A stretch of 58,714 nt of DNA from the IMG/VR virus record IMGVR_UViG_3300045391_004028; one strand, written 5' to 3'. This stretch comes from a virus. Below the pieces are notes generated by a model, which was not told the DNA's origin, searched no databases, and saw only the letters and a program-made list of their open reading frames with translations. Positions 1-58,714 of the stretch are shown here, in pieces; within the stretch, counting starts at the first letter, position 1; the number at the start of each line of letters is the position of its first letter. The position numbers were made by a program, and so were the translations under genes.

Positions 1-69
1 CTGCCCCGCCGATGAGCGCCGCGCCCAGCAGGTCCAGGCCGAGGCCCAGCTCTGTGAGCGCGGTGCTCC
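1..69. repeat. Terminal direct repeat copy 1 (identical to 58646..58714); circular-assembly overlap or terminal redundancy
   Basis: Bases 1-69 (ctgccccgccgatgagcgcc...gagcgcggtgctcc) recur base-for-base as the last 69 nt of the window. Confidence 0.95.
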
Positions 70-85
70 CGGTGCCCGGGTTCAC
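1..85 (-). CDS. Small membrane protein, N-terminal part; gene crosses the linearisation point and continues 58645 down to 58539 (63 aa in total)
   Basis: GTG at 85-83 overlaps stop of upstream gene (GTGA). Joined product is VNPGTGSTALTELGLGLDLLGAALIGGAALCYLVHWRRIGTVLLLWGVCALLFGLAVGSVLAA, with 2 hydrophobic helices and high GC3. Confidence 0.6.
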   Translation of the reverse strand, partial: MNPGTGSTALTELGLGLDLLGAALIGGA

Positions 86-189
86 TTGAACCCGAAGCCG
101 AACGCGCAGGCAGTGATGACGATCACGATGCCGATGATGACGAGCAGCGCGGTGCTGCTCGCCCAGTCGATGGGTGGCTTGTTGCTCAC
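82..189 (-). CDS. Micro membrane protein (35 aa, 1 TM)
   Basis: VSNKPPIDWASSTALLVIIGIVIVITACAFGFGFK. GTGA overlaps at both ends. It forms the tail of ORF-track frame 82..828. Confidence 0.55.
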   Translation of the reverse strand: MSNKPPIDWASSTALLVIIGIVIVITACAFGFGFK

Positions 190-317
190 CTGGAGCATCC
201 TGCCGTAGGACTCGGGCGCCCGTACTGCCGGTCGTGCTGCTCGGTGAGCATCGGGCCATAGACCACGATGAGCGCGATGAACAGCCCGGCGAGCAGCCAC
301 GGCATGACCTTGCGCAC
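186..317 (-). CDS. Micro membrane protein (43 aa, 1 TM)
   Basis: GTG preceded by GGGAGG. Product is VRKVMPWLLAGLFIALIVVYGPMLTEQHDRQYGRPSPTAGCSR. Below the ORF-track size cutoff and translated by hand. Confidence 0.5.
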   Translation of the reverse strand: MRKVMPWLLAGLFIALIVVYGPMLTEQHDRQYGRPSPTAGCSR

Positions 318-326
318 GACGCCTCC

Positions 327-476
327 CTACCTGATCACGTTGAAGTGCACGCCGACGGCGAGCCAGAGCACGGCGTAGACCGTGATGACCGTGAGCTTGT
401 AGCGCTTGAGCTTCCAGGCCACGAGCCCCATGCCGAGCAGGCCGAAGACCAGCCAGCCGTAAAAGAAGACGTCCAT
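327..476 (-). CDS. Small membrane protein (49 aa, 2 TM)
   Basis: ATG directly abuts the upstream stop (TAGATG). Product is MDVFFYGWLVFGLLGMGLVAWKLKRYKLTVITVYAVLWLAVGVHFNVIR. Confidence 0.55.
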   Translation of the reverse strand: MDVFFYGWLVFGLLGMGLVAWKLKRYKLTVITVYAVLWLAVGVHFNVIR

Positions 477-677
477 CTACAGCACCCCCACGATCGTCAG
501 GGTGCTGATGAGCAGCACGACCACGAACGCGATGGCGAAGCCGTAGAAGGCGTAGCGCCTGCTCCACAGCGACATGAACGCGCCCCCGGCGAGCCCAGCG
601 ACCAGCGAGATCATGACCGCGATGATGAAGTCGTTGATCAGGTTGGCGCCGGTGAACAGCGGGTGTTGTGGTTCCAC
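477..677 (-). CDS. Small membrane protein (66 aa, 2 TM), first gene of the micro-membrane-protein array
   Basis: In ORF-track frame 477..812. GTG at 677 lies 5 nt after GGGAGAGAG, and ATG at 707 is an alternative start. Hydrophobic helices IIAVMISLVAGLAGGAF and FAIAFVVVLLISTLTIVGVL. Confidence 0.6.
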   Translation of the reverse strand: MEPQHPLFTGANLINDFIIAVMISLVAGLAGGAFMSLWSRRYAFYGFAIAFVVVLLISTLTIVGVL

Positions 678-690
678 CAGTCTCTCTCCC

Positions 691-719
691 TTGATCGGTG
701 TCGACATACAGTCTATCGT
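691..719 (+). promoter_or_regulatory. Candidate sigma70-type promoter for the 794.. operon (TTGATC-17-TATCGT)
   Basis: TTGATC at 691-696 and TATCGT at 714-719 with a 17-nt spacer, followed by CAATACAG as in the other promoters. Lies in a divergent intergenic region. Confidence 0.35.
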
Positions 720-793
720 ATGGAGGCAATACAGTACAGCCGGACCGGCCCCACTTCCCCGGGGCCGGTCCCACCACCAACCAGGAGAGGGAC

Positions 794-976
794 ATGGACA
801 ACACCACCGCACACGAGGTCGAGAACATCGCCTACGGCGTACTCACCGCCGAGGTCGGCCGCCAGGTGCGCGCCGAGGCCGCGAGCCTGCGCAGCAACTG
901 GCCCGCCTTCCTGTTCCTGACGGTCGCCATGCTCTGCGTCACCGCGATCGTGATCACCGTGTTGGTGACCTCGTGA
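794..976 (+). CDS. Small membrane protein (60 aa)
   Basis: ATG 5 nt after AGGAGAGGGA. C-terminal helix WPAFLFLTVAMLCVTAIVITVLV. Internal start of ORF-track 698..976. Confidence 0.65.
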   Translation: MDNTTAHEVENIAYGVLTAEVGRQVRAEAASLRSNWPAFLFLTVAMLCVTAIVITVLVTS

Positions 977-1281
977 CCAACGACGAACTGCTGATGCGTG
1001 TCCAGCACGCCGTGGCGAAGCTGGTGACCGCGCCGCTGCCGACCGAGTACGCGCCCGCCCAGCGGGTCCTGGCGGACGCGTGGACCGGGCTGCACACCTC
1101 GCTGACCACCGGCGGGGAGCTGCCCTCTGCGTGGCGCTCAGCCCGTAAGCCGATGACGCAGGACACGATGGCGGCGGCACGGGAGCTGGGCCGGGAGCTG
1201 GGCTCGTTGCTCAACGCCGTGGAGGAGCTGGCGACGATGGCGCAGAAGCGCAAGCACGTCCGGGGTGTGGCGGATGCCTAG
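973..1281 (+). CDS. Hypothetical protein (102 aa)
   Basis: GTG overlapping the previous stop (GTGA at 973-976). In frame with ORF-track 574..1281, and the composition becomes protein-like from VTNDELLMRVQH. Confidence 0.6.
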   Translation: MTNDELLMRVQHAVAKLVTAPLPTEYAPAQRVLADAWTGLHTSLTTGGELPSAWRSARKPMTQDTMAAARELGRELGSLLNAVEELATMAQKRKHVRGVADA

Positions 1282-1513
1282 CCGCAGGTCGATGTGCTTG
1301 AAGGCGGACGGGACGCCGAAGGCGGGTTTCGCCTCGCGGGAGCGTGCGGAGGCGGTCCGGGAGCGGATCATCGCCGATGGCGCTCCCCGGGCCGGGATCA
1401 ACACGTACCCGTGTGACCGATGCGGCAAGTGGCATGTCGGCAACATCATGCGCGTGGAGTCGGGGCGTCGCAGGATCCGGCGCCGGGGTGCTGGCGGGAT
1501 GAGGACGGCGTGA
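1265..1513 (+). CDS. Small Cys/His protein, hypothetical
   Basis: ORF-track 82 aa. YPCDRCGKWHVGN zinc-ribbon-like motif. ATG at 1274 is an alternative start. Confidence 0.6.
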   Translation: MWRMPSRRSMCLKADGTPKAGFASRERAEAVRERIIADGAPRAGINTYPCDRCGKWHVGNIMRVESGRRRIRRRGAGGMRTA

Positions 1514-1875
1514 GAGCGCTACCACGGCGGCCTGTGCTGGTGCGGCGCAAGCTGGCCGCGCCGCATCCGCTGGCCTGGGCGCACTTCTGCACGCTGGAGT
1601 ACTGCGATGCGCCGGGCCGGTGGGGTTCCGGGTTCTGGTCGATGGAGCTGGCGGTGGCGTCGGGGCTGGAGCATCTGCGGGTGTGGCATCGGCCGGAGCC
1701 GTGCGACGGCACGTGCCTGGCACCGAGGGCCGCGTGGCGGGAGTGGCGTGATGCTCATGTCTGGACGGCGCAGTACGGCTGGGTGCATCCGGGCAGGTGG
1801 GTGGCGTCGTACCGGGCGAGTACGGAGCGACGCTGGCGGGAGGACCGGAACGACTACTTGTTGCGGGCGTGGTAG
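1510..1875 (+). CDS. Hypothetical Trp/Cys-rich protein (121 aa)
   Basis: GTG at 1510 overlaps the upstream stop (GTGA). In frame with ORF-track 1420..1875. Confidence 0.55.
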   Translation: MRALPRRPVLVRRKLAAPHPLAWAHFCTLEYCDAPGRWGSGFWSMELAVASGLEHLRVWHRPEPCDGTCLAPRAAWREWRDAHVWTAQYGWVHPGRWVASYRASTERRWREDRNDYLLRAW

Positions 1876-2013
1876 TTGACGCTGCAACTAAGAGCAGCAT
1901 TTCCTACCAAACGTGAGTGATTGGATACATAGAGGTGGATTCAGAGATTGATGTCGCGTTGCTGATCGAGCTGGCAGCCTGGTGGACGGACAGCCCCGAG
2001 GAGGTGGATCCGG

Positions 2014-2352
2014 ATGGCGGTGTGGCAGGCGTGGATCAGTAGGGAGATGGAGCGGGCATCGGACAGCCCCGAATTCCGGGGGGCGTTCGAGACGGTGCAC
2101 GCCTGGCGGGTCCGGACCCTCACGACGTTCGGCAGCGACGCCGACCAGCCGATGCCGCCGGAGGTCGCGGTGGCGCGGGCGTCGCTGGAGCGGATGAGGC
2201 TTGGCGCGCTGGAGGCGGCGGGCCGGGAGTTTCAGCGGGCCGTAGACATCTGGCGGGAGGGCGGCCGGGTGCTGTTCGAGGGCACGTCCCGGGCGCACCT
2301 GGATTGGACGCCGTGCGGCTCCGGGGCGGATTGCGGCCACGATGCTGATTGA
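2014..2352 (+). CDS. Hypothetical protein (112 aa)
   Basis: ATG preceded by GAGGAGG. High GC3 throughout by hand check. Confidence 0.7.
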   Translation: MAVWQAWISREMERASDSPEFRGAFETVHAWRVRTLTTFGSDADQPMPPEVAVARASLERMRLGALEAAGREFQRAVDIWREGGRVLFEGTSRAHLDWTPCGSGADCGHDAD

Positions 2353-2764
2353 CCAGGTGATCCGCGCGCTGGACGAGCGGCGGCGGCAGGCACGGCTGTC
2401 GCAGCGGCAGGTCGGCGCGCGGTGCGGGACGGCGCAGGCGACGGTCTCGCAGCTCTTCAACCAGCGCTGGGAGAACGTCCAGCTCAAGACGTTGACACGG
2501 CTGGCCACCGCGCTGGGCGTCGAGCTGAGCTTCAACGCCAGGTGGAAGTGTCCGGTGACCTACTTCGCCGGGGTGCAGATCTTCACCTGCTTCTGCGGCT
2601 GGACCCGGACGGCCACGTTCGGGATGTTCCACCACGACGACGTGCAGGAGGACGGGCGCTGGCTGATCAGCCTGGACTCGTCGTCGCCGGGCGTCGAGCT
2701 GGTCGACGAGCACGTGACGACCTGCCGGGACGCCTACCCGAGGTACCGCACGAGACTCGTCTAG
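2342..2764 (+). CDS. XRE-family helix-turn-helix DNA-binding protein with Cys-rich C-terminal domain
   Basis: LSQRQVGARCGTAQATVSQLFNQ helix-turn-helix signature in the first 60 aa. Confidence 0.75.
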   Translation: MLIDQVIRALDERRRQARLSQRQVGARCGTAQATVSQLFNQRWENVQLKTLTRLATALGVELSFNARWKCPVTYFAGVQIFTCFCGWTRTATFGMFHHDDVQEDGRWLISLDSSSPGVELVDEHVTTCRDAYPRYRTRLV

Positions 2765-2776
2765 CTGGAGATGAGC

Positions 2777-2811
2777 AGAGCCCCCGACCCGGGCAGTGGG
2801 TCGGGGGCTCT
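2777..2811. terminator. Bidirectional intrinsic terminator hairpin between convergent genes
   Basis: Perfect 14-bp stem agagcccccgaccc / gggtcgggggctct with a 7-nt loop, followed by ttt. Confidence 0.8.
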
Positions 2812-2876
2812 TTCGTACGTCCCCAAGGAGTGGTGCTTGTCCGGCTGGGAGCCAGGAGATTCCGCAGGCTCTGATT

Positions 2877-3593
2877 CTACTGCTTCGGCCCGAAGGCGCG
2901 GTTGGCGGCGGTGAGCAGGCTCGCGGCCAGCTCCTCGACGGCGTCGCGCTCGTCGAAGCCGCAGAAGAAGCCCGCGAAGTCCTGCTCGTCGATGGCCTGC
3001 TCCAGCAGCTCGCCGTCGGAGCACACGGTGCCGATCTGCACGTGGCCGGGCACGGCGGACAGCCGGGTCTCGTACGCCGGGTGGAAGCCCTCCAGGACGG
3101 CCGTGTAGGCGTCGTCCTGCTCCTCACCCTCCAGGACGCCGTCCGGGCCGGTGGCGGCGAGCTGAGCGGCCTGCGTGGCGGTCTGCTCGTCCACGTCGCC
3201 GGTTACGCCGGTGGTGCGCTGGCGCTCCTCGCGCTCGTCGTGGTTCGCGGGCCGGAGCTGGGCCTCCTTGTACTCGTCGATCCGGTCGTCCTCCGGCAGC
3301 ACGACGTTGGCGCGCTGCATGAGCGCGTGCAGATCCTCGGCGCGCACCTCGTCCTTGGGGCCGCTGGAGATGGCGAGCTGGCGGTTGGCGCGCATGAGCA
3401 CGTCCTCCAGCGCGGTGAAGGCGATGCTCTTGTCCTTACCGGCGGGCAGCACCTGATGCAGGGTGGTGCCCAGTTCGGCGACGAGACGCCGGACGGTCTC
3501 GTGCGCGAGCTGCTTGATCTCGGTGTTGGCGGGGTGGAAGCCGATGCCGTCCAGCCAGGAGGCCAGGTCGACATCGAAGTTGGGACGGGTCAC
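2877..3593 (-). CDS. Hypothetical protein (238 aa) with acidic central region
   Basis: ORF-track frame with non-shadow composition. Stop next to the terminator. Confidence 0.75.
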   Translation of the reverse strand: MTRPNFDVDLASWLDGIGFHPANTEIKQLAHETVRRLVAELGTTLHQVLPAGKDKSIAFTALEDVLMRANRQLAISSGPKDEVRAEDLHALMQRANVVLPEDDRIDEYKEAQLRPANHDEREERQRTTGVTGDVDEQTATQAAQLAATGPDGVLEGEEQDDAYTAVLEGFHPAYETRLSAVPGHVQIGTVCSDGELLEQAIDEQDFAGFFCGFDERDAVEELAASLLTAANRAFGPKQ

Positions 3594-3865
3594 GCGGGTA
3601 CCTCCAAGTGGATGGGCTCGTCCGGGTCATCGCCGGACCGGCTGAGCGTGGAGCCGACCGGTACGACTACCCATTCGTCACTCTCGGGGTAGTCGCGCTC
3701 GATTAGCACGCGGGCCACCTCGTCATGCCCGAGGGCCGCGCGGGTGGTGTTGTACTGCCAGCGGGTGTTGAACGCGGAGTTGCGCGCCCAGGCTTCGATC
3801 TCCTGGGCGCGCCGCTCGGTGCCGTCCCACACCAGCGACCGCTTCGGTCGTCCAGGTCGGGTCAT
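3590..3865 (-). CDS. Hypothetical protein (91 aa)
   Basis: ORF-track. 4-nt overlap with the downstream gene. Confidence 0.7.
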   Translation of the reverse strand: MTRPGRPKRSLVWDGTERRAQEIEAWARNSAFNTRWQYNTTRAALGHDEVARVLIERDYPESDEWVVVPVGSTLSRSGDDPDEPIHLEVPA

Positions 3866-3908
3866 CTCGATCTCCTGAGGGTTGGCTGTATGCCCTCAGC
3901 CTACGACG

Positions 3909-4313
3909 TCACGCCTTGGCCGTGCAGGTGGCGCCGCCATGCTTGTTGAGCTGGCCCGGGTGCCAGGTGCCCTTCGACTGGATCCGGCAGGACGTCGGGA
4001 CCTTCTGTGCCGGTTCGGCATGTACGACCACGATCGCGGCGGTCCCATCGGGAGCCTCGATCGGGACGGTCTTCTGGAACCAGCCGGTGGCCTTGTCGCC
4101 GTTCAGGATCTCGCTGTGCAGGCCGCCACCGCTGGACCAGGCGACCGTCATCACGGGGAGCTTGCCGACCTGATCCAGGCCGAGCAGGCTGCCGCCCCAG
4201 CGCACTTCGATGACGACGGGTTCGGACAGCTTCTCGGTGACCGCGAGGCCGACGCCTGCGGCGACGCCGAGGGCGAGCAGGACGCCAACCGGCTTCCGTA
4301 AGATCGTTCCCAC
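3909..4313 (-). CDS. Membrane-anchored/secreted small protein, MmpS-like architecture (paralog 1)
   Basis: GTG 8 nt after GAGGGA. N-terminal TM VGVLLALGVAAGVGLAV, then a beta-rich ~100 aa ending in SCRIQSKG...GGATCTA, like the CxI...C end of MmpS proteins. Confidence 0.6.
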   Translation of the reverse strand: MGTILRKPVGVLLALGVAAGVGLAVTEKLSEPVVIEVRWGGSLLGLDQVGKLPVMTVAWSSGGGLHSEILNGDKATGWFQKTVPIEAPDGTAAIVVVHAEPAQKVPTSCRIQSKGTWHPGQLNKHGGATCTAKA

Positions 4314-4396
4314 TTTCTGTTCCCTCTTCCATTACTCTGTGTAGTTTTGTCGGCCGCGAGAAAGGGCGCCCCGCCAGCGTGGAGCGCCCTTGTTCG

Positions 4397-4720
4397 CTAC
4401 GAGCCGAACTTGTAGACGATGATGGCGGCCGTGGCCGCCGCCACCGCGACGAACGTCATCTTGATCCCGGCGGGGAGCTTGCTCCAGCCCCTCTGCACGC
4501 CGATCGCGAGCAGGGTGCAGATCGTGACGCTCCAGAACCAGGGCTCGTTGTAAACCTTGACCGCGTAGCCCTCGCCCGCGTTGGCCGCCTGGCCAGCCAC
4601 ACCCTTGCTGGTTTCCCAGATGGTGCCGAAGTTGCCGCCGCTGAACTGGCCGCCGGACCGGAAGTACAGGAACCCGATCACGGCCGCGCCGATTGCTGCG
4701 AGAACCAGTGCTGCCTTCAT
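4397..4720 (-). CDS. Membrane protein (107 aa, 2-3 TM)
   Basis: Internal ATG of ORF-track 4397..4912, preceded by AGGAGAGGGAGG. MKAALVLAAIGAAVIGFLYF and a C-terminal helix. Confidence 0.7.
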   Translation of the reverse strand: MKAALVLAAIGAAVIGFLYFRSGGQFSGGNFGTIWETSKGVAGQAANAGEGYAVKVYNEPWFWSVTICTLLAIGVQRGWSKLPAGIKMTFVAVAAATAAIIVYKFGS

Positions 4721-4908
4721 GCGCCTCCCTCTCCTGTATTGCGTGGACTTACATGATACCTCACGGGCTACGTTGATCGCATCCCACCGCATCCCGTATC
4801 CCCGGACGGATGCGTAGTCCGGAAACCCGTCCGGAACGGCGACGCGCAGGGGGCACGTGAAGCAGTGCACACCCCGCGCGTCGCGGTAGAGCTGGTGACG
4901 GACGTGCG

Positions 4909-5265
4909 TCAATGCAGGATCACCTGGAGGTGACAGCCGAGCGGGCCGCCGTGCTCGGTCACGCTCGGCGCGTTGTCCGGCGCGATCGTGCAGTCGGTGT
5001 TGTGCTGCTTCAGCTCCGGCGCCACGGTGATCGCGGCCTTGTCACCGGGGCGGCCGTGCGCGGTCACCTGGTACAGGGTGGTGCGCACGTGCTTCGTGTC
5101 GCTCTTGCTGCCCACCTGCCAGCTCACGGTTGCCTCGCCCTGATCCCAGACGGCGCTGAGGATCACAGTGCGCTCATCGCGCGGCCCGATGTCCGTCGCC
5201 ATCATCACCCCCGCCAGCAGCAGCACGCCGACGACGGCGCCGCCGAGCTTCGTCGTCGTGCTCAC
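4909..5265 (-). CDS. Membrane-anchored/secreted small protein, MmpS-like architecture (paralog 2)
   Basis: GTG at 5265 overlaps the stop of the LPXTG gene (GTGA). TM LGGAVVGVLLLAGVMMA, ending in DCTIAPDN...GGPLGCHLQV. Confidence 0.6.
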   Translation of the reverse strand: MSTTTKLGGAVVGVLLLAGVMMATDIGPRDERTVILSAVWDQGEATVSWQVGSKSDTKHVRTTLYQVTAHGRPGDKAAITVAPELKQHNTDCTIAPDNAPSVTEHGGPLGCHLQVILH

Positions 5266-6038
5266 GCCTCGAACCGGTTCCGGCGGCGGCGACTGGCCAG
5301 CACGAGGCCGCCCCCGGCGCCGAGCAGGGTCACGCCAGCGCCCGCGTAAAGCCACGGGCTGGTGCCGGGGCCGGTCACCGGGAGACTGCCCGGGTGCGAG
5401 GGCGTCGGCGAGCCGGGGCCGCGCGTCGGGCTCGCCGGTGCGGTCGGGCTCGACGGGCTAGCCGGTGCGCTGGCGCTGTGCGACGGCCGGGGGCGGCAGG
5501 TCAGGTCGTACGTCTTGCCGCCGAAGCGCACCGAGCTGACCACCGTGGCGACGGTGCCGGGCGAGTTGGCGGTGTAGCCGACGCCGAAGGAGACCACGTG
5601 GTGGCTCTCGTGCGGGGTGACCATGTCCACGAGGGCGGCCGGGCTGGTGTTCGTGTAGAGCTGGCCGCCGGTCACCATGACCCACTTCGAGGACGGCACG
5701 TCCCAGCGCAGCGTGGCGTAGCCGCCGTCCGACCCGTAGACCTCGACGGAGAAGAACGAGGGCTGGTCGGGGCTGGGGTGGGCGACGAAGGAGCCGTAGG
5801 CCAAATGCTCGACGTCGCCGGTCACCGCGTGGTGGATGAGCTGGTTGCCCTCGAACTTGAGGCCATACGTGGTCGGGGTGGGCTTGCGGCTGATCTCGTC
5901 GTCGTTGACGTGCCAGCCGTCCAGGTTGGTGCAGGTTTGCCAGCTCGGCGCGGCCGGGGTGGCATGCGCGGGGCTGGCGAACAGCGCCGCGCCGAGCCCG
6001 GCCGCGAGGGCGGCCAGGCCGTAGGCGATCTTCTTCAT
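5262..6038 (-). CDS. LPXTG cell-wall-anchored surface protein (sortase substrate)
   Basis: Signal peptide MKKIAYGLAALAAGLGAALFASPAHA, a Pro/Ser-rich stalk, LPVTG (5370-5384), a hydrophobic segment and an RRRRNR tail. ATG preceded by GGAGAGAGG. Confidence 0.85.
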   Translation of the reverse strand: MKKIAYGLAALAAGLGAALFASPAHATPAAPSWQTCTNLDGWHVNDDEISRKPTPTTYGLKFEGNQLIHHAVTGDVEHLAYGSFVAHPSPDQPSFFSVEVYGSDGGYATLRWDVPSSKWVMVTGGQLYTNTSPAALVDMVTPHESHHVVSFGVGYTANSPGTVATVVSSVRFGGKTYDLTCRPRPSHSASAPASPSSPTAPASPTRGPGSPTPSHPGSLPVTGPGTSPWLYAGAGVTLLGAGGGLVLASRRRRNRFEA

Positions 6039-6634
6039 GCGGTCCTCTCTCCTTCGTACTGCTTCAGGTAGTCGCCCAGTCTGGCGTTCCAGCGGGCGTC
6101 GTCCAGGGCGTTGTGCTCGGTGCCGACCTTGGCGGGCAGCGCGGGGGCGCCGAGCCGGTCGACCTCCTGCTTCAGGTCCCGCGTGTACATCGGGAAGCCC
6201 TTCGGCAGGTTGACCATGCGGCCGAAGAGCTGGGCCAGGCAGACGTGGTCGTACGCGCCGTACCAGGCCCACAGCTCCGGGTCAGGCGTGTCGAGCACCA
6301 GGTCCCGCACGGCGTTGCGGATCATCCGGCGCGGCACCACCAGGTTGCTGTTCATGTCCAGGTGGAAGTAGCTCAGACCGCTGTTGCCCTCGCGAATCCC
6401 GTACCTCGGCCGCCCGTCCACGTCCGTGGCCAGCGGCAGGTTCGGCACGACGTTCTCCATCAGCCAGCGATGCTTGAGGATCTTCCGGTACAGCCCGTCG
6501 TTCCCGGGGCCGCCGTCGTAGATCTCCTCGTTGACGCAGTACAGCTCGACGCCGTCCTCCCGGACCATGCCGAGGGAGATCGGCCAGATTGATTCGCCGT
6601 CCTCCAGGAACTCCCAGTCGTAGTAGAGACGCAT
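6035..6634 (-). CDS. DEDD-type 3'-5' exoribonuclease, Rv2179c-like
   Basis: YYDWEFLEDG (DxE motif), YGAYDHVCL and HNALDDARW motifs in DEDDh order. ATG at 6634 follows AGGAGAGAG. Confidence 0.7.
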   Translation of the reverse strand: MRLYYDWEFLEDGESIWPISLGMVREDGVELYCVNEEIYDGGPGNDGLYRKILKHRWLMENVVPNLPLATDVDGRPRYGIREGNSGLSYFHLDMNSNLVVPRRMIRNAVRDLVLDTPDPELWAWYGAYDHVCLAQLFGRMVNLPKGFPMYTRDLKQEVDRLGAPALPAKVGTEHNALDDARWNARLGDYLKQYEGERTA

Positions 6635-6642
6635 CTCTCTCC

Positions 6643-7287
6643 TCACGCGGCCACGCCGGGCGGCGGGGCCATGGTGTCGTTGCGCTGCTCGCCGGTCGTG
6701 AGCGCGTCCAGCCCGGTGCCGACGTTGGCCAGGTGGCCTTCCACGGTCAGGTGCTTCTGGCGCTCGTCCTCCAGGCGCCGCAACACCTCGGCCTCCGCCG
6801 CACTGCGGTCGGCGCCAGGGGCCAGCACCACCGTGTTGGTGTTGTGGATGTGCTGCTCCGGCCGCTTCCGCGCGCCGGTCGCCTCGGCCATGCGGTCCAG
6901 GGCCTTGAGCACGATGTCCGCCGAGCGGGTGTCAGGCACGATCAGGCCCCCGTCCTCGTCGCGGCCTCCGACGGCGCGCGGCATGTGCGCCGCGATGATC
7001 TTCTCCAGGCCCTGGAGGTAGCGCTCCAGGGCCTCCTCCTGCCCTTCGCGCAGCTCGGCGCGCCGAGCCAGGCCGCGCGTGATGGCGCGGTAGACGGCCT
7101 CGGTGGAGGCGGTGACCCCGAAGTGCTCCAGGCACGCCTGGGCGATGTCCGCCACCCGCCAGCCGCCCGCGTACCGGTCCAGGATGAAGTCCTCCCGGAT
7201 CTCGGTCGTGTTCTTGCGCAGGCGGGCCCGGCGGGCGCGGGCGTTCTCCTCGCTTTCGCCGGGCCGCCTGTCACCGCGCCTCGTCAT
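6643..7287 (-). CDS. Putative terminase small subunit (N-terminal HTH plus coiled coil)
   Basis: GWRVADIAQACLEHFGVTASTEAVYRAI HTH. LERYLQGLEKIIAAHMPRAV...ADIVLKALDRMAEATG resembles actinophage TerS oligomerisation/C-terminal pattern. RBS GGAGGTG. Confidence 0.45.
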   Translation of the reverse strand: MTRRGDRRPGESEENARARRARLRKNTTEIREDFILDRYAGGWRVADIAQACLEHFGVTASTEAVYRAITRGLARRAELREGQEEALERYLQGLEKIIAAHMPRAVGGRDEDGGLIVPDTRSADIVLKALDRMAEATGARKRPEQHIHNTNTVVLAPGADRSAAEAEVLRRLEDERQKHLTVEGHLANVGTGLDALTTGEQRNDTMAPPPGVAA

Positions 7288-7459
7288 CGCTCACCTCCAG
7301 GTGCTTCTGCACCACCCGGGCCGGGAAGCGCCACTCGGTCCCACCGGGGGTACGGATCGCACCGTACCGTCCGCTGCTCGCCCAGGCCCGCACGGTGGCG
7401 CGGGTGACCCGGAACATCCGAGCCACCTCGCGCACCGTGAGCAGGCGTTCAGCCTCCAT
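7271..7459 (-). CDS. Excisionase/MerR-like helix-turn-helix DNA-binding protein
   Basis: LLTVREVARMFRVTRATVRAWASSG...WRF matches the excisionase-family DNA-binding motif. Confidence 0.7.
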   Translation of the reverse strand: MEAERLLTVREVARMFRVTRATVRAWASSGRYGAIRTPGGTEWRFPARVVQKHLEVSDDEAR

Positions 7460-7712
7460 CGAGCGGGGCCGCCTTGCCGTTGATCACGAGCCGCCGCAGC
7501 CGCTCGTCGATCAGGTTGGCCATGCCGTGGAAGCCAGTCGCCACCAGATCCGTTACCCGGCGCACCTCGAACTCGTCGGCGTCGGGCAGCCAGTCCTTCA
7601 CGGCCGTCTTCAGCGCGTCGCGCCGCTCCGGGTCGCCCATCCTGGTCAGCGTCTTTGCCGCCATCCGCGAAATGAGATGACGGACCTGCTCGTCGGTCAG
7701 CGCCGCACCCAT
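7449..7712 (-). CDS. Hypothetical protein (87 aa)
   Basis: Internal ATG of ORF-track 7449..7811. The upstream extension is Arg/Pro shadow-like. Confidence 0.6.
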   Translation of the reverse strand: MGAALTDEQVRHLISRMAAKTLTRMGDPERRDALKTAVKDWLPDADEFEVRRVTDLVATGFHGMANLIDERLRRLVINGKAAPLDGG

Positions 7713-14912: not shown

Positions 14913-15836
14913 ATGGCTGTCATCCGGGGATCGATCCCTGCCGATTCGTTCACGATCATCGCCAATGCCTGGCTGCGTGACCCCCGCCTCTCGCTGAAGG
15001 CCAAGGGTCTCGCCGCGTACATCGCCAGCCACGCCGCCGGGCACACCCTCACCGTGGAGCAGATCCTCGCCGAGAGCACCGACGGCAAGGACGCCATCCG
15101 CGCCGGGATGACCGAGCTGGAGGCCGCCGGATACCTCGAACGGCAGCAGGTACGCGCCGAGGGAGGGCGGATTTCCCGCACCGATTACGTGCTCACGAGC
15201 CCTGCCGATGGCGGATTTGCCAGCGCCGGGAAACCCGCCCCTGGAGCTGACCAGGCAGAACAGCCTGTTTCCGCAGGTCGCAGCCAGGGCGGATTTTCCG
15301 GCGCCGGAGAACCCGCCGGTAAGAAGACCAGCTCTCAGAAGACCAAGAAGACCACCTCTGCTCCGCAGAGGGGCACAAGGCTCACGGAGGACTGGATGCC
15401 ATCGGAGAGCACCAAGGCGTGGTGCGCCGAGAAGCTGCCGCCGCAGGTGTACAGCAGGGCCGGTCTGGAGCTGGCGAAGTTCAGGAACTACTGGACGTCG
15501 AAGACCGGCGCCGGGGCGACGAAACTCAACTGGGACAAGACGTTCCAGAACTGGATGCTCAACGCGGCCGACCGCTACGGCAACGCCCCGACCTCCGGCG
15601 CCCCCTCCGGTGCGCAGTTCAAGTCGAGCCAGGTGCAGAACGAGGAGCTGGCCGACCGCAAGAAGCGGCGCGCCAAGATCACCCAGATGTACATCGAGCA
15701 GGGCATGGACCCGAGGAGCGCCTTCGAGCGGGCTGGCCAGGACATGGCACAGGAACAGGTGGCGACATGTACGGCCATGCCGTACATTGAGGGTGTGATC
15801 ATCGACGGAGGTCAGCAGGAGGTGACGTCCAAATGA
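14913..15836 (+). CDS. Replication initiator/replisome-organizer-like DNA-binding protein
   Basis: N-terminal winged-helix-like LSLKAKGLAAYIASHA...TVEQILAES...GMTELEAAGYLER. C-terminal WMPSE...AKFRNYWTSK...NWDKTFQNWM resembles the DnaD/phage-O-like C-terminus. GTG at 14910 is an alternative start. Confidence 0.55.
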   Translation: MAVIRGSIPADSFTIIANAWLRDPRLSLKAKGLAAYIASHAAGHTLTVEQILAESTDGKDAIRAGMTELEAAGYLERQQVRAEGGRISRTDYVLTSPADGGFASAGKPAPGADQAEQPVSAGRSQGGFSGAGEPAGKKTSSQKTKKTTSAPQRGTRLTEDWMPSESTKAWCAEKLPPQVYSRAGLELAKFRNYWTSKTGAGATKLNWDKTFQNWMLNAADRYGNAPTSGAPSGAQFKSSQVQNEELADRKKRRAKITQMYIEQGMDPRSAFERAGQDMAQEQVATCTAMPYIEGVIIDGGQQEVTSK

Positions 15837-16222
15837 GGTTTGACCTGGTTCAGGATCTGCTGACCACGATCAGCGAGATCGACCGCATGCCGTTCCCCGA
15901 GGGCGCGGCGCTGTCCTGGATGCCCCTGCTCGACGGCATCGACTTCGCCGACGCGCGCCAGGCCGTTCTGGAGCACTACGCTTCGGCGTCCAGCCGGGAC
16001 GGCTCCGGCAACATCCGGCGCATCCTGCCCGCCGACATCCGCACCGGCGCCCGGCGCATCGCCGAGCACCGGGCCCGCGAGGCGCGCCGCGCCCTGCCGG
16101 AGGGCCCCCGGGCGCGGGTCGGCTCCACGGGCCGCCCGGCCGCCGTGCTCGCCGAGCTGGCCGCCGCCCGGCAGCGGGCCGAGGCCGCCGTGCGCAAGCA
16201 CCGCGCCGAGGTGATGGCGTGA
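15833..16222 (+). CDS. Hypothetical protein (129 aa)
   Basis: ORF-track. ATGA overlap with the upstream gene. Confidence 0.65.
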   Translation: MRFDLVQDLLTTISEIDRMPFPEGAALSWMPLLDGIDFADARQAVLEHYASASSRDGSGNIRRILPADIRTGARRIAEHRAREARRALPEGPRARVGSTGRPAAVLAELAAARQRAEAAVRKHRAEVMA

Positions 16223-16722
16223 AGCACGTGCTCGATGCCCTGGAGTCGAAGCTCAAGGGCATCGAGCCCATAACGCTCCCGTTCCGCTGGACCGTGACCG
16301 GGAGCCGTGACGCGCCGGAGGAGCTGTGGCGGCCGGTCGTGTTCGAGATGGTGCGCCTGGTTCGCGAATACCTAGACCCGTGCCAGGCCAGGCCGCTGAG
16401 CCGCTGCACGCACGTCCGGCTGGCGCACGGCTGCGCCCGGGGCGTGGACGGCTGGTTCGACCAGGCCTGCAAGTCGGTCGGCTGGCAGCCGCGCCGGTAC
16501 CCGGTGCGCCGGGAGGACTGGATGCGGTTCGGCGGGTACGCCGGGCAGCGGCGTAACGGCTTCATGCTGCGCGCCGAGCTGCCACACCTGTGCACAGCGC
16601 TTGTGCATAACTCCTCTCGGGGTGCGACCGGCTGCGCGAACGAGGCGCTGGCGATGGGCATCCCGGTTCTGCGGGTGACCGAGGAAGACCTCCTTCTGCC
16701 TCCACGGTGTGTTACACTGTAG
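16219..16722 (+). CDS. DUF2493/SLOG-like protein
   Basis: HGCARGVDGW...GYAGQRRNGFM...SRGATGCANEALAMGIPV pattern recalled from DUF2493 (YspA/SLOG) proteins. Confidence 0.55.
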   Translation: MKHVLDALESKLKGIEPITLPFRWTVTGSRDAPEELWRPVVFEMVRLVREYLDPCQARPLSRCTHVRLAHGCARGVDGWFDQACKSVGWQPRRYPVRREDWMRFGGYAGQRRNGFMLRAELPHLCTALVHNSSRGATGCANEALAMGIPVLRVTEEDLLLPPRCVTL

Positions 16723-16737
16723 GCCGTAGCCATACAG
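16717..16737 (+). promoter_or_regulatory. Copy of the CTGTATG-N7-CATACAG dyad upstream of the ERF gene
   Basis: CTGTAGGccgtagcCATACAG followed by AGGAGAGAAGG and the ATG at 16762. Confidence 0.35.
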
Positions 16738-16761
16738 CACTCAGGAGAGAAGGCTTACGGC

Positions 16762-18243
16762 ATGGCAGTACCAGACTTCGTGAAGCACCCGAACGCCGAC
16801 AAGATCGACGAGGCGTTCCCGCTCGCCGCCGAGCTGCCGGACGACATGCCCGGTGACGAGGAGCCCGTCCACGAGAACGACGTCAGCCCGAACACCATCC
16901 ACGTGGACCCGTTCGGCCTGCCCGACATCAGCGTCCCGCGCGGCGGCATCGGCTTCCCGCTCGGCCTGCACGCCGTGGCGTCGGCGCCGCAGATCTACGG
17001 CCTGCTCTCGCACGTCATGGCCGAGGTCAAGGCGGTCGGCAAGACCGGCTTCAACGAGCAACAGCGCTACAACTTCCGGGGCATCGACGCCGTCGTCAAC
17101 GCCCTGGGCCCGGCGATGCGCAAGCACGGCATCGTACCGGTGCCGAAGGTCAAGAAGGTCGACTACCGAGAGACGATGACCACCGGCAACAAGCCGACCC
17201 GCGAGGTCACGGTGCAGGTGCGCTACCGCTTCTACGCGCCGGACGGCTCGTACGTGGACGCCCACGTGATCGGCGAGAGCCTGGACCAGAGCGACAAGGG
17301 CTCGGCGAAGGCGATGAGCGTCGCGTACCGGATCGCGCTGCTCCAGGTGTTCGCGCTCCCGACCGACGAGCCGGACCCCGACGCGTCGTACCACACCCGG
17401 GATGGCGTCGGCTCCATGGCGGCGACCGTGGCGACCCTGCTCAACCGCTCCGTACCGGAGGCCACCGCCCCCGAGCTGGCCCAGTACTGGCCCATCGTCA
17501 TCGAGCACGCCGCCGCCGAGCGAGCGTCGTCCGGCGCGGAAGACGCCCCCACCTGGGAGCAGTACTTCGCGGACCGCTTTGCCGAGCTGATCGAGCAGAT
17601 CGAGCGCTGGCAGGACGGCAGGGCCGTCATGGAGGCGCTGGAGGCCACGAACCTGGGCCTGGCCCTGTCGGGCACCGGCGAGGACCGCGCGGCGCTCAAG
17701 GTCCGACTGAAGGCGCGGGCGGACTACCTGAAGGAGCGCAACACCCAGACGTACAACCACGTCATGGAGGAGATCCAGAAGGCCGAGCATCAGGGCCAGA
17801 TCGAGACCGCGATCGGGTGCGCCGAGGCCGCCCAGGAGGCCGACGTCCTCAGCGCTGGCCAGGTGCAGGAGCTGATCGGCGTGGCGCGCGAGCGTGGCGC
17901 CAAGCTGCCCCCGGCGCCCGACCCGGAGACCGTCCGGCAGGCCGAGGAGCTGGATGCGATGAACAAGGTGTTCCGCCTCCAGCTCAAGGAGGCCGCCGAC
18001 GCTGCGCAGACGGCGGACGACGTGATCGACCTGCTGACGAACGGCCGCGAGCGGCGGTTCTTCGTCTCCTCCGAGGTCGAGGACTTCGACATCGTGATCG
18101 AGGCCGCGAAGCGCGTCAAGCTCTCCGACGTGGAGCGATACGCGGTGGAGAAGACCATCCGCGAGCACGCCGAGATGAGCAACATCGAGCTACCCGGCGG
18201 AACGCTGCTGACCTACGAGACCGAGCCGGGCCAGCCGTCATGA
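16762..18243 (+). CDS. ERF-family single-strand annealing protein (recombinase)
   Basis: QRYNFRGIDAVVNALGPAMRKHGIV and DKGSAKAMSVAYRIALLQVFALPT are ERF hallmark segments. 493 aa with a long C-terminal extension. Confidence 0.75.
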   Translation: MAVPDFVKHPNADKIDEAFPLAAELPDDMPGDEEPVHENDVSPNTIHVDPFGLPDISVPRGGIGFPLGLHAVASAPQIYGLLSHVMAEVKAVGKTGFNEQQRYNFRGIDAVVNALGPAMRKHGIVPVPKVKKVDYRETMTTGNKPTREVTVQVRYRFYAPDGSYVDAHVIGESLDQSDKGSAKAMSVAYRIALLQVFALPTDEPDPDASYHTRDGVGSMAATVATLLNRSVPEATAPELAQYWPIVIEHAAAERASSGAEDAPTWEQYFADRFAELIEQIERWQDGRAVMEALEATNLGLALSGTGEDRAALKVRLKARADYLKERNTQTYNHVMEEIQKAEHQGQIETAIGCAEAAQEADVLSAGQVQELIGVARERGAKLPPAPDPETVRQAEELDAMNKVFRLQLKEAADAAQTADDVIDLLTNGRERRFFVSSEVEDFDIVIEAAKRVKLSDVERYAVEKTIREHAEMSNIELPGGTLLTYETEPGQPS

Positions 18244-18539
18244 CGAACGAGCAGGGGGCCGCTCCGGCGGTCCCCGCCTACCCCGAGCACAACAAGCTGA
18301 CCGTGCGCCGCGCCGACCGGGACGCGATCGCCGACTTCCTCGACTGGACGGACAGCCAGAGCCGGTACGTGGTCGGCCAGTGGGTCGGCGCGGCCGGGCA
18401 CGAGGAATTCATGCCCCTCGGCGACAACGAGCGCGCCGTGATGATCGGCAAGTACCTGGGCATCGACCGCGACGCGCTCATGGCCGAGAAGGACGCCATG
18501 CTGGAGGACATCCGGGAGGCGAACCGCCGTGCGTCGTAA
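18240..18539 (+). CDS. Hypothetical protein (99 aa)
   Basis: ATGA overlap with the ERF stop. In frame with ORF-track 17817..18539. Confidence 0.65.
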   Translation: MTNEQGAAPAVPAYPEHNKLTVRRADRDAIADFLDWTDSQSRYVVGQWVGAAGHEEFMPLGDNERAVMIGKYLGIDRDALMAEKDAMLEDIREANRRAS

Positions 18540-18777
18540 CGATGAGCTGGCCCTGGCCCTGATCGCCTCCCTGCGGGCCACGCGCAAGGCGAAGGGCATC
18601 CGCCAGGAGGACGTGGCCGCGCACCTCGGCGTTAGCCGCTCGGCGATCAACATGTACGAGAGCGGCCAGCGCCCGCCGACCCTTGCCCTGGCCATGGAGT
18701 GGGCGAGCTTTCTCGGGCGCAGGCTCGGGCTGATCACGCTGTTCCCGGTGGACGAGGAGGCGAAGTCCCGTGCGTAG
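18529..18777 (+). CDS. XRE-family helix-turn-helix protein (82 aa)
   Basis: IRQEDVAAHLGVSRSAINMYESGQRPP. Confidence 0.75.
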   Translation: MRRNDELALALIASLRATRKAKGIRQEDVAAHLGVSRSAINMYESGQRPPTLALAMEWASFLGRRLGLITLFPVDEEAKSRA

Positions 18778-19279
18778 CAAGGACGAGCTGATGCGGCTGC
18801 TGCTGGCGCACGACGCCGCCGCCGCCGCCCTGAGGGCCGAGCTGAAGGGACGCCAGGCGCTGGCGTTCGCGAGGGACGGCAGCGCTGACACGTCACGGCT
18901 GGCGTACGGCACGGTGACCGCGAACATCAACCACGACCGCGCCGAGGTCGTGGACGAGCAGGCGTTCTACGCCTGGCTGAAGGGCAAGACGCCGACTGAG
19001 GTCGAGCAGGTCACCAGCTACGTGGTGCGCAACCCGAAGTGGCTGGGTGAGGTCTTCCTGCCCACCCTGGCGCCGTTGGACCCCCAGGACATAGACCCTG
19101 GTCAGGCCACGCAGGTGATGTACGAGGACGGCGAGCTGGTGCCTGGAGTGGTGTGGCGCCGGGGCGGTGACCTGCATTCGGTCTCGATCAGGACCGATCG
19201 GGATGCCGTGAAGCGCCTGGCCGCCGCCGCAACGCTGTACGCGGCGGGAGAGGCCGGGCCGCCCGAGCTGACCTCCTGA
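18770..19279 (+). CDS. Hypothetical protein (169 aa)
   Basis: ORF-track with protein-like composition. Confidence 0.7.
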   Translation: MRSKDELMRLLLAHDAAAAALRAELKGRQALAFARDGSADTSRLAYGTVTANINHDRAEVVDEQAFYAWLKGKTPTEVEQVTSYVVRNPKWLGEVFLPTLAPLDPQDIDPGQATQVMYEDGELVPGVVWRRGGDLHSVSIRTDRDAVKRLAAAATLYAAGEAGPPELTS

Positions 19280-19291
19280 CGCTCGCCGACT

Positions 19292-19324
19292 GAGCCCCGA
19301 CCTGTCGTAACCGGGCCGGGGCTC
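19292..19324 (+). terminator. Terminator-like hairpin after the replication operon
   Basis: gagccccg ... cggggctc 8-bp stem 13 nt after the stop codon. Confidence 0.55.
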
Positions 19325-19338
19325 AGTCGTACCTGGAG

Positions 19339-19379
19339 TTGACAAGGACGTCAAGGCGCTGTATGGTAGTGGCATACAG
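19339..19379 (+). promoter_or_regulatory. Strong sigma70-type promoter P1 (TTGACA-17-TATGGT) embedded in two dyads
   Basis: TTGACaaggacGTCAA over -35 and CTGTATGgtagtggCATACAG over -10 and the start region. About 20 nt upstream of the RBS of 19401. Confidence 0.7.
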
Positions 19380-19400
19380 ATCGAGCGAAGGAGAGCGGAC

Positions 19401-19586
19401 ATGGCGAAGACGGAGAAGTGGCAGATGGAGGCCTACGCCGAGGTGGCTGAGAAGTTCGGCCTGCGCGCCAAGCAGCGCGACCGCCTCGACGTCAGCCCCG
19501 GATACGGCCCGATCCTGGAGGCCGCCCGCGATGGCAAGTGGCGCGACGTCGCCGACATGCTCATCGCCTTCGGCATCACCCGCTGA
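19401..19586 (+). CDS. Hypothetical protein (61 aa)
   Basis: ORF-track. RBS GAAGGAGAG. Confidence 0.7.
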   Translation: MAKTEKWQMEAYAEVAEKFGLRAKQRDRLDVSPGYGPILEAARDGKWRDVADMLIAFGITR

Positions 19587-19610
19587 ACCAACGACCTCAG
19601 GAGAGAGATC

Positions 19611-19937
19611 ATGGCCGACGCCTTCACCCTCGTCACGAAGACCCAGGCAATCCAGCGCTACGTCGAACGGCGCGGCCTCAAGTCCAAGACCGCGATCACC
19701 ACGCGGCTCGCCGAAGTCGAGCGCTACGTCCGGCTCGGCCTGCCGCTGAGCGAGATCCGGGCCCTGATCATCGACATGCGCGCCTGGTGCTGGGAAGGCC
19801 CGGCGCCGGAGGCCCGCTGGTTCGACGACCGCCTCGACGAGCTGGCCGACTACCTGGCCAGCCCGGAGGAGCGGCTGGAGCTGCGCGAGCTGGCCGCGCG
19901 CCTCGAAGAGTCCATCCTCGCCAGCCACGGACGATAA
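19611..19937 (+). CDS. Hypothetical protein (108 aa)
   Basis: ORF-track. RBS CAGGAGAGAGATC. Confidence 0.7.
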   Translation: MADAFTLVTKTQAIQRYVERRGLKSKTAITTRLAEVERYVRLGLPLSEIRALIIDMRAWCWEGPAPEARWFDDRLDELADYLASPEERLELRELAARLEESILASHGR

Positions 19938-19949
19938 GGAGAGCTGATC

Positions 19950-20327
19950 GTGAGCAAGGACGAGATCGCGGGCGACGCCTGGAAGGTCGGCTTCACCCGC
20001 GCGCTGATCGACGCCATCGTGCGCGAGGGCATGCCGGTCAAGGACGACAAGGCCGCCTACAGCTCCATGTCCTGGGAGGACTGGGAGAACGCAACCGACA
20101 TCCGCCGCGAGGTGCAGCGGGTCGGCGTCGACTACACCAAGACCACGTGGACCGAGTCGTCGTGGGACGAATTCATGGGCACCTTCTATCAGGGCGACAC
20201 CCGCTGCCACGGCGTCGACGCCCAGGTGTTCCTGAAGTCCTCGCGCAAGGGCGGCCGGTCCTACACCTTCCGCTGGAAGGGCACCACGTCGGATCTGATC
20301 CTCGCCGTCGTCCGTGACCCGTCGTGA
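19950..20327 (+). CDS. Hypothetical protein (125 aa)
   Basis: ORF-track. RBS AAGGAGAG. Confidence 0.7.
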   Translation: MSKDEIAGDAWKVGFTRALIDAIVREGMPVKDDKAAYSSMSWEDWENATDIRREVQRVGVDYTKTTWTESSWDEFMGTFYQGDTRCHGVDAQVFLKSSRKGGRSYTFRWKGTTSDLILAVVRDPS

Positions 20328-20356
20328 ACAACCGGTTCGAGACACAGGAGACCGCC

Positions 20357-20644
20357 ATGCAGAGTATCGACACGCCCCGGGATCTGGCCGCGTTCGCACG
20401 GGAGTACGGCTTGCGACCCGACTGGCACGAGCCGGATGAGCAGGGCATCACGGCCCGGGTGGTCGGCACGCCGTTCGACTTCGACAACGCCATCGGGACC
20501 AGGCAGTACGGTCAGCGGTTCGGCGAAAACCACCAGGAGTTGTGCGTCATCTTCACCCAGGAAAACCGGGGCGACGTCGCCATCGTCAACCTGGCCAACC
20601 TGTGCGCCTGGGCCGCTGAGTACGGCCGGACGGTGACGGAATGA
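20357..20644 (+). CDS. Hypothetical protein (95 aa)
   Basis: ATG at 20357 follows ACACAGGAGACCGCC. The GTG at 20324 in the ORF track is an alternative start. Confidence 0.6.
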   Translation: MQSIDTPRDLAAFAREYGLRPDWHEPDEQGITARVVGTPFDFDNAIGTRQYGQRFGENHQELCVIFTQENRGDVAIVNLANLCAWAAEYGRTVTE

Positions 20645-20973
20645 GCCAGTACGTCACCCTCCAGCCCTCGGCACGTGTGGACCACATCACCGAGGACGGC
20701 ACGGAGCTGACCCAGCTTCCCTACCCCTTCCACGTCGCCGAGGACGGCTACGTCTGGCGGCAGGACTTCTGGCAGGGCCGGGTCCTGCGCGTCATCGGCT
20801 TCCAGACCACGCTGCACGAGCACCGCATCACGGTGCCGTGGGCAGACGCCTGGAAGGACCCGGAGGACGCCGTAGGCCGGTACCTGGTCACCGAGGACCG
20901 CAACGGCACCTGGAGCACGCACGTCATGGCCATCCAGTCGGCCACGAAACACGAAGGGAACCTCGGATCATGA
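20641..20973 (+). CDS. Hypothetical protein (110 aa)
   Basis: ORF-track. ATGA overlap. Confidence 0.7.
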   Translation: MSQYVTLQPSARVDHITEDGTELTQLPYPFHVAEDGYVWRQDFWQGRVLRVIGFQTTLHEHRITVPWADAWKDPEDAVGRYLVTEDRNGTWSTHVMAIQSATKHEGNLGS

Positions 20974-21155
20974 TGAAGCGAAGCGAGATCGAGGGTTTCG
21001 TCCGGCGCACCATGCGGGACGTCGGCGCGGTCTACTCGGAGGCAGAGGACAACGTCGTCGACCAGATCGCCGACCGCTGGGAAGAGGACCGGCAGGACGC
21101 CCGCGACGAGAAGGAGGACCCGTGCATGGGCCCGTGCTGTGGAGGTGACATGTGA
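20970..21155 (+). CDS. Small acidic protein with C-terminal Cys cluster (61 aa)
   Basis: ATGA overlap. MMKRSEIEGF...DPCMGPCCGGDM. Confidence 0.6.
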   Translation: MMKRSEIEGFVRRTMRDVGAVYSEAEDNVVDQIADRWEEDRQDARDEKEDPCMGPCCGGDM

Positions 21156-21364
21156 TCCGCCTGGCCGACTTCGCGGGCAACGAGCACTTCGTCAACACCA
21201 CGCTCGTGGAATCCGTCAAGATCCATAGCATGCAGTCGACCGGGAACACGGCGTACTGGGAGGTCACCATCCGGTTCACCCGCAGGGCTGACCCGCTGGT
21301 CGTCAAGCTGGAGGCCACGGACGAGAACTACGAACGCCTGTGCAACGACCTGTTCGAGAGCTAG
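21152..21364 (+). CDS. Hypothetical protein (70 aa)
   Basis: ORF-track. GTGA overlap. Confidence 0.65.
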   Translation: MIRLADFAGNEHFVNTTLVESVKIHSMQSTGNTAYWEVTIRFTRRADPLVVKLEATDENYERLCNDLFES

Positions 21365-21378
21365 ACCTGCACACGAAG

Positions 21379-21411
21379 AGGCCCGCCCCCGCTTCAGCCG
21401 GGGGCGGGCCT
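21379..21411. terminator. Bidirectional intrinsic terminator between the early operon and the lysis genes
   Basis: Perfect 12-bp stem aggcccgccccc/gggggcgggcct with a 9-nt loop, followed by ttt. Confidence 0.8.
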
Positions 21412-21440
21412 TTCGCGGTACAACCCGTGTCCAGGCCAGC

Positions 21441-21755
21441 CTACCCGGTGGCGACCTCAACCGCCGGTGCCACCCCGGACGGCTTCCACGCCCAGTGGTA
21501 GCTGGCGTAGGCGAACGTCCCGACGAGGATCAGCGAGCCGATCACGTCATGGCCATTCCACTGGCCCTCCAGGTACACCGTGACGAACGAGGCGAAGACG
21601 CACAGCAGCGCCGACACGACCAGCTTCAGCCAGCCCGGCCACAGGTGCCGGTTGACGGCCGCGATGATCAGCGGCAGGAAGATGCCGACGAGCATCGACC
21701 AGCGGTCCAGCGTGGTGAGCAGGTCGGTCACCGAGTCGGCGCCGGGCGGCATCAC
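21441..21755 (-). CDS. Holin-like membrane protein (3 TM)
   Basis: 104 aa immediately downstream of and overlapping the endolysin. Helices MLVGIFLPLIIAAV, LKLVVSALLCVFASFVTVY and IGSLILVGTFAYA. Confidence 0.6.
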   Translation of the reverse strand: MMPPGADSVTDLLTTLDRWSMLVGIFLPLIIAAVNRHLWPGWLKLVVSALLCVFASFVTVYLEGQWNGHDVIGSLILVGTFAYASYHWAWKPSGVAPAVEVATG

Positions 21756-22801
21756 GAGCCGCCCTTCAGGGTCGTGCCCAGCAGGTCGCGGACGGCCTCG
21801 GCGATCGCCGGGATGTCCGCCTTCGTGACCGCCGTGACAGGGCTGCTGGCCAGGCCGGACGCGATTTTCTGCGCCAACCTGTCCAGGTCGATGTCCGCCC
21901 CACTGTCCTTCGCGAACGTCGCCAGCAGCAGCATGTCGGCCTCAGTGGCGACGCCGACGAGCGGGACGCCCGCCTTGTCCAGCGCGTCGTTGAGCGCGGG
22001 CCCGATGTGGTTGGCCTCGCTGAGGCCGGTGGTCCCGTCGGTCAGGTAGACGCCGCCGTTGCCGAACGTCTTGCTGGCCTTGGGGTCGTTGAGGATCAGT
22101 CGGATCATGCTGCCTTCCTTCCGCACCGGCGCCGCCGCCGGTGTGCTCGCTCCGATGAGCCTGGCGAAGTCCGCCGTGCTGCCACGGAACAGGTTGGCAT
22201 CACAGGTCGGCTGCCGCCCGATGGTGGCGCTGCTGGAGTACTGGAGGATCGCCGGGGTGCGGCCCGAGTAGGCCGCCCACTTGCCGCTGGTGATCTTCGC
22301 GGCCAGGGTCTTGAAGTCGCCGCTGCCGCTCACGTACGAGCTGGCCCACAGCGGGTCAGGGCCGGGCACCGTGTTCCCGTACGCCCATTGCGGTGCGTAG
22401 TGGATGGTCTGCTTGCCGGTCCGCTTGCGCAGCTCGGCGCACATCGCCGCGCCGGTGGCCGCCGACACCTTGTCGTACGACCAGTGCTCGGTGTCCACCT
22501 GCCAGAACCAGCCGGGGAACGTCCGCCACCACGGCGTCACCTGGTCGGCGTACGCGATCAGGTAGGCCGCCTGCGAGGCGATCGACGGGCCGGGCGTGCG
22601 CGGCACGGCGTAGGCGCCAAGGAACGGGATCCCGGCCGCCCGCGCGCCGTTCATGGCTGCCTGGGGGTGATGTTTGGTGCTCGTGCTCTCGGTGTACTTG
22701 TGCGTGAAGAACGCGATGCCAGCCTTGGCCGCCGCAGCCATGTCCATTGGGCCGCGATCGTGGTCGAAGTCGCTGGCATCCCAGCCGTACAGCGTCGTCA
22801 T
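21752..22801 (-). CDS. Endolysin, GH25-type muramidase domain plus C-terminal domain
   Basis: LYGWDASDFD...FFTHKYTES...FLGAYAV layout as in GH25 lysozymes. ATG at 22801 after AGGAGGAGGGAGG. Confidence 0.65.
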   Translation of the reverse strand: MTTLYGWDASDFDHDRGPMDMAAAAKAGIAFFTHKYTESTSTKHHPQAAMNGARAAGIPFLGAYAVPRTPGPSIASQAAYLIAYADQVTPWWRTFPGWFWQVDTEHWSYDKVSAATGAAMCAELRKRTGKQTIHYAPQWAYGNTVPGPDPLWASSYVSGSGDFKTLAAKITSGKWAAYSGRTPAILQYSSSATIGRQPTCDANLFRGSTADFARLIGASTPAAAPVRKEGSMIRLILNDPKASKTFGNGGVYLTDGTTGLSEANHIGPALNDALDKAGVPLVGVATEADMLLLATFAKDSGADIDLDRLAQKIASGLASSPVTAVTKADIPAIAEAVRDLLGTTLKGGS

Positions 22802-22903
22802 GCAGTACCTCCCTCCTCCTGATCCGACGATACGCGGTATGTCAGACACAAGGCGTATTCTGACGCTCAGTGACCACCGCCTCTTGGAGGCTCGACCGGA
22901 GGA

Positions 22904-23239
22904 GTGGCCGTGGACCTCCAGCCCTGGATGGCGCAGCTCGGCTTAGGCGCCGCCTCGGTGATCTTGTTCTTGACGGTGGGCAAGAGCTACGTCAACTACA
23001 TCGGACGCCAGCTCCAGGACCAGAAGACCTCACACCGAGAGGAGTTGGACCGGCTCACGAAGAGCTGGGAGGCCCGCCTCGCCGACGCGACAAACGCAGC
23101 GTCGAAGTGGGAGACTGCGGCTAACAGGCACCTCGAAGCGGGTATCGAAGACCGGCGCCAGGTGGAGAAGCTGATGAGCGCGACGGAGCTGATCGTTTCC
23201 CTGCTGAACGCGATCCGGGAGGAGCAGAATCGCCGATGA
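22904..23239 (+). CDS. Membrane-anchored coiled-coil protein (111 aa)
   Basis: GTG start. TM LGLGAASVILFLTVG followed by heptad-like charged sequence. Confidence 0.6.
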   Translation: MAVDLQPWMAQLGLGAASVILFLTVGKSYVNYIGRQLQDQKTSHREELDRLTKSWEARLADATNAASKWETAANRHLEAGIEDRRQVEKLMSATELIVSLLNAIREEQNRR

Positions 23240-23514
23240 AGTGGCCGAGCTGGCTTCCCTGGGCACGGACCGTAGACACTGGTCGCACCGAGCCCGAGGA
23301 GCGGGCCACCCCGAGGCAGCCTGAGGAACCCGACATGACGCCGAGTGACGCCACCGTCCGCGCGACAGCCGCCGCGCGCGCCGCCGCCGTGCGCTTGCAG
23401 GAGTCCCGCGACCGCCGTGAGACAGTGGACCAGCAGGCGTCCACCGTCCGGCGCCTGGTCAGCGAGAACCACTTCGCCGACATGATCCGACAGGCCCTCG
23501 GGAGTGATTCGTGA
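23236..23514 (+). CDS. Hypothetical protein (92 aa)
   Basis: ORF-track. ATGA overlap. Confidence 0.55.
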   Translation: MKWPSWLPWARTVDTGRTEPEERATPRQPEEPDMTPSDATVRATAAARAAAVRLQESRDRRETVDQQASTVRRLVSENHFADMIRQALGSDS

Positions 23515-23846
23515 CCGCTCGCAGCATCACCTACCTGGTGGAGTTTTCGCTGCTGTTCCTGGTCTGGACCACCTTCACGGTGAGCTACCACTTCGTGAGC
23601 AAGGGTGCGTGGCGCAAGACCTCCGCCGGGCGGCATCTCATGTCGATGGGTGTCAGCCTGTCCGTGATCGGCGCGCAGATCATCCTCAACATCTTGTTCG
23701 GCAACTACCCGGGCAAGTTCGTCATCGGCGTCGTGCTGTACAGCACGATGGTCATCGTCGGCGTCCAGCGTCTGGTGCTGCTGCTGCGCGCCTACCGCGA
23801 GCGGCTCCAGCAGGAGCGGGCCGAGCGGTCCAGCGCTACGCGGTGA
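23511..23846 (+). CDS. Membrane protein (3 TM, 111 aa)
   Basis: ORF-track. GTGA overlap. Helices YLVEFSLLFLVWTTFTV, MSMGVSLSVIGAQIILNILF and FVIGVVLYSTMVIVGV. Confidence 0.65.
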   Translation: MTARSITYLVEFSLLFLVWTTFTVSYHFVSKGAWRKTSAGRHLMSMGVSLSVIGAQIILNILFGNYPGKFVIGVVLYSTMVIVGVQRLVLLLRAYRERLQQERAERSSATR

Positions 23847-24399
23847 CCCGGTCACCCTTCAGGCCGACCAGCGCGACGTTCGAGCCCGCGCCGCCCAGGT
23901 GCTGGATCATCACCTCGACGTAGTCCGTGTTGTTCGGCAGGTACACGAGCCCGGTGACCTCCAGCTTCGACACCAGCGCGTTGGTGCCGGACCAGTACGA
24001 GCGCCGGGCGACCGCCTGCGTGCCGTTCTTGCGGATCGTGATGACGGCCTTCGTCCACGAGGAGCTGGCCAGGGACCGGGCGAACGCGGTGAACAGCCAG
24101 ACGCCGGTGATGCCCACCGCCATGCTGAACCGGGTCGGCGTCGTGCCGATGTTGATCATTCCGTCCGTGTCCCACAGCTCGCCGTCGAACGTGATCACCG
24201 TGTCCGTGGTCACCGGGATCGACTGGTTGGCGTTACGGAACGCGCAGCCGGTCGGCCGCTTCAGCGCCGCCGTGCGGCTGGCGTCCTCGCCGGTCAGCTT
24301 CGTCGCCAGCGTGTCCGCGAGGTTCTTCGTCGAGACGTCCGAGATCGTCTCGTCCAGGTACGGGTACGGCAGGCCCTGCGAGGCGGTCGATCCGGGCAT
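23836..24399 (-). CDS. Tail fibre/receptor-binding-like protein, LPYP paralog 3 (187 aa)
   Basis: MPGSTASQGLPYPYLDE N-terminus. C-terminal part of ORF-track frame 23836..25005. Confidence 0.6.
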   Translation of the reverse strand: MPGSTASQGLPYPYLDETISDVSTKNLADTLATKLTGEDASRTAALKRPTGCAFRNANQSIPVTTDTVITFDGELWDTDGMINIGTTPTRFSMAVGITGVWLFTAFARSLASSSWTKAVITIRKNGTQAVARRSYWSGTNALVSKLEVTGLVYLPNNTDYVEVMIQHLGGAGSNVALVGLKGDRVTA

Positions 24400-24401
24400 G
24401 G

Positions 24402-24998
24402 TCAGCTCCCCAGGGCCAGGCGCGTAGCACCGACGAACGAGCAGTTGGTGTTGACCGTCAGCGTCGAGCTGGCGTTGTGCCAGATGTACGGCTGGATGAA
24501 CGTCTTGCCGTCCAGGTAGACGACCACGTCCAGGGCCAGGTTCGTGTCCCCGGTGGAGTCCACCTCCTCCATCCGCCACGCCTCCAGGGTGCGCAGGCCG
24601 CCACCGCCGGACGCGGTCGTCTGGGCCCGCACCTCCATCTGCCTCCGGAGGCTCCCCACAGTGCCGCTGGGGACCGTGGAGAGGCAGACGGTGTACAGGT
24701 ACCACCCGGCCAGCGACGGCGGCGGAAAGACGCTCTGAGTGCCCGTGAGGCCGCCCTTGGAGACGACCTGGGTGTCCATCGACACGCCGAAGTAGTCGTT
24801 GGCCGCGATGCCCGTGACGTTCGTCGTCAGGGTCATGATCAGCGTCGGCTTCGCGAGCTGGGCCGCCCACGACACGTCGAGCCCGTCGAGCAGGTAGTCC
24901 GCCCGCTCGGCGAGGAGCTGGAGATCGAGCGCGCCGTTCCCGCGCTCGTTCCCGCTCGACGGGTACGGCAGCCGGTTGTTGCGGGTGTACGAGGTCAC
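24402..24998 (-). CDS. Tail fibre/receptor-binding-like protein, LPYP paralog 2 (198 aa)
   Basis: MTSYTRNNRLPYPSSGNE N-terminus. ORF-track. Confidence 0.6.
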   Translation of the reverse strand: MTSYTRNNRLPYPSSGNERGNGALDLQLLAERADYLLDGLDVSWAAQLAKPTLIMTLTTNVTGIAANDYFGVSMDTQVVSKGGLTGTQSVFPPPSLAGWYLYTVCLSTVPSGTVGSLRRQMEVRAQTTASGGGGLRTLEAWRMEEVDSTGDTNLALDVVVYLDGKTFIQPYIWHNASSTLTVNTNCSFVGATRLALGS

Positions 24999-25594
24999 AG
25001 GTCACGCATCCAGAAGAGGTACAGGCGGGCGTAGTCCACGGAGATGATCGCCGGGCAGGACACGCCCGAGGTCGAGGCCGACATGTACACGGTGCTGTTG
25101 TTGCCCGAGACGCGGATCTCCGACGTGGCGTACACCTCCACCTCGCCGATCACGCCGTCGTGTGCCTGGTTCGTGTCCGTCGAGCCCGTCGCGTTCGTCG
25201 AGCCGATCGCCAGGAACAGCGTCCCGGTGCCCGCCGAGCAGGCCAGGCCGTTGACCACGTGCAGGTAGCCGCCGACCCGCCAATACCCGTTCTGCTTGAT
25301 CGAGATCGACTTCGGATCGGTGGCCAGGTCCGCCATGCCCGCCGTGTCCACAAGTACCGTGTCGAAGACCGTCAGGTCGTCCCCGGCCGCGAAGCCGCTG
25401 GTCGGGTAGTCGCGCGGGATGTTCTGCTCGACGACGACCAGCGGCACGTCCGTGGCCCGCGCCAGGTCCACGTTGTGCGACGAGAACCGGTCCTCGGCGG
25501 CCAGGGCCAGGTTCTTCTGGTGCAGCCACTGGTCCATCACCCGATCGCCGGACGTCGGGTAGGGAAGGTTCTGGGTCGCCGTGGTGCCGGTCAC
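24995..25594 (-). CDS. Tail fibre/receptor-binding-like protein, LPYP paralog 1 (199 aa)
   Basis: MTGTTATQNLPYPTSGDR N-terminus. ORF-track. Confidence 0.6.
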   Translation of the reverse strand: MTGTTATQNLPYPTSGDRVMDQWLHQKNLALAAEDRFSSHNVDLARATDVPLVVVEQNIPRDYPTSGFAAGDDLTVFDTVLVDTAGMADLATDPKSISIKQNGYWRVGGYLHVVNGLACSAGTGTLFLAIGSTNATGSTDTNQAHDGVIGEVEVYATSEIRVSGNNSTVYMSASTSGVSCPAIISVDYARLYLFWMRDL

Positions 25595-25602
25595 CGCGCC
25601 TC

Positions 25603-26352
25603 CTATATCGCCGGGATGAACGAAGTATCCCCGAGGTCTTCCAAGATCAGATAACCCCGGTTACTGGAGTCGATCACGTTGATCGTGCCGCCACCGAAGG
25701 TGGTGAGTGCCAAGTTGATGTTGCGAGGCGCGCCCCCAAAGCGGGCGGCGTCCAAGATGAACTCGGCATCCGTCCAGCGGTTCGAGGACGAGGCGACCGA
25801 TCCGGTCACGATCACGAGCTGATTGAAGACCGTTGGCGTGGTGTTCTCCCAGAAGTCCATCACCAGCGTGGTGGCCGCCGTGGAGCCGGTCCAGAAGAAG
25901 CCGACCTTGCACCGTACATGATGACCGGGCGGATGGTAGTAGTCCAGCACGAACTTGGACAGATCGACGGTCGCCCCGGGGGACCCGGTCGAAGTGGCCA
26001 GCGTGGCGCCGGAGCCGTTGAGGATGAAGCCCGCGAGCGTCGAGCCAGTGAAGGCCGGGCCGGGCCCGGTCAGGTCGGTCTTCGCACGCGTGCCCGAGCC
26101 GATCATCCGGCCCATCACGACCCATGAGTCCTGGGTCTTCATCATGGCCACGCTGTCCCCGATCGTCGGGGAGTAGCTGTCCAGGTGCGAGGCGAACACC
26201 GTGCCGGTGGCCAGGTCCACGCCGATGCCCTGCGAGGTGACCGAGGAGACGGTGCCGACCCGCAGATCGGATGGGTTCTCCGTCTTGCCCTGAGTCTTGC
26301 TGGTCAGGTTGGCGGCCCCCGGGGGCGCGCCGACCAGCAGCGGTTCAGGCAT
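25603..26352 (-). CDS. Minor tail protein (249 aa)
   Basis: ATG at 26352, with an 8-nt overlap with the upstream gene. C-terminal part of ORF-track frame 25603..26808. Confidence 0.6.
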   Translation of the reverse strand: MPEPLLVGAPPGAANLTSKTQGKTENPSDLRVGTVSSVTSQGIGVDLATGTVFASHLDSYSPTIGDSVAMMKTQDSWVVMGRMIGSGTRAKTDLTGPGPAFTGSTLAGFILNGSGATLATSTGSPGATVDLSKFVLDYYHPPGHHVRCKVGFFWTGSTAATTLVMDFWENTTPTVFNQLVIVTGSVASSSNRWTDAEFILDAARFGGAPRNINLALTTFGGGTINVIDSSNRGYLILEDLGDTSFIPAI

Positions 26353-27514
26353 CCACGTCCTCACTCTCGCCGGTGACGAGCCCGCGCCCGTCGATCGACA
26401 TCGTGCTTCCCGGGTCCAGCGGCAGGTTGTACCCGGCCACGACCTGGGTGACGATCCGCCCTCGGTAGTGCACCTCCAGCGGGTCGCCCAGCTCGATCGA
26501 CGCGTCCGCGATCGCCTCCAGCGTCCACGACTCCGAGAGGGCCTTGGACTGTCGCAGGATCGTGCGCGCCGCCGAGTAGACGGCGCTCTGGGTGGCCGCC
26601 TGGGTGACGCGCACCTGAAGGGTCTTCTTGCCGAACGGCCCGTTGGCGAACGTCGGGCTGGTCGGGTCCAGGTCGGAGACGGAGGCCGAGAACGCGTCCC
26701 CGCCGTCCGTGTTGTCGGAGCTGGCGACCACGTTCGAGTAGACGCCCTGCCGGGTCCGGTCCGGGTAGCCACTGACGAGGTTCCCGTCGTACTGGGTCCC
26801 CTGGTCACCGCTGGCCAGCACCACCGGCTGAGTGGTGAACGACACCGTCCACGGCACCCAGCGCATCACGAAGTCGCCGTTGGCCAGCGTGTACCAGTAG
26901 GCACCCGCGATCTTGGCCAGGCCGTCGAGCGCCGCCCCCCGGTCGTAGTCGTACGACAGCTCCGGCACCGTCTCCGTGATCGCGTCGAACCGGCCGAATG
27001 TCGCCGACGGGTAGGCCAGCGTCACCAGCCGCTCGAACTCGGCCGTGATCGTCGAGCCCACCGACGCCCGGCCGGGCGCGTCGAAGTGGGCGCCGACGAC
27101 CTCGTACGCCAGGTCGGAGGCGGACAGCGTCGCCGTGCCGTTGCCGCCCGGCTTCACCCGCTCGATCGGGCCCGCGAACACCTGAAACTCGTCCACCTCG
27201 CCGGAGCCGTACCGGACCCCCCGGAAGATCTTGAGCTGGTTGCCGTACGGGTTGAGCAGGTCGTCCGGATCGACTGGGTACAGCCAGTCGGGCACCACGA
27301 GCGACGCCGTGCGGGCCACCCGGCTTTGCAGCGTCGCCCGGATCGAGCCGGTGAAGAACACCGGCGCCCGGCGGTTGATCGCGTCCGGGTACAGGTCGTA
27401 GCGGATCAGCTCCTCGACCGGCACGCCCGCGCGCCACACCTCCACCCGGCTGTAGGCGGCGTGCGGCGCCATCAGCGCGCGCCGGTAGCTGGGGTTCATC
27501 GCGGCGAGCGTCAT
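26345..27514 (-). CDS. Minor tail protein (baseplate hub-like, 389 aa)
   Basis: Position after the Dit-like gene. ORF-track with a non-shadow sequence. Confidence 0.6.
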   Translation of the reverse strand: MTLAAMNPSYRRALMAPHAAYSRVEVWRAGVPVEELIRYDLYPDAINRRAPVFFTGSIRATLQSRVARTASLVVPDWLYPVDPDDLLNPYGNQLKIFRGVRYGSGEVDEFQVFAGPIERVKPGGNGTATLSASDLAYEVVGAHFDAPGRASVGSTITAEFERLVTLAYPSATFGRFDAITETVPELSYDYDRGAALDGLAKIAGAYWYTLANGDFVMRWVPWTVSFTTQPVVLASGDQGTQYDGNLVSGYPDRTRQGVYSNVVASSDNTDGGDAFSASVSDLDPTSPTFANGPFGKKTLQVRVTQAATQSAVYSAARTILRQSKALSESWTLEAIADASIELGDPLEVHYRGRIVTQVVAGYNLPLDPGSTMSIDGRGLVTGESEDVDA

Positions 27515-28806
27515 CCGGTCAGGCCCCCCTGGAGAAGCTGCTGCCAGGTGACGGCGGCGGCCGACGCCTGCGCGTACGTGCCGTACTTCGTCTCATCCAC
27601 GTAGCGGGCGCCGAGCACGCCTTCCGCCGGGCCGTACGGCGCCAGCACCTCCACGTAGTCCGCCGAATGCGCCCGCCAGGTGAGCGTCATGTCCCCGGAC
27701 AGCCGCCCCGAGGCCAACGACCCGTACAGCCCGTAGCGCTCCGGGATGCCGTACTTCGACGGCACCTGGAGCAGCAGTGGCGCGCCGGACAGGAACACCG
27801 TCTCCAGGGCGTCCCGGTCGGCGATGGTGGCCGTGGCGAAGCGGTTCGAGCTGCGCACCGCCTTGCGCCTGGCCCAGATGCCGACGCCGTGCGAGCGGTC
27901 CGGCACCTCCTGGAGCGTGTTGTCCTCCGGCCGGGTCCGGTCGCCCTCGCCGAGCCAGACGCACAGCGACGGGTTGACGCACTTGACCGTGTTGGCCAGG
28001 TCGATGCGCATGAACAGGTTCGCCCACGGGTGCAGCGGATCCTTCAGCCAGCCCTGACCGTTCGACTGCACCTGCACCGGGGCGGCCGTGTCGACGGTGG
28101 AGGCCGCCGTGCTCGCGTACACCTCGTCGGCGTACAGGGCCAGGGTGCTCGGTGGCGAGCCCGCGAACAGCACCACCAGGCGCGCCTTGGCGGCCGTCGC
28201 CGGGGCGGTTCCGGTCGTCGAGTAGGTGCCCCACGTTCCGGCGCCGGGCCACAGGTCGGCGGCCGTGCCGGACGTCGACAGGAACACCGAGCCGGAGGTG
28301 TACCAGTTGATGCCGACGCCGATGCCGCCCGCCCAGGCGCTGGGCACCATCAGCCGGGCTGTGGCCGTGTACGAGGTGCCCACGGTGACCGGGAACTCCT
28401 CGGAGGCCGCCACGTACTGCGGGCCGGTGCCGCCGGTGGTGGTGAGCTTCAGCGACGCGTTGCCGGTGCCGGGCGCGTAGTAGTCCGTCGACTGGGCCAC
28501 GGTGCCGTTGGTGACGGTGTTGCCCGCGCCGGAGATCCACTCCTCGACGTTCAGCTCGAAGGAGCCGTTGCGGTTCAGGTAGACCTGGGTCCGGTAGGTG
28601 ACCGGGGTGTCCAGCGGGCACTCCGTGTCGTAGACGACCGCCTTCGAGTGCGACAGCAGGCAGGGGCCGCCGTCGCGCAGCAGTGTCGCCGTGCCGTTCT
28701 GCACCCGATACACCAGGCAGGACGGGGCGTTCGGCACGTCCGACCAGTCGATGTCGAGCCGGACCGCGCCGATCGCCGGAACCACGGTGGAGGTGATCGA
28801 GCCCAT
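27511..28806 (-). CDS. Distal-tail-protein-like minor tail protein with carbohydrate-binding-like insertion
   Basis: First gene after the tape measure. The central NGSFE...W...beta-rich segment looks like a CBM-type insertion. Confidence 0.55.
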   Translation of the reverse strand: MGSITSTVVPAIGAVRLDIDWSDVPNAPSCLVYRVQNGTATLLRDGGPCLLSHSKAVVYDTECPLDTPVTYRTQVYLNRNGSFELNVEEWISGAGNTVTNGTVAQSTDYYAPGTGNASLKLTTTGGTGPQYVAASEEFPVTVGTSYTATARLMVPSAWAGGIGVGINWYTSGSVFLSTSGTAADLWPGAGTWGTYSTTGTAPATAAKARLVVLFAGSPPSTLALYADEVYASTAASTVDTAAPVQVQSNGQGWLKDPLHPWANLFMRIDLANTVKCVNPSLCVWLGEGDRTRPEDNTLQEVPDRSHGVGIWARRKAVRSSNRFATATIADRDALETVFLSGAPLLLQVPSKYGIPERYGLYGSLASGRLSGDMTLTWRAHSADYVEVLAPYGPAEGVLGARYVDETKYGTYAQASAAAVTWQQLLQGGLTG

Positions 28807-28813
28807 CTCTCTC

Positions 28814-31117
28814 CTAGCTGCGCGGGCCGTAGGCCAGCTCGGTGCCCTGGGTCTCCAGAGCGTCGTTGACGACCAGGCGGGTAACCTGCATCACTCCGTA
28901 GCCGTCCAGGTACGCCGTCAGGTTGACGGTCGTGCCGCCGCCCGGCTTGGCGAGCATGTCGGTCAGGCCGGACTGGTCGGCCAGCTCCTGGGCCCGGCGC
29001 GGGTTGGTCAGCGGGACCACGACCTCGCGCTTGCCCTTCTCGCCGAGCAGCGCCACGGTGGGGCTGTCAACGATGCCGCCCTTCTCGAAGTGCGGCAGGC
29101 GCGGCAGGCTGATCGGGATCTTGTCGTCGATGTCGGCGATGCCCCGGTTGATGCCGTCCACGATCCGGTTGATGCCGCTCTTGATCGTACTGACGATCTT
29201 GTTACCGATGTCGCTGGCGAAGTTGCCGATCTCGCTCAGGCCGTCGCCGATCTTGTGGCCGAGGCCACGCGCGGCGTCGAGCAGCGCCGGGCCGATCGCC
29301 CGGATCTTGTCGGGGATGCTCTTGAAGAAGTTCTCGATCGAGTCGATGCCGGACAGCACGAAGCTCTTCGCGGCCTCGAACGCCGAGGAGAACCAGCCGC
29401 CCACGATGTCCACCAGGCTGGACAGCGCCGAGCTGAGGCGGCCGGGCAGCGACTCGAAGAAGCCGACGACCGCGTCCCAGGCCTGGCCGATGAAGTACGG
29501 CAAGCCCAGGATGACGCCGATCACCTGCCCGATGGCCTCGAAGATCCGATCCGGCAGCGAGGTGAAGAAGCCGACGACGGACTCGAAGATTCCCGGCAGC
29601 GTTTCGGTGAAGAAGCCACCGATCGAATCGATCAGGCCGGAGAAGAACTCGCCGATCGAGTCCACCGCGCCGCTGATGCCGTTGCCGACACCGGAGAAGA
29701 AGTCGCCGATCGAGTGCCAGGCGTTCAGAACCCACTCGACGACGTCGTTGGCCGCCTGGATGAGCCCGGCGAACGCGTGGACGGCGAGGATGATCCCTTC
29801 GCCGAGGAACTTCACGGCCTGCACCATGGCCGCGATGAACTTCTTGCCGTCGTCGCTCTTGAAGAACGTCGTCAGGTCTTCGATCGCGGTCTGGATGTCC
29901 TTGAGGAAGCCCTGCGAGCCCTCCTTGACGTTCTGGCCACCGAAGATCGAGCCGATGAGGGGGCCGATGGCCTTCACCGTGTCGATGAGCTGGCCGCCGA
30001 TGTCGATCGCGTTCTGGAGGAACGTGTCGAACTTGCCGTTCTCGACGATCTTGGACAGCCAGTCGGAGAACGACTGGATGCCGCCGCCGAGTCCGGCGAA
30101 GATCTTCTCGACGAACGGCAGGCCGTGCTCCATGACCCCGAACAGGGTCCCGAACAGGTTCAGGATGCTCGGCGCGATCCCGTCGATGATCCGGGCGGTG
30201 CTCGCGAACAGGTTCTTGAAGACCACCAGGATGTCGTTGGCGTGCAGCAGGTCGGCGAAGCCCGCGAAGAACCGGCCGAACGCCCCAGCCACCCCGGACA
30301 GGCCGGTCTTGAGTACCGGCAGGAGATCCTTCAGCAGCGGCCGGATCTCGCCGACGAGCGGGGCGAAGAGCGACTGCTGGACCGTTTTGCGCAGCGCGCT
30401 GAACTGGTCCTTGAAGCCGACGAACTCCTTGACCACCGACCGGGCCGAGGGCGCCAGGTTCTTCAGCGCCTGGTTGAACTTCTCGGTGTCCCCGCTCAGG
30501 CCAGCGCTGACCGCGTCACCGAAGCCCTGGAAGCCGATGACTAGAGCACCGATCGCGGACCCGGCGACACCGGCGGCGGCCGGAAGCGCGAGCAGGATGC
30601 CGGACAGGTGTACGAGCGCACCCGCGAGGCCGAAGACGGCGGGCACGGCCGCCGCAATCAGGCCGACCTTCAGGCCGGAGGTGATGTCCCCGCCGCCGCC
30701 GAAGATGCCGGACAGCGCGCCGCCCGCCTGGCCCAGGCCGCTCTGGATGGACTGGATGCCGTTGCCGATGGCGCTCTGGACGGAGCTGAAGATGCCGCGC
30801 ACGCCCTCGGCCGCGACGTCCCGGTCTCCACCTGAACGCGAGAACAGCCTCCGGATCGAGCCGAACAGCCCGGTGCCCAGCGACTTGCCCGCGTCCTCGC
30901 CGACCTTCTTGAAGTCGCCCTTGGCCCGCTTCGAGAAGCTGTCGCTGGCCTTGTGGGCGGCCGACTCCCCGGCCTTGGCCGCCTTGTCGTCCAGGCCGGA
31001 CATGTCGACGCCGGAGACGCCCTCCTTGAACGCCGCGTTGAGCTGGCGCTTCAGCTCGGCAGGGAACTTCGAGAGGTCGGCACGGACCTCGATGTACGCC
31101 TTACCGAGCTGGGGCAT
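28814..31117 (-). CDS. Tape measure protein
   Basis: 767 aa, Gly/Ala/Ile/Phe-rich repetitive helical sequence, flanked by chaperone-like and distal tail genes. Confidence 0.85.
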   Translation of the reverse strand: MPQLGKAYIEVRADLSKFPAELKRQLNAAFKEGVSGVDMSGLDDKAAKAGESAAHKASDSFSKRAKGDFKKVGEDAGKSLGTGLFGSIRRLFSRSGGDRDVAAEGVRGIFSSVQSAIGNGIQSIQSGLGQAGGALSGIFGGGGDITSGLKVGLIAAAVPAVFGLAGALVHLSGILLALPAAAGVAGSAIGALVIGFQGFGDAVSAGLSGDTEKFNQALKNLAPSARSVVKEFVGFKDQFSALRKTVQQSLFAPLVGEIRPLLKDLLPVLKTGLSGVAGAFGRFFAGFADLLHANDILVVFKNLFASTARIIDGIAPSILNLFGTLFGVMEHGLPFVEKIFAGLGGGIQSFSDWLSKIVENGKFDTFLQNAIDIGGQLIDTVKAIGPLIGSIFGGQNVKEGSQGFLKDIQTAIEDLTTFFKSDDGKKFIAAMVQAVKFLGEGIILAVHAFAGLIQAANDVVEWVLNAWHSIGDFFSGVGNGISGAVDSIGEFFSGLIDSIGGFFTETLPGIFESVVGFFTSLPDRIFEAIGQVIGVILGLPYFIGQAWDAVVGFFESLPGRLSSALSSLVDIVGGWFSSAFEAAKSFVLSGIDSIENFFKSIPDKIRAIGPALLDAARGLGHKIGDGLSEIGNFASDIGNKIVSTIKSGINRIVDGINRGIADIDDKIPISLPRLPHFEKGGIVDSPTVALLGEKGKREVVVPLTNPRRAQELADQSGLTDMLAKPGGGTTVNLTAYLDGYGVMQVTRLVVNDALETQGTELAYGPRS

Positions 31118-31152
31118 GGCAGTAGCGTACCGAGCCGGGGGCCACGAGTGGA

Positions 31153-31719
31153 TCAGCCAGGCGTGGCGCCGCCCTGGAGGTTCTGGAACGCGCCCATCGC
31201 AGACAGGAAGTCGGCGCCGGAGTCGACCTCGGCGAAGACCTCCTCGGGCGGCACGTCAGCGGGCGGCCGGTCCAACTGGAAGTCGAACTGGGTCGCCTCC
31301 TTGTCGTCCTTGCAGTTGGACCGGCCGATGAAGTAGATCGTGTTCCAGAACGCGCCGATGGAGATCACGTCCAGGTCAACGCCACGCTCGGTCAGCCGCC
31401 CGTGCAGCACCGGCCACGAGTCGGCGGCCGTGGCCGCCATGATCAGACGGGCCGCCTTCCACCACGGCTGGCCCACGGCCGCCCCCAGCGCGTCACGCCA
31501 GGCCTGAGTCAGCTCCTCCTGGCTGACGTGGCCGCGCAGGAACTCCCGCCAGACGTCGTCCTGGTCCTCCGGATCGAGCAGGCCAGGCACGATCGCGCCG
31601 CCGTCCTCCTGGAGCACGGCCTCGATCCATTCGGATGCGGGCAGCTCGGGGATGGTGTAGATCCACTCCCCGAGCTGCACTTCGATCGCGCACGGCCGCA
31701 GTGAGGCGACCGCGTCCAT
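31153..31719 (-). CDS. Tail assembly chaperone-like protein (188 aa)
   Basis: VQLGEWIYTIPELPASEWIEAV and GQPWWKAARLI segments recalled from actinophage chaperones. Lies directly upstream of the tape measure. Confidence 0.5.
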   Translation of the reverse strand: MDAVASLRPCAIEVQLGEWIYTIPELPASEWIEAVLQEDGGAIVPGLLDPEDQDDVWREFLRGHVSQEELTQAWRDALGAAVGQPWWKAARLIMAATAADSWPVLHGRLTERGVDLDVISIGAFWNTIYFIGRSNCKDDKEATQFDFQLDRPPADVPPEEVFAEVDSGADFLSAMGAFQNLQGGATPG

Positions 31720-31931
31720 CAGCCCTCGCGGAGGTACTGCTCGATCTGGCGAGCCTCTTCAAGGATGACCGCGATCTTCTCGTACCCCGGGTGGTTCGAC
31801 AGGGCGTACTCGATCGAGGCCAGCCGGAACGGGTCAGGCCGCAGCCTGCGATCGACCTCGGCCTTCACGCTGGCCAGCTCATCCAGGAAGCCTGCCGCCT
31901 CCGGCTTGACGGGGATGTCTGCCGACGCCAT
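31719..31931 (-). CDS. Small protein (70 aa), possible T-frame segment of the chaperone pair
   Basis: ATG overlaps the upstream stop (TGATG). The frame is -1 relative to 31931..32329. Confidence 0.45.
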   Translation of the reverse strand: MASADIPVKPEAAGFLDELASVKAEVDRRLRPDPFRLASIEYALSNHPGYEKIAVILEEARQIEQYLREG

Positions 31932-32329
31932 CAGGCCCTCCCGGACGCGCGCTTGGCGATGGCCTTCTTCGCCGGGGCCCGCCGCTGACCGGCCGCCCGC
32001 CGGGTCTCGCGGTTGCCGACCTGCTCGGGTGCCCAGTGCAGGATCATCTCCTGAGCGAGGCCGAAGTAGTCGGGCAGGTCGAAGATGCCGCGCGCTAGGC
32101 CGCCCTGGATGTACTGGCGGTCGGCGTCCTGCACGATGCAGGTGCGCAGCACGGTGCCGAAGTTGTTGCACGCCTCGATCTGGAGCTGGACATCGGTCTC
32201 GTTCTGGATGTCCAGGAGCTGGAGGATCACGAAGAGCTGGCCGGAGGTCGGCTGTCGCAGCACCACGGTTCGCTCACCGAACGCGAAGCTGGCAGTGTCG
32301 CGCCCGTCATCTGGGGTTTGGGTCGCCAT
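31931..32329 (-). CDS. Tail assembly chaperone-like protein (132 aa)
   Basis: ASFAFGERTVVLRQPTSGQLFVILQLLD pattern and a basic C-terminal tail. Confidence 0.5.
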   Translation of the reverse strand: MATQTPDDGRDTASFAFGERTVVLRQPTSGQLFVILQLLDIQNETDVQLQIEACNNFGTVLRTCIVQDADRQYIQGGLARGIFDLPDYFGLAQEMILHWAPEQVGNRETRRAAGQRRAPAKKAIAKRASGRA

Positions 32330-32344
32330 GTACGCCAGCGTACG

Positions 32345-32851
32345 TCACAGCTCAGCCCGGCCGAGCGGAACGACCTTGAACCCGCGCGCGGTGCCGACCT
32401 CCTCCAGAGCCCGCATCAGGAACGGGCGGGCCTTCGTGCCTGGATGCCGGACGAAGCCCTTGCCGATGAAGAACCGCGTGCCCTTCTTCGACTTGCGCAC
32501 GCCGGTCGCCGTCTTCTTGCGGGGCACGAATGTGACCATGCCGACCTTCGGCCAGAAGAACGCGAGGGCCTTGGTCCGGCGCGCCTTGATCGTGTGCGGC
32601 GCCGAGCCGTCGTGGACCGGCATGAAGTAGTCCACCCGCGACTCCACCCGGCCGGTGATCGCCGTGCGCCGGGCCTTGACCGTCATCTGCATCGAGTTGG
32701 CCAGGTTGCCCGTCTTCTTCGGGGCGAGCACGGTGGCGCGGTTGAGTACCGCGCGGGTCGTCTCGGCGACGTACGGCGCGGTGAGGGCGCCGACCTCGCC
32801 CAGCATGTTCGGGTCGGCAACGAACCGAACCCTGCTCGCCTTCAGGGGCAC
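32345..32851 (-). CDS. HK97 gp10-like head-tail joining/tail completion protein
   Basis: APKKTGNLANSM...VDYFMPVHDGS...HPGTKARPFLMRAL matches the HK97_gp10 family pattern. Confidence 0.65.
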   Translation of the reverse strand: MPLKASRVRFVADPNMLGEVGALTAPYVAETTRAVLNRATVLAPKKTGNLANSMQMTVKARRTAITGRVESRVDYFMPVHDGSAPHTIKARRTKALAFFWPKVGMVTFVPRKKTATGVRKSKKGTRFFIGKGFVRHPGTKARPFLMRALEEVGTARGFKVVPLGRAEL

Positions 32852-32855
32852 GGGG

Positions 32856-33041
32856 TCAGTCTCGCAGCACCACGGGGATCAGCAGGTGACCGTCCGCGTC
32901 GGTGCGGGCCAGGCGCTGGGGCGAGGACTCGACGAGCCGGATGAAGTAGCCGGTGCCGAGCCAGCCGTTGCCGTCCTCGAACAGCACGACCTGGTGCGAG
33001 CGGTACGGCCCGATGTCCGTGATGGCGTAGAAGGCGCCCAT
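32856..33041 (-). CDS. Hypothetical small structural-module protein (61 aa)
   Basis: ORF-track. Confidence 0.55.
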   Translation of the reverse strand: MGAFYAITDIGPYRSHQVVLFEDGNGWLGTGYFIRLVESSPQRLARTDADGHLLIPVVLRD

Positions 33042-33050
33042 GATCCTCTC

Positions 33051-33569
33051 CTAGCAGTCGCAGGCGGGCAGACGAACGGTCACGAGCACCGTGATACCCG
33101 AGCAGTTGCCCTCGCTTTCCAGCGGGGCGTACGAGCCGGGGATGACCGCGTCCACCCCGTATACGTTGCGCAGGCAGCAGACCGCCGTGCGCAGGGCCCA
33201 GCGGTCGTCCTCGGTGGCCTGGGCCGCCGCGCGCCACTGCACCTCGTCGAGGATCGAGCCGCCGCCGTCGGGGCCCTGGGTCGGCAAGCACCGCACGATG
33301 CCCAGCTCGACCTGGAGCGCGTAGTAGGCGGGCTGGTCAACTCCAGCGTCGGACCGCTGCGTCGGGAACGCATCGGTCTCGTACAGCAGGCCGCCGCGCA
33401 CCCAGGCGACGCCCTCGCAGCACTCGTCGGTGTGGTCGTCGGCGGAGGCCGAGAACGTGGCGCCGGGCCGGATGTGGAAGCGGGCGGGCGGCGTCGGCAC
33501 CTGCAACGCGCTCGACTTCAGGCAGTTGTACGCCTGGACGAGCACCGGCATCACGGACTGGTCGGTCAC
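33051..33569 (-). CDS. Head-tail connector candidate (172 aa, Cys-rich)
   Basis: ORF-track. Position between the adaptor-like and gp10-like genes. Confidence 0.45.
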   Translation of the reverse strand: MTDQSVMPVLVQAYNCLKSSALQVPTPPARFHIRPGATFSASADDHTDECCEGVAWVRGGLLYETDAFPTQRSDAGVDQPAYYALQVELGIVRCLPTQGPDGGGSILDEVQWRAAAQATEDDRWALRTAVCCLRNVYGVDAVIPGSYAPLESEGNCSGITVLVTVRLPACDC

Positions 33570-34345
33570 CGGAACCTCGGCAGGTCCGGGCTCAGGAACC
33601 GGGGCCGCTGCGTCAGGCCGTGCGGGTTGTACGTGGCCAGGATCGAGTCCACCAGGTCATAGCCGGTCCGGCCCTTCTCCAGGAAGTCGTCCTCCTGGAT
33701 GAAGTCGATCGAGACCCCCTGGCGGGTGACCGAGCGGACCCGGTTCGGGAGCTGGCAGTTGCCGCCCTGAATGGCCTTGCCGATCTGGCAGGCGTACAGC
33801 CCGGCGGCGTCCTGGAGGTCGGCTGGCACGGCGACGCCCTGGAGGTACGAGACCGTCCAGGTGGAAGTGGCGCCCGCGTTCGCGGCCAGGTTCTGCGGCG
33901 CGGGCCACGAGCCGCCGTCGGTGCGCACCAGGTACGTGCCGAGGTCGAGCCGGTAAGCGGCCGGGCCGAGCGGGACACCATCGATGATCACGCTCATGAT
34001 CGAGTCGACGGGGCCGGGCAACGCCACCTGAGGCGGCGAGCACGCGCAGCCCGACGAGCACGCACAGCTCCCGTTGGCCAGCACCACCACGCCGCCGCCT
34101 GAGACGCCCTGGAGGCTCCAATAGCCCTCCCCGTAGTAGCCGACCGGGAATGCCTGATACAGCGGCTCCTGGGGTACCCAGCAGGGCCGCACGGTGACCG
34201 GGCAGAGGCCGAACTGCCGCCCCGTGGCCGCCCAGATCACCCGGATGGCCACCCGGTCCGCATACGCCTGCTGCGCCGCCGACAGGGCCGCCCACGACCC
34301 GCACAGCGAGTGGTTGGGCACCCAGCCCGAGCACGGTGCGTCCAT
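33566..34345 (-). CDS. Head-to-tail adaptor-like protein (259 aa)
   Basis: GLCPVTVRPC, CACSSGCAC and RVRSVTRQGVSI segments recalled from actinophage adaptor proteins. Confidence 0.5.
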   Translation of the reverse strand: MDAPCSGWVPNHSLCGSWAALSAAQQAYADRVAIRVIWAATGRQFGLCPVTVRPCWVPQEPLYQAFPVGYYGEGYWSLQGVSGGGVVVLANGSCACSSGCACSPPQVALPGPVDSIMSVIIDGVPLGPAAYRLDLGTYLVRTDGGSWPAPQNLAANAGATSTWTVSYLQGVAVPADLQDAAGLYACQIGKAIQGGNCQLPNRVRSVTRQGVSIDFIQEDDFLEKGRTGYDLVDSILATYNPHGLTQRPRFLSPDLPRFR

Positions 34346-34412
34346 CTGCTCTCCTCACGGCAAGGGCCGCCCCCGCCCCCCAGAGGCAGAAGCGGCCCGA
34401 GACCAGTATCCG

Positions 34413-34928
34413 CTAGGCGGAGGTACCCCAGATCACGACGTCGTAGGTGACAGAGGTACCCGCGCCGCCGTTCGTGAAGCGCAGGATGTCGGCCGTGGCC
34501 GCCGTGACGGCGTAGCCGGTCGAGTCCGCCCCCACGGTGAGCGCGAGCAGGCCGCCGGGCCGGATCGTCAGGGTCGGCGTGGTGCCGCCCAGGATCGTGG
34601 TGACCGGGTTCGACGCGCCGCCACCCATGATCAGGGTGTTCGTGTTGCCCGCGCTGGCCGCCACGATCAGGCCCTTGATCTTGACGAAGGTCAGCGTGTT
34701 GCCGAGCGGGTCGACGAGCACACCGGCGAGGTCCAGATCGTCGTTCGAGCTGGCGTTGATCGTGCGCGTGTCGGAGAAGATCCGATCGGCCTGACCGGCG
34801 CCGGTGCCCGAGCTGAAGCCGAACGACTTCGCGTAGGTCAGCGTCGAGCTGGCCGACTGGAGGTCCAGGCTGTTGTTCTCCGTCCCCGTGTAGGAGACCG
34901 AGAGCACCTGGTTGTCGAGAGTGGGCAT
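34413..34928 (-). CDS. Virion structural protein (171 aa, beta-rich, Gly/Thr/Ser-rich)
   Basis: ORF-track. Position in the late operon. Confidence 0.45.
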   Translation of the reverse strand: MPTLDNQVLSVSYTGTENNSLDLQSASSTLTYAKSFGFSSGTGAGQADRIFSDTRTINASSNDDLDLAGVLVDPLGNTLTFVKIKGLIVAASAGNTNTLIMGGGASNPVTTILGGTTPTLTIRPGGLLALTVGADSTGYAVTAATADILRFTNGGAGTSVTYDVVIWGTSA

Positions 34929-34938
34929 CAGGGTCTCC

Positions 34939-35625
34939 TTACGGGAGCGTCACCGCGCCGCACACGGCGGTCGGCGGGGCCAGGGTGGTCAGGTGCATGT
35001 CCATGTGGTCGGTGGACGTGATCGGCGTCAGCAGCGGCGACGGGCCCGCCGGTGCGCTGATCTTGTTGTCCACGTTGTACGGCCCGACGCCCCAGAGCGA
35101 GCCGGACTTGGTGCGCGCCTGGTTGATCGGGAACGTGATCGCCTCGTTCTGGACGGTGAAGTCGCCGATCATGGCGTCCACGATCCACGGGAAGAGCACG
35201 TAGCCGTACGACGTCGAGCCACCCGAGCAGGGCTGCCCGGACAGGTCCGTCCAGACCTCCAGGGCGAAGTTGCCGTAGACGGCCTCGCGCAGGCGGAAGC
35301 CGACCGCCTCCGGGATGACCGCATCGTTCATGACCAGCGGCGAGCCGGTGGCCATGTTGTACAGCTCCGGGTCCACGTTGGCCATGTTGATGACCAGGGA
35401 CGCCCACTTGAGCAGCGGGCGGCCCCGGTCGTTGTACACGAACTGGTCGTTCGCGCCCTTGAGCTTGTACTCGGTGGGGTCCTCGATCTCCATCGTCACC
35501 TCGACGGAGACGAACCCCGAGCTGGTGACCGACGCCTTAGCCCCGTGGACCGGAGCCCCGCACGCGTCCAGCTTGGTCATCCGCATCACGTTGCCGCGAA
35601 TGGGCTTCAGGCAGTAGGTCGCCAT
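34939..35625 (-). CDS. Putative major tail (tube)-like protein (228 aa)
   Basis: IRGNVMRMTKLDACGAPV and FALEVWTDL segments look like tail-tube proteins, but the position upstream of the adaptor genes is atypical. Confidence 0.35.
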   Translation of the reverse strand: MATYCLKPIRGNVMRMTKLDACGAPVHGAKASVTSSGFVSVEVTMEIEDPTEYKLKGANDQFVYNDRGRPLLKWASLVINMANVDPELYNMATGSPLVMNDAVIPEAVGFRLREAVYGNFALEVWTDLSGQPCSGGSTSYGYVLFPWIVDAMIGDFTVQNEAITFPINQARTKSGSLWGVGPYNVDNKISAPAGPSPLLTPITSTDHMDMHLTTLAPPTAVCGAVTLP

Positions 35626-35631
35626 GGCTGG

Positions 35632-36144
35632 TTACTTACCTTCCTCCGAGGCGTCGCTCTTGGCGTCGTCCTTGGCGGGGGTCGCCTTGGCCGCGCGCCG
35701 AGCGGAGCGCTTCTGCGTGGTGGTCTGCGAGGTGTCCTCGTCCGTGGACGTGTCCTCGTCGGCGTTCGCCTCGTCGGCGGCCTGCCGCTCCTCGTCCGCC
35801 GACGTCTGGGTGTCGGCCCGCGAGCCCGCCCCCGGGTCGGTGCCGATGCTCGCCGGGAGCCCGGCCTCGGCCGGGGTGACGAGCCCGTCCGCGACTGCCT
35901 GCTTGCCGTCGCGCTCCTCGGCGAAGTCGGCCGCCTTCTGCTGCCGGGCCGCCTCTTCGTCGCGTCGCTGCTGCCGGTCCCGCAGGAGCGAGGCCGCCGC
36001 CTCCTCGTCGTTCACGACGTAGACGCCGCCGCCCTGCACGTCCGGCCGGGGGGACCAGAAGACGTTCTCGGCCCCCGCCTTCTCGATCAGTGCGCGCGCC
36101 ACGTCCTCGTGGGTCTCGCCTTCCTGAAGTACAACTTCAGCCAT
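35632..36144 (-). CDS. Acidic, largely disordered protein with Lys-rich tail (170 aa)
   Basis: ATG at 36144, 9 nt after AGGAGG. Internal start of ORF-track 35632..36219. Confidence 0.6.
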   Translation of the reverse strand: MAEVVLQEGETHEDVARALIEKAGAENVFWSPRPDVQGGGVYVVNDEEAAASLLRDRQQRRDEEAARQQKAADFAEERDGKQAVADGLVTPAEAGLPASIGTDPGAGSRADTQTSADEERQAADEANADEDTSTDEDTSQTTTQKRSARRAAKATPAKDDAKSDASEEGK

Positions 36145-36157
36145 TCCTGAACTCCTC

Positions 36158-37009
36158 CTAGCCTGCTCGCGTGACCAGCGTGGCCGCCGCAAGACACTCG
36201 ACGGCGATAGCGTAGGCACGCCCCGCGTACACCGCTCGCTGGTTGGTGGCCGTGTTGATCTGGGCGGGCTCGCCAGGCGTCACCCAGACGTCGGGAGAGC
36301 GCCACAGCAGCACGCGACCAGTGATGTACATGGCCTCTGCCGTTCCCGTGGGCGCCACTCCTGCCGGAGTGTTTCCGGAATAGCCAGCCCCGAACACGAT
36401 CTCGGAGCCGTACTGCGTCAGCACCCGCTGACCGTCGCCCTGGTGCGGCGCCCGCAGAAGGGAGCCCTTGCTCCCCAGGTACGCGCCCATCATCGGGCGG
36501 GCGTGGATGAACAGCGGGCCGTTGTACTTGGCCGTGGCCGCCTGCTGCTCCAGCAGAGCCACGGCGTCGATCACGTTCGCCGAGACCGCCAGCGTGTTCA
36601 CCTTGCCCGCCGCCTGGAGCGTTTCGAGGATGCCGGTGACACCCTCGCCGCCGCCCCAGAACGCCTTCTCAAGGCCGTACTGCTCGCCGAGCACCAGCTT
36701 CTGCCGGACCCGCCGCTCGGCCTCGGCCGTCTCGTTGCCCGCCGTGCCGCACACCTCGGAGGCGTACAGCACGAACGGGTACGCGGACACGAGCCCGTCC
36801 GCCGTGTCCGGCACCCAGGCCGGGTACGGCGGGCTGGCGCACGCTGGCGGGTACAGGTGGACGCTGCCGCAGACCTCGGACCACCACTGCGCGCCCGAGG
36901 TCTCGGCGTGCGCGGGCATCTCCATCGGGCCGACCGCAGCGGCCAGCAACCCGTTCCGCGACGGCGTGAACGCCGGGGGCGGATCGAGGATGTAGGCCGG
37001 GATCGCCAT
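36158..37009 (-). CDS. Capsid-associated structural protein; C-terminus resembles HK97-fold capsid proteins
   Basis: 283 aa. C-terminal ...NTATNQRAVYAGRAYAIAVE... looks like the end of HK97-family capsid proteins. Confidence 0.35.
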   Translation of the reverse strand: MAIPAYILDPPPAFTPSRNGLLAAAVGPMEMPAHAETSGAQWWSEVCGSVHLYPPACASPPYPAWVPDTADGLVSAYPFVLYASEVCGTAGNETAEAERRVRQKLVLGEQYGLEKAFWGGGEGVTGILETLQAAGKVNTLAVSANVIDAVALLEQQAATAKYNGPLFIHARPMMGAYLGSKGSLLRAPHQGDGQRVLTQYGSEIVFGAGYSGNTPAGVAPTGTAEAMYITGRVLLWRSPDVWVTPGEPAQINTATNQRAVYAGRAYAIAVECLAAATLVTRAG

Positions 37010-37021
37010 GGTGACGCCTCC

Positions 37022-37429
37022 TTACCGGGCCAGGAAGGTGAGCAGGACGGCGATGGCCGGGAGCGCGAGGCCCGAGGCCGCCGAGGTGTGGACGACCTGT
37101 ACGACGTCGCCCGCCTTGACCTCCAGGTTGGCGGCCGTGCCGTTGAGCGTCATCAGCTCCTTGGTACCGGCAACCGAGTTGGTGGCCGACCAGGTGCGCG
37201 ACGCCATGGCCGTGGTGCCGGAGCCGAGCGTGCCCTTGTTCTGCACGGTGATCGTGGCGAAGTTGGTGCCGTTCGCGGTCACGGCCGCCCTCGGCACGAT
37301 CTCGGCCTTGAGCAGCCGCGCGTCACGGTGCAGGTTCGTCCCGACGACCGTGGACGTGTCGAGCGCCGCGACGGCCGGAAGCTCCAGGGTGACGACGAAG
37401 CCGTCCGTGATCTCGGTATTTGCGGACAT
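37022..37429 (-). CDS. Structural protein (135 aa), possible head decoration
   Basis: ORF-track, beta-rich, lying between the two capsid-like genes. Confidence 0.35.
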   Translation of the reverse strand: MSANTEITDGFVVTLELPAVAALDTSTVVGTNLHRDARLLKAEIVPRAAVTANGTNFATITVQNKGTLGSGTTAMASRTWSATNSVAGTKELMTLNGTAANLEVKAGDVVQVVHTSAASGLALPAIAVLLTFLAR

Positions 37430-37460
37430 TGGTGATCCCCTCTCCGGGTCTCGAAAGAGC

Positions 37461-37490
37461 GCACGGGCCGGGCCTGAGCCCGGCCCGTGC
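37461..37490 (-). terminator. Hairpin (attenuator/terminator) just after the major capsid gene
   Basis: Perfect 13-bp stem gcacgggccgggc/gcccggcccgtgc with a 4-nt loop. Confidence 0.65.
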
Positions 37491-37508
37491 TCCTGGTCAG
37501 AGGCTAGA

Positions 37509-39266
37509 TCAGCCGGTCCGCATGTCGACGGTCGCCGAGGTGACGCCGCTCGGGTCGATCGTGGTCTTGATCCGGCGCGACTCGAAGCCCCGCTTGGCGA
37601 CCAGGATGCCCTCCTCGGTGAAGAGCTGGGTGTACTGGTTCAGCGCGAGGTTCGTCGAGTCGTACACGGTGTCGAGCCGCACGACGTCGGAGACGCCCGC
37701 AACCCAGGTGCCGGGCGCGTAGACCAGCGCCTCGACCGTGGTCGGCATCGTGTAGATGCCCGCCGACTGGCCCACGATGCTGGTGTTGGTGCTGTTGTAC
37801 GCGTCCAGCCAGTCGTAGATCCACTGGAGCCGGAGGCCGCGAGCGGTCGCCCAGCCGTTGAACGCGGCCATGGTGACGTTCTCGGCGGCGTCCGGGTCGA
37901 TGCCGGTCCGGCGCGACACGTCGGCGCGCACCGACGCGATCAGCCAGTACGGCAGGACCACTTCCAGCGTCGAGTCCGGGTCCATCCGGTACTTGTACCG
38001 GTAGTCGATCGCCTGGATGTCCAGGATGCCGAGGAGCCGGTTGACGACCGAGAGGTCCTTGTACTCGGTGGTCGTGATCGGCAGGTTCGCCACGTTCGTG
38101 TAGTCGAACAGCGTCGAGCCCGCGACGACCTGGTTGATCTTGAAGATGTTCATCTTCCGGGCGTGCGCCTTGAGCGCGCCGCGCACGAACCGGGCGACCA
38201 TCTCCGGGTAGCCCCGGTCCTGGAGGAACGCGCCGGTGATGCAGACGCCCTCGACCTCCAGCCGCTTCTCCGTGAAGGAGGGGCAGGAGATGACCATGCA
38301 CGGCTTCGACGTGGCCGCCTGGACCTGGGCCTCCGTCTGGTGCCAGTAGCCCGTGCCGGAGAAGATCGTCGAGAAGTCGGGGCCGGTCGTGAACTGGATG
38401 CCGCCGCGCGAGATCTGCACCTCGGGCATGTCGAACATGCCAGCGGTGCCCTCCAGCTCGAAGAGGCCGTAGTCGATCTGCGACGGCGCGCACCACCCGG
38501 CCGCCGCGACCAGGCCGCCCTCCAGCCGGTTCTGGTCGCCCGCGTACTCGAAGACCCGCTGCACGTCCTCCACCGAGGCCCGCTCGCCAAGCTTCAGCTC
38601 CGCCGGGAACTCCCGCTGGAGGTACATGACCGGCGTCCGGATGTACTGGCCGCCGCCCGCGCCGCGCCCGTTCGGGAACGCCGCGAACGCCGCCTCGGCC
38701 GCCCTGGCGACCTCGGTGATGTTCTTGAACTGGTGGCCCGCGTTGACCGTACCCAGGTTCGGCGCCGCGACCATGCGGGAGCCGGTGGTCTGCTGCTCGG
38801 CCGCGACGCCCGGCGCGGCGGGCGTACCCGTGCCCGCTGCCGCGACGTCGGCCACGCGGACGGTGCGACCCGCTGCTGTCACCGCGCCCTCGTCCTTCTG
38901 GTCGCCCTCGGCGCCCTTCTCGTCCTTGCTGTCCTCGTCCTCGTCGGACGTGGTGGTCTCGTCGGCCGGGGCCTCGTCGGCGGGCGGCTCGGTGGCGAAG
39001 ACGGCGACCGCGTCGGCCGCCCTGCGCGCGCTGGTGCTGGCCGCCGACGCCTCGCCGATGCGCCGCTCACGCTCGGCGCGCACGGCGGTGACGACGCCCG
39101 ACAGGCGCGTGATGCCCTCGACCTCTTCGGCTGTCAGCGGCTCGCCCTCGCCGTTGGCGCGCGGCAGCAGTGGCGCGGCGGCCTCGCGCACCTGGACTTC
39201 CAGGGCGTTGAGGTCGGCGTCTGTGACGGTGGAGAAGTCGGTAGGAACTTGGATCTTGTCGAACAC
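37509..39266 (-). CDS. Major capsid protein candidate with N-terminal scaffold-like (delta-like) and acidic linker region
   Basis: GTG at 39266 lies 9 nt after GAGGAG, and the ORF-track ATG at 39350 is an alternative start. Coiled-coil N-terminus, acidic linker and a ~400-aa C-terminal domain with AAAGWCAPSQ and KPCMVISCP segments. Confidence 0.55.
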   Translation of the reverse strand: MFDKIQVPTDFSTVTDADLNALEVQVREAAAPLLPRANGEGEPLTAEEVEGITRLSGVVTAVRAERERRIGEASAASTSARRAADAVAVFATEPPADEAPADETTTSDEDEDSKDEKGAEGDQKDEGAVTAAGRTVRVADVAAAGTGTPAAPGVAAEQQTTGSRMVAAPNLGTVNAGHQFKNITEVARAAEAAFAAFPNGRGAGGGQYIRTPVMYLQREFPAELKLGERASVEDVQRVFEYAGDQNRLEGGLVAAAGWCAPSQIDYGLFELEGTAGMFDMPEVQISRGGIQFTTGPDFSTIFSGTGYWHQTEAQVQAATSKPCMVISCPSFTEKRLEVEGVCITGAFLQDRGYPEMVARFVRGALKAHARKMNIFKINQVVAGSTLFDYTNVANLPITTTEYKDLSVVNRLLGILDIQAIDYRYKYRMDPDSTLEVVLPYWLIASVRADVSRRTGIDPDAAENVTMAAFNGWATARGLRLQWIYDWLDAYNSTNTSIVGQSAGIYTMPTTVEALVYAPGTWVAGVSDVVRLDTVYDSTNLALNQYTQLFTEEGILVAKRGFESRRIKTTIDPSGVTSATVDMRTG

Positions 39267-39396
39267 GAGAGCTGTCTCCTCGTACGGGAGGGAGCGAGAG
39301 GGTGTGATGTCGTCCTCTTCGCGCAGCTCGATCGGCCCACAATCCAGCATCGATGCCTACGGAACGCTACGATAGCAGCATCTCTCTCCTGAGATC

Positions 39397-39440
39397 CACG
39401 GCCCGCTGATTCCCCGGACCCCCGGCGTCGGCGGGCCGTG
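39397..39440. other. Long perfect hairpin in the divergent region between the capsid gene and the antisense island
   Basis: cacggcccgc / gcgggccgtg 10-bp stem with a 24-nt loop. Confidence 0.4.
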
Positions 39441-39463
39441 TGTATTCCCCTGACCAACCCGAG

Positions 39464-39504
39464 TTGACACGTACGTCAACCACGTGTATGCTAGTGGCAT
39501 ACAG
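39464..39504 (+). promoter_or_regulatory. Strong promoter P2 (TTGACA-17-TATGCT) with two dyads
   Basis: TTGACacgtacGTCAA and GTGTATGctagtggCATACAG. Confidence 0.7.
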
Positions 39505-39523
39505 CGAGACGGAGGAGCACCCC

Positions 39524-39718
39524 ATGATGGACAACGCGCTGGTCAACTGGTTCCGGGACCTCCCCGGGGAGATCGTCTCCCTCGGCACCGACCACCCGTA
39601 CGTGATGGTGATGCTGGGCGTGCTCGGCGCGGCGATGGTCTACATCGGCGCCTTCGTGCTCTACCAGCGCCGCCAGGACCGCCGTGACGCACGGGTGACC
39701 GCCCGCCGCTACCGCTAG
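39524..39718 (+). CDS. Small membrane protein (64 aa)
   Basis: ATG after GGAGGAGCACCCC. TM YVMVMLGVLGAAMVYIGAFVLY. Confidence 0.65.
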   Translation: MMDNALVNWFRDLPGEIVSLGTDHPYVMVMLGVLGAAMVYIGAFVLYQRRQDRRDARVTARRYR

Positions 39719-39736
39719 ACCACTCAGGAGAGAGAC

Positions 39737-39898
39737 ATGATCACCACCACCATGCGAGGCAAGGGCCGCCGGGTCGCGAACCGCGTCAAGATCGACCTGC
39801 TCGTGGCTGAGGGCTACACCTGGGCGGGCTGGTACTGCCAGGTCTGCCTAGACGCGAAGTACGCGGTCGTCTTCGGCTCGTACATGGGCGTGAAGTAG
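39737..39898 (+). CDS. Small hypothetical protein (53 aa)
   Basis: ATG after CAGGAGAGAGAC. MITTTMRGKGRRVANRVKIDLLVAEGYTWAGWYCQVCLDAKYAVVFGSYMGVK. Hand-translated and below the ORF-track cutoff. Confidence 0.5.
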   Translation: MITTTMRGKGRRVANRVKIDLLVAEGYTWAGWYCQVCLDAKYAVVFGSYMGVK

Positions 39899-39914
39899 CA
39901 GGTCGCAAGTGGGG

Positions 39915-39955
39915 TTGACAGCAACGTCAGCCCCCTGTATGCTATGAACATACAA
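39915..39955 (+). promoter_or_regulatory. Strong promoter P3 (TTGACA-17-TATGCT) with two dyads
   Basis: TTGACagcaacGTCAg and CTGTATGctatgaaCATACAA. Confidence 0.7.
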
Positions 39956-39992
39956 GCCAGGGGGCAAGGCCCCACGAGGACAGGAGAGAGTC

Positions 39993-40145
39993 ATGATCCT
40001 CAACCCCGATGAGATCGAGCGCCTGCTAGACCTGCTGCGCGAGCAGCGCGACGCCACGGTCAGCGGCGAGCGGAGCGGCTACGGCCAGGCCCGCGATCAG
40101 GAGCTGGCCGACATCGACTTTCTGATCGAGAAGATCGCCCGCTGA
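39993..40145 (+). CDS. Small helical protein (50 aa)
   Basis: ATG after AGGAGAGAGTC. MILNPDEIERLLDLLREQRDATVSGERSGYGQARDQELADIDFLIEKIAR. Confidence 0.5.
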   Translation: MILNPDEIERLLDLLREQRDATVSGERSGYGQARDQELADIDFLIEKIAR

Positions 40146-40157
40146 CGCTCTACCGGT

Positions 40158-40180
40158 CGGGCCCGGCACGTCCGGGCCCG
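40158..40180 (+). terminator. Terminator-like hairpin
   Basis: cgggcccgg cacgt ccgggcccg, a perfect 9-bp stem. Confidence 0.6.
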
Positions 40181-40221
40181 CGCCGTGGGGAATCAGCCCA
40201 GAATCCCAGGAGGAGAAGATC

Positions 40222-40569
40222 ATGAAGGACAGCTCGCTGCCGCCGTTCCTGCTCGACTACCTGGAGGCCCGGTTCAAGGCGGGCGACGTGTTCAGCACGT
40301 CGAGCCTGACCGCGCCACTCGAAAACCTGCTGTACGAGGAGGCGATGGAGGCGTACCGGCTGCGCCTGCGGCTGAAGGACGCGATCGCCAGCCGCGCCCA
40401 GGACAACGAGTGGATGGAGACAGGCCTGAAGGGTGTCAAGCGCATGTACGTGCCGAGTACGGACGACACGCCGCGCCTCGCGGGCCGCATCTACGAGATC
40501 GAGAACCGCGTGCAGCGGCTGATCGACGTGCTGAACGCTCAGCGCAAGGTGTTGCGCGAGGCGAGCTGA
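40222..40569 (+). CDS. Hypothetical protein (115 aa)
   Basis: ORF-track. RBS CAGGAGGAGAAGATC. Confidence 0.7.
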   Translation: MKDSSLPPFLLDYLEARFKAGDVFSTSSLTAPLENLLYEEAMEAYRLRLRLKDAIASRAQDNEWMETGLKGVKRMYVPSTDDTPRLAGRIYEIENRVQRLIDVLNAQRKVLREAS

Positions 40570-40590
40570 GCCAGCCAGTCGACGCACACG

Positions 40591-40615
40591 GCCCCCGGGA
40601 ACAATTCCCGGGGGC
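40591..40615 (+). terminator. Terminator-like hairpin
   Basis: gcccccgggaa caa ttcccgggggc, a perfect 11-bp stem. Confidence 0.65.
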
Positions 40616-40635
40616 TGTACGTTGTGACCATACAG
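40615..40635 (+). promoter_or_regulatory. Copy of the CTGTATG-N7-CATACAG dyad (weak -35) upstream of 40652
   Basis: CTGTACGttgtgacCATACAG directly followed by GAGAGAGG and the ATG. Confidence 0.35.
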
Positions 40636-40651
40636 GAGAGAGGTGAATGAC

Positions 40652-40789
40652 ATGAGCGAAGCACCGATGAGCTGGGAGCTGATCGACGACGAGGACGAGA
40701 CGGCCAGTGAGGCCGAGGCAGAGGACTGGCAGGACCGGGAGCCGGACGAAGGCGAGCGGGAGGAAGGGCTGAAGGGGAGGCAAGGGTGA
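40652..40789 (+). CDS. Small highly acidic protein (45 aa) with WELIDDEDE motif
   Basis: MSEAPMSWELIDDEDETASEAEAEDWQDREPDEGEREEGLKGRQG. The stop overlaps the GTG of the next gene. A 27-nt segment is near-identical to one in 46834..46998. Confidence 0.55.
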   Translation: MSEAPMSWELIDDEDETASEAEAEDWQDREPDEGEREEGLKGRQG

Positions 40790-41184
40790 GGCTTCGAACG
40801 GGTCTCACGGCGCTGGTGGGGCTGGCGGCCGTGGCTGGCGCGTACACGATCATCCACACGGGCTCGCCGGACGAGTGGCGGACCACGGCCATCCAGTGCT
40901 GGTGGAGACCGGATGCGGAGGCGACGCTGGTCTACGACCTGGGCAAGGGCAAGTTCACGAAGGTCGTGAAGCGCGCGAGCAAGGCCCGCCCGCTCAAGAT
41001 CTCCAGCTCGCTCGCACGGCCGGGGCAGATCGTCTACTACGACGTGACGTTGACCTACCCGGCCAAGGCTGATCAGTTCTGGTGCAGGCTCCAGGCTGGT
41101 AACGCCGAGCACCAGGTGGCGGGCGGTGGGCCGGACAAGAGCGCGGGCACGAACCACTGGGCCGACCACTTGACGGTCACGTAA
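40786..41184 (+). CDS. Membrane-anchored/secreted small protein, MmpS-like architecture (paralog 3)
   Basis: TM LTALVGLAAVAGAYTII, ending in FWCRLQAGNAEHQVAGGG, similar to 3909..4313 and 4909..5265. Confidence 0.55.
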   Translation: MRLRTGLTALVGLAAVAGAYTIIHTGSPDEWRTTAIQCWWRPDAEATLVYDLGKGKFTKVVKRASKARPLKISSSLARPGQIVYYDVTLTYPAKADQFWCRLQAGNAEHQVAGGGPDKSAGTNHWADHLTVT

Positions 41185-41202
41185 GGATCTTGATCCCGGG
41201 GG

Positions 41203-41244
41203 TTGACAGGCCAGTCAAGCTCGCTGTATGTTTATGACATACAG
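41203..41244 (+). promoter_or_regulatory. Strong promoter P4 (TTGACA-18-TATGTT) with two dyads
   Basis: TTGACaggccaGTCAA and CTGTATGtttatgaCATACAG. Confidence 0.65.
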
Positions 41245-41282
41245 CGAGGGGCACGGAGCCCCCGGGATCAAGGGAGAGAATC

Positions 41283-41723
41283 ATGGCTGACAAGTACATC
41301 GACGACCTGTTCGCCGCGATCACGGCCGCGCAGGAGCTGGCCGACCTGGCGAAGCTGGAGGTCGAGACCCCGGCACCCGCACCGGCGGCTGTGGCGCCGA
41401 AGTGGAACGGCCTCAGCTACCTGGGCGACGAGGGCACCATCTCCCGCTACGCGGTCAACTACCACGGACAGACGTCCTTCTTCGTCCTGGTGGACAACGC
41501 GATCACCCACGAGCCCACTGAGGCGGGCGTCGCGTGCGCTCCCGGCGTGACCCTGCACCGCATCCACATCCAGAGCGTGGACGGCTCGACGCTGAAGGAC
41601 ACGAACGGGTACGCGGCCCGCTACGAGCACACGGACGGCACCGGTACCCACATCGACTCCCGGACCGTGGCTCAGTACGTCCTGCCGCGCGGCAGGCGAT
41701 TCGCCAAGCAGCTTACGGCCTGA
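41283..41723 (+). CDS. Hypothetical protein (146 aa)
   Basis: ORF-track. RBS AAGGGAGAGAATC. Confidence 0.7.
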   Translation: MADKYIDDLFAAITAAQELADLAKLEVETPAPAPAAVAPKWNGLSYLGDEGTISRYAVNYHGQTSFFVLVDNAITHEPTEAGVACAPGVTLHRIHIQSVDGSTLKDTNGYAARYEHTDGTGTHIDSRTVAQYVLPRGRRFAKQLTA

Positions 41724-41742
41724 GACCGCAGGCCACAGGGGG

Positions 41743-41783
41743 TTGACGGAAACGTCAGCCCCCTGTATGCTAGCTACATACAA
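41743..41783 (+). promoter_or_regulatory. Strong promoter P5 (TTGACG-17-TATGCT) with two dyads
   Basis: TTGACggaaacGTCAg and CTGTATGctagctaCATACAA. Confidence 0.7.
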
Positions 41784-41801
41784 CGAGGACAGGAGAGAGC
41801 C

Positions 41802-41900
41802 ATGCAGCGCAGCACGCAGATCCGGATCATCCTCCACGTGATCGCCTTCGTCATCGGCGTCGGCGGTACCGCCGTCCTGTGGCTCCTGCTCAACCACTGA
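41802..41900 (+). CDS. Micro membrane peptide (32 aa)
   Basis: ATG after AGGAGAGAGCC. MQRSTQIRIILHVIAFVIGVGGTAVLWLLLNH. Confidence 0.5.
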   Translation: MQRSTQIRIILHVIAFVIGVGGTAVLWLLLNH

Positions 41901-41971
41901 CCGACCGCTTCCCGGGCGCCCCGACTAGGGCGGGACGCCCGAGTGGTTGCCGACCAGACAGGAGAGAGATC

Positions 41972-42241
41972 ATGCACTTCGTCGCCGTCCCGTACGAACT
42001 TCCCGCCGAAGACCTCGACTGCAAGGGCCTCGCCGAGCTGTACCGCGAGATGTGGCCCGCCGTGAACCAGGACGCCATCACGCTGTATGTCCAGGAAGGT
42101 CACACGCTCACCGGGCCGTGCACGCAGGTGGACGGGTTCGTGTCGGCCGACGACCAGAGCATCTACTACCAGACCGAGATCATCGCACCGGACGGGCGGC
42201 AGCTCGCGCTACTGACCTGGGACCGGTCGCACACCACCTGA
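41972..42241 (+). CDS. Hypothetical protein (89 aa)
   Basis: ATG after CAGGAGAGAGATC. Internal start of ORF-track 41879..42241. Confidence 0.65.
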   Translation: MHFVAVPYELPAEDLDCKGLAELYREMWPAVNQDAITLYVQEGHTLTGPCTQVDGFVSADDQSIYYQTEIIAPDGRQLALLTWDRSHTT

Positions 42242-42252
42242 GGAGAGAGATC

Positions 42253-42729
42253 GTGCAACGGTTCGACATCACGGACGAGACCATCGGTGCGCAGATCGGG
42301 CACAGCCTGTACGTACTCAATCTGCGCACCGCGCACGTCTTCGGCATCAGCACACCGGCAAAGATGGCCGACGTCGAAGAGATGCGGTCATGGCTCAAGG
42401 CCGCCATCGGTGGCGCCCTCGGCGAGGCACGCGGGATGACCGCCGCGCACAAGATCCTGAACGACCTCATCGACCCGTACGAGTCGATGGATGCCGCGTT
42501 CTGGACCACAGCCCTGGGTAAGGCCGTGGCCTGGTGGACCGGAGGTCCACTGGACCCGGACGGCGTGCCGCGCCCGATCGTGGCGGCGATCCTCGGCTGC
42601 TCCCGGCAGAACATCTTCACCCTCGTCAAGGAGGGCAAGCTTGCCGAGAAGTCGCCGGGCATGCTCACCCAGGAGAGCGTCCGGGCCGCGATGCGCCAGC
42701 GGCACCCGCACCAGATCAAGGAGGGCTGA
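42253..42729 (+). CDS. Hypothetical protein with C-terminal HTH (158 aa)
   Basis: GTG after GAGGAGAGAGATC. AAILGCSRQNIFTLVKEGKL is HTH-like. Confidence 0.6.
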   Translation: MQRFDITDETIGAQIGHSLYVLNLRTAHVFGISTPAKMADVEEMRSWLKAAIGGALGEARGMTAAHKILNDLIDPYESMDAAFWTTALGKAVAWWTGGPLDPDGVPRPIVAAILGCSRQNIFTLVKEGKLAEKSPGMLTQESVRAAMRQRHPHQIKEG

Positions 42730-42732
42730 TCG

Positions 42733-43017
42733 ATGCGTTCCCCAGAACACGAGGCCGCCGTCCGGCGCGCCGACGCGGCACGGCCGCTGTCCGAGCTGCC
42801 GAAGAACCCGACCACTGTCCAGTTGCTCCACCGGCTTCGCGAGCACCTGGAGTCGGCGGGCAACATGGTCGGCGCCGTCATGCTCACCCATCCCGAGGAC
42901 GCTCAACTGATCTCCGACCTGCACGACGTCATCGGCTCGATCGGCGCGGCACTCGGCATCCACGACGCGCTCCGGAACTCGCGCCAGACCGAGGAGGCCG
43001 GGAATGCCCAGTCCTGA
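42733..43017 (+). CDS. Hypothetical helical protein (94 aa), tandem paralog A
   Basis: ORF-track. SPEHEAAVRR...DLHDVIGSIGAAL aligns with the next gene. Confidence 0.65.
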   Translation: MRSPEHEAAVRRADAARPLSELPKNPTTVQLLHRLREHLESAGNMVGAVMLTHPEDAQLISDLHDVIGSIGAALGIHDALRNSRQTEEAGNAQS

Positions 43018-43459
43018 GAAGGAGGCGGCGTTCCGCCGCAACCGGGCCGAGCAGGTGCGGGCTGTCCGGCTCGCCACGCCGTGGCAACGCGACGTGCAAG
43101 CCCTGATCGAGCGCGCACGCTCACACATGGAGCAGGCCGCCAACATCGCCGCAGCCGCGATGCTCGACAGGCTGACCGACGACCAGGCCGTTGCCGACAT
43201 GCACAACGTGATCGGCTGCCTCGCCAGCGCACGGGACAGCCTGGAGCTGATCGGCAACGACCTCACCAAGGAGTGGCAGTACCACTCGGCGAAGTTCGGC
43301 GGGGACGTCTGGTTCGAGGCGGATGGCTCGCAGGGCGACGCCCCCGGCGACGAGCTGACGCCCGAGGCCGAGGCTCGCCGGATGGCGACCGACAAGGTCC
43401 GCTCGCGCTGGGTGGGCCCGTGGCACGAGGAGGAGGCGCGTCCCGATGGGCGTTCCTGA
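43004..43459 (+). CDS. Hypothetical helical protein (151 aa), tandem paralog B
   Basis: ORF-track. SPEKEAAFRR...DMHNVIGCLASAR. Confidence 0.65.
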   Translation: MPSPEKEAAFRRNRAEQVRAVRLATPWQRDVQALIERARSHMEQAANIAAAAMLDRLTDDQAVADMHNVIGCLASARDSLELIGNDLTKEWQYHSAKFGGDVWFEADGSQGDAPGDELTPEAEARRMATDKVRSRWVGPWHEEEARPDGRS

Positions 43460-44063
43460 CGTCATCGCGTACTTCGACGCATTCGAAGGTGACAACGAGT
43501 GGGCAGCCCTGTCGAACTTCTGGCAGGGCTCGCCCCTGCACCTGGGCCCGTACGCCTACGCCACCGGCGAGCACATGTTCCAGGCGCTGAAGGCGCGTAC
43601 GAAGGCCGACCACAACCAGGTGATGGCCAGCGCCACGCCTGCCGAGGCGAAGGCGTACGGCAAGCGCATGCTGCGCCTGCGCCCGGACTGGGAGCTGGTG
43701 AAGTTCGACGTGATGGCCCTGGTGCTCCGGCTCAAGTTCGCGCCGGGCCGCGAGGAGCACGGCTACCTGCTCGCGACGGGGGACTCCTACCTGGTGGAGG
43801 GCAACACCTGGGGCGATCGGGTGTGGGGCGTGGACCTGCGCGAGGGCCGCAAGCTGCTCTCCATCCAGCAGCGCTGCAAGCCCGAGGACGTCTCGCCGGG
43901 GGAGGCGTGGCGGTTCTCGCCGGGCCGCAACTGGCTGGGCCGCCTGCTCATGGCGCGCCGCGCCGAGCTGGTCTCCGGCGAGGACTTCACGCAGAGCACG
44001 AACGACCTGATCGAGTACGTGAAGTACCGGCCGGTGCAGCGGGACGGGGGCACCCGTGGCTGA
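43446..44063 (+). CDS. NADAR (YbiA/DUF1768) family ADP-ribose-processing hydrolase
   Basis: LSNFW, GEHMFQALKA, PAEAKAYGKR...RPDWELVKFDVM...LKF, LLATG..YLVEGN..GDRVWG and GRNWLGRLLM occur in the order of the YbiA/NADAR signature. Confidence 0.8.
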   Translation: MGVPDVIAYFDAFEGDNEWAALSNFWQGSPLHLGPYAYATGEHMFQALKARTKADHNQVMASATPAEAKAYGKRMLRLRPDWELVKFDVMALVLRLKFAPGREEHGYLLATGDSYLVEGNTWGDRVWGVDLREGRKLLSIQQRCKPEDVSPGEAWRFSPGRNWLGRLLMARRAELVSGEDFTQSTNDLIEYVKYRPVQRDGGTRG

Positions 44064-44367
44064 CCAGGGTCTCGAACGGCTGATGGAGGAAGCCATCCGC
44101 GCGATGGCTGTGCAGATCGGCGACCTGCGGGAGGAGGCTTTTGGCTGGCTGTTGACCATGCCGTCCGGCTGGCGCCTGTGCTGGCACGATCAGCAGGCCG
44201 TCATGGGCGTGCAGGGACCGGAGAGCTTCAGGGACGGCCGCGACAGCGCGCGGCTGGCGTGGCGCATCGAGTACCACTTCCTGGGTCCCGGCTCGCAGTG
44301 CTCGGCACCCGGCCCGAAGGAGCAGATCGAAGCACGGGATGGCCTACGCTTGCCGCATGGCGGATGA
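44056..44367 (+). CDS. Hypothetical protein (103 aa)
   Basis: ORF-track. 8-nt overlap with the NADAR gene. Confidence 0.6.
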   Translation: MADQGLERLMEEAIRAMAVQIGDLREEAFGWLLTMPSGWRLCWHDQQAVMGVQGPESFRDGRDSARLAWRIEYHFLGPGSQCSAPGPKEQIEARDGLRLPHGG

Positions 44368-44680
44368 GCTGGAAGTCCCTGCCGACGTGCTGGCGTACGC
44401 GCAGGCCCTCGCCGGACGTCTCGCGCTGGAGGACAACTGGACCCCGGGCGAGACGTTCGCAATCGACCTGACGCGCGCCAGCACCAGGAAGATCACGGAG
44501 TACTGGGTGCACGGCGCCGGGGCCGCGAAGATCAGATGGGGTGTCACCGGCTCCATGAAGCGGTGCATCCGGCACCTGCGCAAGCACGTCGTCGAGCCGG
44601 GCGGGCTCTGCGCCGAGTACCACCATATGGCCACCGGCGAGTGGCCCACCGAGCACGGAAAGGCGGGTATCCCTTCGTAG
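44339..44680 (+). CDS. Hypothetical protein with conserved phage C-terminal motif
   Basis: YWVHGAGAAKIRWG...RCIRHLRKHV..PGGLCAEYHH.ATGEWP is a motif I recall from actinophage head-module proteins. ATG at 44357 is an alternative start. Confidence 0.6.
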   Translation: MAYACRMADELEVPADVLAYAQALAGRLALEDNWTPGETFAIDLTRASTRKITEYWVHGAGAAKIRWGVTGSMKRCIRHLRKHVVEPGGLCAEYHHMATGEWPTEHGKAGIPS

Positions 44681-44693
44681 GGTGCCCGCCTTT
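44659..44693. terminator. Bidirectional terminator-like hairpin at the right end of the antisense island
   Basis: aaaggcggg..ccc ttcgta ggg..cccgccttt spans the stop codon at 44678-44680. Confidence 0.55.
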
Positions 44694-44716
44694 CGTCGCG
44701 CCTGAGGATCGGAGGG

Positions 44717-44887
44717 TCAGGCGCTGCTCGTAGCGTTCTGCGCGGTGACGCTCGCGGGCCGGACGTAGCCGTTGCGCTGCGCCGCCTCGGTGTTCGCCTG
44801 GGCGCGGGTCATCGGCTGGCTGACGGTGCTGTCGGCGTAGACCACCTCGAACTGGTCGGCCTTCACGCCCTCGCAACCACACGGCAT
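44717..44887 (-). CDS. Small hypothetical protein (56 aa)
   Basis: ATG 8 nt after GGAGG. MPCGCEGVKADQFEVVYADSTVSQPMTRAQANTEAAQRNGYVRPASVTAQNATSSA. Hand-translated. Confidence 0.55.
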   Translation of the reverse strand: MPCGCEGVKADQFEVVYADSTVSQPMTRAQANTEAAQRNGYVRPASVTAQNATSSA

Positions 44888-44899
44888 CTGGGGTACCTC

Positions 44900-46834
44900 C
44901 TACCGGAAAGCCTGGGCCGCCTGAAGCGCACGCTCGCGCGCGCCCGCGACGTCCAGGAGCTGGAACTCTCCCGCCAGCGTAGCCGCCACCTCGCGGGCCC
45001 GAGCTTCGCGCCGCTGGATGGCGTACAGCTCCCGAGCGATGTCCTCGGCCGAGTAGTCGCCGGAGTGCTGGCCACGCCACGACTCGGGGATCTTGTTCTC
45101 CGCGTTCAGCTCCTTGGCCCGCCGCATGATCAGCCGCCGCAGTGCCGCGCGGTGCTGCTCGGGCGCCCGCCCGTACGACTGGATGGCGTTCTCCAGGTCG
45201 CCGACGGACTCGATCGGGTACGAGCCGTCCGGCAGGGCGTGTCCCTTCTCGGCACTGGCCTTGCGCCCCTTCGTCGACAGATTCGCGTACTCCTCCAGCA
45301 CGCCCGCCGCGACGAGGGCATAGGACCGCCCAGCGGCTTCGTGGACGCGCGGAACGGGGAAGCCCGGGGTGTTGACCGCCAGGGCCGCCACAAGCTCCAT
45401 GGAGCCGCCTACGCGCCGCCAGTCGCCGGACAGCGGGTGCAGCGGCAGCGACGAGAACTTGTCCTCCTGGCCGTGGATCGCCGGGCCGGAGATCCAGATG
45501 CCGAATCGGTCTTCGCCCGCGCGCACGGCCGCGACCGCCGAACCGGCGTCGTCGTAGTGCTCGGCCGCCGCCTGGAAGCCCAGGCGGGTGTCCGCGTGCC
45601 CGCCGCCGAGCGTCACCTTGCCCACGGCCAGCGGGCCCTGGTCGGTCTGGACCTCGCCCACGTGGAAGTAGGCGTAGTTGGTCTTGGACCTGGGCGCGGT
45701 CACGCACCGGTCCTTGAACCCGATGTGGCAGCCCTTCCACGACGCCAGGTGACCGAACATGCGGCCGTTCTCGATCTTGATCGGGGTCAGCTCGGTGAGC
45801 TTCGGGTCCTCGAAGTCGGCCGCCCGGTACACCTGGCCGACCGTCGTCGCGGCGCTGGCTACCAGCGCCGCGCGCTCCCACGGCGGCGACGGCAGCCCGC
45901 ACCGCGCGGCCAGCTCGGTCAACTGCTCACGCATGGCCTGCTTCGTGCCCTCGTCCACGCTCAGCCGCTCCGGCGAGTAGGCGAGCACCGAGATGGCGTC
46001 GGCGACCGCGCCCGGCACGATCTGGAGCCGCCCGTCAACGACATCGGCGACCGGGAACAGGAAGCGGTCGCCCAGGTGGTACAGGGCCGCCCCCTCGCGA
46101 CGGCCGCGCGCCAGCCAGCCCAGCGGGTCCCATTCGGCATCGGCCGCCACGGTGAAGTCGTCGCCGTGACGGAACACACCGGACGCCACGATCGAGGTCT
46201 CGCCAGCGGCGTACTCCTCGGCGTCCACCTCTTCGATGGCGAACGGCCGGGCCTCGGCGAACGCCGGGATCTGCACGAGTGTGACCGCGCTGATCCGTCC
46301 CTTGGTGACCTCGATCTCCGGCCGCGTGTCAGCGGACAGCTCACCGACCTGGTCGCCCAGGGGGTGGAACTCCATGTCGTCCAGGTCCACAGACGGGCCG
46401 ATGACCCGCTTCGACATGAGGAGGTTGGCCTCGGCGACATCTTCAGCCAGTCGTGGAAGCTGCTCCGGGTCGGGGTCGAGCATGACCCCGTAGCCGTAGA
46501 CGCCGGGCCCGTGCCACTCGCCCCACCTCTGCGGATCGCCGTGGTCCTCAGAGAACACTCCGGCGCCATCCATCGTGGCCACGGTGACGGAGGTCTGGTG
46601 GCCCGACTCGTCGGCCCGCTGCCACTTGACCGGAAGCGGCAGGTCCCGCGTGCTGAGCGCGCCCATGGCGAAGCGCCGCTTGTCGCCGGTCGGCACACCG
46701 TACGGGGCGACGATGCCCGCCCAGCGCTTCACCTTCGTGCCGCGCGGGTCCGGGGACGTAACCGGGGCTTCCTCGTCCACGGTGAGGGCCGCGAACTCGT
46801 CGCCGCCGTTGCACCCGCAATCCTGCTCGGCCAT
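44900..46834 (-). CDS. Capsid maturation protease-like protein (two protease-like segments plus C-terminal DLxNAI motif region)
   Basis: LPLPVKWQRADESGH and GHLASWKGCHIGF...YAYFHVGEV...GGGHAD segments look like HK97-type prohead proteases. C-terminal PIESVGDLENAIQSYGRA. ATG at 46834 follows AGGAGG. Confidence 0.55.
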   Translation of the reverse strand: MAEQDCGCNGGDEFAALTVDEEAPVTSPDPRGTKVKRWAGIVAPYGVPTGDKRRFAMGALSTRDLPLPVKWQRADESGHQTSVTVATMDGAGVFSEDHGDPQRWGEWHGPGVYGYGVMLDPDPEQLPRLAEDVAEANLLMSKRVIGPSVDLDDMEFHPLGDQVGELSADTRPEIEVTKGRISAVTLVQIPAFAEARPFAIEEVDAEEYAAGETSIVASGVFRHGDDFTVAADAEWDPLGWLARGRREGAALYHLGDRFLFPVADVVDGRLQIVPGAVADAISVLAYSPERLSVDEGTKQAMREQLTELAARCGLPSPPWERAALVASAATTVGQVYRAADFEDPKLTELTPIKIENGRMFGHLASWKGCHIGFKDRCVTAPRSKTNYAYFHVGEVQTDQGPLAVGKVTLGGGHADTRLGFQAAAEHYDDAGSAVAAVRAGEDRFGIWISGPAIHGQEDKFSSLPLHPLSGDWRRVGGSMELVAALAVNTPGFPVPRVHEAAGRSYALVAAGVLEEYANLSTKGRKASAEKGHALPDGSYPIESVGDLENAIQSYGRAPEQHRAALRRLIMRRAKELNAENKIPESWRGQHSGDYSAEDIARELYAIQRREARAREVAATLAGEFQLLDVAGARERALQAAQAFR

Positions 46835-46998
46835 CACGCCTCCTGCCGCGCCGGGCGGCTCTCCGCCTGCCGCTCTGGTACAGGGTACGGCTCGACGGGC
46901 CGGTTCAGGATCTCGTCGATCTCGCCCGCGTCCAGCCCGCGCTCCTCGTCCTCGTCGTCGACAAGCTCCCAGCGGGGCTCGTTGTCTTCGATGCTCAC
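46834..46998 (-). CDS. Small highly acidic protein (54 aa) with WELVDDEDE motif, immediately downstream of the ART gene
   Basis: GTGA overlap with the ART stop and TGATG overlap with the protease start. VSIEDNEPRWELVDDEDEERGLDAGEIDEILNRPVEPYPVPERQAESRPARQEA. Confidence 0.55.
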   Translation of the reverse strand: MSIEDNEPRWELVDDEDEERGLDAGEIDEILNRPVEPYPVPERQAESRPARQEA

Positions 46999-49900
46999 TT
47001 CGGGGTCACCACCCTGACTCGTACGTGCGTCTGCCCGCCCTTCTCCTCGACGGAGAGGACACGGAACCTGGTGCCAGCCGCCAGGAGCATTTCGTTCTCG
47101 GAGGAGTACTGCGACTTGGCCTTGACGAACAGCGCATGCGTTCCGGCCGGGGCCTCGATCGTCAGCTTCACCGGGCCGTGGAAGCCCTGACCGCCCCCGG
47201 CAACCGTGGTGGACATGAACGCCTTGTCCTCGAAGGTCTTGCCGATGAGCTTCTTCAGGTTGTCGGCGCCCTGGAACTCCTTGGGCACGAAATTCCAGCC
47301 GGTCCCCCGGTTGAGCAGATGATCACTCTGGAGCGGCATCATGGCGTCCTGGATCATCAGGACGTCCTTCTTCGTCTGCTCGCTGGCCTTGAACGGCGGA
47401 TACAGGTTGCCGCTGGAGTCCTTGCCGCGCAGGTACGCGTTCATCTGCGTGTACGCGTTGCCGGTGTAGCGAGTAACGGCCTTCCAGTGCCCGGCCGAGA
47501 GCACCTTGCCGTTGTTGAACAGGTAGTCGTCCAGCTCCTTCTGGGCCTGCTGTGGCGTGTGCGGGTGGAAGTCGGTCGCTGGCTTGTTCGGGTCGTACTT
47601 GCCGGGGCCGGGCTTGGTCTGGATGAGCTGGCCAGCCTTGAGACCGGGCAGCTTCGGCGGCGGTGCCGTGTACCCGGCCAGGCTGTTGACCTTCGCTGGG
47701 CTGACTACGTGGTTCTTTACGTAGGCGGCACCGGCTGGCGTGGCCATCCAGTCCTTGATCTTGTTCTCCAGCATGTTCGCGTTCGGCACGCCCAGGTTGT
47801 TCGCGATCTGGGAGTCGACGGTCTGCATGATGTCGGCCACGGAGAGGTTCTTCGGAAAGCCCGCCTTGCCCGCCAGCGCCGAGGCCGTCGCGGTCAGGTT
47901 GTCCCACTTCTCGGAGTCGTCGGCGGACATGTAGGCGCCCGCGCCGAAGCTCTTGTAGGCCGAGTGGATGGTGAGCATCTGCGCACTGTCGAGCTTGTGC
48001 GACCCGGTGAGCTTGGCGGCCGTGGGGCCGCTCGGCGCCGCCTTCTTCGCCGCCGTCTTCACGGCCGCCGGTGCGCTGTGCGTCGAGCCGCCGCCCGCGC
48101 CAGCCGGGGAGCCGCCGCCGTTCAGGTCCAGGTAGTCCTTGATCTGGGCGAGCAGGTGGCTGGACTTCCACGACTCGACGATCGGCGAGTCCGGGGCCCA
48201 CCCGTTCGCCGCTACCTGCTTGGCGGCCTCCTCGGCGGTGTTCTTGGCCATCTTCGGCAGCTCGGCCGCCAGGCCGCCCGGCGTGGTGTCGCCGTTCTTC
48301 AGGGCCTTCATGTAGTCGGCCTTGAGGGCGTCCGAGATCTTCATCAGCGTCTCGCCGCCGGTCCAGTTCTCGTCGACTCCGCTCAGGCCAGCGGTCGTGA
48401 TGATGTGGTGCGCGAATGCCTTGTTCGAGAGCTGGTTCACCACGGTCGTTTCCCCGCCGGGTACGAACGCGTCCAGCGACGACGGAGCGGGCAGGCCCGC
48501 GTGCTCGTAGAGCTTCGCGATCTGCGCGTCCGTGGGGCCGCCGCCCAGCGGGTCGATCTTGTTCTTCTCGTGCCACGCGTCAATGGCGTCCATGACGCCC
48601 TGGAGCCCGCTCTCCTTCGTCGAGTCGTGCTTGAGCGCCTTCTCGTGCAGCGCCTCCAGCGCATCGAGTACCGGCGTCGGCTCGCCGTCCTGAAGGATCG
48701 CAGACTTGATCTCGGCGGTCAGCGGGTCGAGGACGTGCTTCTTCTCCGCCTCGTCGGCGTTCGTGACGTCGAGCTTGTCCAGCAGGTCGTTCGTCAGCGC
48801 CTCGGCGAAGATCTTGGAGGTGCTGTTTCCGAAGCCGGTGCCGTGCTGCTTGGTATTGAGGATCTTGTCGGCGAGCTGGGCCTTCCAGGTCGGATCGGCT
48901 GACGTCTTCGGGTCCAACCAGGAGTTGATCTGGAGGATCTTGTCGGCGCCCGCGTTCGCCGCCGCCTGCTCCACGCTCGTCGGCGCCGGTGCACCCAGGT
49001 CGGTGCTCGGTGCCGTGGTGTCGGCCGCCCCGCCGGAACCCGCGCCGCCGCCGGTCGCCAGGCCCAGCTTGGCCTTGACCGCGTTGACCTGCTCCTTCTT
49101 CTTCGGGTCGAGGAACTTGTCATGGATCTTGTCCAGGTCGGCCAGGATCAGCTTCTGGCTCGACGGGCTGAGCGACTGGAACTCCTCCGGCGTCAGCTTC
49201 TCGTACGCGGCCAGCTTCTGCTTTGCCGTGCCGGTCTTCGAGCCCATCGCGTAGCCTGCGGCGTCGGCCGCCGCCGGGGACAGCCCGGGACCAGCGCCGA
49301 CCTGCTCCACCTTCGAGACGTTCTCGGGCAGGCTCGCGGTCGGGCCCGGCTCCGGGATGCCCGGCTTCGGGGCAGGCGCCGGGGTGGGCTCGTCGGCGGG
49401 CGGTGGGACGATGCCGAACTTCTCCGCGAGCTTGACCGCCTTCGGGTCGCCGCTCTCGGCGTAGAACTTCACCTGGGCTTGCACCGAGTTGTGCAGGTCG
49501 GAGGGCAGGTTCTGGTACTCGGCGACGCCCATCTTGCCGAACTCGTCCATCACCTCGTCCACCGGCATGAACGGGTTGGATACCGCCTGACCGGCCGCGA
49601 TCTGCGCCGGGGACAGGTCGGTTTTCCCGCTCGTGGAGCCGGTGAGGAAGGCAAGGATGCCCTTGGCCGGACCGTTCGGGTCGTCGTCGTGCATCTTCTT
49701 CAGGTCGGCCAGGAGCGCGTGCTGCTGGTCCGGGGGGAGCGCCAGGAACGCCTTCGGGTCCACGCTGCCGTACAGGAGGGCCTTGTCCGTCGCCCCCAGC
49801 GGAACGGGCGCCTGGCCCATCGCCGCCTTCCCGGCCGCCTGGGCGGCAAGCTGGGCGGCCTGCTCCGGCGTCGGCGGCGTGTTCGGCGTCAGCGGCTCGT

Positions 49901-51092
49901 GGAAGGCGTCGGCCTCCTTCTTCCCGGCCGGGCCGCCGAGGTCCAGTACGTCCTTCAGTTGCGCCTTGACGTCGGCCGGGAGGGAGTCCATCTCCTCCTG
50001 GCTCATGCCGGAGACGGTCTTGGTCAGGGCCTTCTTCTTGGCCGCCTTGGTCGCCGAGGTGCCGAGCTGCGCCATGAGCAGCTTCTGGTTGTCCGTCATG
50101 CCCTTGTCCGGCACCAGGTTGGCGGCGGGGGCGGCGGCGGGTGCCGGGGCGGCCTTGGGTGCGGCCGGGGCGGCGGCGGGTGCCGGGGCGGCCTTGGGTG
50201 CGGCCGGGGCGGGCGCCGGGGTGGGCTTGGTGACGTCCACGCCCTTGGACTTCAGGTAGTCGCGAACCTTGGCGCCATCGCCGTCCAGCTTCGACAGGTC
50301 GGCTTCGAGCTGGTTCAGGCCATCCGGATCGTTCTGGTACATAGCGTGGTAGAGCTGGCCAGCCGCGTAGCCGGACAGGCCCTCGTACGCCAGGCCGTCG
50401 CAGTCGTGGTCGCCCGTCTTGCACTTCGGCAGGTACTTGGCCGCCAGGGCGTCGCCGAGCAGGCCTGCTCGCTGCTCCAGGAAGGCGCGGTAGTGCTTCC
50501 CGCTGCCGCCGCCCTGGTTGTCGGCCGCCAGCGCCTCGGCGATCTTGGCCTGCACGTACACGGCGTAGTCCTGCTTGTTCTGCTTGTCGTTGAGCAGGCC
50601 GTGACTCGCCGCGAGGTCGGCGACCTGTGCGCCCTTAAGCTGCGAGTACTTCTTGATCTCGGTCTTGTTGAGGATGGCCTTCGAGCCCTTGGCCAACGCC
50701 TTGTCGGCCGAGTCGCCCAGGGCCGTGTGAGTGTGCGTGACCGTGGCCTGCTTGGCGAGCAGGGGGTGCGCCAGCACGTTCTTGTTGCCGGTCGCGACCT
50801 TCTTCTCCGCCTCGGACTTCGCGACCGCGCGGGCCGCCCGCTTGGCGGCCGTCTTCTCCTGCTGCGCCTTGTTGATCGCGTTCAGGGCGCCAGGGGCGAT
50901 GACGCCGAGCTTCTTCTTCCAGCCCTTGCACGGGCCCGGGTGCAGTGGGTTGCGGCAGAACGTCGACATGCTGCACGCGTCGTGCGAGAAGTCGACGACG
51001 GTCAGCACGCCGTCCTGCTCCACGGCGGCCACCACCGCGCCGTCTGCGGCTTCGTCGAAGCCGTACAGCAGCGAGCCGAGCGTGTCGGTCAC
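46995..51092 (-). CDS. Large virion-module protein with repetitive Ala/Pro/Lys-rich linker and C-terminal R-S-E ADP-ribosyltransferase domain
   Basis: 1365 aa. The GTG overlaps the MuF stop. N-terminal CRNPLHPGPCKGW. C-terminal LNRGTGW (R), FMSTT (STT) and SENEML (ExE) in canonical order and spacing. Confidence 0.8.
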   Translation of the reverse strand: MTDTLGSLLYGFDEAADGAVVAAVEQDGVLTVVDFSHDACSMSTFCRNPLHPGPCKGWKKKLGVIAPGALNAINKAQQEKTAAKRAARAVAKSEAEKKVATGNKNVLAHPLLAKQATVTHTHTALGDSADKALAKGSKAILNKTEIKKYSQLKGAQVADLAASHGLLNDKQNKQDYAVYVQAKIAEALAADNQGGGSGKHYRAFLEQRAGLLGDALAAKYLPKCKTGDHDCDGLAYEGLSGYAAGQLYHAMYQNDPDGLNQLEADLSKLDGDGAKVRDYLKSKGVDVTKPTPAPAPAAPKAAPAPAAAPAAPKAAPAPAAAPAANLVPDKGMTDNQKLLMAQLGTSATKAAKKKALTKTVSGMSQEEMDSLPADVKAQLKDVLDLGGPAGKKEADAFHEPLTPNTPPTPEQAAQLAAQAAGKAAMGQAPVPLGATDKALLYGSVDPKAFLALPPDQQHALLADLKKMHDDDPNGPAKGILAFLTGSTSGKTDLSPAQIAAGQAVSNPFMPVDEVMDEFGKMGVAEYQNLPSDLHNSVQAQVKFYAESGDPKAVKLAEKFGIVPPPADEPTPAPAPKPGIPEPGPTASLPENVSKVEQVGAGPGLSPAAADAAGYAMGSKTGTAKQKLAAYEKLTPEEFQSLSPSSQKLILADLDKIHDKFLDPKKKEQVNAVKAKLGLATGGGAGSGGAADTTAPSTDLGAPAPTSVEQAAANAGADKILQINSWLDPKTSADPTWKAQLADKILNTKQHGTGFGNSTSKIFAEALTNDLLDKLDVTNADEAEKKHVLDPLTAEIKSAILQDGEPTPVLDALEALHEKALKHDSTKESGLQGVMDAIDAWHEKNKIDPLGGGPTDAQIAKLYEHAGLPAPSSLDAFVPGGETTVVNQLSNKAFAHHIITTAGLSGVDENWTGGETLMKISDALKADYMKALKNGDTTPGGLAAELPKMAKNTAEEAAKQVAANGWAPDSPIVESWKSSHLLAQIKDYLDLNGGGSPAGAGGGSTHSAPAAVKTAAKKAAPSGPTAAKLTGSHKLDSAQMLTIHSAYKSFGAGAYMSADDSEKWDNLTATASALAGKAGFPKNLSVADIMQTVDSQIANNLGVPNANMLENKIKDWMATPAGAAYVKNHVVSPAKVNSLAGYTAPPPKLPGLKAGQLIQTKPGPGKYDPNKPATDFHPHTPQQAQKELDDYLFNNGKVLSAGHWKAVTRYTGNAYTQMNAYLRGKDSSGNLYPPFKASEQTKKDVLMIQDAMMPLQSDHLLNRGTGWNFVPKEFQGADNLKKLIGKTFEDKAFMSTTVAGGGQGFHGPVKLTIEAPAGTHALFVKAKSQYSSENEMLLAAGTRFRVLSVEEKGGQTHVRVRVVTPK
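50128..50205. repeat. Perfect 39-bp tandem duplication inside the ART-protein gene
   Basis: 50128-50166 equals 50167-50205 (ggggcggcggcgggtgccggggcggccttgggtgcggcc), encoding AAPKAAPAPAAAP twice. Confidence 0.9.
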
Positions 51093-51889
51093 GTGAGCCC
51101 CCGGAAGTGGCGGTTGGACAGGTCTACGGGCTCACCCTCGCGGGCGAGCAGGATCGAGCACCGGCAGTTGATGACCTCCTGCGGGGGACCCGCCGGGTCG
51201 CCGGGGTACATCAGCAGCGCGCCGCCGACGTCGAACGGCGCGTTGAGCGGTACCCGCTGCTCGTCGGCGCCGGTGCGGCGGGCGTGCGTGAACCGGGTCC
51301 GGTGATCGTGGGTGGCCAGCCAGACCTTCTCCCACGATCCGCCGAGCTGGCCCGCGAGGGACTGGAAGCCCGCGAACCGGCCCGCGTTGTACGCTCCGAT
51401 CGCCTCGGTGCGCGCGATGGTGCGGGCCCGGCCCGCCCAGGCGTCCTGCCCGCTCTCGCCGAGGATGTCCTCGACACGCGCGGCCAGGTCGTCGATGCTC
51501 CAGCCCTCGGTGGTGGCCTTCAGGGTGGCGCGGTTGATCTGGGCGTACACGCTGTCGGGTACTCGCACGAGCCGGTTGCGGCTGGCGGTCAGGTAGTCGC
51601 GGACGCGGGCGTTGGCGTCGGGCTCCCAGTTGTCGTTCACGTTCTCGGCCGACTGGTCGAAGATGCCCTCGATCTCCACGATCAGCTCATCGTCGACCTG
51701 GGCCGCGAACCACGGGTTCAGCGACGGCACGGCGTGCACGTCCGGCATGCCACCGGCACCGAACACGGCCGTGCGGATCTTCGTCGCCCACTTGCCGAGC
51801 AGGTCCAGGATCCGCTTGAACAGGGTGCCCTCGGCCGCCATGAGGTCGGTGATCACCTTCAGCTTCGGCGCCAGCCACGGATCAGCCAC
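51089..51889 (-). CDS. MuF-like (SPP1 gp7 family) minor capsid/head morphogenesis protein
   Basis: ARTIARTEAIGAYNAGRF, ATHDHRTRFTH and VINCRCSIL are Phage_Mu_F hallmarks. GTG at 51889 lies 5 nt after GGAGG, and the ORF-track start at 51970 is an alternative. Confidence 0.8.
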   Translation of the reverse strand: MADPWLAPKLKVITDLMAAEGTLFKRILDLLGKWATKIRTAVFGAGGMPDVHAVPSLNPWFAAQVDDELIVEIEGIFDQSAENVNDNWEPDANARVRDYLTASRNRLVRVPDSVYAQINRATLKATTEGWSIDDLAARVEDILGESGQDAWAGRARTIARTEAIGAYNAGRFAGFQSLAGQLGGSWEKVWLATHDHRTRFTHARRTGADEQRVPLNAPFDVGGALLMYPGDPAGPPQEVINCRCSILLAREGEPVDLSNRHFRGLT

Positions 51890-53744
51890 GGGCACCTCCG
51901 CGCAGCATCGCGGCCAGCAGCTCCGGCGAATGCGGATAGCCCCTGACCAGCAGCTCCGTGCAGTACTCACGGAGCACGTTCGTCAGCTCACCGGGCAGCA
52001 CGCCGTGGTGGGCGGCCAGCGCGGGCACGTGGATGAACGCGCCGTCGAGCAGCGTGTAGGCGTGCTCCCGGTCGGTGGGCTGCATCTGGGTGTGCAGCTC
52101 AGAGCGGGCTACGGAGGAGAACCGGCCGCGCGAGTGCCGGTCCAGCATCCGTCCGCCCGCCAGCTCCAGCGCGCGCAGGACCGCCTGTTCGGCGCCGGGA
52201 AGCAGCGCCGCGAACCCCTGGCCGCTCTGCGCCGGGCTGCCGCCCTGCGGCTCGTTGGGCAGGGAGCGCTGATCGCCGCCGAGAAGCTGCTGCGCGTCCG
52301 GCGGGACGGCCGAGTCCTGCGGTCCGCCGGGCGGAAGCTGCTGCTGCGCGGCGGCCGGGTCCTCGACGACGGGCAGCCCGGCCAGGTCGGCCAGCTCCTT
52401 GTTCGACAGCAGCTTGGGGTCGGCCTGGATGAGCTTCCAGGCCATCCACGACTTGTGGTCGGCGGTCTTAGGCGAGTCGTCCTCGGAGAAGTTGCCCGAC
52501 GTGCGCAGCTCCTCGTCTGACAGGACGCCCCGGTCCCAGAGCTGGATGGCGTCCTCGAACCGGTTGGGCCGCACGGTGAGCGGGCTGGGATCGAACCACA
52601 GCGTGTACTTGTCGGGGTCCTTGCCGAGCACCTTCAGCGCCGGGGCCAGGTAGGACTGGGTGAGCGCGTCGCAGATCCGGGTCATGACGGGCTGGATGAA
52701 CAGCTTGATCCCGGACTCGTCAATCTGCCAGGCGCTCCAATGGTTGGCGCCGCCCTGGCCGAGCAGCTCCTCCGGGGCGATGTCGAGTGACGTGGCCAGC
52801 CGCCGGATGGCGTGGTCCAGCTTGTCCTTGATCTCGGCGGCCAGCGCGGTCTCGAACTTGATGTGCTGGATGTCGTTGCCGGTACCCGCCGGGATCTCGC
52901 CGAGGATAGGTACGAGGCCCGCCGCCGTGCCCGCGCCGGTGAGCTGGGCCTGAGCGACCTCCAGGATCATCTCCAGCAGGCCGTTGAGCCCCTTGGGCGC
53001 GCCGTCCTTGTCCGGGAAGTTGATCGACTGGGGCAGCAGGAGCAGGCCAGCGCTGATCAGTCGGGAGTCGATCTGGCTGAACGTGAGCAGCGACAGCCGC
53101 TCCATCTCGCGCAGGATCGGCAGGGCCGAGCGGACCGACGAGTCGGGGACGTCGTACTTGCGCGGGTGGGGCGTCCACACCCGCGTCATCAGGTCGAGCT
53201 TCGGGTCGATCGCGTGCCAGCCGCCGCCGTGCTCCATCGGCCGCTCGACGCGGTACGTGCCCGCGTACTTGCGGATCTGGCTGGGCGTTACCACGTACCA
53301 GATGTCCTTGTCCTTCTTGGCCGCCGACTCGGCGATCACGTAGGACTCGCCGCCCACGTAGAGCTGGACGTCAATCGTGCGCAGGTACTCGGCCTTGCGC
53401 GCCGGGCCGCCGAAGATCGAGCCCGCGAGATCCTGGATCTCCTGCTCCGGGGCCGGTGCTCCCGGGTCGCCCTGATCGTCCAGCTCGGCGACGTACAGGC
53501 GGCACTGCGACAGCGCCCCGGCGTGCCGGTTGGCCGCGAAGCGCAGCTCGCCGTTGATGTCGTAGTGGCGCCACGCCTCCCGCTGCCATTCCTCGTCGCC
53601 GACGCGGGCCCGCATCACTGAGCCCTCGTCGAGGGCCATCCGGGCGGCGGCGGCCACGAGCGCCCGCATGTCGGAGGTCGGCTCCGGCTGCTGGACGTGC
53701 TCGACGACCTGGACGTTGGTCGGCGCGGCGGGGCGAATGCGCAT
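51882..53744 (-). CDS. Portal protein
   Basis: 620 aa between the terminase region and MuF. ATG at 53744 follows GAGGGAGAG and overlaps the upstream stop. The N-terminal 151 codons of ORF-track 51882..54197 were rejected. Confidence 0.8.
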   Translation of the reverse strand: MRIRPAAPTNVQVVEHVQQPEPTSDMRALVAAAARMALDEGSVMRARVGDEEWQREAWRHYDINGELRFAANRHAGALSQCRLYVAELDDQGDPGAPAPEQEIQDLAGSIFGGPARKAEYLRTIDVQLYVGGESYVIAESAAKKDKDIWYVVTPSQIRKYAGTYRVERPMEHGGGWHAIDPKLDLMTRVWTPHPRKYDVPDSSVRSALPILREMERLSLLTFSQIDSRLISAGLLLLPQSINFPDKDGAPKGLNGLLEMILEVAQAQLTGAGTAAGLVPILGEIPAGTGNDIQHIKFETALAAEIKDKLDHAIRRLATSLDIAPEELLGQGGANHWSAWQIDESGIKLFIQPVMTRICDALTQSYLAPALKVLGKDPDKYTLWFDPSPLTVRPNRFEDAIQLWDRGVLSDEELRTSGNFSEDDSPKTADHKSWMAWKLIQADPKLLSNKELADLAGLPVVEDPAAAQQQLPPGGPQDSAVPPDAQQLLGGDQRSLPNEPQGGSPAQSGQGFAALLPGAEQAVLRALELAGGRMLDRHSRGRFSSVARSELHTQMQPTDREHAYTLLDGAFIHVPALAAHHGVLPGELTNVLREYCTELLVRGYPHSPELLAAMLRGGARG

Positions 53745-54079
53745 CAGCTCTCCCTCTGCGCGAGCAGACCGGTCACGTGCGAGAAGGCGAGCAGCAGCGC
53801 CGGGATCAGGAACCACGGCGCCGTTGGCCAGAAGTAGGCGATCACAGCCGCCGGGGCGGCCACGTAGATTGACACGCACCAGGGGCAGGTGAGCAGGTAG
53901 ACGGGCAGCGGCGGAAGCGCGCGGCCCCGCTCCTGCACCGGCACCAGCGGCGCGCACCGGCTCCACAGCCGGTCGAGCAGCCGATCGCGCGGGCCCTCGG
54001 TGAGCTTGTCGGCGGTCACCAGGCGGGTAACGCGGGCCACGGCCAGCGCGTAAACCAGCCAGACGAACGCCGAGATCAT
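53744..54079 (-). CDS. DUF1360-like membrane protein
   Basis: LAVARVTRLVTADKLTEGPRDRL and LLTCPWCVSIYVAAPA match the DUF1360 pattern. Confidence 0.65.
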   Translation of the reverse strand: MISAFVWLVYALAVARVTRLVTADKLTEGPRDRLLDRLWSRCAPLVPVQERGRALPPLPVYLLTCPWCVSIYVAAPAAVIAYFWPTAPWFLIPALLLAFSHVTGLLAQRES

Positions 54080-54136
54080 GCCGGAATCGTAGCGGCCCGA
54101 GCCTCCTTTCCGTTACGCCCAGTCGCCCGACACGAC

Positions 54137-54171
54137 GAAGCCCCCCGCGCCAGCCGTTCGCGGAGGGCTTC
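54137..54171 (-). terminator. Terminator/attenuator hairpin inside the terminase-portal interval
   Basis: gaagccccccgcg / cgcggagggcttc pairs at 12 of 13 positions with a 9-nt loop. Confidence 0.55.
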
Positions 54172-54209
54172 GCACGGGGGACTTGCGGGAGGTGCACTTC
54201 CGGGGAGCG

Positions 54210-54338
54210 CTACCTGGTCGGTAGGTGCTGGCAGCCTACATCGGGCGGGCACGGCTCGCTGCCGATGCCGGGCCCGCACTGCATGAGCAGCCCGAGCACG
54301 GCGAGGATCAGCAGGCACAGGACCAGGGCCGTCCTCAT
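54210..54338 (-). CDS. Small secreted/lipoprotein-like Cys-rich peptide (42 aa)
   Basis: MRTALVLCLLILAVLGLLMQCGPGIGSEPCPPDVGCQHLPTR. ATGA overlap with the upstream gene and high GC3. Confidence 0.5.
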   Translation of the reverse strand: MRTALVLCLLILAVLGLLMQCGPGIGSEPCPPDVGCQHLPTR

Positions 54339-54529
54339 ACGGTCGGCCAGCCGGTCCAGCGGCCGTTGGTCTCCTCGCTGAACGGGTTGGCCTCGGTCTG
54401 CATCTTCCACTTCAGCCACTCGTCGTACAGCGGGTGGTTGTGCCCCGACGTCGGCGAGCAGCAGCAGGTCATGCAGCGGCAGACGAGACCGATCTCCTGC
54501 TCGATGGCGGGCCAGTCGCGGCCGGTCAT
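54335..54529 (-). CDS. Small Cys-cluster protein (64 aa)
   Basis: MTGRDWPAIEQEIGLVCRCMTCCCSPTSGHNHPLYDEW... ATGA overlaps on both sides and nearly all codons end in G/C. Confidence 0.6.
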   Translation of the reverse strand: MTGRDWPAIEQEIGLVCRCMTCCCSPTSGHNHPLYDEWLKWKMQTEANPFSEETNGRWTGWPTV

Positions 54530-54852
54530 GCCTTGCTCGGCTCGTCGCTGGAGGGCTTCATGTCGAACATCTTCAAGAACTCCTCCTCCAAGAAGACCTG
54601 GACCTTGCTGCCGTCGAAGGCAACGACGTCGCTCGGCCCGACCGGAACGCCGTAGACCTCCAGCACCGGGACGAACTCGCCGTCGTAGCGCATGGTCGCC
54701 TTGAAGGCGACCCGGTCCGTCTTCGTGAGCAGCCAGCGCGCGATGGCCAGGCCGCTCTCCAGGCCGCCGCCCCACTGGACCGCCTCGATCTCCAGGGGCT
54801 TGGGAACCCAGACGTTCGGGCGCGCCGCCCCCGCTCTCTCCTGTTTGTCCAT
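54526..54852 (-). CDS. Hypothetical protein (108 aa)
   Basis: ORF-track with protein-like composition. Confidence 0.65.
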   Translation of the reverse strand: MDKQERAGAARPNVWVPKPLEIEAVQWGGGLESGLAIARWLLTKTDRVAFKATMRYDGEFVPVLEVYGVPVGPSDVVAFDGSKVQVFLEEEFLKMFDMKPSSDEPSKA

Positions 54853-54855
54853 GCC

Positions 54856-55044
54856 CTACATGCTACCCGGGGGGCTACATGGCTCGCCATCTGGGCCAAC
54901 CCACTTGATCGTGACAGTGACCTTGGCGTCTGGGTCCTGTTCTTTGATCTTCCGCACCTCCTCCTGAACAGCAGCCTCGATGGCCTCGTCTGCGATCTTC
55001 TGAATATCCCGTCTGACCCCGGCCATGAGCCGATCAATGTCCAT
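54856..55044 (-). CDS. Hypothetical protein (62 aa)
   Basis: Internal ATG of ORF-track 54856..55107, downstream of the TerL stop. MDIDRLMAGVRRDIQKIADEAIEAAVQEEVRKIKE. Confidence 0.5.
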   Translation of the reverse strand: MDIDRLMAGVRRDIQKIADEAIEAAVQEEVRKIKEQDPDAKVTVTIKWVGPDGEPCSPPGSM

Positions 55045-55060
55045 AGTGGACAGTCTAGGG

Positions 55061-56566
55061 CTACATCCCCGGCATGCGCGAGGCCAGCGGGCCCATGGAG
55101 CCGACACCGGTGAGCTGGCGGCCGACCGGCGACACGGCGGGTACCTCGTGGCCCTCGCGGTCGTACAGGGCCAGCTCGCCGTAAACGAGGGCGTCGACCC
55201 GGTCCGGGCTCTCCTTCGTCTCGCCGGGCACCCATGTGATCATCTGCGTCTCCAGGTCGCCGAGGCCCTGGTCCTTCACGTGGTGCACGCGGCCGATCTG
55301 CTCGTACCGGGTGGCGACCGGCTCTGCCCGTAGCGCCTTGCCGACCTTGGCGGTCACGGTCTTGATCGGCGGTGCGCCGCCGGGCGGGAACAGGCCCTCG
55401 CGCTGCATCTCCTTGTACGCCTGGATCATGACGTCCATCAGCCACTTCTTGGCGATGTTCGTCTCGATCACCACGTGGTTGGCCGAGTACTTGAGGTACA
55501 TCTCCCAGGCCCGCCGGGCGGCGGCATGCCCCGCGATCCGCTTCGACCAGTCGCCCAGCACGTAGTCCTGGCCGTCCGTGCCGCGCGCCGTGCAGACGAG
55601 GCCGGTCTCATCGGAGGTGTCGGATTCGGTGCCCGCCGGGTCCATGCCGATCACGCGGTACACCAGGTTGGGGATGTCGGAGGCGTTGACGCGGTCCCGC
55701 TCGATCCATTCGAGCGACCACATGGCGCCCTCGACCTCGCGAATCAGCTCGCCGCCCAGCTCCTGGCGTCCCAGCCGGGTGCCGTGGTAGCGCTTGTGCA
55801 GCTCGGCGAGCGTCTGGGCGGGCATGTTGGCCGCGTTCGCATACGTCGAGCCGGACGTGATGACGACCGAGCCGTCATGCTCGTCCTGCCACTTGATGAG
55901 CTGCACCACGAGCTTCGGGGTGGTGGCGACGACGACGCGCGGGAATTCGCCGTCCGGCAGCTCGGCGCGCAGCGACGGCATGATGCCCTCGATCCAGGAG
56001 CCGTCCGGCTTGCGCCACTTCGCGTACTCGTCGAGCCAGGCGCCCGCCGCGTTGTAGCCCCGGCCGACGTCCTCGTCATCGGCGCCCTCGATGTAGAAGA
56101 TCTGGCCCTCGGCGCCCTTGGCGTCGTAGAGCTGGATAAACGGCTTGTTGCCGCCGTAGATCTTCCACCGGCCGGTGCGGTCGTGCTGGTTGCGCCGCTC
56201 TTCGCCAAGGCGCCGGGTGAGCACGCGGGCGATCCCGGCCGGGCCCTTCACGCACAGCCGCAGGCCGTCGGTCAGCGTCTCGCCGATGATCAGCCACTCG
56301 GTGCGGAAGCCCTTGGTGTCCACGGGGAAGTTGAGCGCGCGTTCGGCCAGCCACTCGGCGGCCGTCTTCGTCTTGCCGAAGCCACGCCCGGCCAGCAGGA
56401 GCCAGATGAACCAGTCGCCGGGCGGGGCCTTCTGCTCGGGCCGGGCCGTCCACCACCACTCGTCGCGCATGATGTCGGCGATGACCCAGTCCGGCTGTCC
56501 GGCGAGCCAGCGCGCTTGGACCTCGGGCCGCCACGAGGAGATCTCGGCCTTGGCTGATCTTCCCAC
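55061..56566 (-). CDS. terL: Terminase large subunit
   Basis: Walker A LLLAGRGFGKTKTAAEW, a later DEYAKW acidic motif and a C-terminal nuclease-like half. 501 aa. Confidence 0.9.
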   Translation of the reverse strand: MGRSAKAEISSWRPEVQARWLAGQPDWVIADIMRDEWWWTARPEQKAPPGDWFIWLLLAGRGFGKTKTAAEWLAERALNFPVDTKGFRTEWLIIGETLTDGLRLCVKGPAGIARVLTRRLGEERRNQHDRTGRWKIYGGNKPFIQLYDAKGAEGQIFYIEGADDEDVGRGYNAAGAWLDEYAKWRKPDGSWIEGIMPSLRAELPDGEFPRVVVATTPKLVVQLIKWQDEHDGSVVITSGSTYANAANMPAQTLAELHKRYHGTRLGRQELGGELIREVEGAMWSLEWIERDRVNASDIPNLVYRVIGMDPAGTESDTSDETGLVCTARGTDGQDYVLGDWSKRIAGHAAARRAWEMYLKYSANHVVIETNIAKKWLMDVMIQAYKEMQREGLFPPGGAPPIKTVTAKVGKALRAEPVATRYEQIGRVHHVKDQGLGDLETQMITWVPGETKESPDRVDALVYGELALYDREGHEVPAVSPVGRQLTGVGSMGPLASRMPGM

Positions 56567-56680
56567 CGTTCGAGCTTACGGAAGGTCAGGCCCAGTACCG
56601 CCGGACGCCCTCGCCGCCGGGGAACGTGTAGCGCTCGATGTGCCAGCGCGGGCCGGGCTCGACGCCCGCGACCGCCAGGG

Positions 56681-56875
56681 TCAGCGCACCGGCCGCGCCG
56701 AGGAGGAGCGCCCGCCGGGTCGGGCCGCCGTGAGCGTCCAGGTGACGAGGAACGCGGCGAGCAGGCCGACCGTGGACAGGCCGGGCTCCAGCAGGACGCG
56801 GGCCAGGGCGACGAAGAACAGCACGAGCACGACGCCGATGACGGCCGCAATGGCGTAGAGGGCGGCGGTGTTCAT
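56681..56875 (-). CDS. Small membrane protein (64 aa); 3' end may continue in another frame
   Basis: ATGA overlap with the upstream gene. MNTAALYAIAAVIGVVLVLFFVALARVLLEPGLSTVGLLAAFLVTW... Coding-like signal continues to 56586 in the -1 frame. Confidence 0.5.
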   Translation of the reverse strand: MNTAALYAIAAVIGVVLVLFFVALARVLLEPGLSTVGLLAAFLVTWTLTAARPGGRSSSARPVR

Positions 56876-56985
56876 CCGACCCACCCTCGCAGGGCGACGA
56901 CCGCCAGAAAGGTGCCCGCACCGGCAGCCACCGCCACGACGAACGCGGCGAAGCCGAACGCGAGGGCAAGGGCTACGGACTTCAT
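56872..56985 (-). CDS. Micro membrane protein (37 aa)
   Basis: MKSVALALAFGFAAFVVAVAAGAGTFLAVVALRGWVG. Divergent from the RHH gene. Confidence 0.45.
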   Translation of the reverse strand: MKSVALALAFGFAAFVVAVAAGAGTFLAVVALRGWVG

Positions 56986-57004
56986 GGCTGGAGACGGTAG
57001 CACA

Positions 57005-57034
57005 GCGTCTTACGAGAATGGTAGCGTAAGACGC
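57005..57034. promoter_or_regulatory. Perfect 10-bp inverted repeat (operator candidate) abutting the RHH start codon
   Basis: gcgtcttacg agaatggtag cgtaagacgc. Further half-sites cgtaag at 57050-57055 and cgtcttacg at 57326-57334. Confidence 0.6.
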
Positions 57035-57238
57035 ATGGAGCAGGGGAAACGTAAGGGTCGCCCACCGTCCGGAGACCCGCGTGTAGTCATCAATGTGCGG
57101 ATCAAGATGGCCTCGAAGACGGCGATCGAGGAGCGCGCGAAGCAAGAGGGGTGTACCGCCTCTGACCTGCACAGACGTCTTCTGGCGTTCGCTCTGGAGA
57201 AGATGCCGCCCGGCTGGGGTCAGGTGCAGATGAGGTAG
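57035..57238 (+). CDS. Ribbon-helix-helix (CopG/Arc-like) DNA-binding protein
   Basis: 67 aa. A basic N-terminus, then VINVRIKMASKTAIEERAKQEGCTASDLHRRLLAFAL as a beta-strand/helix/helix pattern. Confidence 0.65.
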   Translation: MEQGKRKGRPPSGDPRVVINVRIKMASKTAIEERAKQEGCTASDLHRRLLAFALEKMPPGWGQVQMR

Positions 57239-57240
57239 GA

Positions 57241-57270
57241 AACGGCCCCCGCCGGATAGCGGGGGCCGTT
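57241..57270. terminator. Bidirectional intrinsic terminator
   Basis: Perfect 12-bp stem aacggcccccgc / gcgggggccgtt with a 6-nt loop. Confidence 0.75.
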
Positions 57271-57273
57271 CTC

Positions 57274-57310
57274 GTACTACGAAAAACCGGTTCTTGTACT
57301 ACGAAAAACC
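57274..57310. repeat. Two exact 15-bp direct repeats (gtactacgaaaaacc) 22 bp apart in an AT-richer spacer
   Basis: 57274-57288 and 57296-57310 are identical. Confidence 0.9.
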
Positions 57311-57334
57311 CTGTGACGCAATTAACGTCTTACG

Positions 57335-57493
57335 TCACTGTTTCCGGCTGAGCGTGGACAGGAAGATGATCATCCCGCCGATGAGGCCGACGAACGCCGC
57401 CCCCGTCGCATGTTCGCCGTCCTCGATCACGACGTCGGCGACGACGAGAGCGGCTGCCACGAACGAGGTGACCGCCAGGAACCGCAGGAACAT
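57335..57493 (-). CDS. Small membrane protein (52 aa), last gene of the array
   Basis: ATG after GAGGGG. MFLRFLAVTSFVAAALVVADVVIEDGEHATGAAFVGLIGGMIIFLSTLSRKQ. Confidence 0.55.
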   Translation of the reverse strand: MFLRFLAVTSFVAAALVVADVVIEDGEHATGAAFVGLIGGMIIFLSTLSRKQ

Positions 57494-57496
57494 GGG

Positions 57497-57682
57497 TCAG
57501 CCCCTCACTACGCGGTAGACGCCCCAGAACCCGACTGCCCCGATGATCATGTACAGCATGATGGCCGTGCCGTCGTCGGTCGGCTGGCCGAGCAGGGCAA
57601 AGATGAGGTAGAGGGCGAACGCCACCATGGCCGCCGCACAGCAGGCCATGACGAAGACGATGAGGTTGACCAGGCCGTTCAC
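57497..57682 (-). CDS. Small membrane protein (61 aa, 2 TM)
   Basis: GTG at 57682 overlaps the upstream stop (GTGA). In ORF-track frame 57497..57706. Confidence 0.6.
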   Translation of the reverse strand: MNGLVNLIVFVMACCAAAMVAFALYLIFALLGQPTDDGTAIMLYMIIGAVGFWGVYRVVRG

Positions 57683-57759
57683 TGGCCACCTCGCCGGATG
57701 AGCCACGCCAGGATGGCGGTGAAGCCGAGCAGGAACGCGACCACGAAGATCCAGGTCAC
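57679..57759 (-). CDS. Micro membrane peptide (26 aa)
   Basis: VTWIFVVAFLLGFTAILAWLIRRGGQ. GTGA overlaps at both ends. Confidence 0.4.
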   Translation of the reverse strand: MTWIFVVAFLLGFTAILAWLIRRGGQ

Positions 57760-57842
57760 CGGTGCCTCCTCAGTCGCAGGTAGAGCCATGCCCCGGCCAC
57801 GCAGAACGCGGCCAGGCACAGGCAGTTGGCGGCCATGACCAT
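57756..57842 (-). CDS. Micro membrane peptide (28 aa)
   Basis: MVMAANCLCLAAFCVAGAWLYLRLRRHR. TAATG overlap upstream and GTGA overlap downstream. Confidence 0.4.
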   Translation of the reverse strand: MVMAANCLCLAAFCVAGAWLYLRLRRHR

Positions 57843-58012
57843 TACTGGTCCCGGCCGGTGAGCACGCGCCACGAGAGCACGACGTAGACGATGATGAAGA
57901 CCACCACGGCGGCGGCCATCGGGTCGGCCACGCCGGTCACCCAGGCGCCGAACCAGGCGAGGGCGCCGACGAACGCGGCCAGGATGCCGTTGAGGATCGA
58001 CATGATCCACAT
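57842..58012 (-). CDS. Small membrane protein (56 aa, 2 TM)
   Basis: ATG at 58012 after GGAAGGAGG, overlapping the upstream stop (TGATG). In ORF-track frame 57842..58042. Confidence 0.6.
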   Translation of the reverse strand: MWIMSILNGILAAFVGALAWFGAWVTGVADPMAAAVVVFIIVYVVLSWRVLTGRDQ

Positions 58013-58182
58013 CAGCGGGGCCTCCTTCCGGCGAATGCGCACACGATCAGGAACGACGCTGTGCCGAACACGACGGCGCAGGTCAGCGGCGGGATCGCGG
58101 ACGTGCTGGCGCCCACGATCCAGCCACCGACGAACGAGATGAACCCGGCGACGGCCGCGCCGAGGAGCTGGCCCCTGGTCAC
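58012..58182 (-). CDS. Small membrane protein (56 aa, 2 TM)
   Basis: VTRGQLLGAAVAGFISFVGGWIVGASTSAIPPLTCAVVFGTASFLIVCAFAGRRPR. GTGA overlap upstream. Confidence 0.5.
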   Translation of the reverse strand: MTRGQLLGAAVAGFISFVGGWIVGASTSAIPPLTCAVVFGTASFLIVCAFAGRRPR

Positions 58183-58358
58183 TTCAGCCGCCCCAGGACC
58201 ACGGCGACGACGACGGCCGCGACGAACGTAACGACGGCCGCGACTGCCTCGGTGCCGGGGGCGACGACGTGCGCGAACGCACCGGCCGCCGCCGTGGCCA
58301 GCACGATGAGCACGATGACGCCGGAACGCCAGCTCTGCTCCTGCCGCGACGGGCTCAC
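58179..58358 (-). CDS. Small membrane protein (59 aa, 2 TM)
   Basis: VSPSRQEQSWRSGVIVLIVLATAAAGAFAHVVAPGTEAVAAVVTFVAAVVVAVVLGRLK. GTGA overlaps. Confidence 0.5.
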   Translation of the reverse strand: MSPSRQEQSWRSGVIVLIVLATAAAGAFAHVVAPGTEAVAAVVTFVAAVVVAVVLGRLK

Positions 58359-58519
58359 TTGTGCCCCCGCGTCACGGCGAGGGTGAGCACGATGCCCAGG
58401 ACGAAGGCGCCGACGGAGGCCGCCAGCGACCAGGTGAAGGGCAGGTTGAGCGTGAAGGCGGCGGTGAGGACACCGATACAGGTGCCGACCGTTGCCGCCA
58501 GCTTGAGCCGCTTTCCCAT
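58355..58519 (-). CDS. Small membrane protein (54 aa, 2 TM)
   Basis: ATG after CAGGAGAGAGATCC. MGKRLKLAATVGTCIGVLTAAFTLNLPFTWSLAASVGAFVLGIVLTLAVTRGHK. Confidence 0.55.
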   Translation of the reverse strand: MGKRLKLAATVGTCIGVLTAAFTLNLPFTWSLAASVGAFVLGIVLTLAVTRGHK

Positions 58520-58538
58520 GGATCTCTCTCCTGTGAGA

Positions 58539-58714
58539 TCAGGCCGCGAGCACGGAGCCCACGGCGAGGCCGAAGAGCAGCGCGCAGACGCCCCAGAGCA
58601 GCAGGACGGTTCCTATGCGCCGCCAGTGGACGAGGTAGCACAGTGCTGCCCCGCCGATGAGCGCCGCGCCCAGCAGGTCCAGGCCGAGGCCCAGCTCTGT
58701 GAGCGCGGTGCTCC
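58539..58714 (-). CDS. Small membrane protein, C-terminal part of the junction-spanning gene (start lies at 85 in the other copy of the overlap)
   Basis: Same reading frame continues through the 69-bp terminal repeat. Stop at 58539-58541. Confidence 0.6.
   Translation of the reverse strand, partial: STALTELGLGLDLLGAALIGGAALCYLVHWRRIGTVLLLWGVCALLFGLAVGSVLAA
58646..58714. repeat. Terminal direct repeat copy 2 (identical to 1..69)
   Basis: Exact 69/69 match to the start of the window. Confidence 0.95.

What the first reader, a model, noticed from the sequence alone, without database searches (positions are those of the whole stretch)
43446..44063. Phage-encoded NADAR: candidate eraser of nucleic-acid ADP-ribosylation, either partner of the phage's own ART or anti-DarT counter-defence
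The 205-aa product carries the ordered NADAR/YbiA signature: LSNFW, GEHMFQALKA, PAEAKAYGKR, RPDW..VK..VM, LLATG..LVEG, DRVWG and NWLG.LLM. NADAR enzymes are established to remove ADP-ribose from guanine bases modified by DarT1-type and pierisin/Scabin-type R-S-E transferases. This genome also encodes a capsid-module R-S-E ART (46995..51092).
Two hypotheses are worth testing:
- The phage writes ADP-ribose with an injected ART and later erases it or protects its own DNA with NADAR.
- NADAR neutralises a host DarT-like abortive-infection toxin.
The combination in one phage genome is not something I know to be described.
Basis: partly seen in the sequence, partly recalled or inferred. Interest (0 to 1): 0.75.

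Follow-up and report, generated by a model that had tools for sequence, protein, structure and literature searches.

The report
Phage NADAR ADP-ribose eraser, not ART-linked
This actinophage gene does encode an intact NADAR enzyme that removes ADP-ribose from DNA bases, but phages are already known to use such enzymes to disarm the bacterial DarT1 toxin, and it shows no link to the phage's own ADP-ribosyltransferase.

Summary
ORF 43446..44063 (+) encodes a 205-aa NADAR protein. It scores 79.4 bits against Pfam PF08719 (cut-off 35.1). The AF2 model has pLDDT 93 and matches only YbiA and P. nicotianae NADAR in the PDB. All eight catalytic or ADPr-contact positions are conserved.

The closest tested relative is AdfN-Bas32 (40% identity). 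It is a phage NADAR that neutralises the guanine-ADP-ribosylating toxin DarT1. The best explanation is therefore an orphan-antitoxin-type counter-defence enzyme, probably transcribed from host-type promoters in a plus-strand accessory island.

The "partner of the phage's own ART" idea is not supported:
- The ART is a VIP2/C3-type E-x-E enzyme that resembles protein-arginine ARTs, not the Q-x-E guanine ARTs.
- Among 20 related genomes, NADAR and ART presence are independent (Fisher p = 1.0).
- Three relatives keep NADAR but carry NUDIX in place of ART, and six keep ART without NADAR.

The combination is also not new. T4 encodes the injected ART Alt and the NADAR 30.3 less than 3 kb apart.

Two relatives carry an ARH-type eraser in the same island, which is modestly interesting. 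Verdict: new member of a known kind, low to moderate interest.

The parts
43446..44063 (+). NADAR gene (205 aa). Proposed catalytic and ADP-ribose-contact residues are E42, K49, K73, W82, K86, E118, D124 and W127. Residues ~129-160 form a two-helix insertion absent from AdfN-Bas32 and YbiA but at the same site as the insertion in P. nicotianae NADAR. Residues ~176-205 form a C-terminal tail.
43424..43436 (+). Shine-Dalgarno-like purine run (GAGGAGGAGG) about 9 nt upstream of the NADAR ATG. The NADAR start overlaps the end of the upstream gene (43004..43459) by 14 nt, which suggests translational coupling within an operon.
   Evidence: Sequence printed; ORF table.
41743..41771 (+). Nearest upstream sigma-70-like promoter/operator element (TTGACG-N17-TATGCT with an internal CGTCA). 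It is the probable promoter of the operon 41879..44680 that includes NADAR.
   Evidence: 3 matches in the window, 0.01 expected, all in the island and on the + strand. The motif recurs on the island strand in sibling phages.
39464..39492 (+). First island promoter/operator-like element (TTGACA-N17-TATGCT).
39915..39943 (+). Second island promoter/operator-like element, nearly identical to the one at 41743.
39440..44680 (+). Plus-strand accessory island of about 13 small genes. It is inserted antisense into the minus-strand head module, between the major capsid gene (37509..39350) and the protease-like gene (44900..46837). NADAR is one of its two best-conserved genes; the other is 44339..44680.
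46995..51092 (-). Context only; there is no evidence it is a functional partner. A 1365-aa head-module protein directly after MuF, with a conserved ~100-aa N-terminus, a low-complexity middle and a C-terminal VIP2/C3-type ART domain (R1262, S1294-T-T, E1332-x-E1334). Sibling phages have NUDIX in place of the ART domain.

Best explanation
The gene encodes a stand-alone (orphan) NADAR ADP-ribosylglycohydrolase that acts as a phage counter-defence enzyme of the AdfN type.

Proposed mechanism:
1. The gene is transcribed with the other genes of the plus-strand accessory island from host-type sigma-70-like promoters, probably early in infection.
2. The enzyme binds ADP-ribose attached through an N-glycosidic bond to the exocyclic amine of guanine in phage DNA or RNA. 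Because it has the Glu-type active site, it may also act on cytosine.
3. It hydrolyses that bond. This removes replication- and transcription-blocking adducts placed by a host nucleic-acid ADP-ribosyltransferase. The likely source is a DarT1-type toxin of a DarTG1 abortive-infection system. A pierisin-family (ScARP/Scabin-like) enzyme of an actinobacterial host is also conceivable.

Shown here: family membership, fold, conservation of all catalytic residues, homology to a validated AdfN, conservation across a phage lineage, independence from the phage's ART, and the promoter-like sites. Inferred: the enzymatic activity itself, the timing of expression, and the identity of the host enzyme that is countered.
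For: NADAR membership and fold:
- Pfam NADAR scores 79.4 bits against a 35.1 cut-off.
- The AF2 model has pLDDT 93.3. Its only significant PDB matches are YbiA and P. nicotianae NADAR bound to ADP-ribose, both at probability 1.0.
- 45 viral matches at E <= 0.001, those that carry a name being almost all NADAR proteins.

Active site:
- Alignment to PnNADAR places E42, K49, K73, W82, K86, E118, D124 and W127 on its E43, K50, R79, W89, R93, E125, D130 and W133 (residue roles from PMC11543638).
- E42, K49, W82, K86, E118 and W127 are invariant, and D124 is conserved in at least 90%, across 41 homologues that diverge to 46% identity. This indicates selection for catalysis.

Closest tested relative:
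- The protein is 40% identical (E = 9e-24) to bas32_0066 of phage IrisVonRoten (Bas32), with the same EGNTWGD.WGV strand.
- AdfN-Bas32 neutralises DarT1 in E. coli and rescues three DarTG1-sensitive phages (PMC11825919).
- All NADAR subfamilies tested so far hydrolyse G-ADPr. Glu-type NADARs also hydrolyse C-ADPr (PMC11125620; PMC12945103).

Context:
- The gene is an orphan, with no adjacent toxin gene.
- It sits in a variable accessory island with three sigma-70-like promoters against 0.01 expected.
- The same island in siblings carries other conflict-type genes: an ARH eraser in L036 and L028, and a C5 DNA methylase in L030.
- DarTG is reported as enriched in Actinobacteria (PMC10482375). 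The nearest cultured phage infects Actinoplanes.
Against: - No activity was measured.
- The host is unknown, so the presence of DarT1 or any guanine-ART in it is untested.
- The best-known actinobacterial DarTG (M. tuberculosis) is the thymidine-specific DarTG2, which NADARs do not reverse.
- In-vitro G-ADPr hydrolysis does not guarantee protection in vivo. E. coli YbiA and T4 30.3 failed to rescue DarT1 toxicity in uninfected cells (PMC11125620).
- The window protein lies on the YbiA/PnNADAR side of the superfamily. A profile search did not hit the DarT1-linked G. lovleyi NADAR at E <= 1.
- 8 of the 11 NADAR-bearing relatives do carry the ART, so a looser functional relationship is not excluded.
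- The promoter sites are consensus matches only. Early expression is inferred.
Confidence: 0.55

Rival explanations
1. The NADAR is the dedicated eraser or immunity partner of the phage's own capsid-delivered ART. The ART-fusion protein is injected (or is made late, before packaging) and ADP-ribosylates targets. NADAR then removes those marks, either to protect phage DNA and the producing cell or to limit how long the modification lasts.
For: - Both genes lie within 3 kb of each other in the window.
- 8 of the 11 NADAR-bearing genomes of the lineage also have the ART.
- Two siblings without NADAR carry another ADPr eraser (ARH, PF03747) in the same island. One of them (L036) is ART-positive.
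- A precedent exists: the prophage MuF-ART Bxa is neutralised by an adjacent ARH1-family hydrolase (PMC11699363).
- NADAR/YbiA proteins serve as antitoxins to ARTs in the DarT1 and YarT systems (PMC11125620).
Against: - There is no association between the two genes: NADAR+/ART+ 8, NADAR+/ART- 3, NADAR-/ART+ 6, NADAR-/ART- 3 (odds ratio 1.33, p = 1.0).
- Three siblings keep NADAR in the same island slot while NUDIX replaces the ART. In one of them, 46 of 60.9 kb was scanned and no ART was found.
- About 20 more distant relatives have the ART but no NADAR within 10 kb.
- In public phage records the two families have almost disjoint host genera.
- The ART's PDB matches are all protein ARTs: Lmo0066, C3larvin, Certhrax, Tre1, BEC, Vip2, iota and SpvB. 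None is Scabin, ScARP or pierisin.
- Its ARTT loop is Y-S-S-E-N-E, not phi-x-x-Q-x-E.
- In the papers read here, NADAR substrates are base-linked ADPr only; none reports activity on Arg-ADPr.
- In MuF-toxin systems the immunity genes directly abut the toxin gene. Here that position is held by a 54-aa ORF (46834..46998) whose sequence type tracks the effector type.
- In T4, Alt and the NADAR coexist, yet the NADAR's demonstrated role is anti-DarT1.
Confidence: 0.1
2. The NADAR processes soluble ADP-ribose-derived molecules rather than modified nucleic acid. Examples are cyclic or variant ADPr immune signals, or N-glycosidic ADPr by-products. It would work alongside capsid-delivered NUDIX/ART effectors as part of a general toolkit against host NAD+/ADPr-based immunity, as proposed by Iyer, Burroughs, Anantharaman and Aravind.
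For: - PMC9503650 proposes this role for most phage Macro/NADAR/Nudix proteins and reports their genomic co-occurrence.
- Three siblings combine NADAR with a head-packaged NUDIX domain.
- The protein lacks the basic N-terminal DNA-binding extension of DarG1-type NADARs, based on comparison with the description in PMC11543638.
Against: - In the papers read here, no NADAR is shown to cleave an immune-signalling nucleotide.
- Every NADAR tested so far hydrolyses base-linked ADPr.
- The closest tested relative acts on DarT1-modified DNA in vivo.
- NADAR occurs with ART as often as with NUDIX, so there is no specific NUDIX coupling.
Confidence: 0.15
3. The protein is a housekeeping-type YbiA/COG3236 N-glycosidase that destroys reactive riboflavin-pathway intermediates. 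It would be an auxiliary metabolic gene.
For: - The best PDB sequence match is E. coli YbiA (profile E = 3.7e-23).
- The diagnostic residue is Glu, as in the YbiA family.
- TIGR02464 (riboflavin-intermediate N-glycosidase) matches at E = 7e-19.
- JGI names the homologues 'ribA/ribD-fused uncharacterized protein'.
Against: - The TIGR02464 score (68.5) is below its trusted cut-off (73.7). The validated anti-DarT1 protein AdfN-Bas32 gives almost the same sub-threshold score (66.3).
- There is no RibA/RibD fusion. None of the seven island ORFs scanned has a Pfam match above its family's cut-off.
- Homologues at 50% identity or more are almost all on phage-sized metagenomic contigs.
- YbiA-family enzymes themselves hydrolyse G- and C-ADPr.
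Confidence: 0.05

Closest known systems
AdfN-Bas32 (bas32_0066 of Escherichia phage IrisVonRoten, a T5-like Markadamsvirinae phage): a phage orphan NADAR that neutralises DarT1
   Same: - Phage-encoded and stand-alone, with no adjacent toxin gene.
- 40% identity over the whole core (E = 9e-24), with an identical EGNTWGD.WGV active-site strand including the Glu.
- Both score just below the TIGR02464 cut-off.
   Different: - The window protein is 56 aa longer. It has an 18-aa N-terminal extension, a ~22-aa two-helix insertion (residues ~134-155) and a ~30-aa C-terminal tail.
- The host is probably an actinobacterium rather than an enterobacterium.
- The gene lies in an antisense island inside the head module rather than among early genes next to rnhA.
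- Its activity has not been tested.
T4 gp30.3 (AdfN-T4), together with T4 Alt
   Same: - The same genome-level combination: a capsid-packaged, injected R-S-E ART (alt) and a NADAR (30.3), 2.8 kb apart.
- The NADAR removes G-ADPr from phage DNA to defeat DarTG1.
   Different: - T4-type NADARs form a separate family (Pfam PF08010), with His at the diagnostic position.
- The window protein does not match PF08010. A profile comparison aligns with 30.3 only partly (hhalign probability 80%, 55 columns).
- AdfN-T4 needs an additional T-even phage factor. AdfN-Bas32 does not.
Phytophthora nicotianae NADAR (PDB 8BAU) and E. coli YbiA (PDB 2B3W)
   Same: - The same fold (Foldseek probability 1.0, TM-score 0.59-0.70).
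- The same Glu-type catalytic set.
- An insertion at the same site as in PnNADAR, between the D-x-x-W-G strand and the G-x-N-x-L-G helix.
   Different: - Only ~28% identity.
- Both are cellular proteins.
- YbiA is implicated in riboflavin-intermediate clearance and does not rescue DarT1 toxicity in vivo.
DarG1 (the DarT1-linked NADAR antitoxin; BC4488 family)
   Same: The same superfamily and the same proposed chemistry, hydrolysis of N2-guanine-ADPr.
   Different: - DarG1 has Asp at the diagnostic position, a basic N-terminal beta-beta-alpha DNA-binding extension, and sits in an operon with DarT1.
- The window protein has Glu and no adjacent DarT. Its profile does not reach the G. lovleyi NADAR structure at E <= 1. 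PADLOC gives no DarG hit.
Bxa-BAH (a prophage MuF-ART toxin with an ARH1-family enzymatic immunity protein)
   Same: - A head-module, MuF-associated, Arg-type ART.
- An ADP-ribose eraser encoded by the same phage. PHROG 16625 'Bxa ADP-ribosyl transferase' matches the window ART.
   Different: - BAH is an ARH-fold enzyme encoded directly beside the toxin, and it reverses Arg-ADPr.
- The window eraser has a NADAR fold, lies 2.9 kb away on the other strand, and is uncoupled from the ART across relatives.
- The ARH found in siblings L036 and L028 is the closer analogue of BAH.

Membership tests
NADAR superfamily (Pfam PF08719 / DUF1768) | A match to the family profile above the curated gathering score, over essentially the full domain. 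| tested here: met
   79.4 bits against 35.1, profile positions 8-162 of 163.
NADAR superfamily (Pfam PF08719 / DUF1768) | The YbiA-like alpha-helical core fold flanked by small beta-hairpins. | tested here: met
   AF2 model pLDDT 93.3, pTM 0.88. Foldseek against the PDB finds only 2B3W (YbiA) and 8BAU (PnNADAR) at E < 1e-6, probability 1.0. 45 viral matches at E <= 0.001, those that carry a name being almost all NADAR proteins.
NADAR superfamily (Pfam PF08719 / DUF1768) | The catalytic and ADPr-binding residues equivalent to PnNADAR E43, K50, R79, W89, R93, E125, D130 and W133. | tested here: met
   E42, K49, K73 (for R), W82, K86 (for R), E118, D124 and W127 by alignment. They are invariant or nearly invariant in 41 homologues.
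NADAR superfamily (Pfam PF08719 / DUF1768) | Hydrolysis of N-glycosidic ADP-ribose-guanine linkages. | not testable with these tools
   This needs a biochemical assay.
Glu-type NADARs (YbiA family and 'NADAR' family sensu Mikolcevic 2026), as opposed to DarG1 (Asp) and T4-type (His) | Glu at the diagnostic position in the last beta-strand (PnNADAR E125, SCO5665 E167). | tested here: met
   E118 in L-V-E-G, invariant across 41 homologues. The rule comes from PMC11543638, PMC11125620 and PMC12945103.
DarG1 / BC4488 (DarT1-linked antitoxin NADAR) | Asp at the diagnostic position, an N-terminal beta1-beta2-alpha1 basic extension, and an operon with DarT1. | tested here: not met
   Glu rather than Asp. 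The model shows only ~18 unstructured N-terminal residues before the core. The neighbouring genes give no ART, DarT or PADLOC match. The G. lovleyi NADAR is not matched at E <= 1.
T4-type phage NADAR (Pfam PF08010, Phage_30_3) | A match to PF08010, and His at the diagnostic position. | tested here: not met
   No PF08010 match at E <= 0.01. Glu rather than His. hhalign against T4 30.3 gives only 80% probability over 55 columns.
AdfN (functional class: phage orphan NADAR anti-DarT1 factor) | Phage-encoded, orphan (no cognate toxin gene), and homologous to an experimentally validated AdfN. | tested here: met
   The phage context comes from terminase, portal, MuF, capsid and tape-measure genes. 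There is no adjacent toxin gene. The protein is 40% identical to AdfN-Bas32, E = 9e-24.
AdfN (functional class: phage orphan NADAR anti-DarT1 factor) | Neutralises DarT1 toxicity, restores plaquing on DarTG1 hosts, and depends on the catalytic residues. | not testable with these tools
   This needs in-vivo assays. The host and its defence repertoire are unknown.
Riboflavin-intermediate N-glycosidase (NCBIfam TIGR02464 equivalog domain) | A score above the curated cut-off; usually a RibA/RibD fusion or a rib-gene context. | tested here: not met
   68.5 bits against a cut-off of 73.7. The protein is a single domain, and none of the seven island ORFs scanned has a Pfam match above its family's cut-off.
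Bacterial NADAR anti-phage protein (NCBIfam NF053876, DS-32 system) | A score above the equivalog cut-off. | tested here: not met
   62.8 bits against a cut-off of 240.
Pierisin / ScARP / Scabin family of guanine-targeting ARTs (asked of the phage's ART, as the partner hypothesis requires) | Sequence relationship to the family, and an ARTT loop phi-x-x-Q-x-E with the Gln that reads the base. | tested here: not met
   None of the 28 PDB matches at E <= 1 is a pierisin-family member. The matches are Lmo0066, C3larvin, Certhrax, Tre1, BEC, C3, Vip2, Vis, SpvB, CDTa and iota. The ARTT loop is Y-S-S-E1332-N-E1334. The rule comes from PMC12945103.
C3/VIP2-type R-S-E ARTs (Pfam PF03496) (the phage's ART) | A profile match above the cut-off, with an R, S-T-S/T, E-x-E catalytic triad. 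| tested here: met
   59.6 bits against 23.4. R1262, S1294-T-T and E1332-x-E1334 align to the corresponding residues of Lmo0066 and C3larvin.

The most novel reading that the evidence does not exclude
In this phiAsp2-like actinophage lineage, the antisense island inside the head module may be a dedicated slot for ADP-ribose erasers, holding either NADAR or ARH. Under this reading the NADAR counters an actinobacterial pierisin-family (ScARP/Scabin-like) or other non-DarT enzyme that ADP-ribosylates guanine or cytosine and acts as an anti-phage defence. That would be the first link between that toxin family and phage immunity. Because the NADAR has the Glu-type active site, it would also be the first case of a phage erasing cytidine-ADPr.

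A less likely variant is that the NADAR reverses nucleic-acid marks written by the phage's own VIP2-like ART. That would make this ART the first of its clade known to target bases.
Probability: 0.15. Interest if true: 0.65.

Novelty: new member of a known kind. Interest (0 to 1): 0.3.

Why it matters
If the best explanation holds, the AdfN counter-defence strategy extends from enterobacterial phages into a lineage of ~60-kb high-GC, probably actinobacterial, phages. It would also imply that their hosts ADP-ribosylate bases in nucleic acids as a defence. DarTG is reported as enriched in Actinobacteria.

This is an incremental result. Phage NADARs, their activity and their anti-DarT1 role have already been shown experimentally.

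The lineage-level picture found on the way is more useful:
- a swappable capsid-delivered effector (ART or NUDIX);
- an accessory island that alternately holds NADAR or ARH erasers.

This gives a compact natural system for testing which ADP-ribosylation events matter during infection of actinobacteria.

Tried and rejected
1. DNA-level similarity to known phages. Megablast of the gene and of 24 kb around it against 50,697 phage records found nothing. The genome is novel at the nucleotide level, so the comparison had to be made at protein level.

2. phiAsp2 as a NADAR or ART carrier. The nearest cultured phage shares the portal, MuF, protease-like and capsid genes and the antisense island, but has neither NADAR nor ART.

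3. A conserved partner gene next to NADAR. The upstream 151-aa gene (43004..43459) and most other island genes are not conserved beyond the closest sibling. Only NADAR and 44339..44680 are. The latter is a head-protein-associated domain in distant relatives, so it is not a NADAR-specific partner.

4. Extending sibling genomes with single-protein anchors from the window (a replication gene and the terminase). These reached only the closest relatives. Walking with the sibling's own edge genes worked, but covered only 46 of 60.9 kb of the NUDIX-type sibling. Bases 1-12605 and 58730-60905 remain unscanned.

5. Host identification through cellular homologues. The genome-collection scan found only homologues of 50% identity or less, in scattered phyla. 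The Micromonospora copy is itself in a phage-like context. The host was not identified.

6. Defence-system membership. PADLOC gave only a weak hit to the candidate family PDC-M42C. NCBIfam DS-32 was far below its cut-off.

7. Function of Lmo0066, the ART's best PDB match. No paper in the library describes its target. The ScARP structure paper (PMC6130946) is not held, so the motif rule was taken from PMC12945103 instead.

8. A structure prediction of the ART domain was considered but not run. The sequence and motif evidence was judged sufficient, and the alignment rules would have required another large database search.
Full report
**1. The observation**

The window contains an ATG-to-stop ORF at 43446..44063 on the plus strand, encoding 205 aa. 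Its third-position GC is 0.95, which matches the real genes of this 69% GC sequence. A GAGGAGGAGG run lies 9 nt before the start codon.

- Pfam NADAR (PF08719) matches at E = 4.6e-22, 79.4 bits against a gathering score of 35.1, over essentially the whole domain.
- PHROG 1017 matches at E = 8e-31.
- An AlphaFold2 model built on 41 homologues has mean pLDDT 93.3.
- Its only significant matches in the PDB are E. coli YbiA and the Phytophthora nicotianae NADAR-ADP-ribose complex.
- In the viral structure library, 45 proteins match at E <= 0.001, and those that carry a name are almost all NADAR proteins.

**2. Is the enzyme intact, and of which type?**

Schuller et al. defined the ADP-ribose contacts of PnNADAR as E43, K50, R79, W89, R93, E125, D130 and W133. 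They also showed that the equivalents of K50 and E125 are needed for guanine de-ADP-ribosylation (PMC11543638). In the HMMER alignments these positions fall on E42, K49, K73, W82, K86, E118, D124 and W127 of the window protein. E42, K49, W82, K86, E118 and W127 are invariant, and D124 is at least 90% conserved, across 41 homologues that diverge to 46% identity.

The residue that separates the subfamilies is Glu in YbiA/"NADAR" types, Asp in DarT1-linked DarG1, and His in T4-type phage NADARs. Here it is Glu.

- A profile of the family reaches YbiA (E = 3.7e-23) and PnNADAR (E = 6e-18), but not the DarT1-linked G. lovleyi NADAR even at E <= 1.
- It does not match the T4-type family PF08010.
- It scores just under the cut-off of the riboflavin N-glycosidase equivalog TIGR02464 (68.5 vs 73.7 bits).
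- It scores far under the cut-off of the bacterial DS-32 anti-phage NADAR (62.8 vs 240 bits).

Relative to YbiA and the T5-like phage proteins, it carries a two-helix insertion (about residues 129-160). The insertion is at the same site as the one that forms part of the fold extension beside the active site in PnNADAR (PMC11543638).

**3. What is already known about phage NADARs**

Johannesman et al. (PMC11825919) showed three things:
- T4 gp30.3 and two unrelated phage NADARs (AdfN-Bas32 and AdfN-Bas60) remove ADP-ribose from guanine.
- They neutralise DarT1 and restore plaquing on DarTG1 hosts.
- Phages have acquired NADARs several times independently.

Cihlova et al. and Mikolcevic et al. 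showed that every NADAR subfamily tested hydrolyses G-ADPr, and that Glu-type members also hydrolyse C-ADPr written by the Streptomyces enzymes ScARP and Scabin.

A tblastn search of the window protein finds homologues in 453 phage records. Among them are a large T5-like group at about 40% identity and 125 Streptomyces phages. I traced the T5-like group to phage IrisVonRoten, which is Bas32. Its protein bas32_0066 is 40% identical to the window protein (E = 9e-24) and shares the EGNTWGD.WGV active-site strand. This is the closest experimentally characterised relative. According to the paper, it works without any other phage factor.

**4. The genome and the gene's setting**

The window looks like a complete siphovirus-type genome. 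On the minus strand it has terminase, portal, MuF, a protease-like gene, the major capsid gene and a tape-measure gene. The nearest cultured relative is Actinoplanes phage phiAsp2 (58,638 bp; capsid 42% identical).

NADAR lies in a plus-strand island (39440..44680, about 13 small genes). The island interrupts the minus-strand head module between the protease-like gene and the capsid gene. phiAsp2 and about 20 metagenomic relatives of 58-62 kb share this unusual layout.

The island holds three near-identical sigma-70-like elements, TTGACR-N17-TATGYT, all on its coding strand, against 0.01 expected by chance. The same motif recurs on the island strand in relatives. This suggests transcription by host RNA polymerase. 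The timing of that transcription is inferred, not shown.

NADAR and the 113-aa gene at 44339..44680 are the only island genes conserved across the lineage.

**5. Testing the "partner of the phage's own ART" idea**

The ART is real (PF03496, E = 3e-16). It is the C-terminal domain of a 1365-aa protein encoded directly after MuF.

*Chemistry.* Its PDB matches are all protein-modifying ARTs: Lmo0066, C3larvin, Certhrax, Tre1, BEC, C3, Vip2, Vis, SpvB, CDTa and iota. No pierisin-family member appears at E <= 1. Public actinophage records annotate its homologues as "VIP2-like ADP-ribosyltransferase toxin". Its ARTT loop reads Y-S-S-E-N-E (E1332, E1334). In ScARP, by contrast, the Gln of phi-x-x-Q-x-E reads the base, and a Q162S change abolishes activity (PMC12945103). 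The prophage MuF-ART Bxa, whose PHROG family matches this domain, modifies arginine.

*Co-occurrence.* I collected relatives without selecting on NADAR, using the capsid protein as anchor. I then scanned every ORF with profiles for NADAR, ART, NUDIX and ARH. The count covers distinct genomes in which both the island and the effector region are covered:

| | ART present | ART absent |
|---|---|---|
| NADAR present | 8 | 3 |
| NADAR absent | 6 | 3 |

The odds ratio is 1.33 and Fisher p = 1.0.

- The three NADAR-positive, ART-negative genomes keep NADAR in the same island slot, but the post-MuF protein ends in a NUDIX domain instead (PF00293, E = 1e-16).
- For one of them I scanned 46 of 60.9 kb and found no ART.
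- About 20 more distant relatives have the ART but no NADAR within 10 kb. Three others have NADAR elsewhere and no ART near the head module.

*Position.* In characterised MuF toxins the immunity genes directly abut the toxin gene. Here that position is taken by a 54-aa acidic ORF (46834..46998). Its sequence type differs between ART-type and NUDIX-type relatives.

*The combination is not new.* In T4, alt (packaged in the capsid and injected) and 30.3 (the NADAR AdfN) lie 2.8 kb apart. The NADAR's demonstrated role there is anti-DarT1, and it is unrelated to Alt.

**6. A point in favour of the rival**

Two NADAR-less relatives (L036 and L028) carry an ADP-ribosylglycohydrolase in the island (PF03747, E = 1e-62 and 2e-56). 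L036 has the ART. The ARH family includes the Arg-ADPr erasers, such as BAH, the enzymatic immunity protein of Bxa. An ART-plus-eraser logic may therefore hold for those phages. The island does appear to be a recurrent home for ADP-ribose erasers. However, another sibling island carries a C5 DNA methylase. Four further ART-positive islands gave no eraser match: none hits the NADAR or ARH profiles, and their larger ORFs (at least ~150 aa) have no Pfam match to any eraser family. A fifth (L035, whose ART lies on L112 of the same contig) gave the same result. The simpler reading is a variable counter-defence or accessory island.

**7. Conclusion**

- **Most likely (about 0.55):** the gene is an AdfN-type orphan NADAR that strips ADP-ribose from guanine, and possibly cytosine, in phage nucleic acid modified by a host ART. 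DarTG is reported as enriched in Actinobacteria (PMC10482375), and actinobacteria also make ScARP/Scabin-type base ARTs. The host of this phage and its defences remain unknown.
- **Rivals:** processing of soluble ADPr-derived signals (0.15), a partner of the phage ART (0.10), and riboflavin-intermediate clearance (0.05).

This is a new member of a known kind. The first hypothesis and the novelty claim do not hold up.

Noticed in passing
window 39440..44680 (+), between 37509..39350 (-) and 44900..46837 (-): An accessory island of small genes is inserted antisense into the head-morphogenesis operon, between the protease-like gene and the major capsid gene. The same layout occurs in Actinoplanes phage phiAsp2 (pas8-pas13) and in about 20 metagenomic relatives. 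The island's gene content is highly variable.
   Followed up: partly
window 39464-39492, 39915-39943, 41743-41771 (+); also 41203-41232: Three near-identical promoter/operator-like sites, TTGACR-N4-CGTCAR-N7-TGTATGCT, occur against 0.01 expected. A TTGAC/GTCAA inverted repeat overlaps the -35, which suggests a repressor operator. The motif occurs only in the island and recurs on the island strand in six sibling phages (L007, L019, L020, L024, L025, L036).
   Followed up: partly
window 46995..51092 (-); siblings L004:14763-19337, L006:14914-19392, L007:4974-9737: The giant post-MuF head protein is a polymorphic effector. It has a conserved ~100-aa N-terminus and a low-complexity Ala/Pro/Lys-rich middle. 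Its C-terminal module is swappable: a VIP2-like ART in some relatives, or NUDIX plus an uncharacterised ~264-aa tail in others. L022 has two ART genes in tandem.
   Followed up: partly
window 46834..46998 (-): A 54-aa highly acidic ORF overlaps the stop of the ART gene by 4 nt. ART-type and NUDIX-type relatives carry different versions of this small ORF. By analogy with the MuF toxins Bxa and Apk2, it is a candidate cognate immunity protein or packaging chaperone.
   Followed up: partly
L036:5677-6738 (-) and L028:236-1792 (-): Sibling phages that lack NADAR carry an ADP-ribosylglycohydrolase (ARH/DraG family, PF03747, E = 1e-62 and 2e-56) in the equivalent island. L036 also has the capsid ART, an arrangement reminiscent of Bxa-BAH.
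   Followed up: partly
L030:7373-8452 (-): Another sibling's island encodes a C5 cytosine DNA methylase (PF00145, E = 4e-28). This fits the island being a counter-defence or accessory slot.
   Followed up: no
window 44339..44680 (+): This 113-aa gene (PHROG 6439) is the most widely conserved island gene, and it is present even in NADAR-less siblings. In more distant relatives the homologous segment is part of the large protease-like/MuF fusion ORF (PHROG 21406). It is therefore probably a virion-associated domain that has become a separate gene on the opposite strand.
   Followed up: partly
window ~42238..42729 (+): This is a probable gene with a helix-turn-helix-like segment (…IVAAILGCSRQNIFTLVKEGKL…). 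It is hidden inside a longer spurious ORF (41947..42729). It has no Pfam, NCBIfam or PADLOC match.
   Followed up: partly
L185:5818-6420 (Micromonospora sp. CB01531): This is the only NADAR homologue (39% identity) found in the genome collection in a genus of the same family as Actinoplanes, the host of the nearest cultured phage. It sits next to an HNH/NUMOD4 endonuclease gene and a PD-(D/E)XK nuclease gene, which is a prophage-like context.
   Followed up: partly
L018 (T4 NC_000866: 123454-128765): In T4, alt (the injected ART) and 30.3 (the NADAR AdfN) are separated only by alt.1, gene 30 (DNA ligase), 30.1 and 30.2. The papers read here do not comment on this proximity.
   Followed up: no

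Follow-up and report, generated by a model that had tools for sequence, protein, structure and literature searches.

No class of phage genes is less well understood than that of the small membrane proteins, which routinely escape annotation and proteomics. The Imm and Sp proteins of phage T4, small and located in the inner membrane, each work singly to shield an infected cell against other phages. The host-takeover module of Bacillus phage SPO1 is a dense set of small accessory genes whose mostly soluble products, with some membrane proteins among them, act individually on the host and are expressed from strong early promoters in numerous short operons. In actinophages runs of transmembrane (TM) genes are already known; e.g. 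in the ~60 kb Gordonia phage Vardy (cluster DJ) 13 of ~24 consecutive genes are predicted to encode a TM or signal motif, and recurrent promoter motifs drive this TM-rich middle region (PMC9671010). The lysis cassettes of Gordonia and Mycobacterium phages hold sets of holin-like proteins, several different small proteins of one to four TM segments encoded side by side (Pollenz et al. 2022, PMC9671378). The locus described here, an array of 13 consecutive micro-TM genes in a soil phage, is an extreme variant of that theme, and its most probable role, which we put at a rough probability of 0.45, is that of an accessory battery of independent membrane effectors serving envelope conflict, either between phage and host or between phage and phage.

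The window, i.e. the whole 58,714-nt stretch of viral DNA that was analyzed (IMG/VR record IMGVR_UViG_3300045391_004028), has a terminal repeat in which bases 1-69 are identical to 58646-58714; the record therefore represents a circular genome of 58,645 bp, and it is legitimate to read ORFs through the junction. The array consists of 13 consecutive minus-strand ORFs of 26-66 aa that run from 677 through the circular junction to 57335:

677-477, minus strand: m01, 66 aa, two TM segments; GTG start behind GGGAGAGAG
476-327, minus strand: m02, 49 aa, two TM segments; ATG abuts the m01 stop; GC3 0.98
317-186, minus strand: m03, 43 aa, one TM segment and a polar C-terminal tail
198-82, minus strand: m04, 38 aa, one TM segment; 13-nt overlap with m03; GC3 0.92; independently called
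85 through the junction to 58539, minus strand: m05, 63 aa, two TM segments; GTGA overlap with m04; 5' part 1..85 and 3' part 58539..58714, with bases 1-69 duplicated
58519-58355, minus strand: m06, 54 aa, two TM segments; ATG behind AGGAGAGAG
58358-58179, minus strand: m07, 59 aa, two TM segments; GTGA overlap
58182-58012, minus strand: m08, 56 aa, two TM segments; GTGA overlap
58012-57842, minus strand: m09, 56 aa, two TM segments; TGATG overlap behind GGAAGGAGG
57842-57756, minus strand: m10, 28 aa, one TM segment; TAATG overlap; GC3 0.93
57759-57679, minus strand: m11, 26 aa, one TM segment; GTGA overlap behind GAGGAGG
57682-57497, minus strand: m12, 61 aa, two TM segments; GTGA overlap
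57493-57335, minus strand: m13, 52 aa, two TM segments; last gene of the array

A sequence-only reading of the window had described this region as a single uninterrupted operon of 13 consecutive micro membrane ORFs, with third codon positions nearly all G or C in the chosen frames and with ribosome binding sites (RBSs) in the short gaps, and this description is borne out. ORF mapping and Kyte-Doolittle hydropathy give all 13 products one or two TM segments (GRAVY 0.08-1.43), the RBSs before m01 and m06 are present, and GC3 in the own frame is 0.86-0.98 per array gene as compared to 0.93 +/- 0.04 for the 25 long genes of the genome. In a three-frame sliding GC3 plot the frame of highest GC3 changes exactly at the ORF borders. 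An independent gene caller, applied to a 17-kb Logan contig of the same phage from a public assembly, called 11 of the 13 genes and missed only m10 (28 aa) and m11 (26 aa). A TM segment is found in 13/13 array genes versus 7/20 other genes of the genome of at most 70 aa; an earlier rough count of the latter, 6/17, gave a Fisher p of 3e-4 against the array. The further small TM genes to which the sequence-only reading had pointed, of 37 and 64 aa before terL and of 38 and 34 aa at 7972-8183, are confirmed. The array ORFs are genuine protein-coding micro-genes with hydrophobic products, and the TM segments suggest that these products insert into a membrane. The least certain members are m10 and m11, for which the evidence consists of frame signal, RBS and overlap.

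A single larger protein in another frame had been foreseen as the alternative that would undo the array. The candidate, a plus-strand ORF of 195 codons (58269 to 208) that is open across m04-m07, was rejected as a shadow frame: GC3 along it is uneven (0.70, 0.92, 0.75, 0.95), and a natural variant has a 1-nt insertion at 58521 by which this ORF would be broken and the array is hit only in the m05-m06 spacer. As to start sites, a 76-aa form of m01 beginning at ATG 707 was rejected, since in a moderately diverged relative (L026, described below) that ATG lies in another frame, and the start of m01 is thus the GTG at 677. One public gene call uses an alternative 36-aa form of m11 starting at ATG 57789.

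By sequence comparison the array members appear to be ORFans. PHROGs, Pfam, PADLOC and NCBIfam gave no significant family match for any array protein tested, and no holin family profile in PHROG, Pfam or NCBIfam was matched significantly by them. Matches to SLATT_3, DUF5862, CrcB, ArfC and a 2TM effector were below threshold and were rejected as compositional; no PADLOC model was matched, the only hit being the sub-threshold 2TM effector for m07 (E = 0.069). A word-seeded search of 5.8 billion clusters with m01, m05 and m09 found only the query proteins themselves and one 80% relative of m01 (for m09 the sole match is itself), and an exhaustive phmmer search with m12 against 1.84 billion representatives returned only m12. 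Over the large protein databases searched, the yield was limited to near-identical copies and this 80% relative. An Atlas feature search with m01 yielded only unnamed clusters at scores <0.9, to which no weight was given. Nor was similarity detected to any characterized exclusion or anti-defence protein. Paralogues are lacking within the array by all-against-all BLASTP with composition correction; without correction there are compositional matches only, the best at E = 8e-4 over 30 residues.

The surroundings of the array are as follows:

678..793: divergent intergenic region of 116 nt with a 13-bp GC hairpin at ~742-772 and the m01 RBS GGGAGAGAG
57244..57338, minus strand: terminator region of three hairpins, from a terminator scan and RNA folding
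57035-57238, plus strand: convergent ribbon-helix-helix (RHH) gene that ends just beyond the terminator
56566-55061: terL, with the two TM genes of 37 and 64 aa between it and the RHH gene
23511-23846: Phage_holin_2 family holin (Pfam E = 6e-19)

The conserved divergent intergenic region on one side and the three-hairpin terminator on the other mark the array as a separate operon. The intergenic region has a fold z-score of -4.9 and is ~95% identical to that of L026 over ~100 nt, as compared to 55-81% identity for the flanking proteins; being more conserved than any of the genes, it is marked as regulatory and likely contains the array promoter, with no canonical sigma-70 promoter match found in 678..793. 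From this region a 60-aa TM gene runs in the opposite direction, as does a regulatory block that includes an XRE-type HTH gene. At the other end, the first terminator hairpin (57338-57313) contains the m13 stop and is followed by a T-run, the middle hairpin is formed by two direct repeats, and the last is a 10-bp GC hairpin at 57267-57244; the RNA fold of the whole terminator region is -55.6 kcal/mol (z -6.5). The terminators together with the opposed RHH gene insulate the array from the terL operon. A dyad promoter of the form CTGTATG-N7-CATACAG occurs in 13 copies in the window; the canonical dyad was not found at the window's own array, and a dyad of this type precedes the first array gene in two of the relatives considered below (L025 and L013). 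The neighbourhood of the array also includes a gene with an Acb2/Tad1 hairpin domain (E = 8e-12) that is conserved in relatives. Acb2 and Tad1 are anti-defence nucleotide sponges.

The N-in/C-in hairpin of two TM segments is the topology of class II holins, and many array members are such hairpins with basic ends. It could be asked whether the array is a lysis-timing module of holin, antiholin or pinholin-like peptides, or of regulators, that works with a holin encoded elsewhere. The array adjoins late packaging genes, and its products have by hydropathy the one to three TM segments and charged C-terminus of holins, a trait that is not holin-specific. As many as four holin-like genes, different from one another and poorly conserved, occur in actinophage lysis cassettes (PMC9671378), and holin-like lysis regulators of phage D29 are reported to be encoded away from the lysis cassette (bioRxiv 10.64898/2026.08.27.747656), so that genes at a distance from the holin may still serve lysis. 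Against such a role, the Pfam-recognized holin lies ~24 kb from the array by the shorter way round the circle, which argues that the array is not itself the lysis cassette; no linkage of the array to a lysis cassette was found, the array having its own regulatory region and terminator, insulation from the terL operon and no holin-family match, and 13 regulators far exceed any described lysis system. A function in lysis timing is thus the less likely reading, yet a serious rival.

Several metagenomes, from soil and elsewhere, contain near-identical array DNA. In a 664-nt ENA contig, 98.5% identical, all ORFs are intact, and in a contig from another sequencing run (~92% identical) the ORFs, including m06, are again intact; the changes in both are synonymous or mostly conservative. 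The indel among the close variants falls only between genes (58521, in the m05-m06 spacer), and two natural variants have synonymous changes at 58611 and 58644 in m05. The apparent "variants" of array proteins in database clusters come down to M versus V at the start codon. More is learned from L026, a partial, moderately diverged relative of 934 nt. It retains the first four array genes in the order m01-m04, with identities that range from 81% to unalignable and dN/dS of 0.28-0.89: the m01 orthologue is 81% identical (dN/dS 0.28) and that of m02 56% identical (dN/dS 0.50); in m03 the TM part has diverged and the polar tail motif PML-x-EQHDRQY...PTAGC is conserved; and at the position of m04 there is a 39-aa TM gene that cannot be aligned to it.

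The dN/dS of 0.85-0.89 for m03 (whole) and m04 against L026, i.e. values near 0.9, allows that some members are barely constrained, and all array members appear to be ORFans. Taken further, these features could mean that the array is largely dispensable filler, peptides that are translated with little or no function and tolerated in the slot. Such an explanation is very unlikely in view of the high in-frame GC3 (0.91-0.98), the intact ORFs in all variants, the dN/dS of 0.28-0.50 for m01 and m02, the conserved tail of m03, and the retention of the same type of array in every relative sampled of this compact genome.

Those relatives extend the comparison beyond L026. Three (L002, L004 and L013) have TerL identities of 63-71% to the window, and two more (L024 and L025) were recruited via their Acb2/Tad1-like genes, at 41% and 52% identity, respectively. 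In L025, L024 and L013 the gene order is Acb2/Tad1-like gene, inverted regulatory block, micro-TM array and terL; in L004 and L002 a micro-TM array also lies upstream of terL. The runs of coupled micro-TM genes comprise nine genes in L025 (a 60.9-kb contig), at least ten in L024, four to five in L013 and four in L002, and the truncated L004 contig has a run of at least seven micro-TM genes with five more before terL; array length is thus 4 to at least 10 genes in the relatives as compared to 13 in the window. Across the window and the sampled relatives no similarity between array members of different genomes was detectable by BLASTP, except within the near-identical pair L003/L004 and in a single marginal case (E = 8e-4). 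Position is conserved at this locus and sequence turns over. Farther away, the TerL is at most ~37% identical to those of cultured phages; two distant cultured TerL relatives, Arthrobacter phage Ranunculus and Curtobacterium phage Kithara, have no TM array before terL, so that the micro-TM array is not shared throughout the wider group. Among 50,697 phage records none matched the array DNA, and a scan of genome contigs found no prophage relative.

These comparisons bear on the two functional options that the sequence-only reading had offered, a stoichiometric membrane assembly and a rapidly diversifying battery of peptides. That all products are membrane peptides encoded in an uninterrupted run with overlapping junctions is what would be expected if the 13 products formed one hetero-oligomeric membrane complex of fixed stoichiometry, such as a pore or channel, and tight coupling had been taken as a special sign of stoichiometry. 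The overlaps are fewer than was claimed: on recount 1- or 4-nt start/stop overlaps are found at 7/12 junctions rather than nine; the remainder are a TAG/ATG pair that abuts, an overlap of 13 nt and gaps of 3, 9 and 19 nt. Because such overlaps also occur in 28/75 same-strand gene pairs outside the array, they are a genome-wide packing style; coupling is not specific to the array and lends no support to stoichiometry. Moreover, conservation and covariation would be expected of the subunits of a fixed complex, and the content of the slot shows neither: related phages have 4 to 13 genes at the site with wholly different, non-homologous sequences, and neighboring genes diverge at greatly different rates, m04 being unalignable where m01 is 81% identical. 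A fixed complex is consequently highly improbable. The option of a diversifying battery fits, with its conserved position, unrelated sequences, varying gene number and differing rates of neighbors.

The combination of fixed position, fixed micro-TM type and free turnover of sequence and number argues for a battery of independent effectors. Such effectors could be directed at the host with no link to conflict, each binding and inhibiting a membrane protein of host division, transport, wall synthesis or respiration and so redirecting host physiology, much as in the SPO1 module, a host-takeover role with which the small hydrophobic products and the autonomous operon agree; in genome-wide screens, host growth is reported to be inhibited on expression of some mycobacteriophage genes to which no function has been assigned (PMC9339283, PMC11797047). 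Essential host targets are conserved, however, and effectors against them would be expected to be more conserved than is seen, whereas an arms race better accounts for the complete turnover seen between phages whose TerL proteins are 63-71% identical. Host takeover of this kind retains only a small chance of being the correct explanation. Envelope conflict is best supported, on the basis of the conserved Acb2/Tad1-domain neighbor and the arms-race-like turnover.

For the battery of conflict effectors the following mechanism may be proposed. The array would function as an accessory operon that is autonomous, having a conserved upstream region and a terminator to itself, and that encodes 13 unrelated small membrane peptides of predicted two-TM hairpin or single-pass form. 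These probably insert into the host cytoplasmic membrane, each acting independently; from the features of the locus we infer this independence as well as the timing of expression and the function in conflict. The peptides would block the DNA entry of competing phages (superinfection exclusion) and/or would neutralize or modulate membrane proteins of the host, among them defence effectors bound to the membrane. The locus itself would be a slot that is fixed in position and hypervariable in sequence, refilled with fast-evolving or exchanged micro-TM genes. A more specific proposal, that a soil actinophage-like lineage maintains a fixed cassette of micro-membrane peptides in which 4 to 13 changing members are each directed against a different competitor or defence, is rather doubtful. 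If true, the slot between the anti-defence/regulatory island and the packaging genes would correspond, at the level of the membrane, to an anti-defence island, and many new small inhibitors of membrane proteins could be drawn from it.

The locus is also of use as a natural test bed, since it offers 13 genes in one transcription unit, orthologous slots of differing content and gene-by-gene rates from L026. If exclusion, anti-defence or the specific inhibition of host membrane proteins were shown to be the work of these peptides, this would be a new kind of conflict locus, and the slot would in addition be a library of minimal TM binders; should they do nothing measurable, it would give a baseline for the micro-ORF coding that is tolerated in a compact phage genome.

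No description was found in the literature of an uninterrupted 13-gene micro-TM operon recurring throughout a lineage as a hypervariable slot, and the known systems resemble the array in part. The TM proteins of lysis cassettes share with it the side by side arrangement of several different small proteins that are poorly shared between relatives and of which none is duplicated; these sets are of four genes or fewer beside lysin A or B, whereas the array has 13 genes in its own operon with no adjacent lysin. The TM genes of Vardy are interspersed with soluble ones, the longest run by our count being 7 as compared to 13, and encode bitopic proteins mostly of 57-100 aa with polar domains rather than micro-TM peptides; they follow the tail genes, whereas the array precedes terL, and are unrelated to it in sequence. 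Exclusion proteins of the T4 Imm and Sp type are single genes for which we know of no array architecture, and they have no homology to the array peptides, whose exclusion activity is putative. Finally, the accessory genes of the SPO1 module are spread over short operons and yield mostly soluble products, whereas the array is one operon in which every product is a micro-TM peptide.

The terL gene of the circular genome is preceded on the minus strand by a 64-aa transmembrane (TM) gene that ends at 56681, yet the high-GC3 signal has by then left its frame, switching from ~56740 to a frame that stays open as far as 56586. In this second frame no ATG, GTG or TTG start is found after 56921, and its product resembles a short polar domain preceded by a signal or TM segment that contains RR. 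Independent contigs show no differences across 56586-56875, so an assembly error is unlikely there; possible causes of the switch are a programmed frameshift, use of a non-canonical start, or fusion into a three-TM protein. This region and the other features considered here are as follows.

56586-56875, minus strand: possible recoded or non-canonical ORF before terL, with a GC3 frame shift
57269-57307: direct-repeat pair, reading GGTTTTTCGTAGTAC on the minus strand
742-772: perfect inverted repeat of 13 bp, GC-rich, at the centre of the divergent intergenic region
7972-8183, minus strand: a further pair of micro-TM genes that overlap, of 38 and 34 aa
21752-22801, minus strand: 349-aa protein, then 104-aa 2-TM protein, near the holin gene
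2877-3593, minus strand: 238-aa protein in which Pfam recognises an Acb2/Tad1 hairpin domain (E = 8e-12)
9093, 11576, 16717, 19359, 39484, 39935, 40615, 41224 and 41763: examples of the dyad CTGTATG-N7-CATACAG

The direct repeats, jointly able to form a hairpin, may serve for packaging or for binding a regulator, given that terL is nearby; they lie between the terminators of the 13-gene micro-TM array and of the convergent ribbon-helix-helix gene. The inverted repeat, 100% conserved in the partial relative L026, could be an operator or RNA element, and it lies between the array and the plus-strand regulatory block. The dyad, with up to 3 mismatches allowed, occurs at 13 sites in the window versus 0.6 expected by chance; it is not found ahead of the window's own array, and the same dyad type lies upstream of the micro-TM arrays of the more distant relatives L025 and L013.

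The micro-TM pair is directly upstream of a tRNA-like RNA unit. The 349-aa protein, with the 104-aa protein after it, looks to be placed as a lysin would be, but it has no Pfam match.

The Acb2/Tad1 gene adjoins the array neighbourhood and is kept in L013, L024 and L025, more distant relatives with unrelated micro-TM arrays; its hairpin domain makes the predicted protein a candidate nucleotide sponge directed against CBASS or Thoeris.
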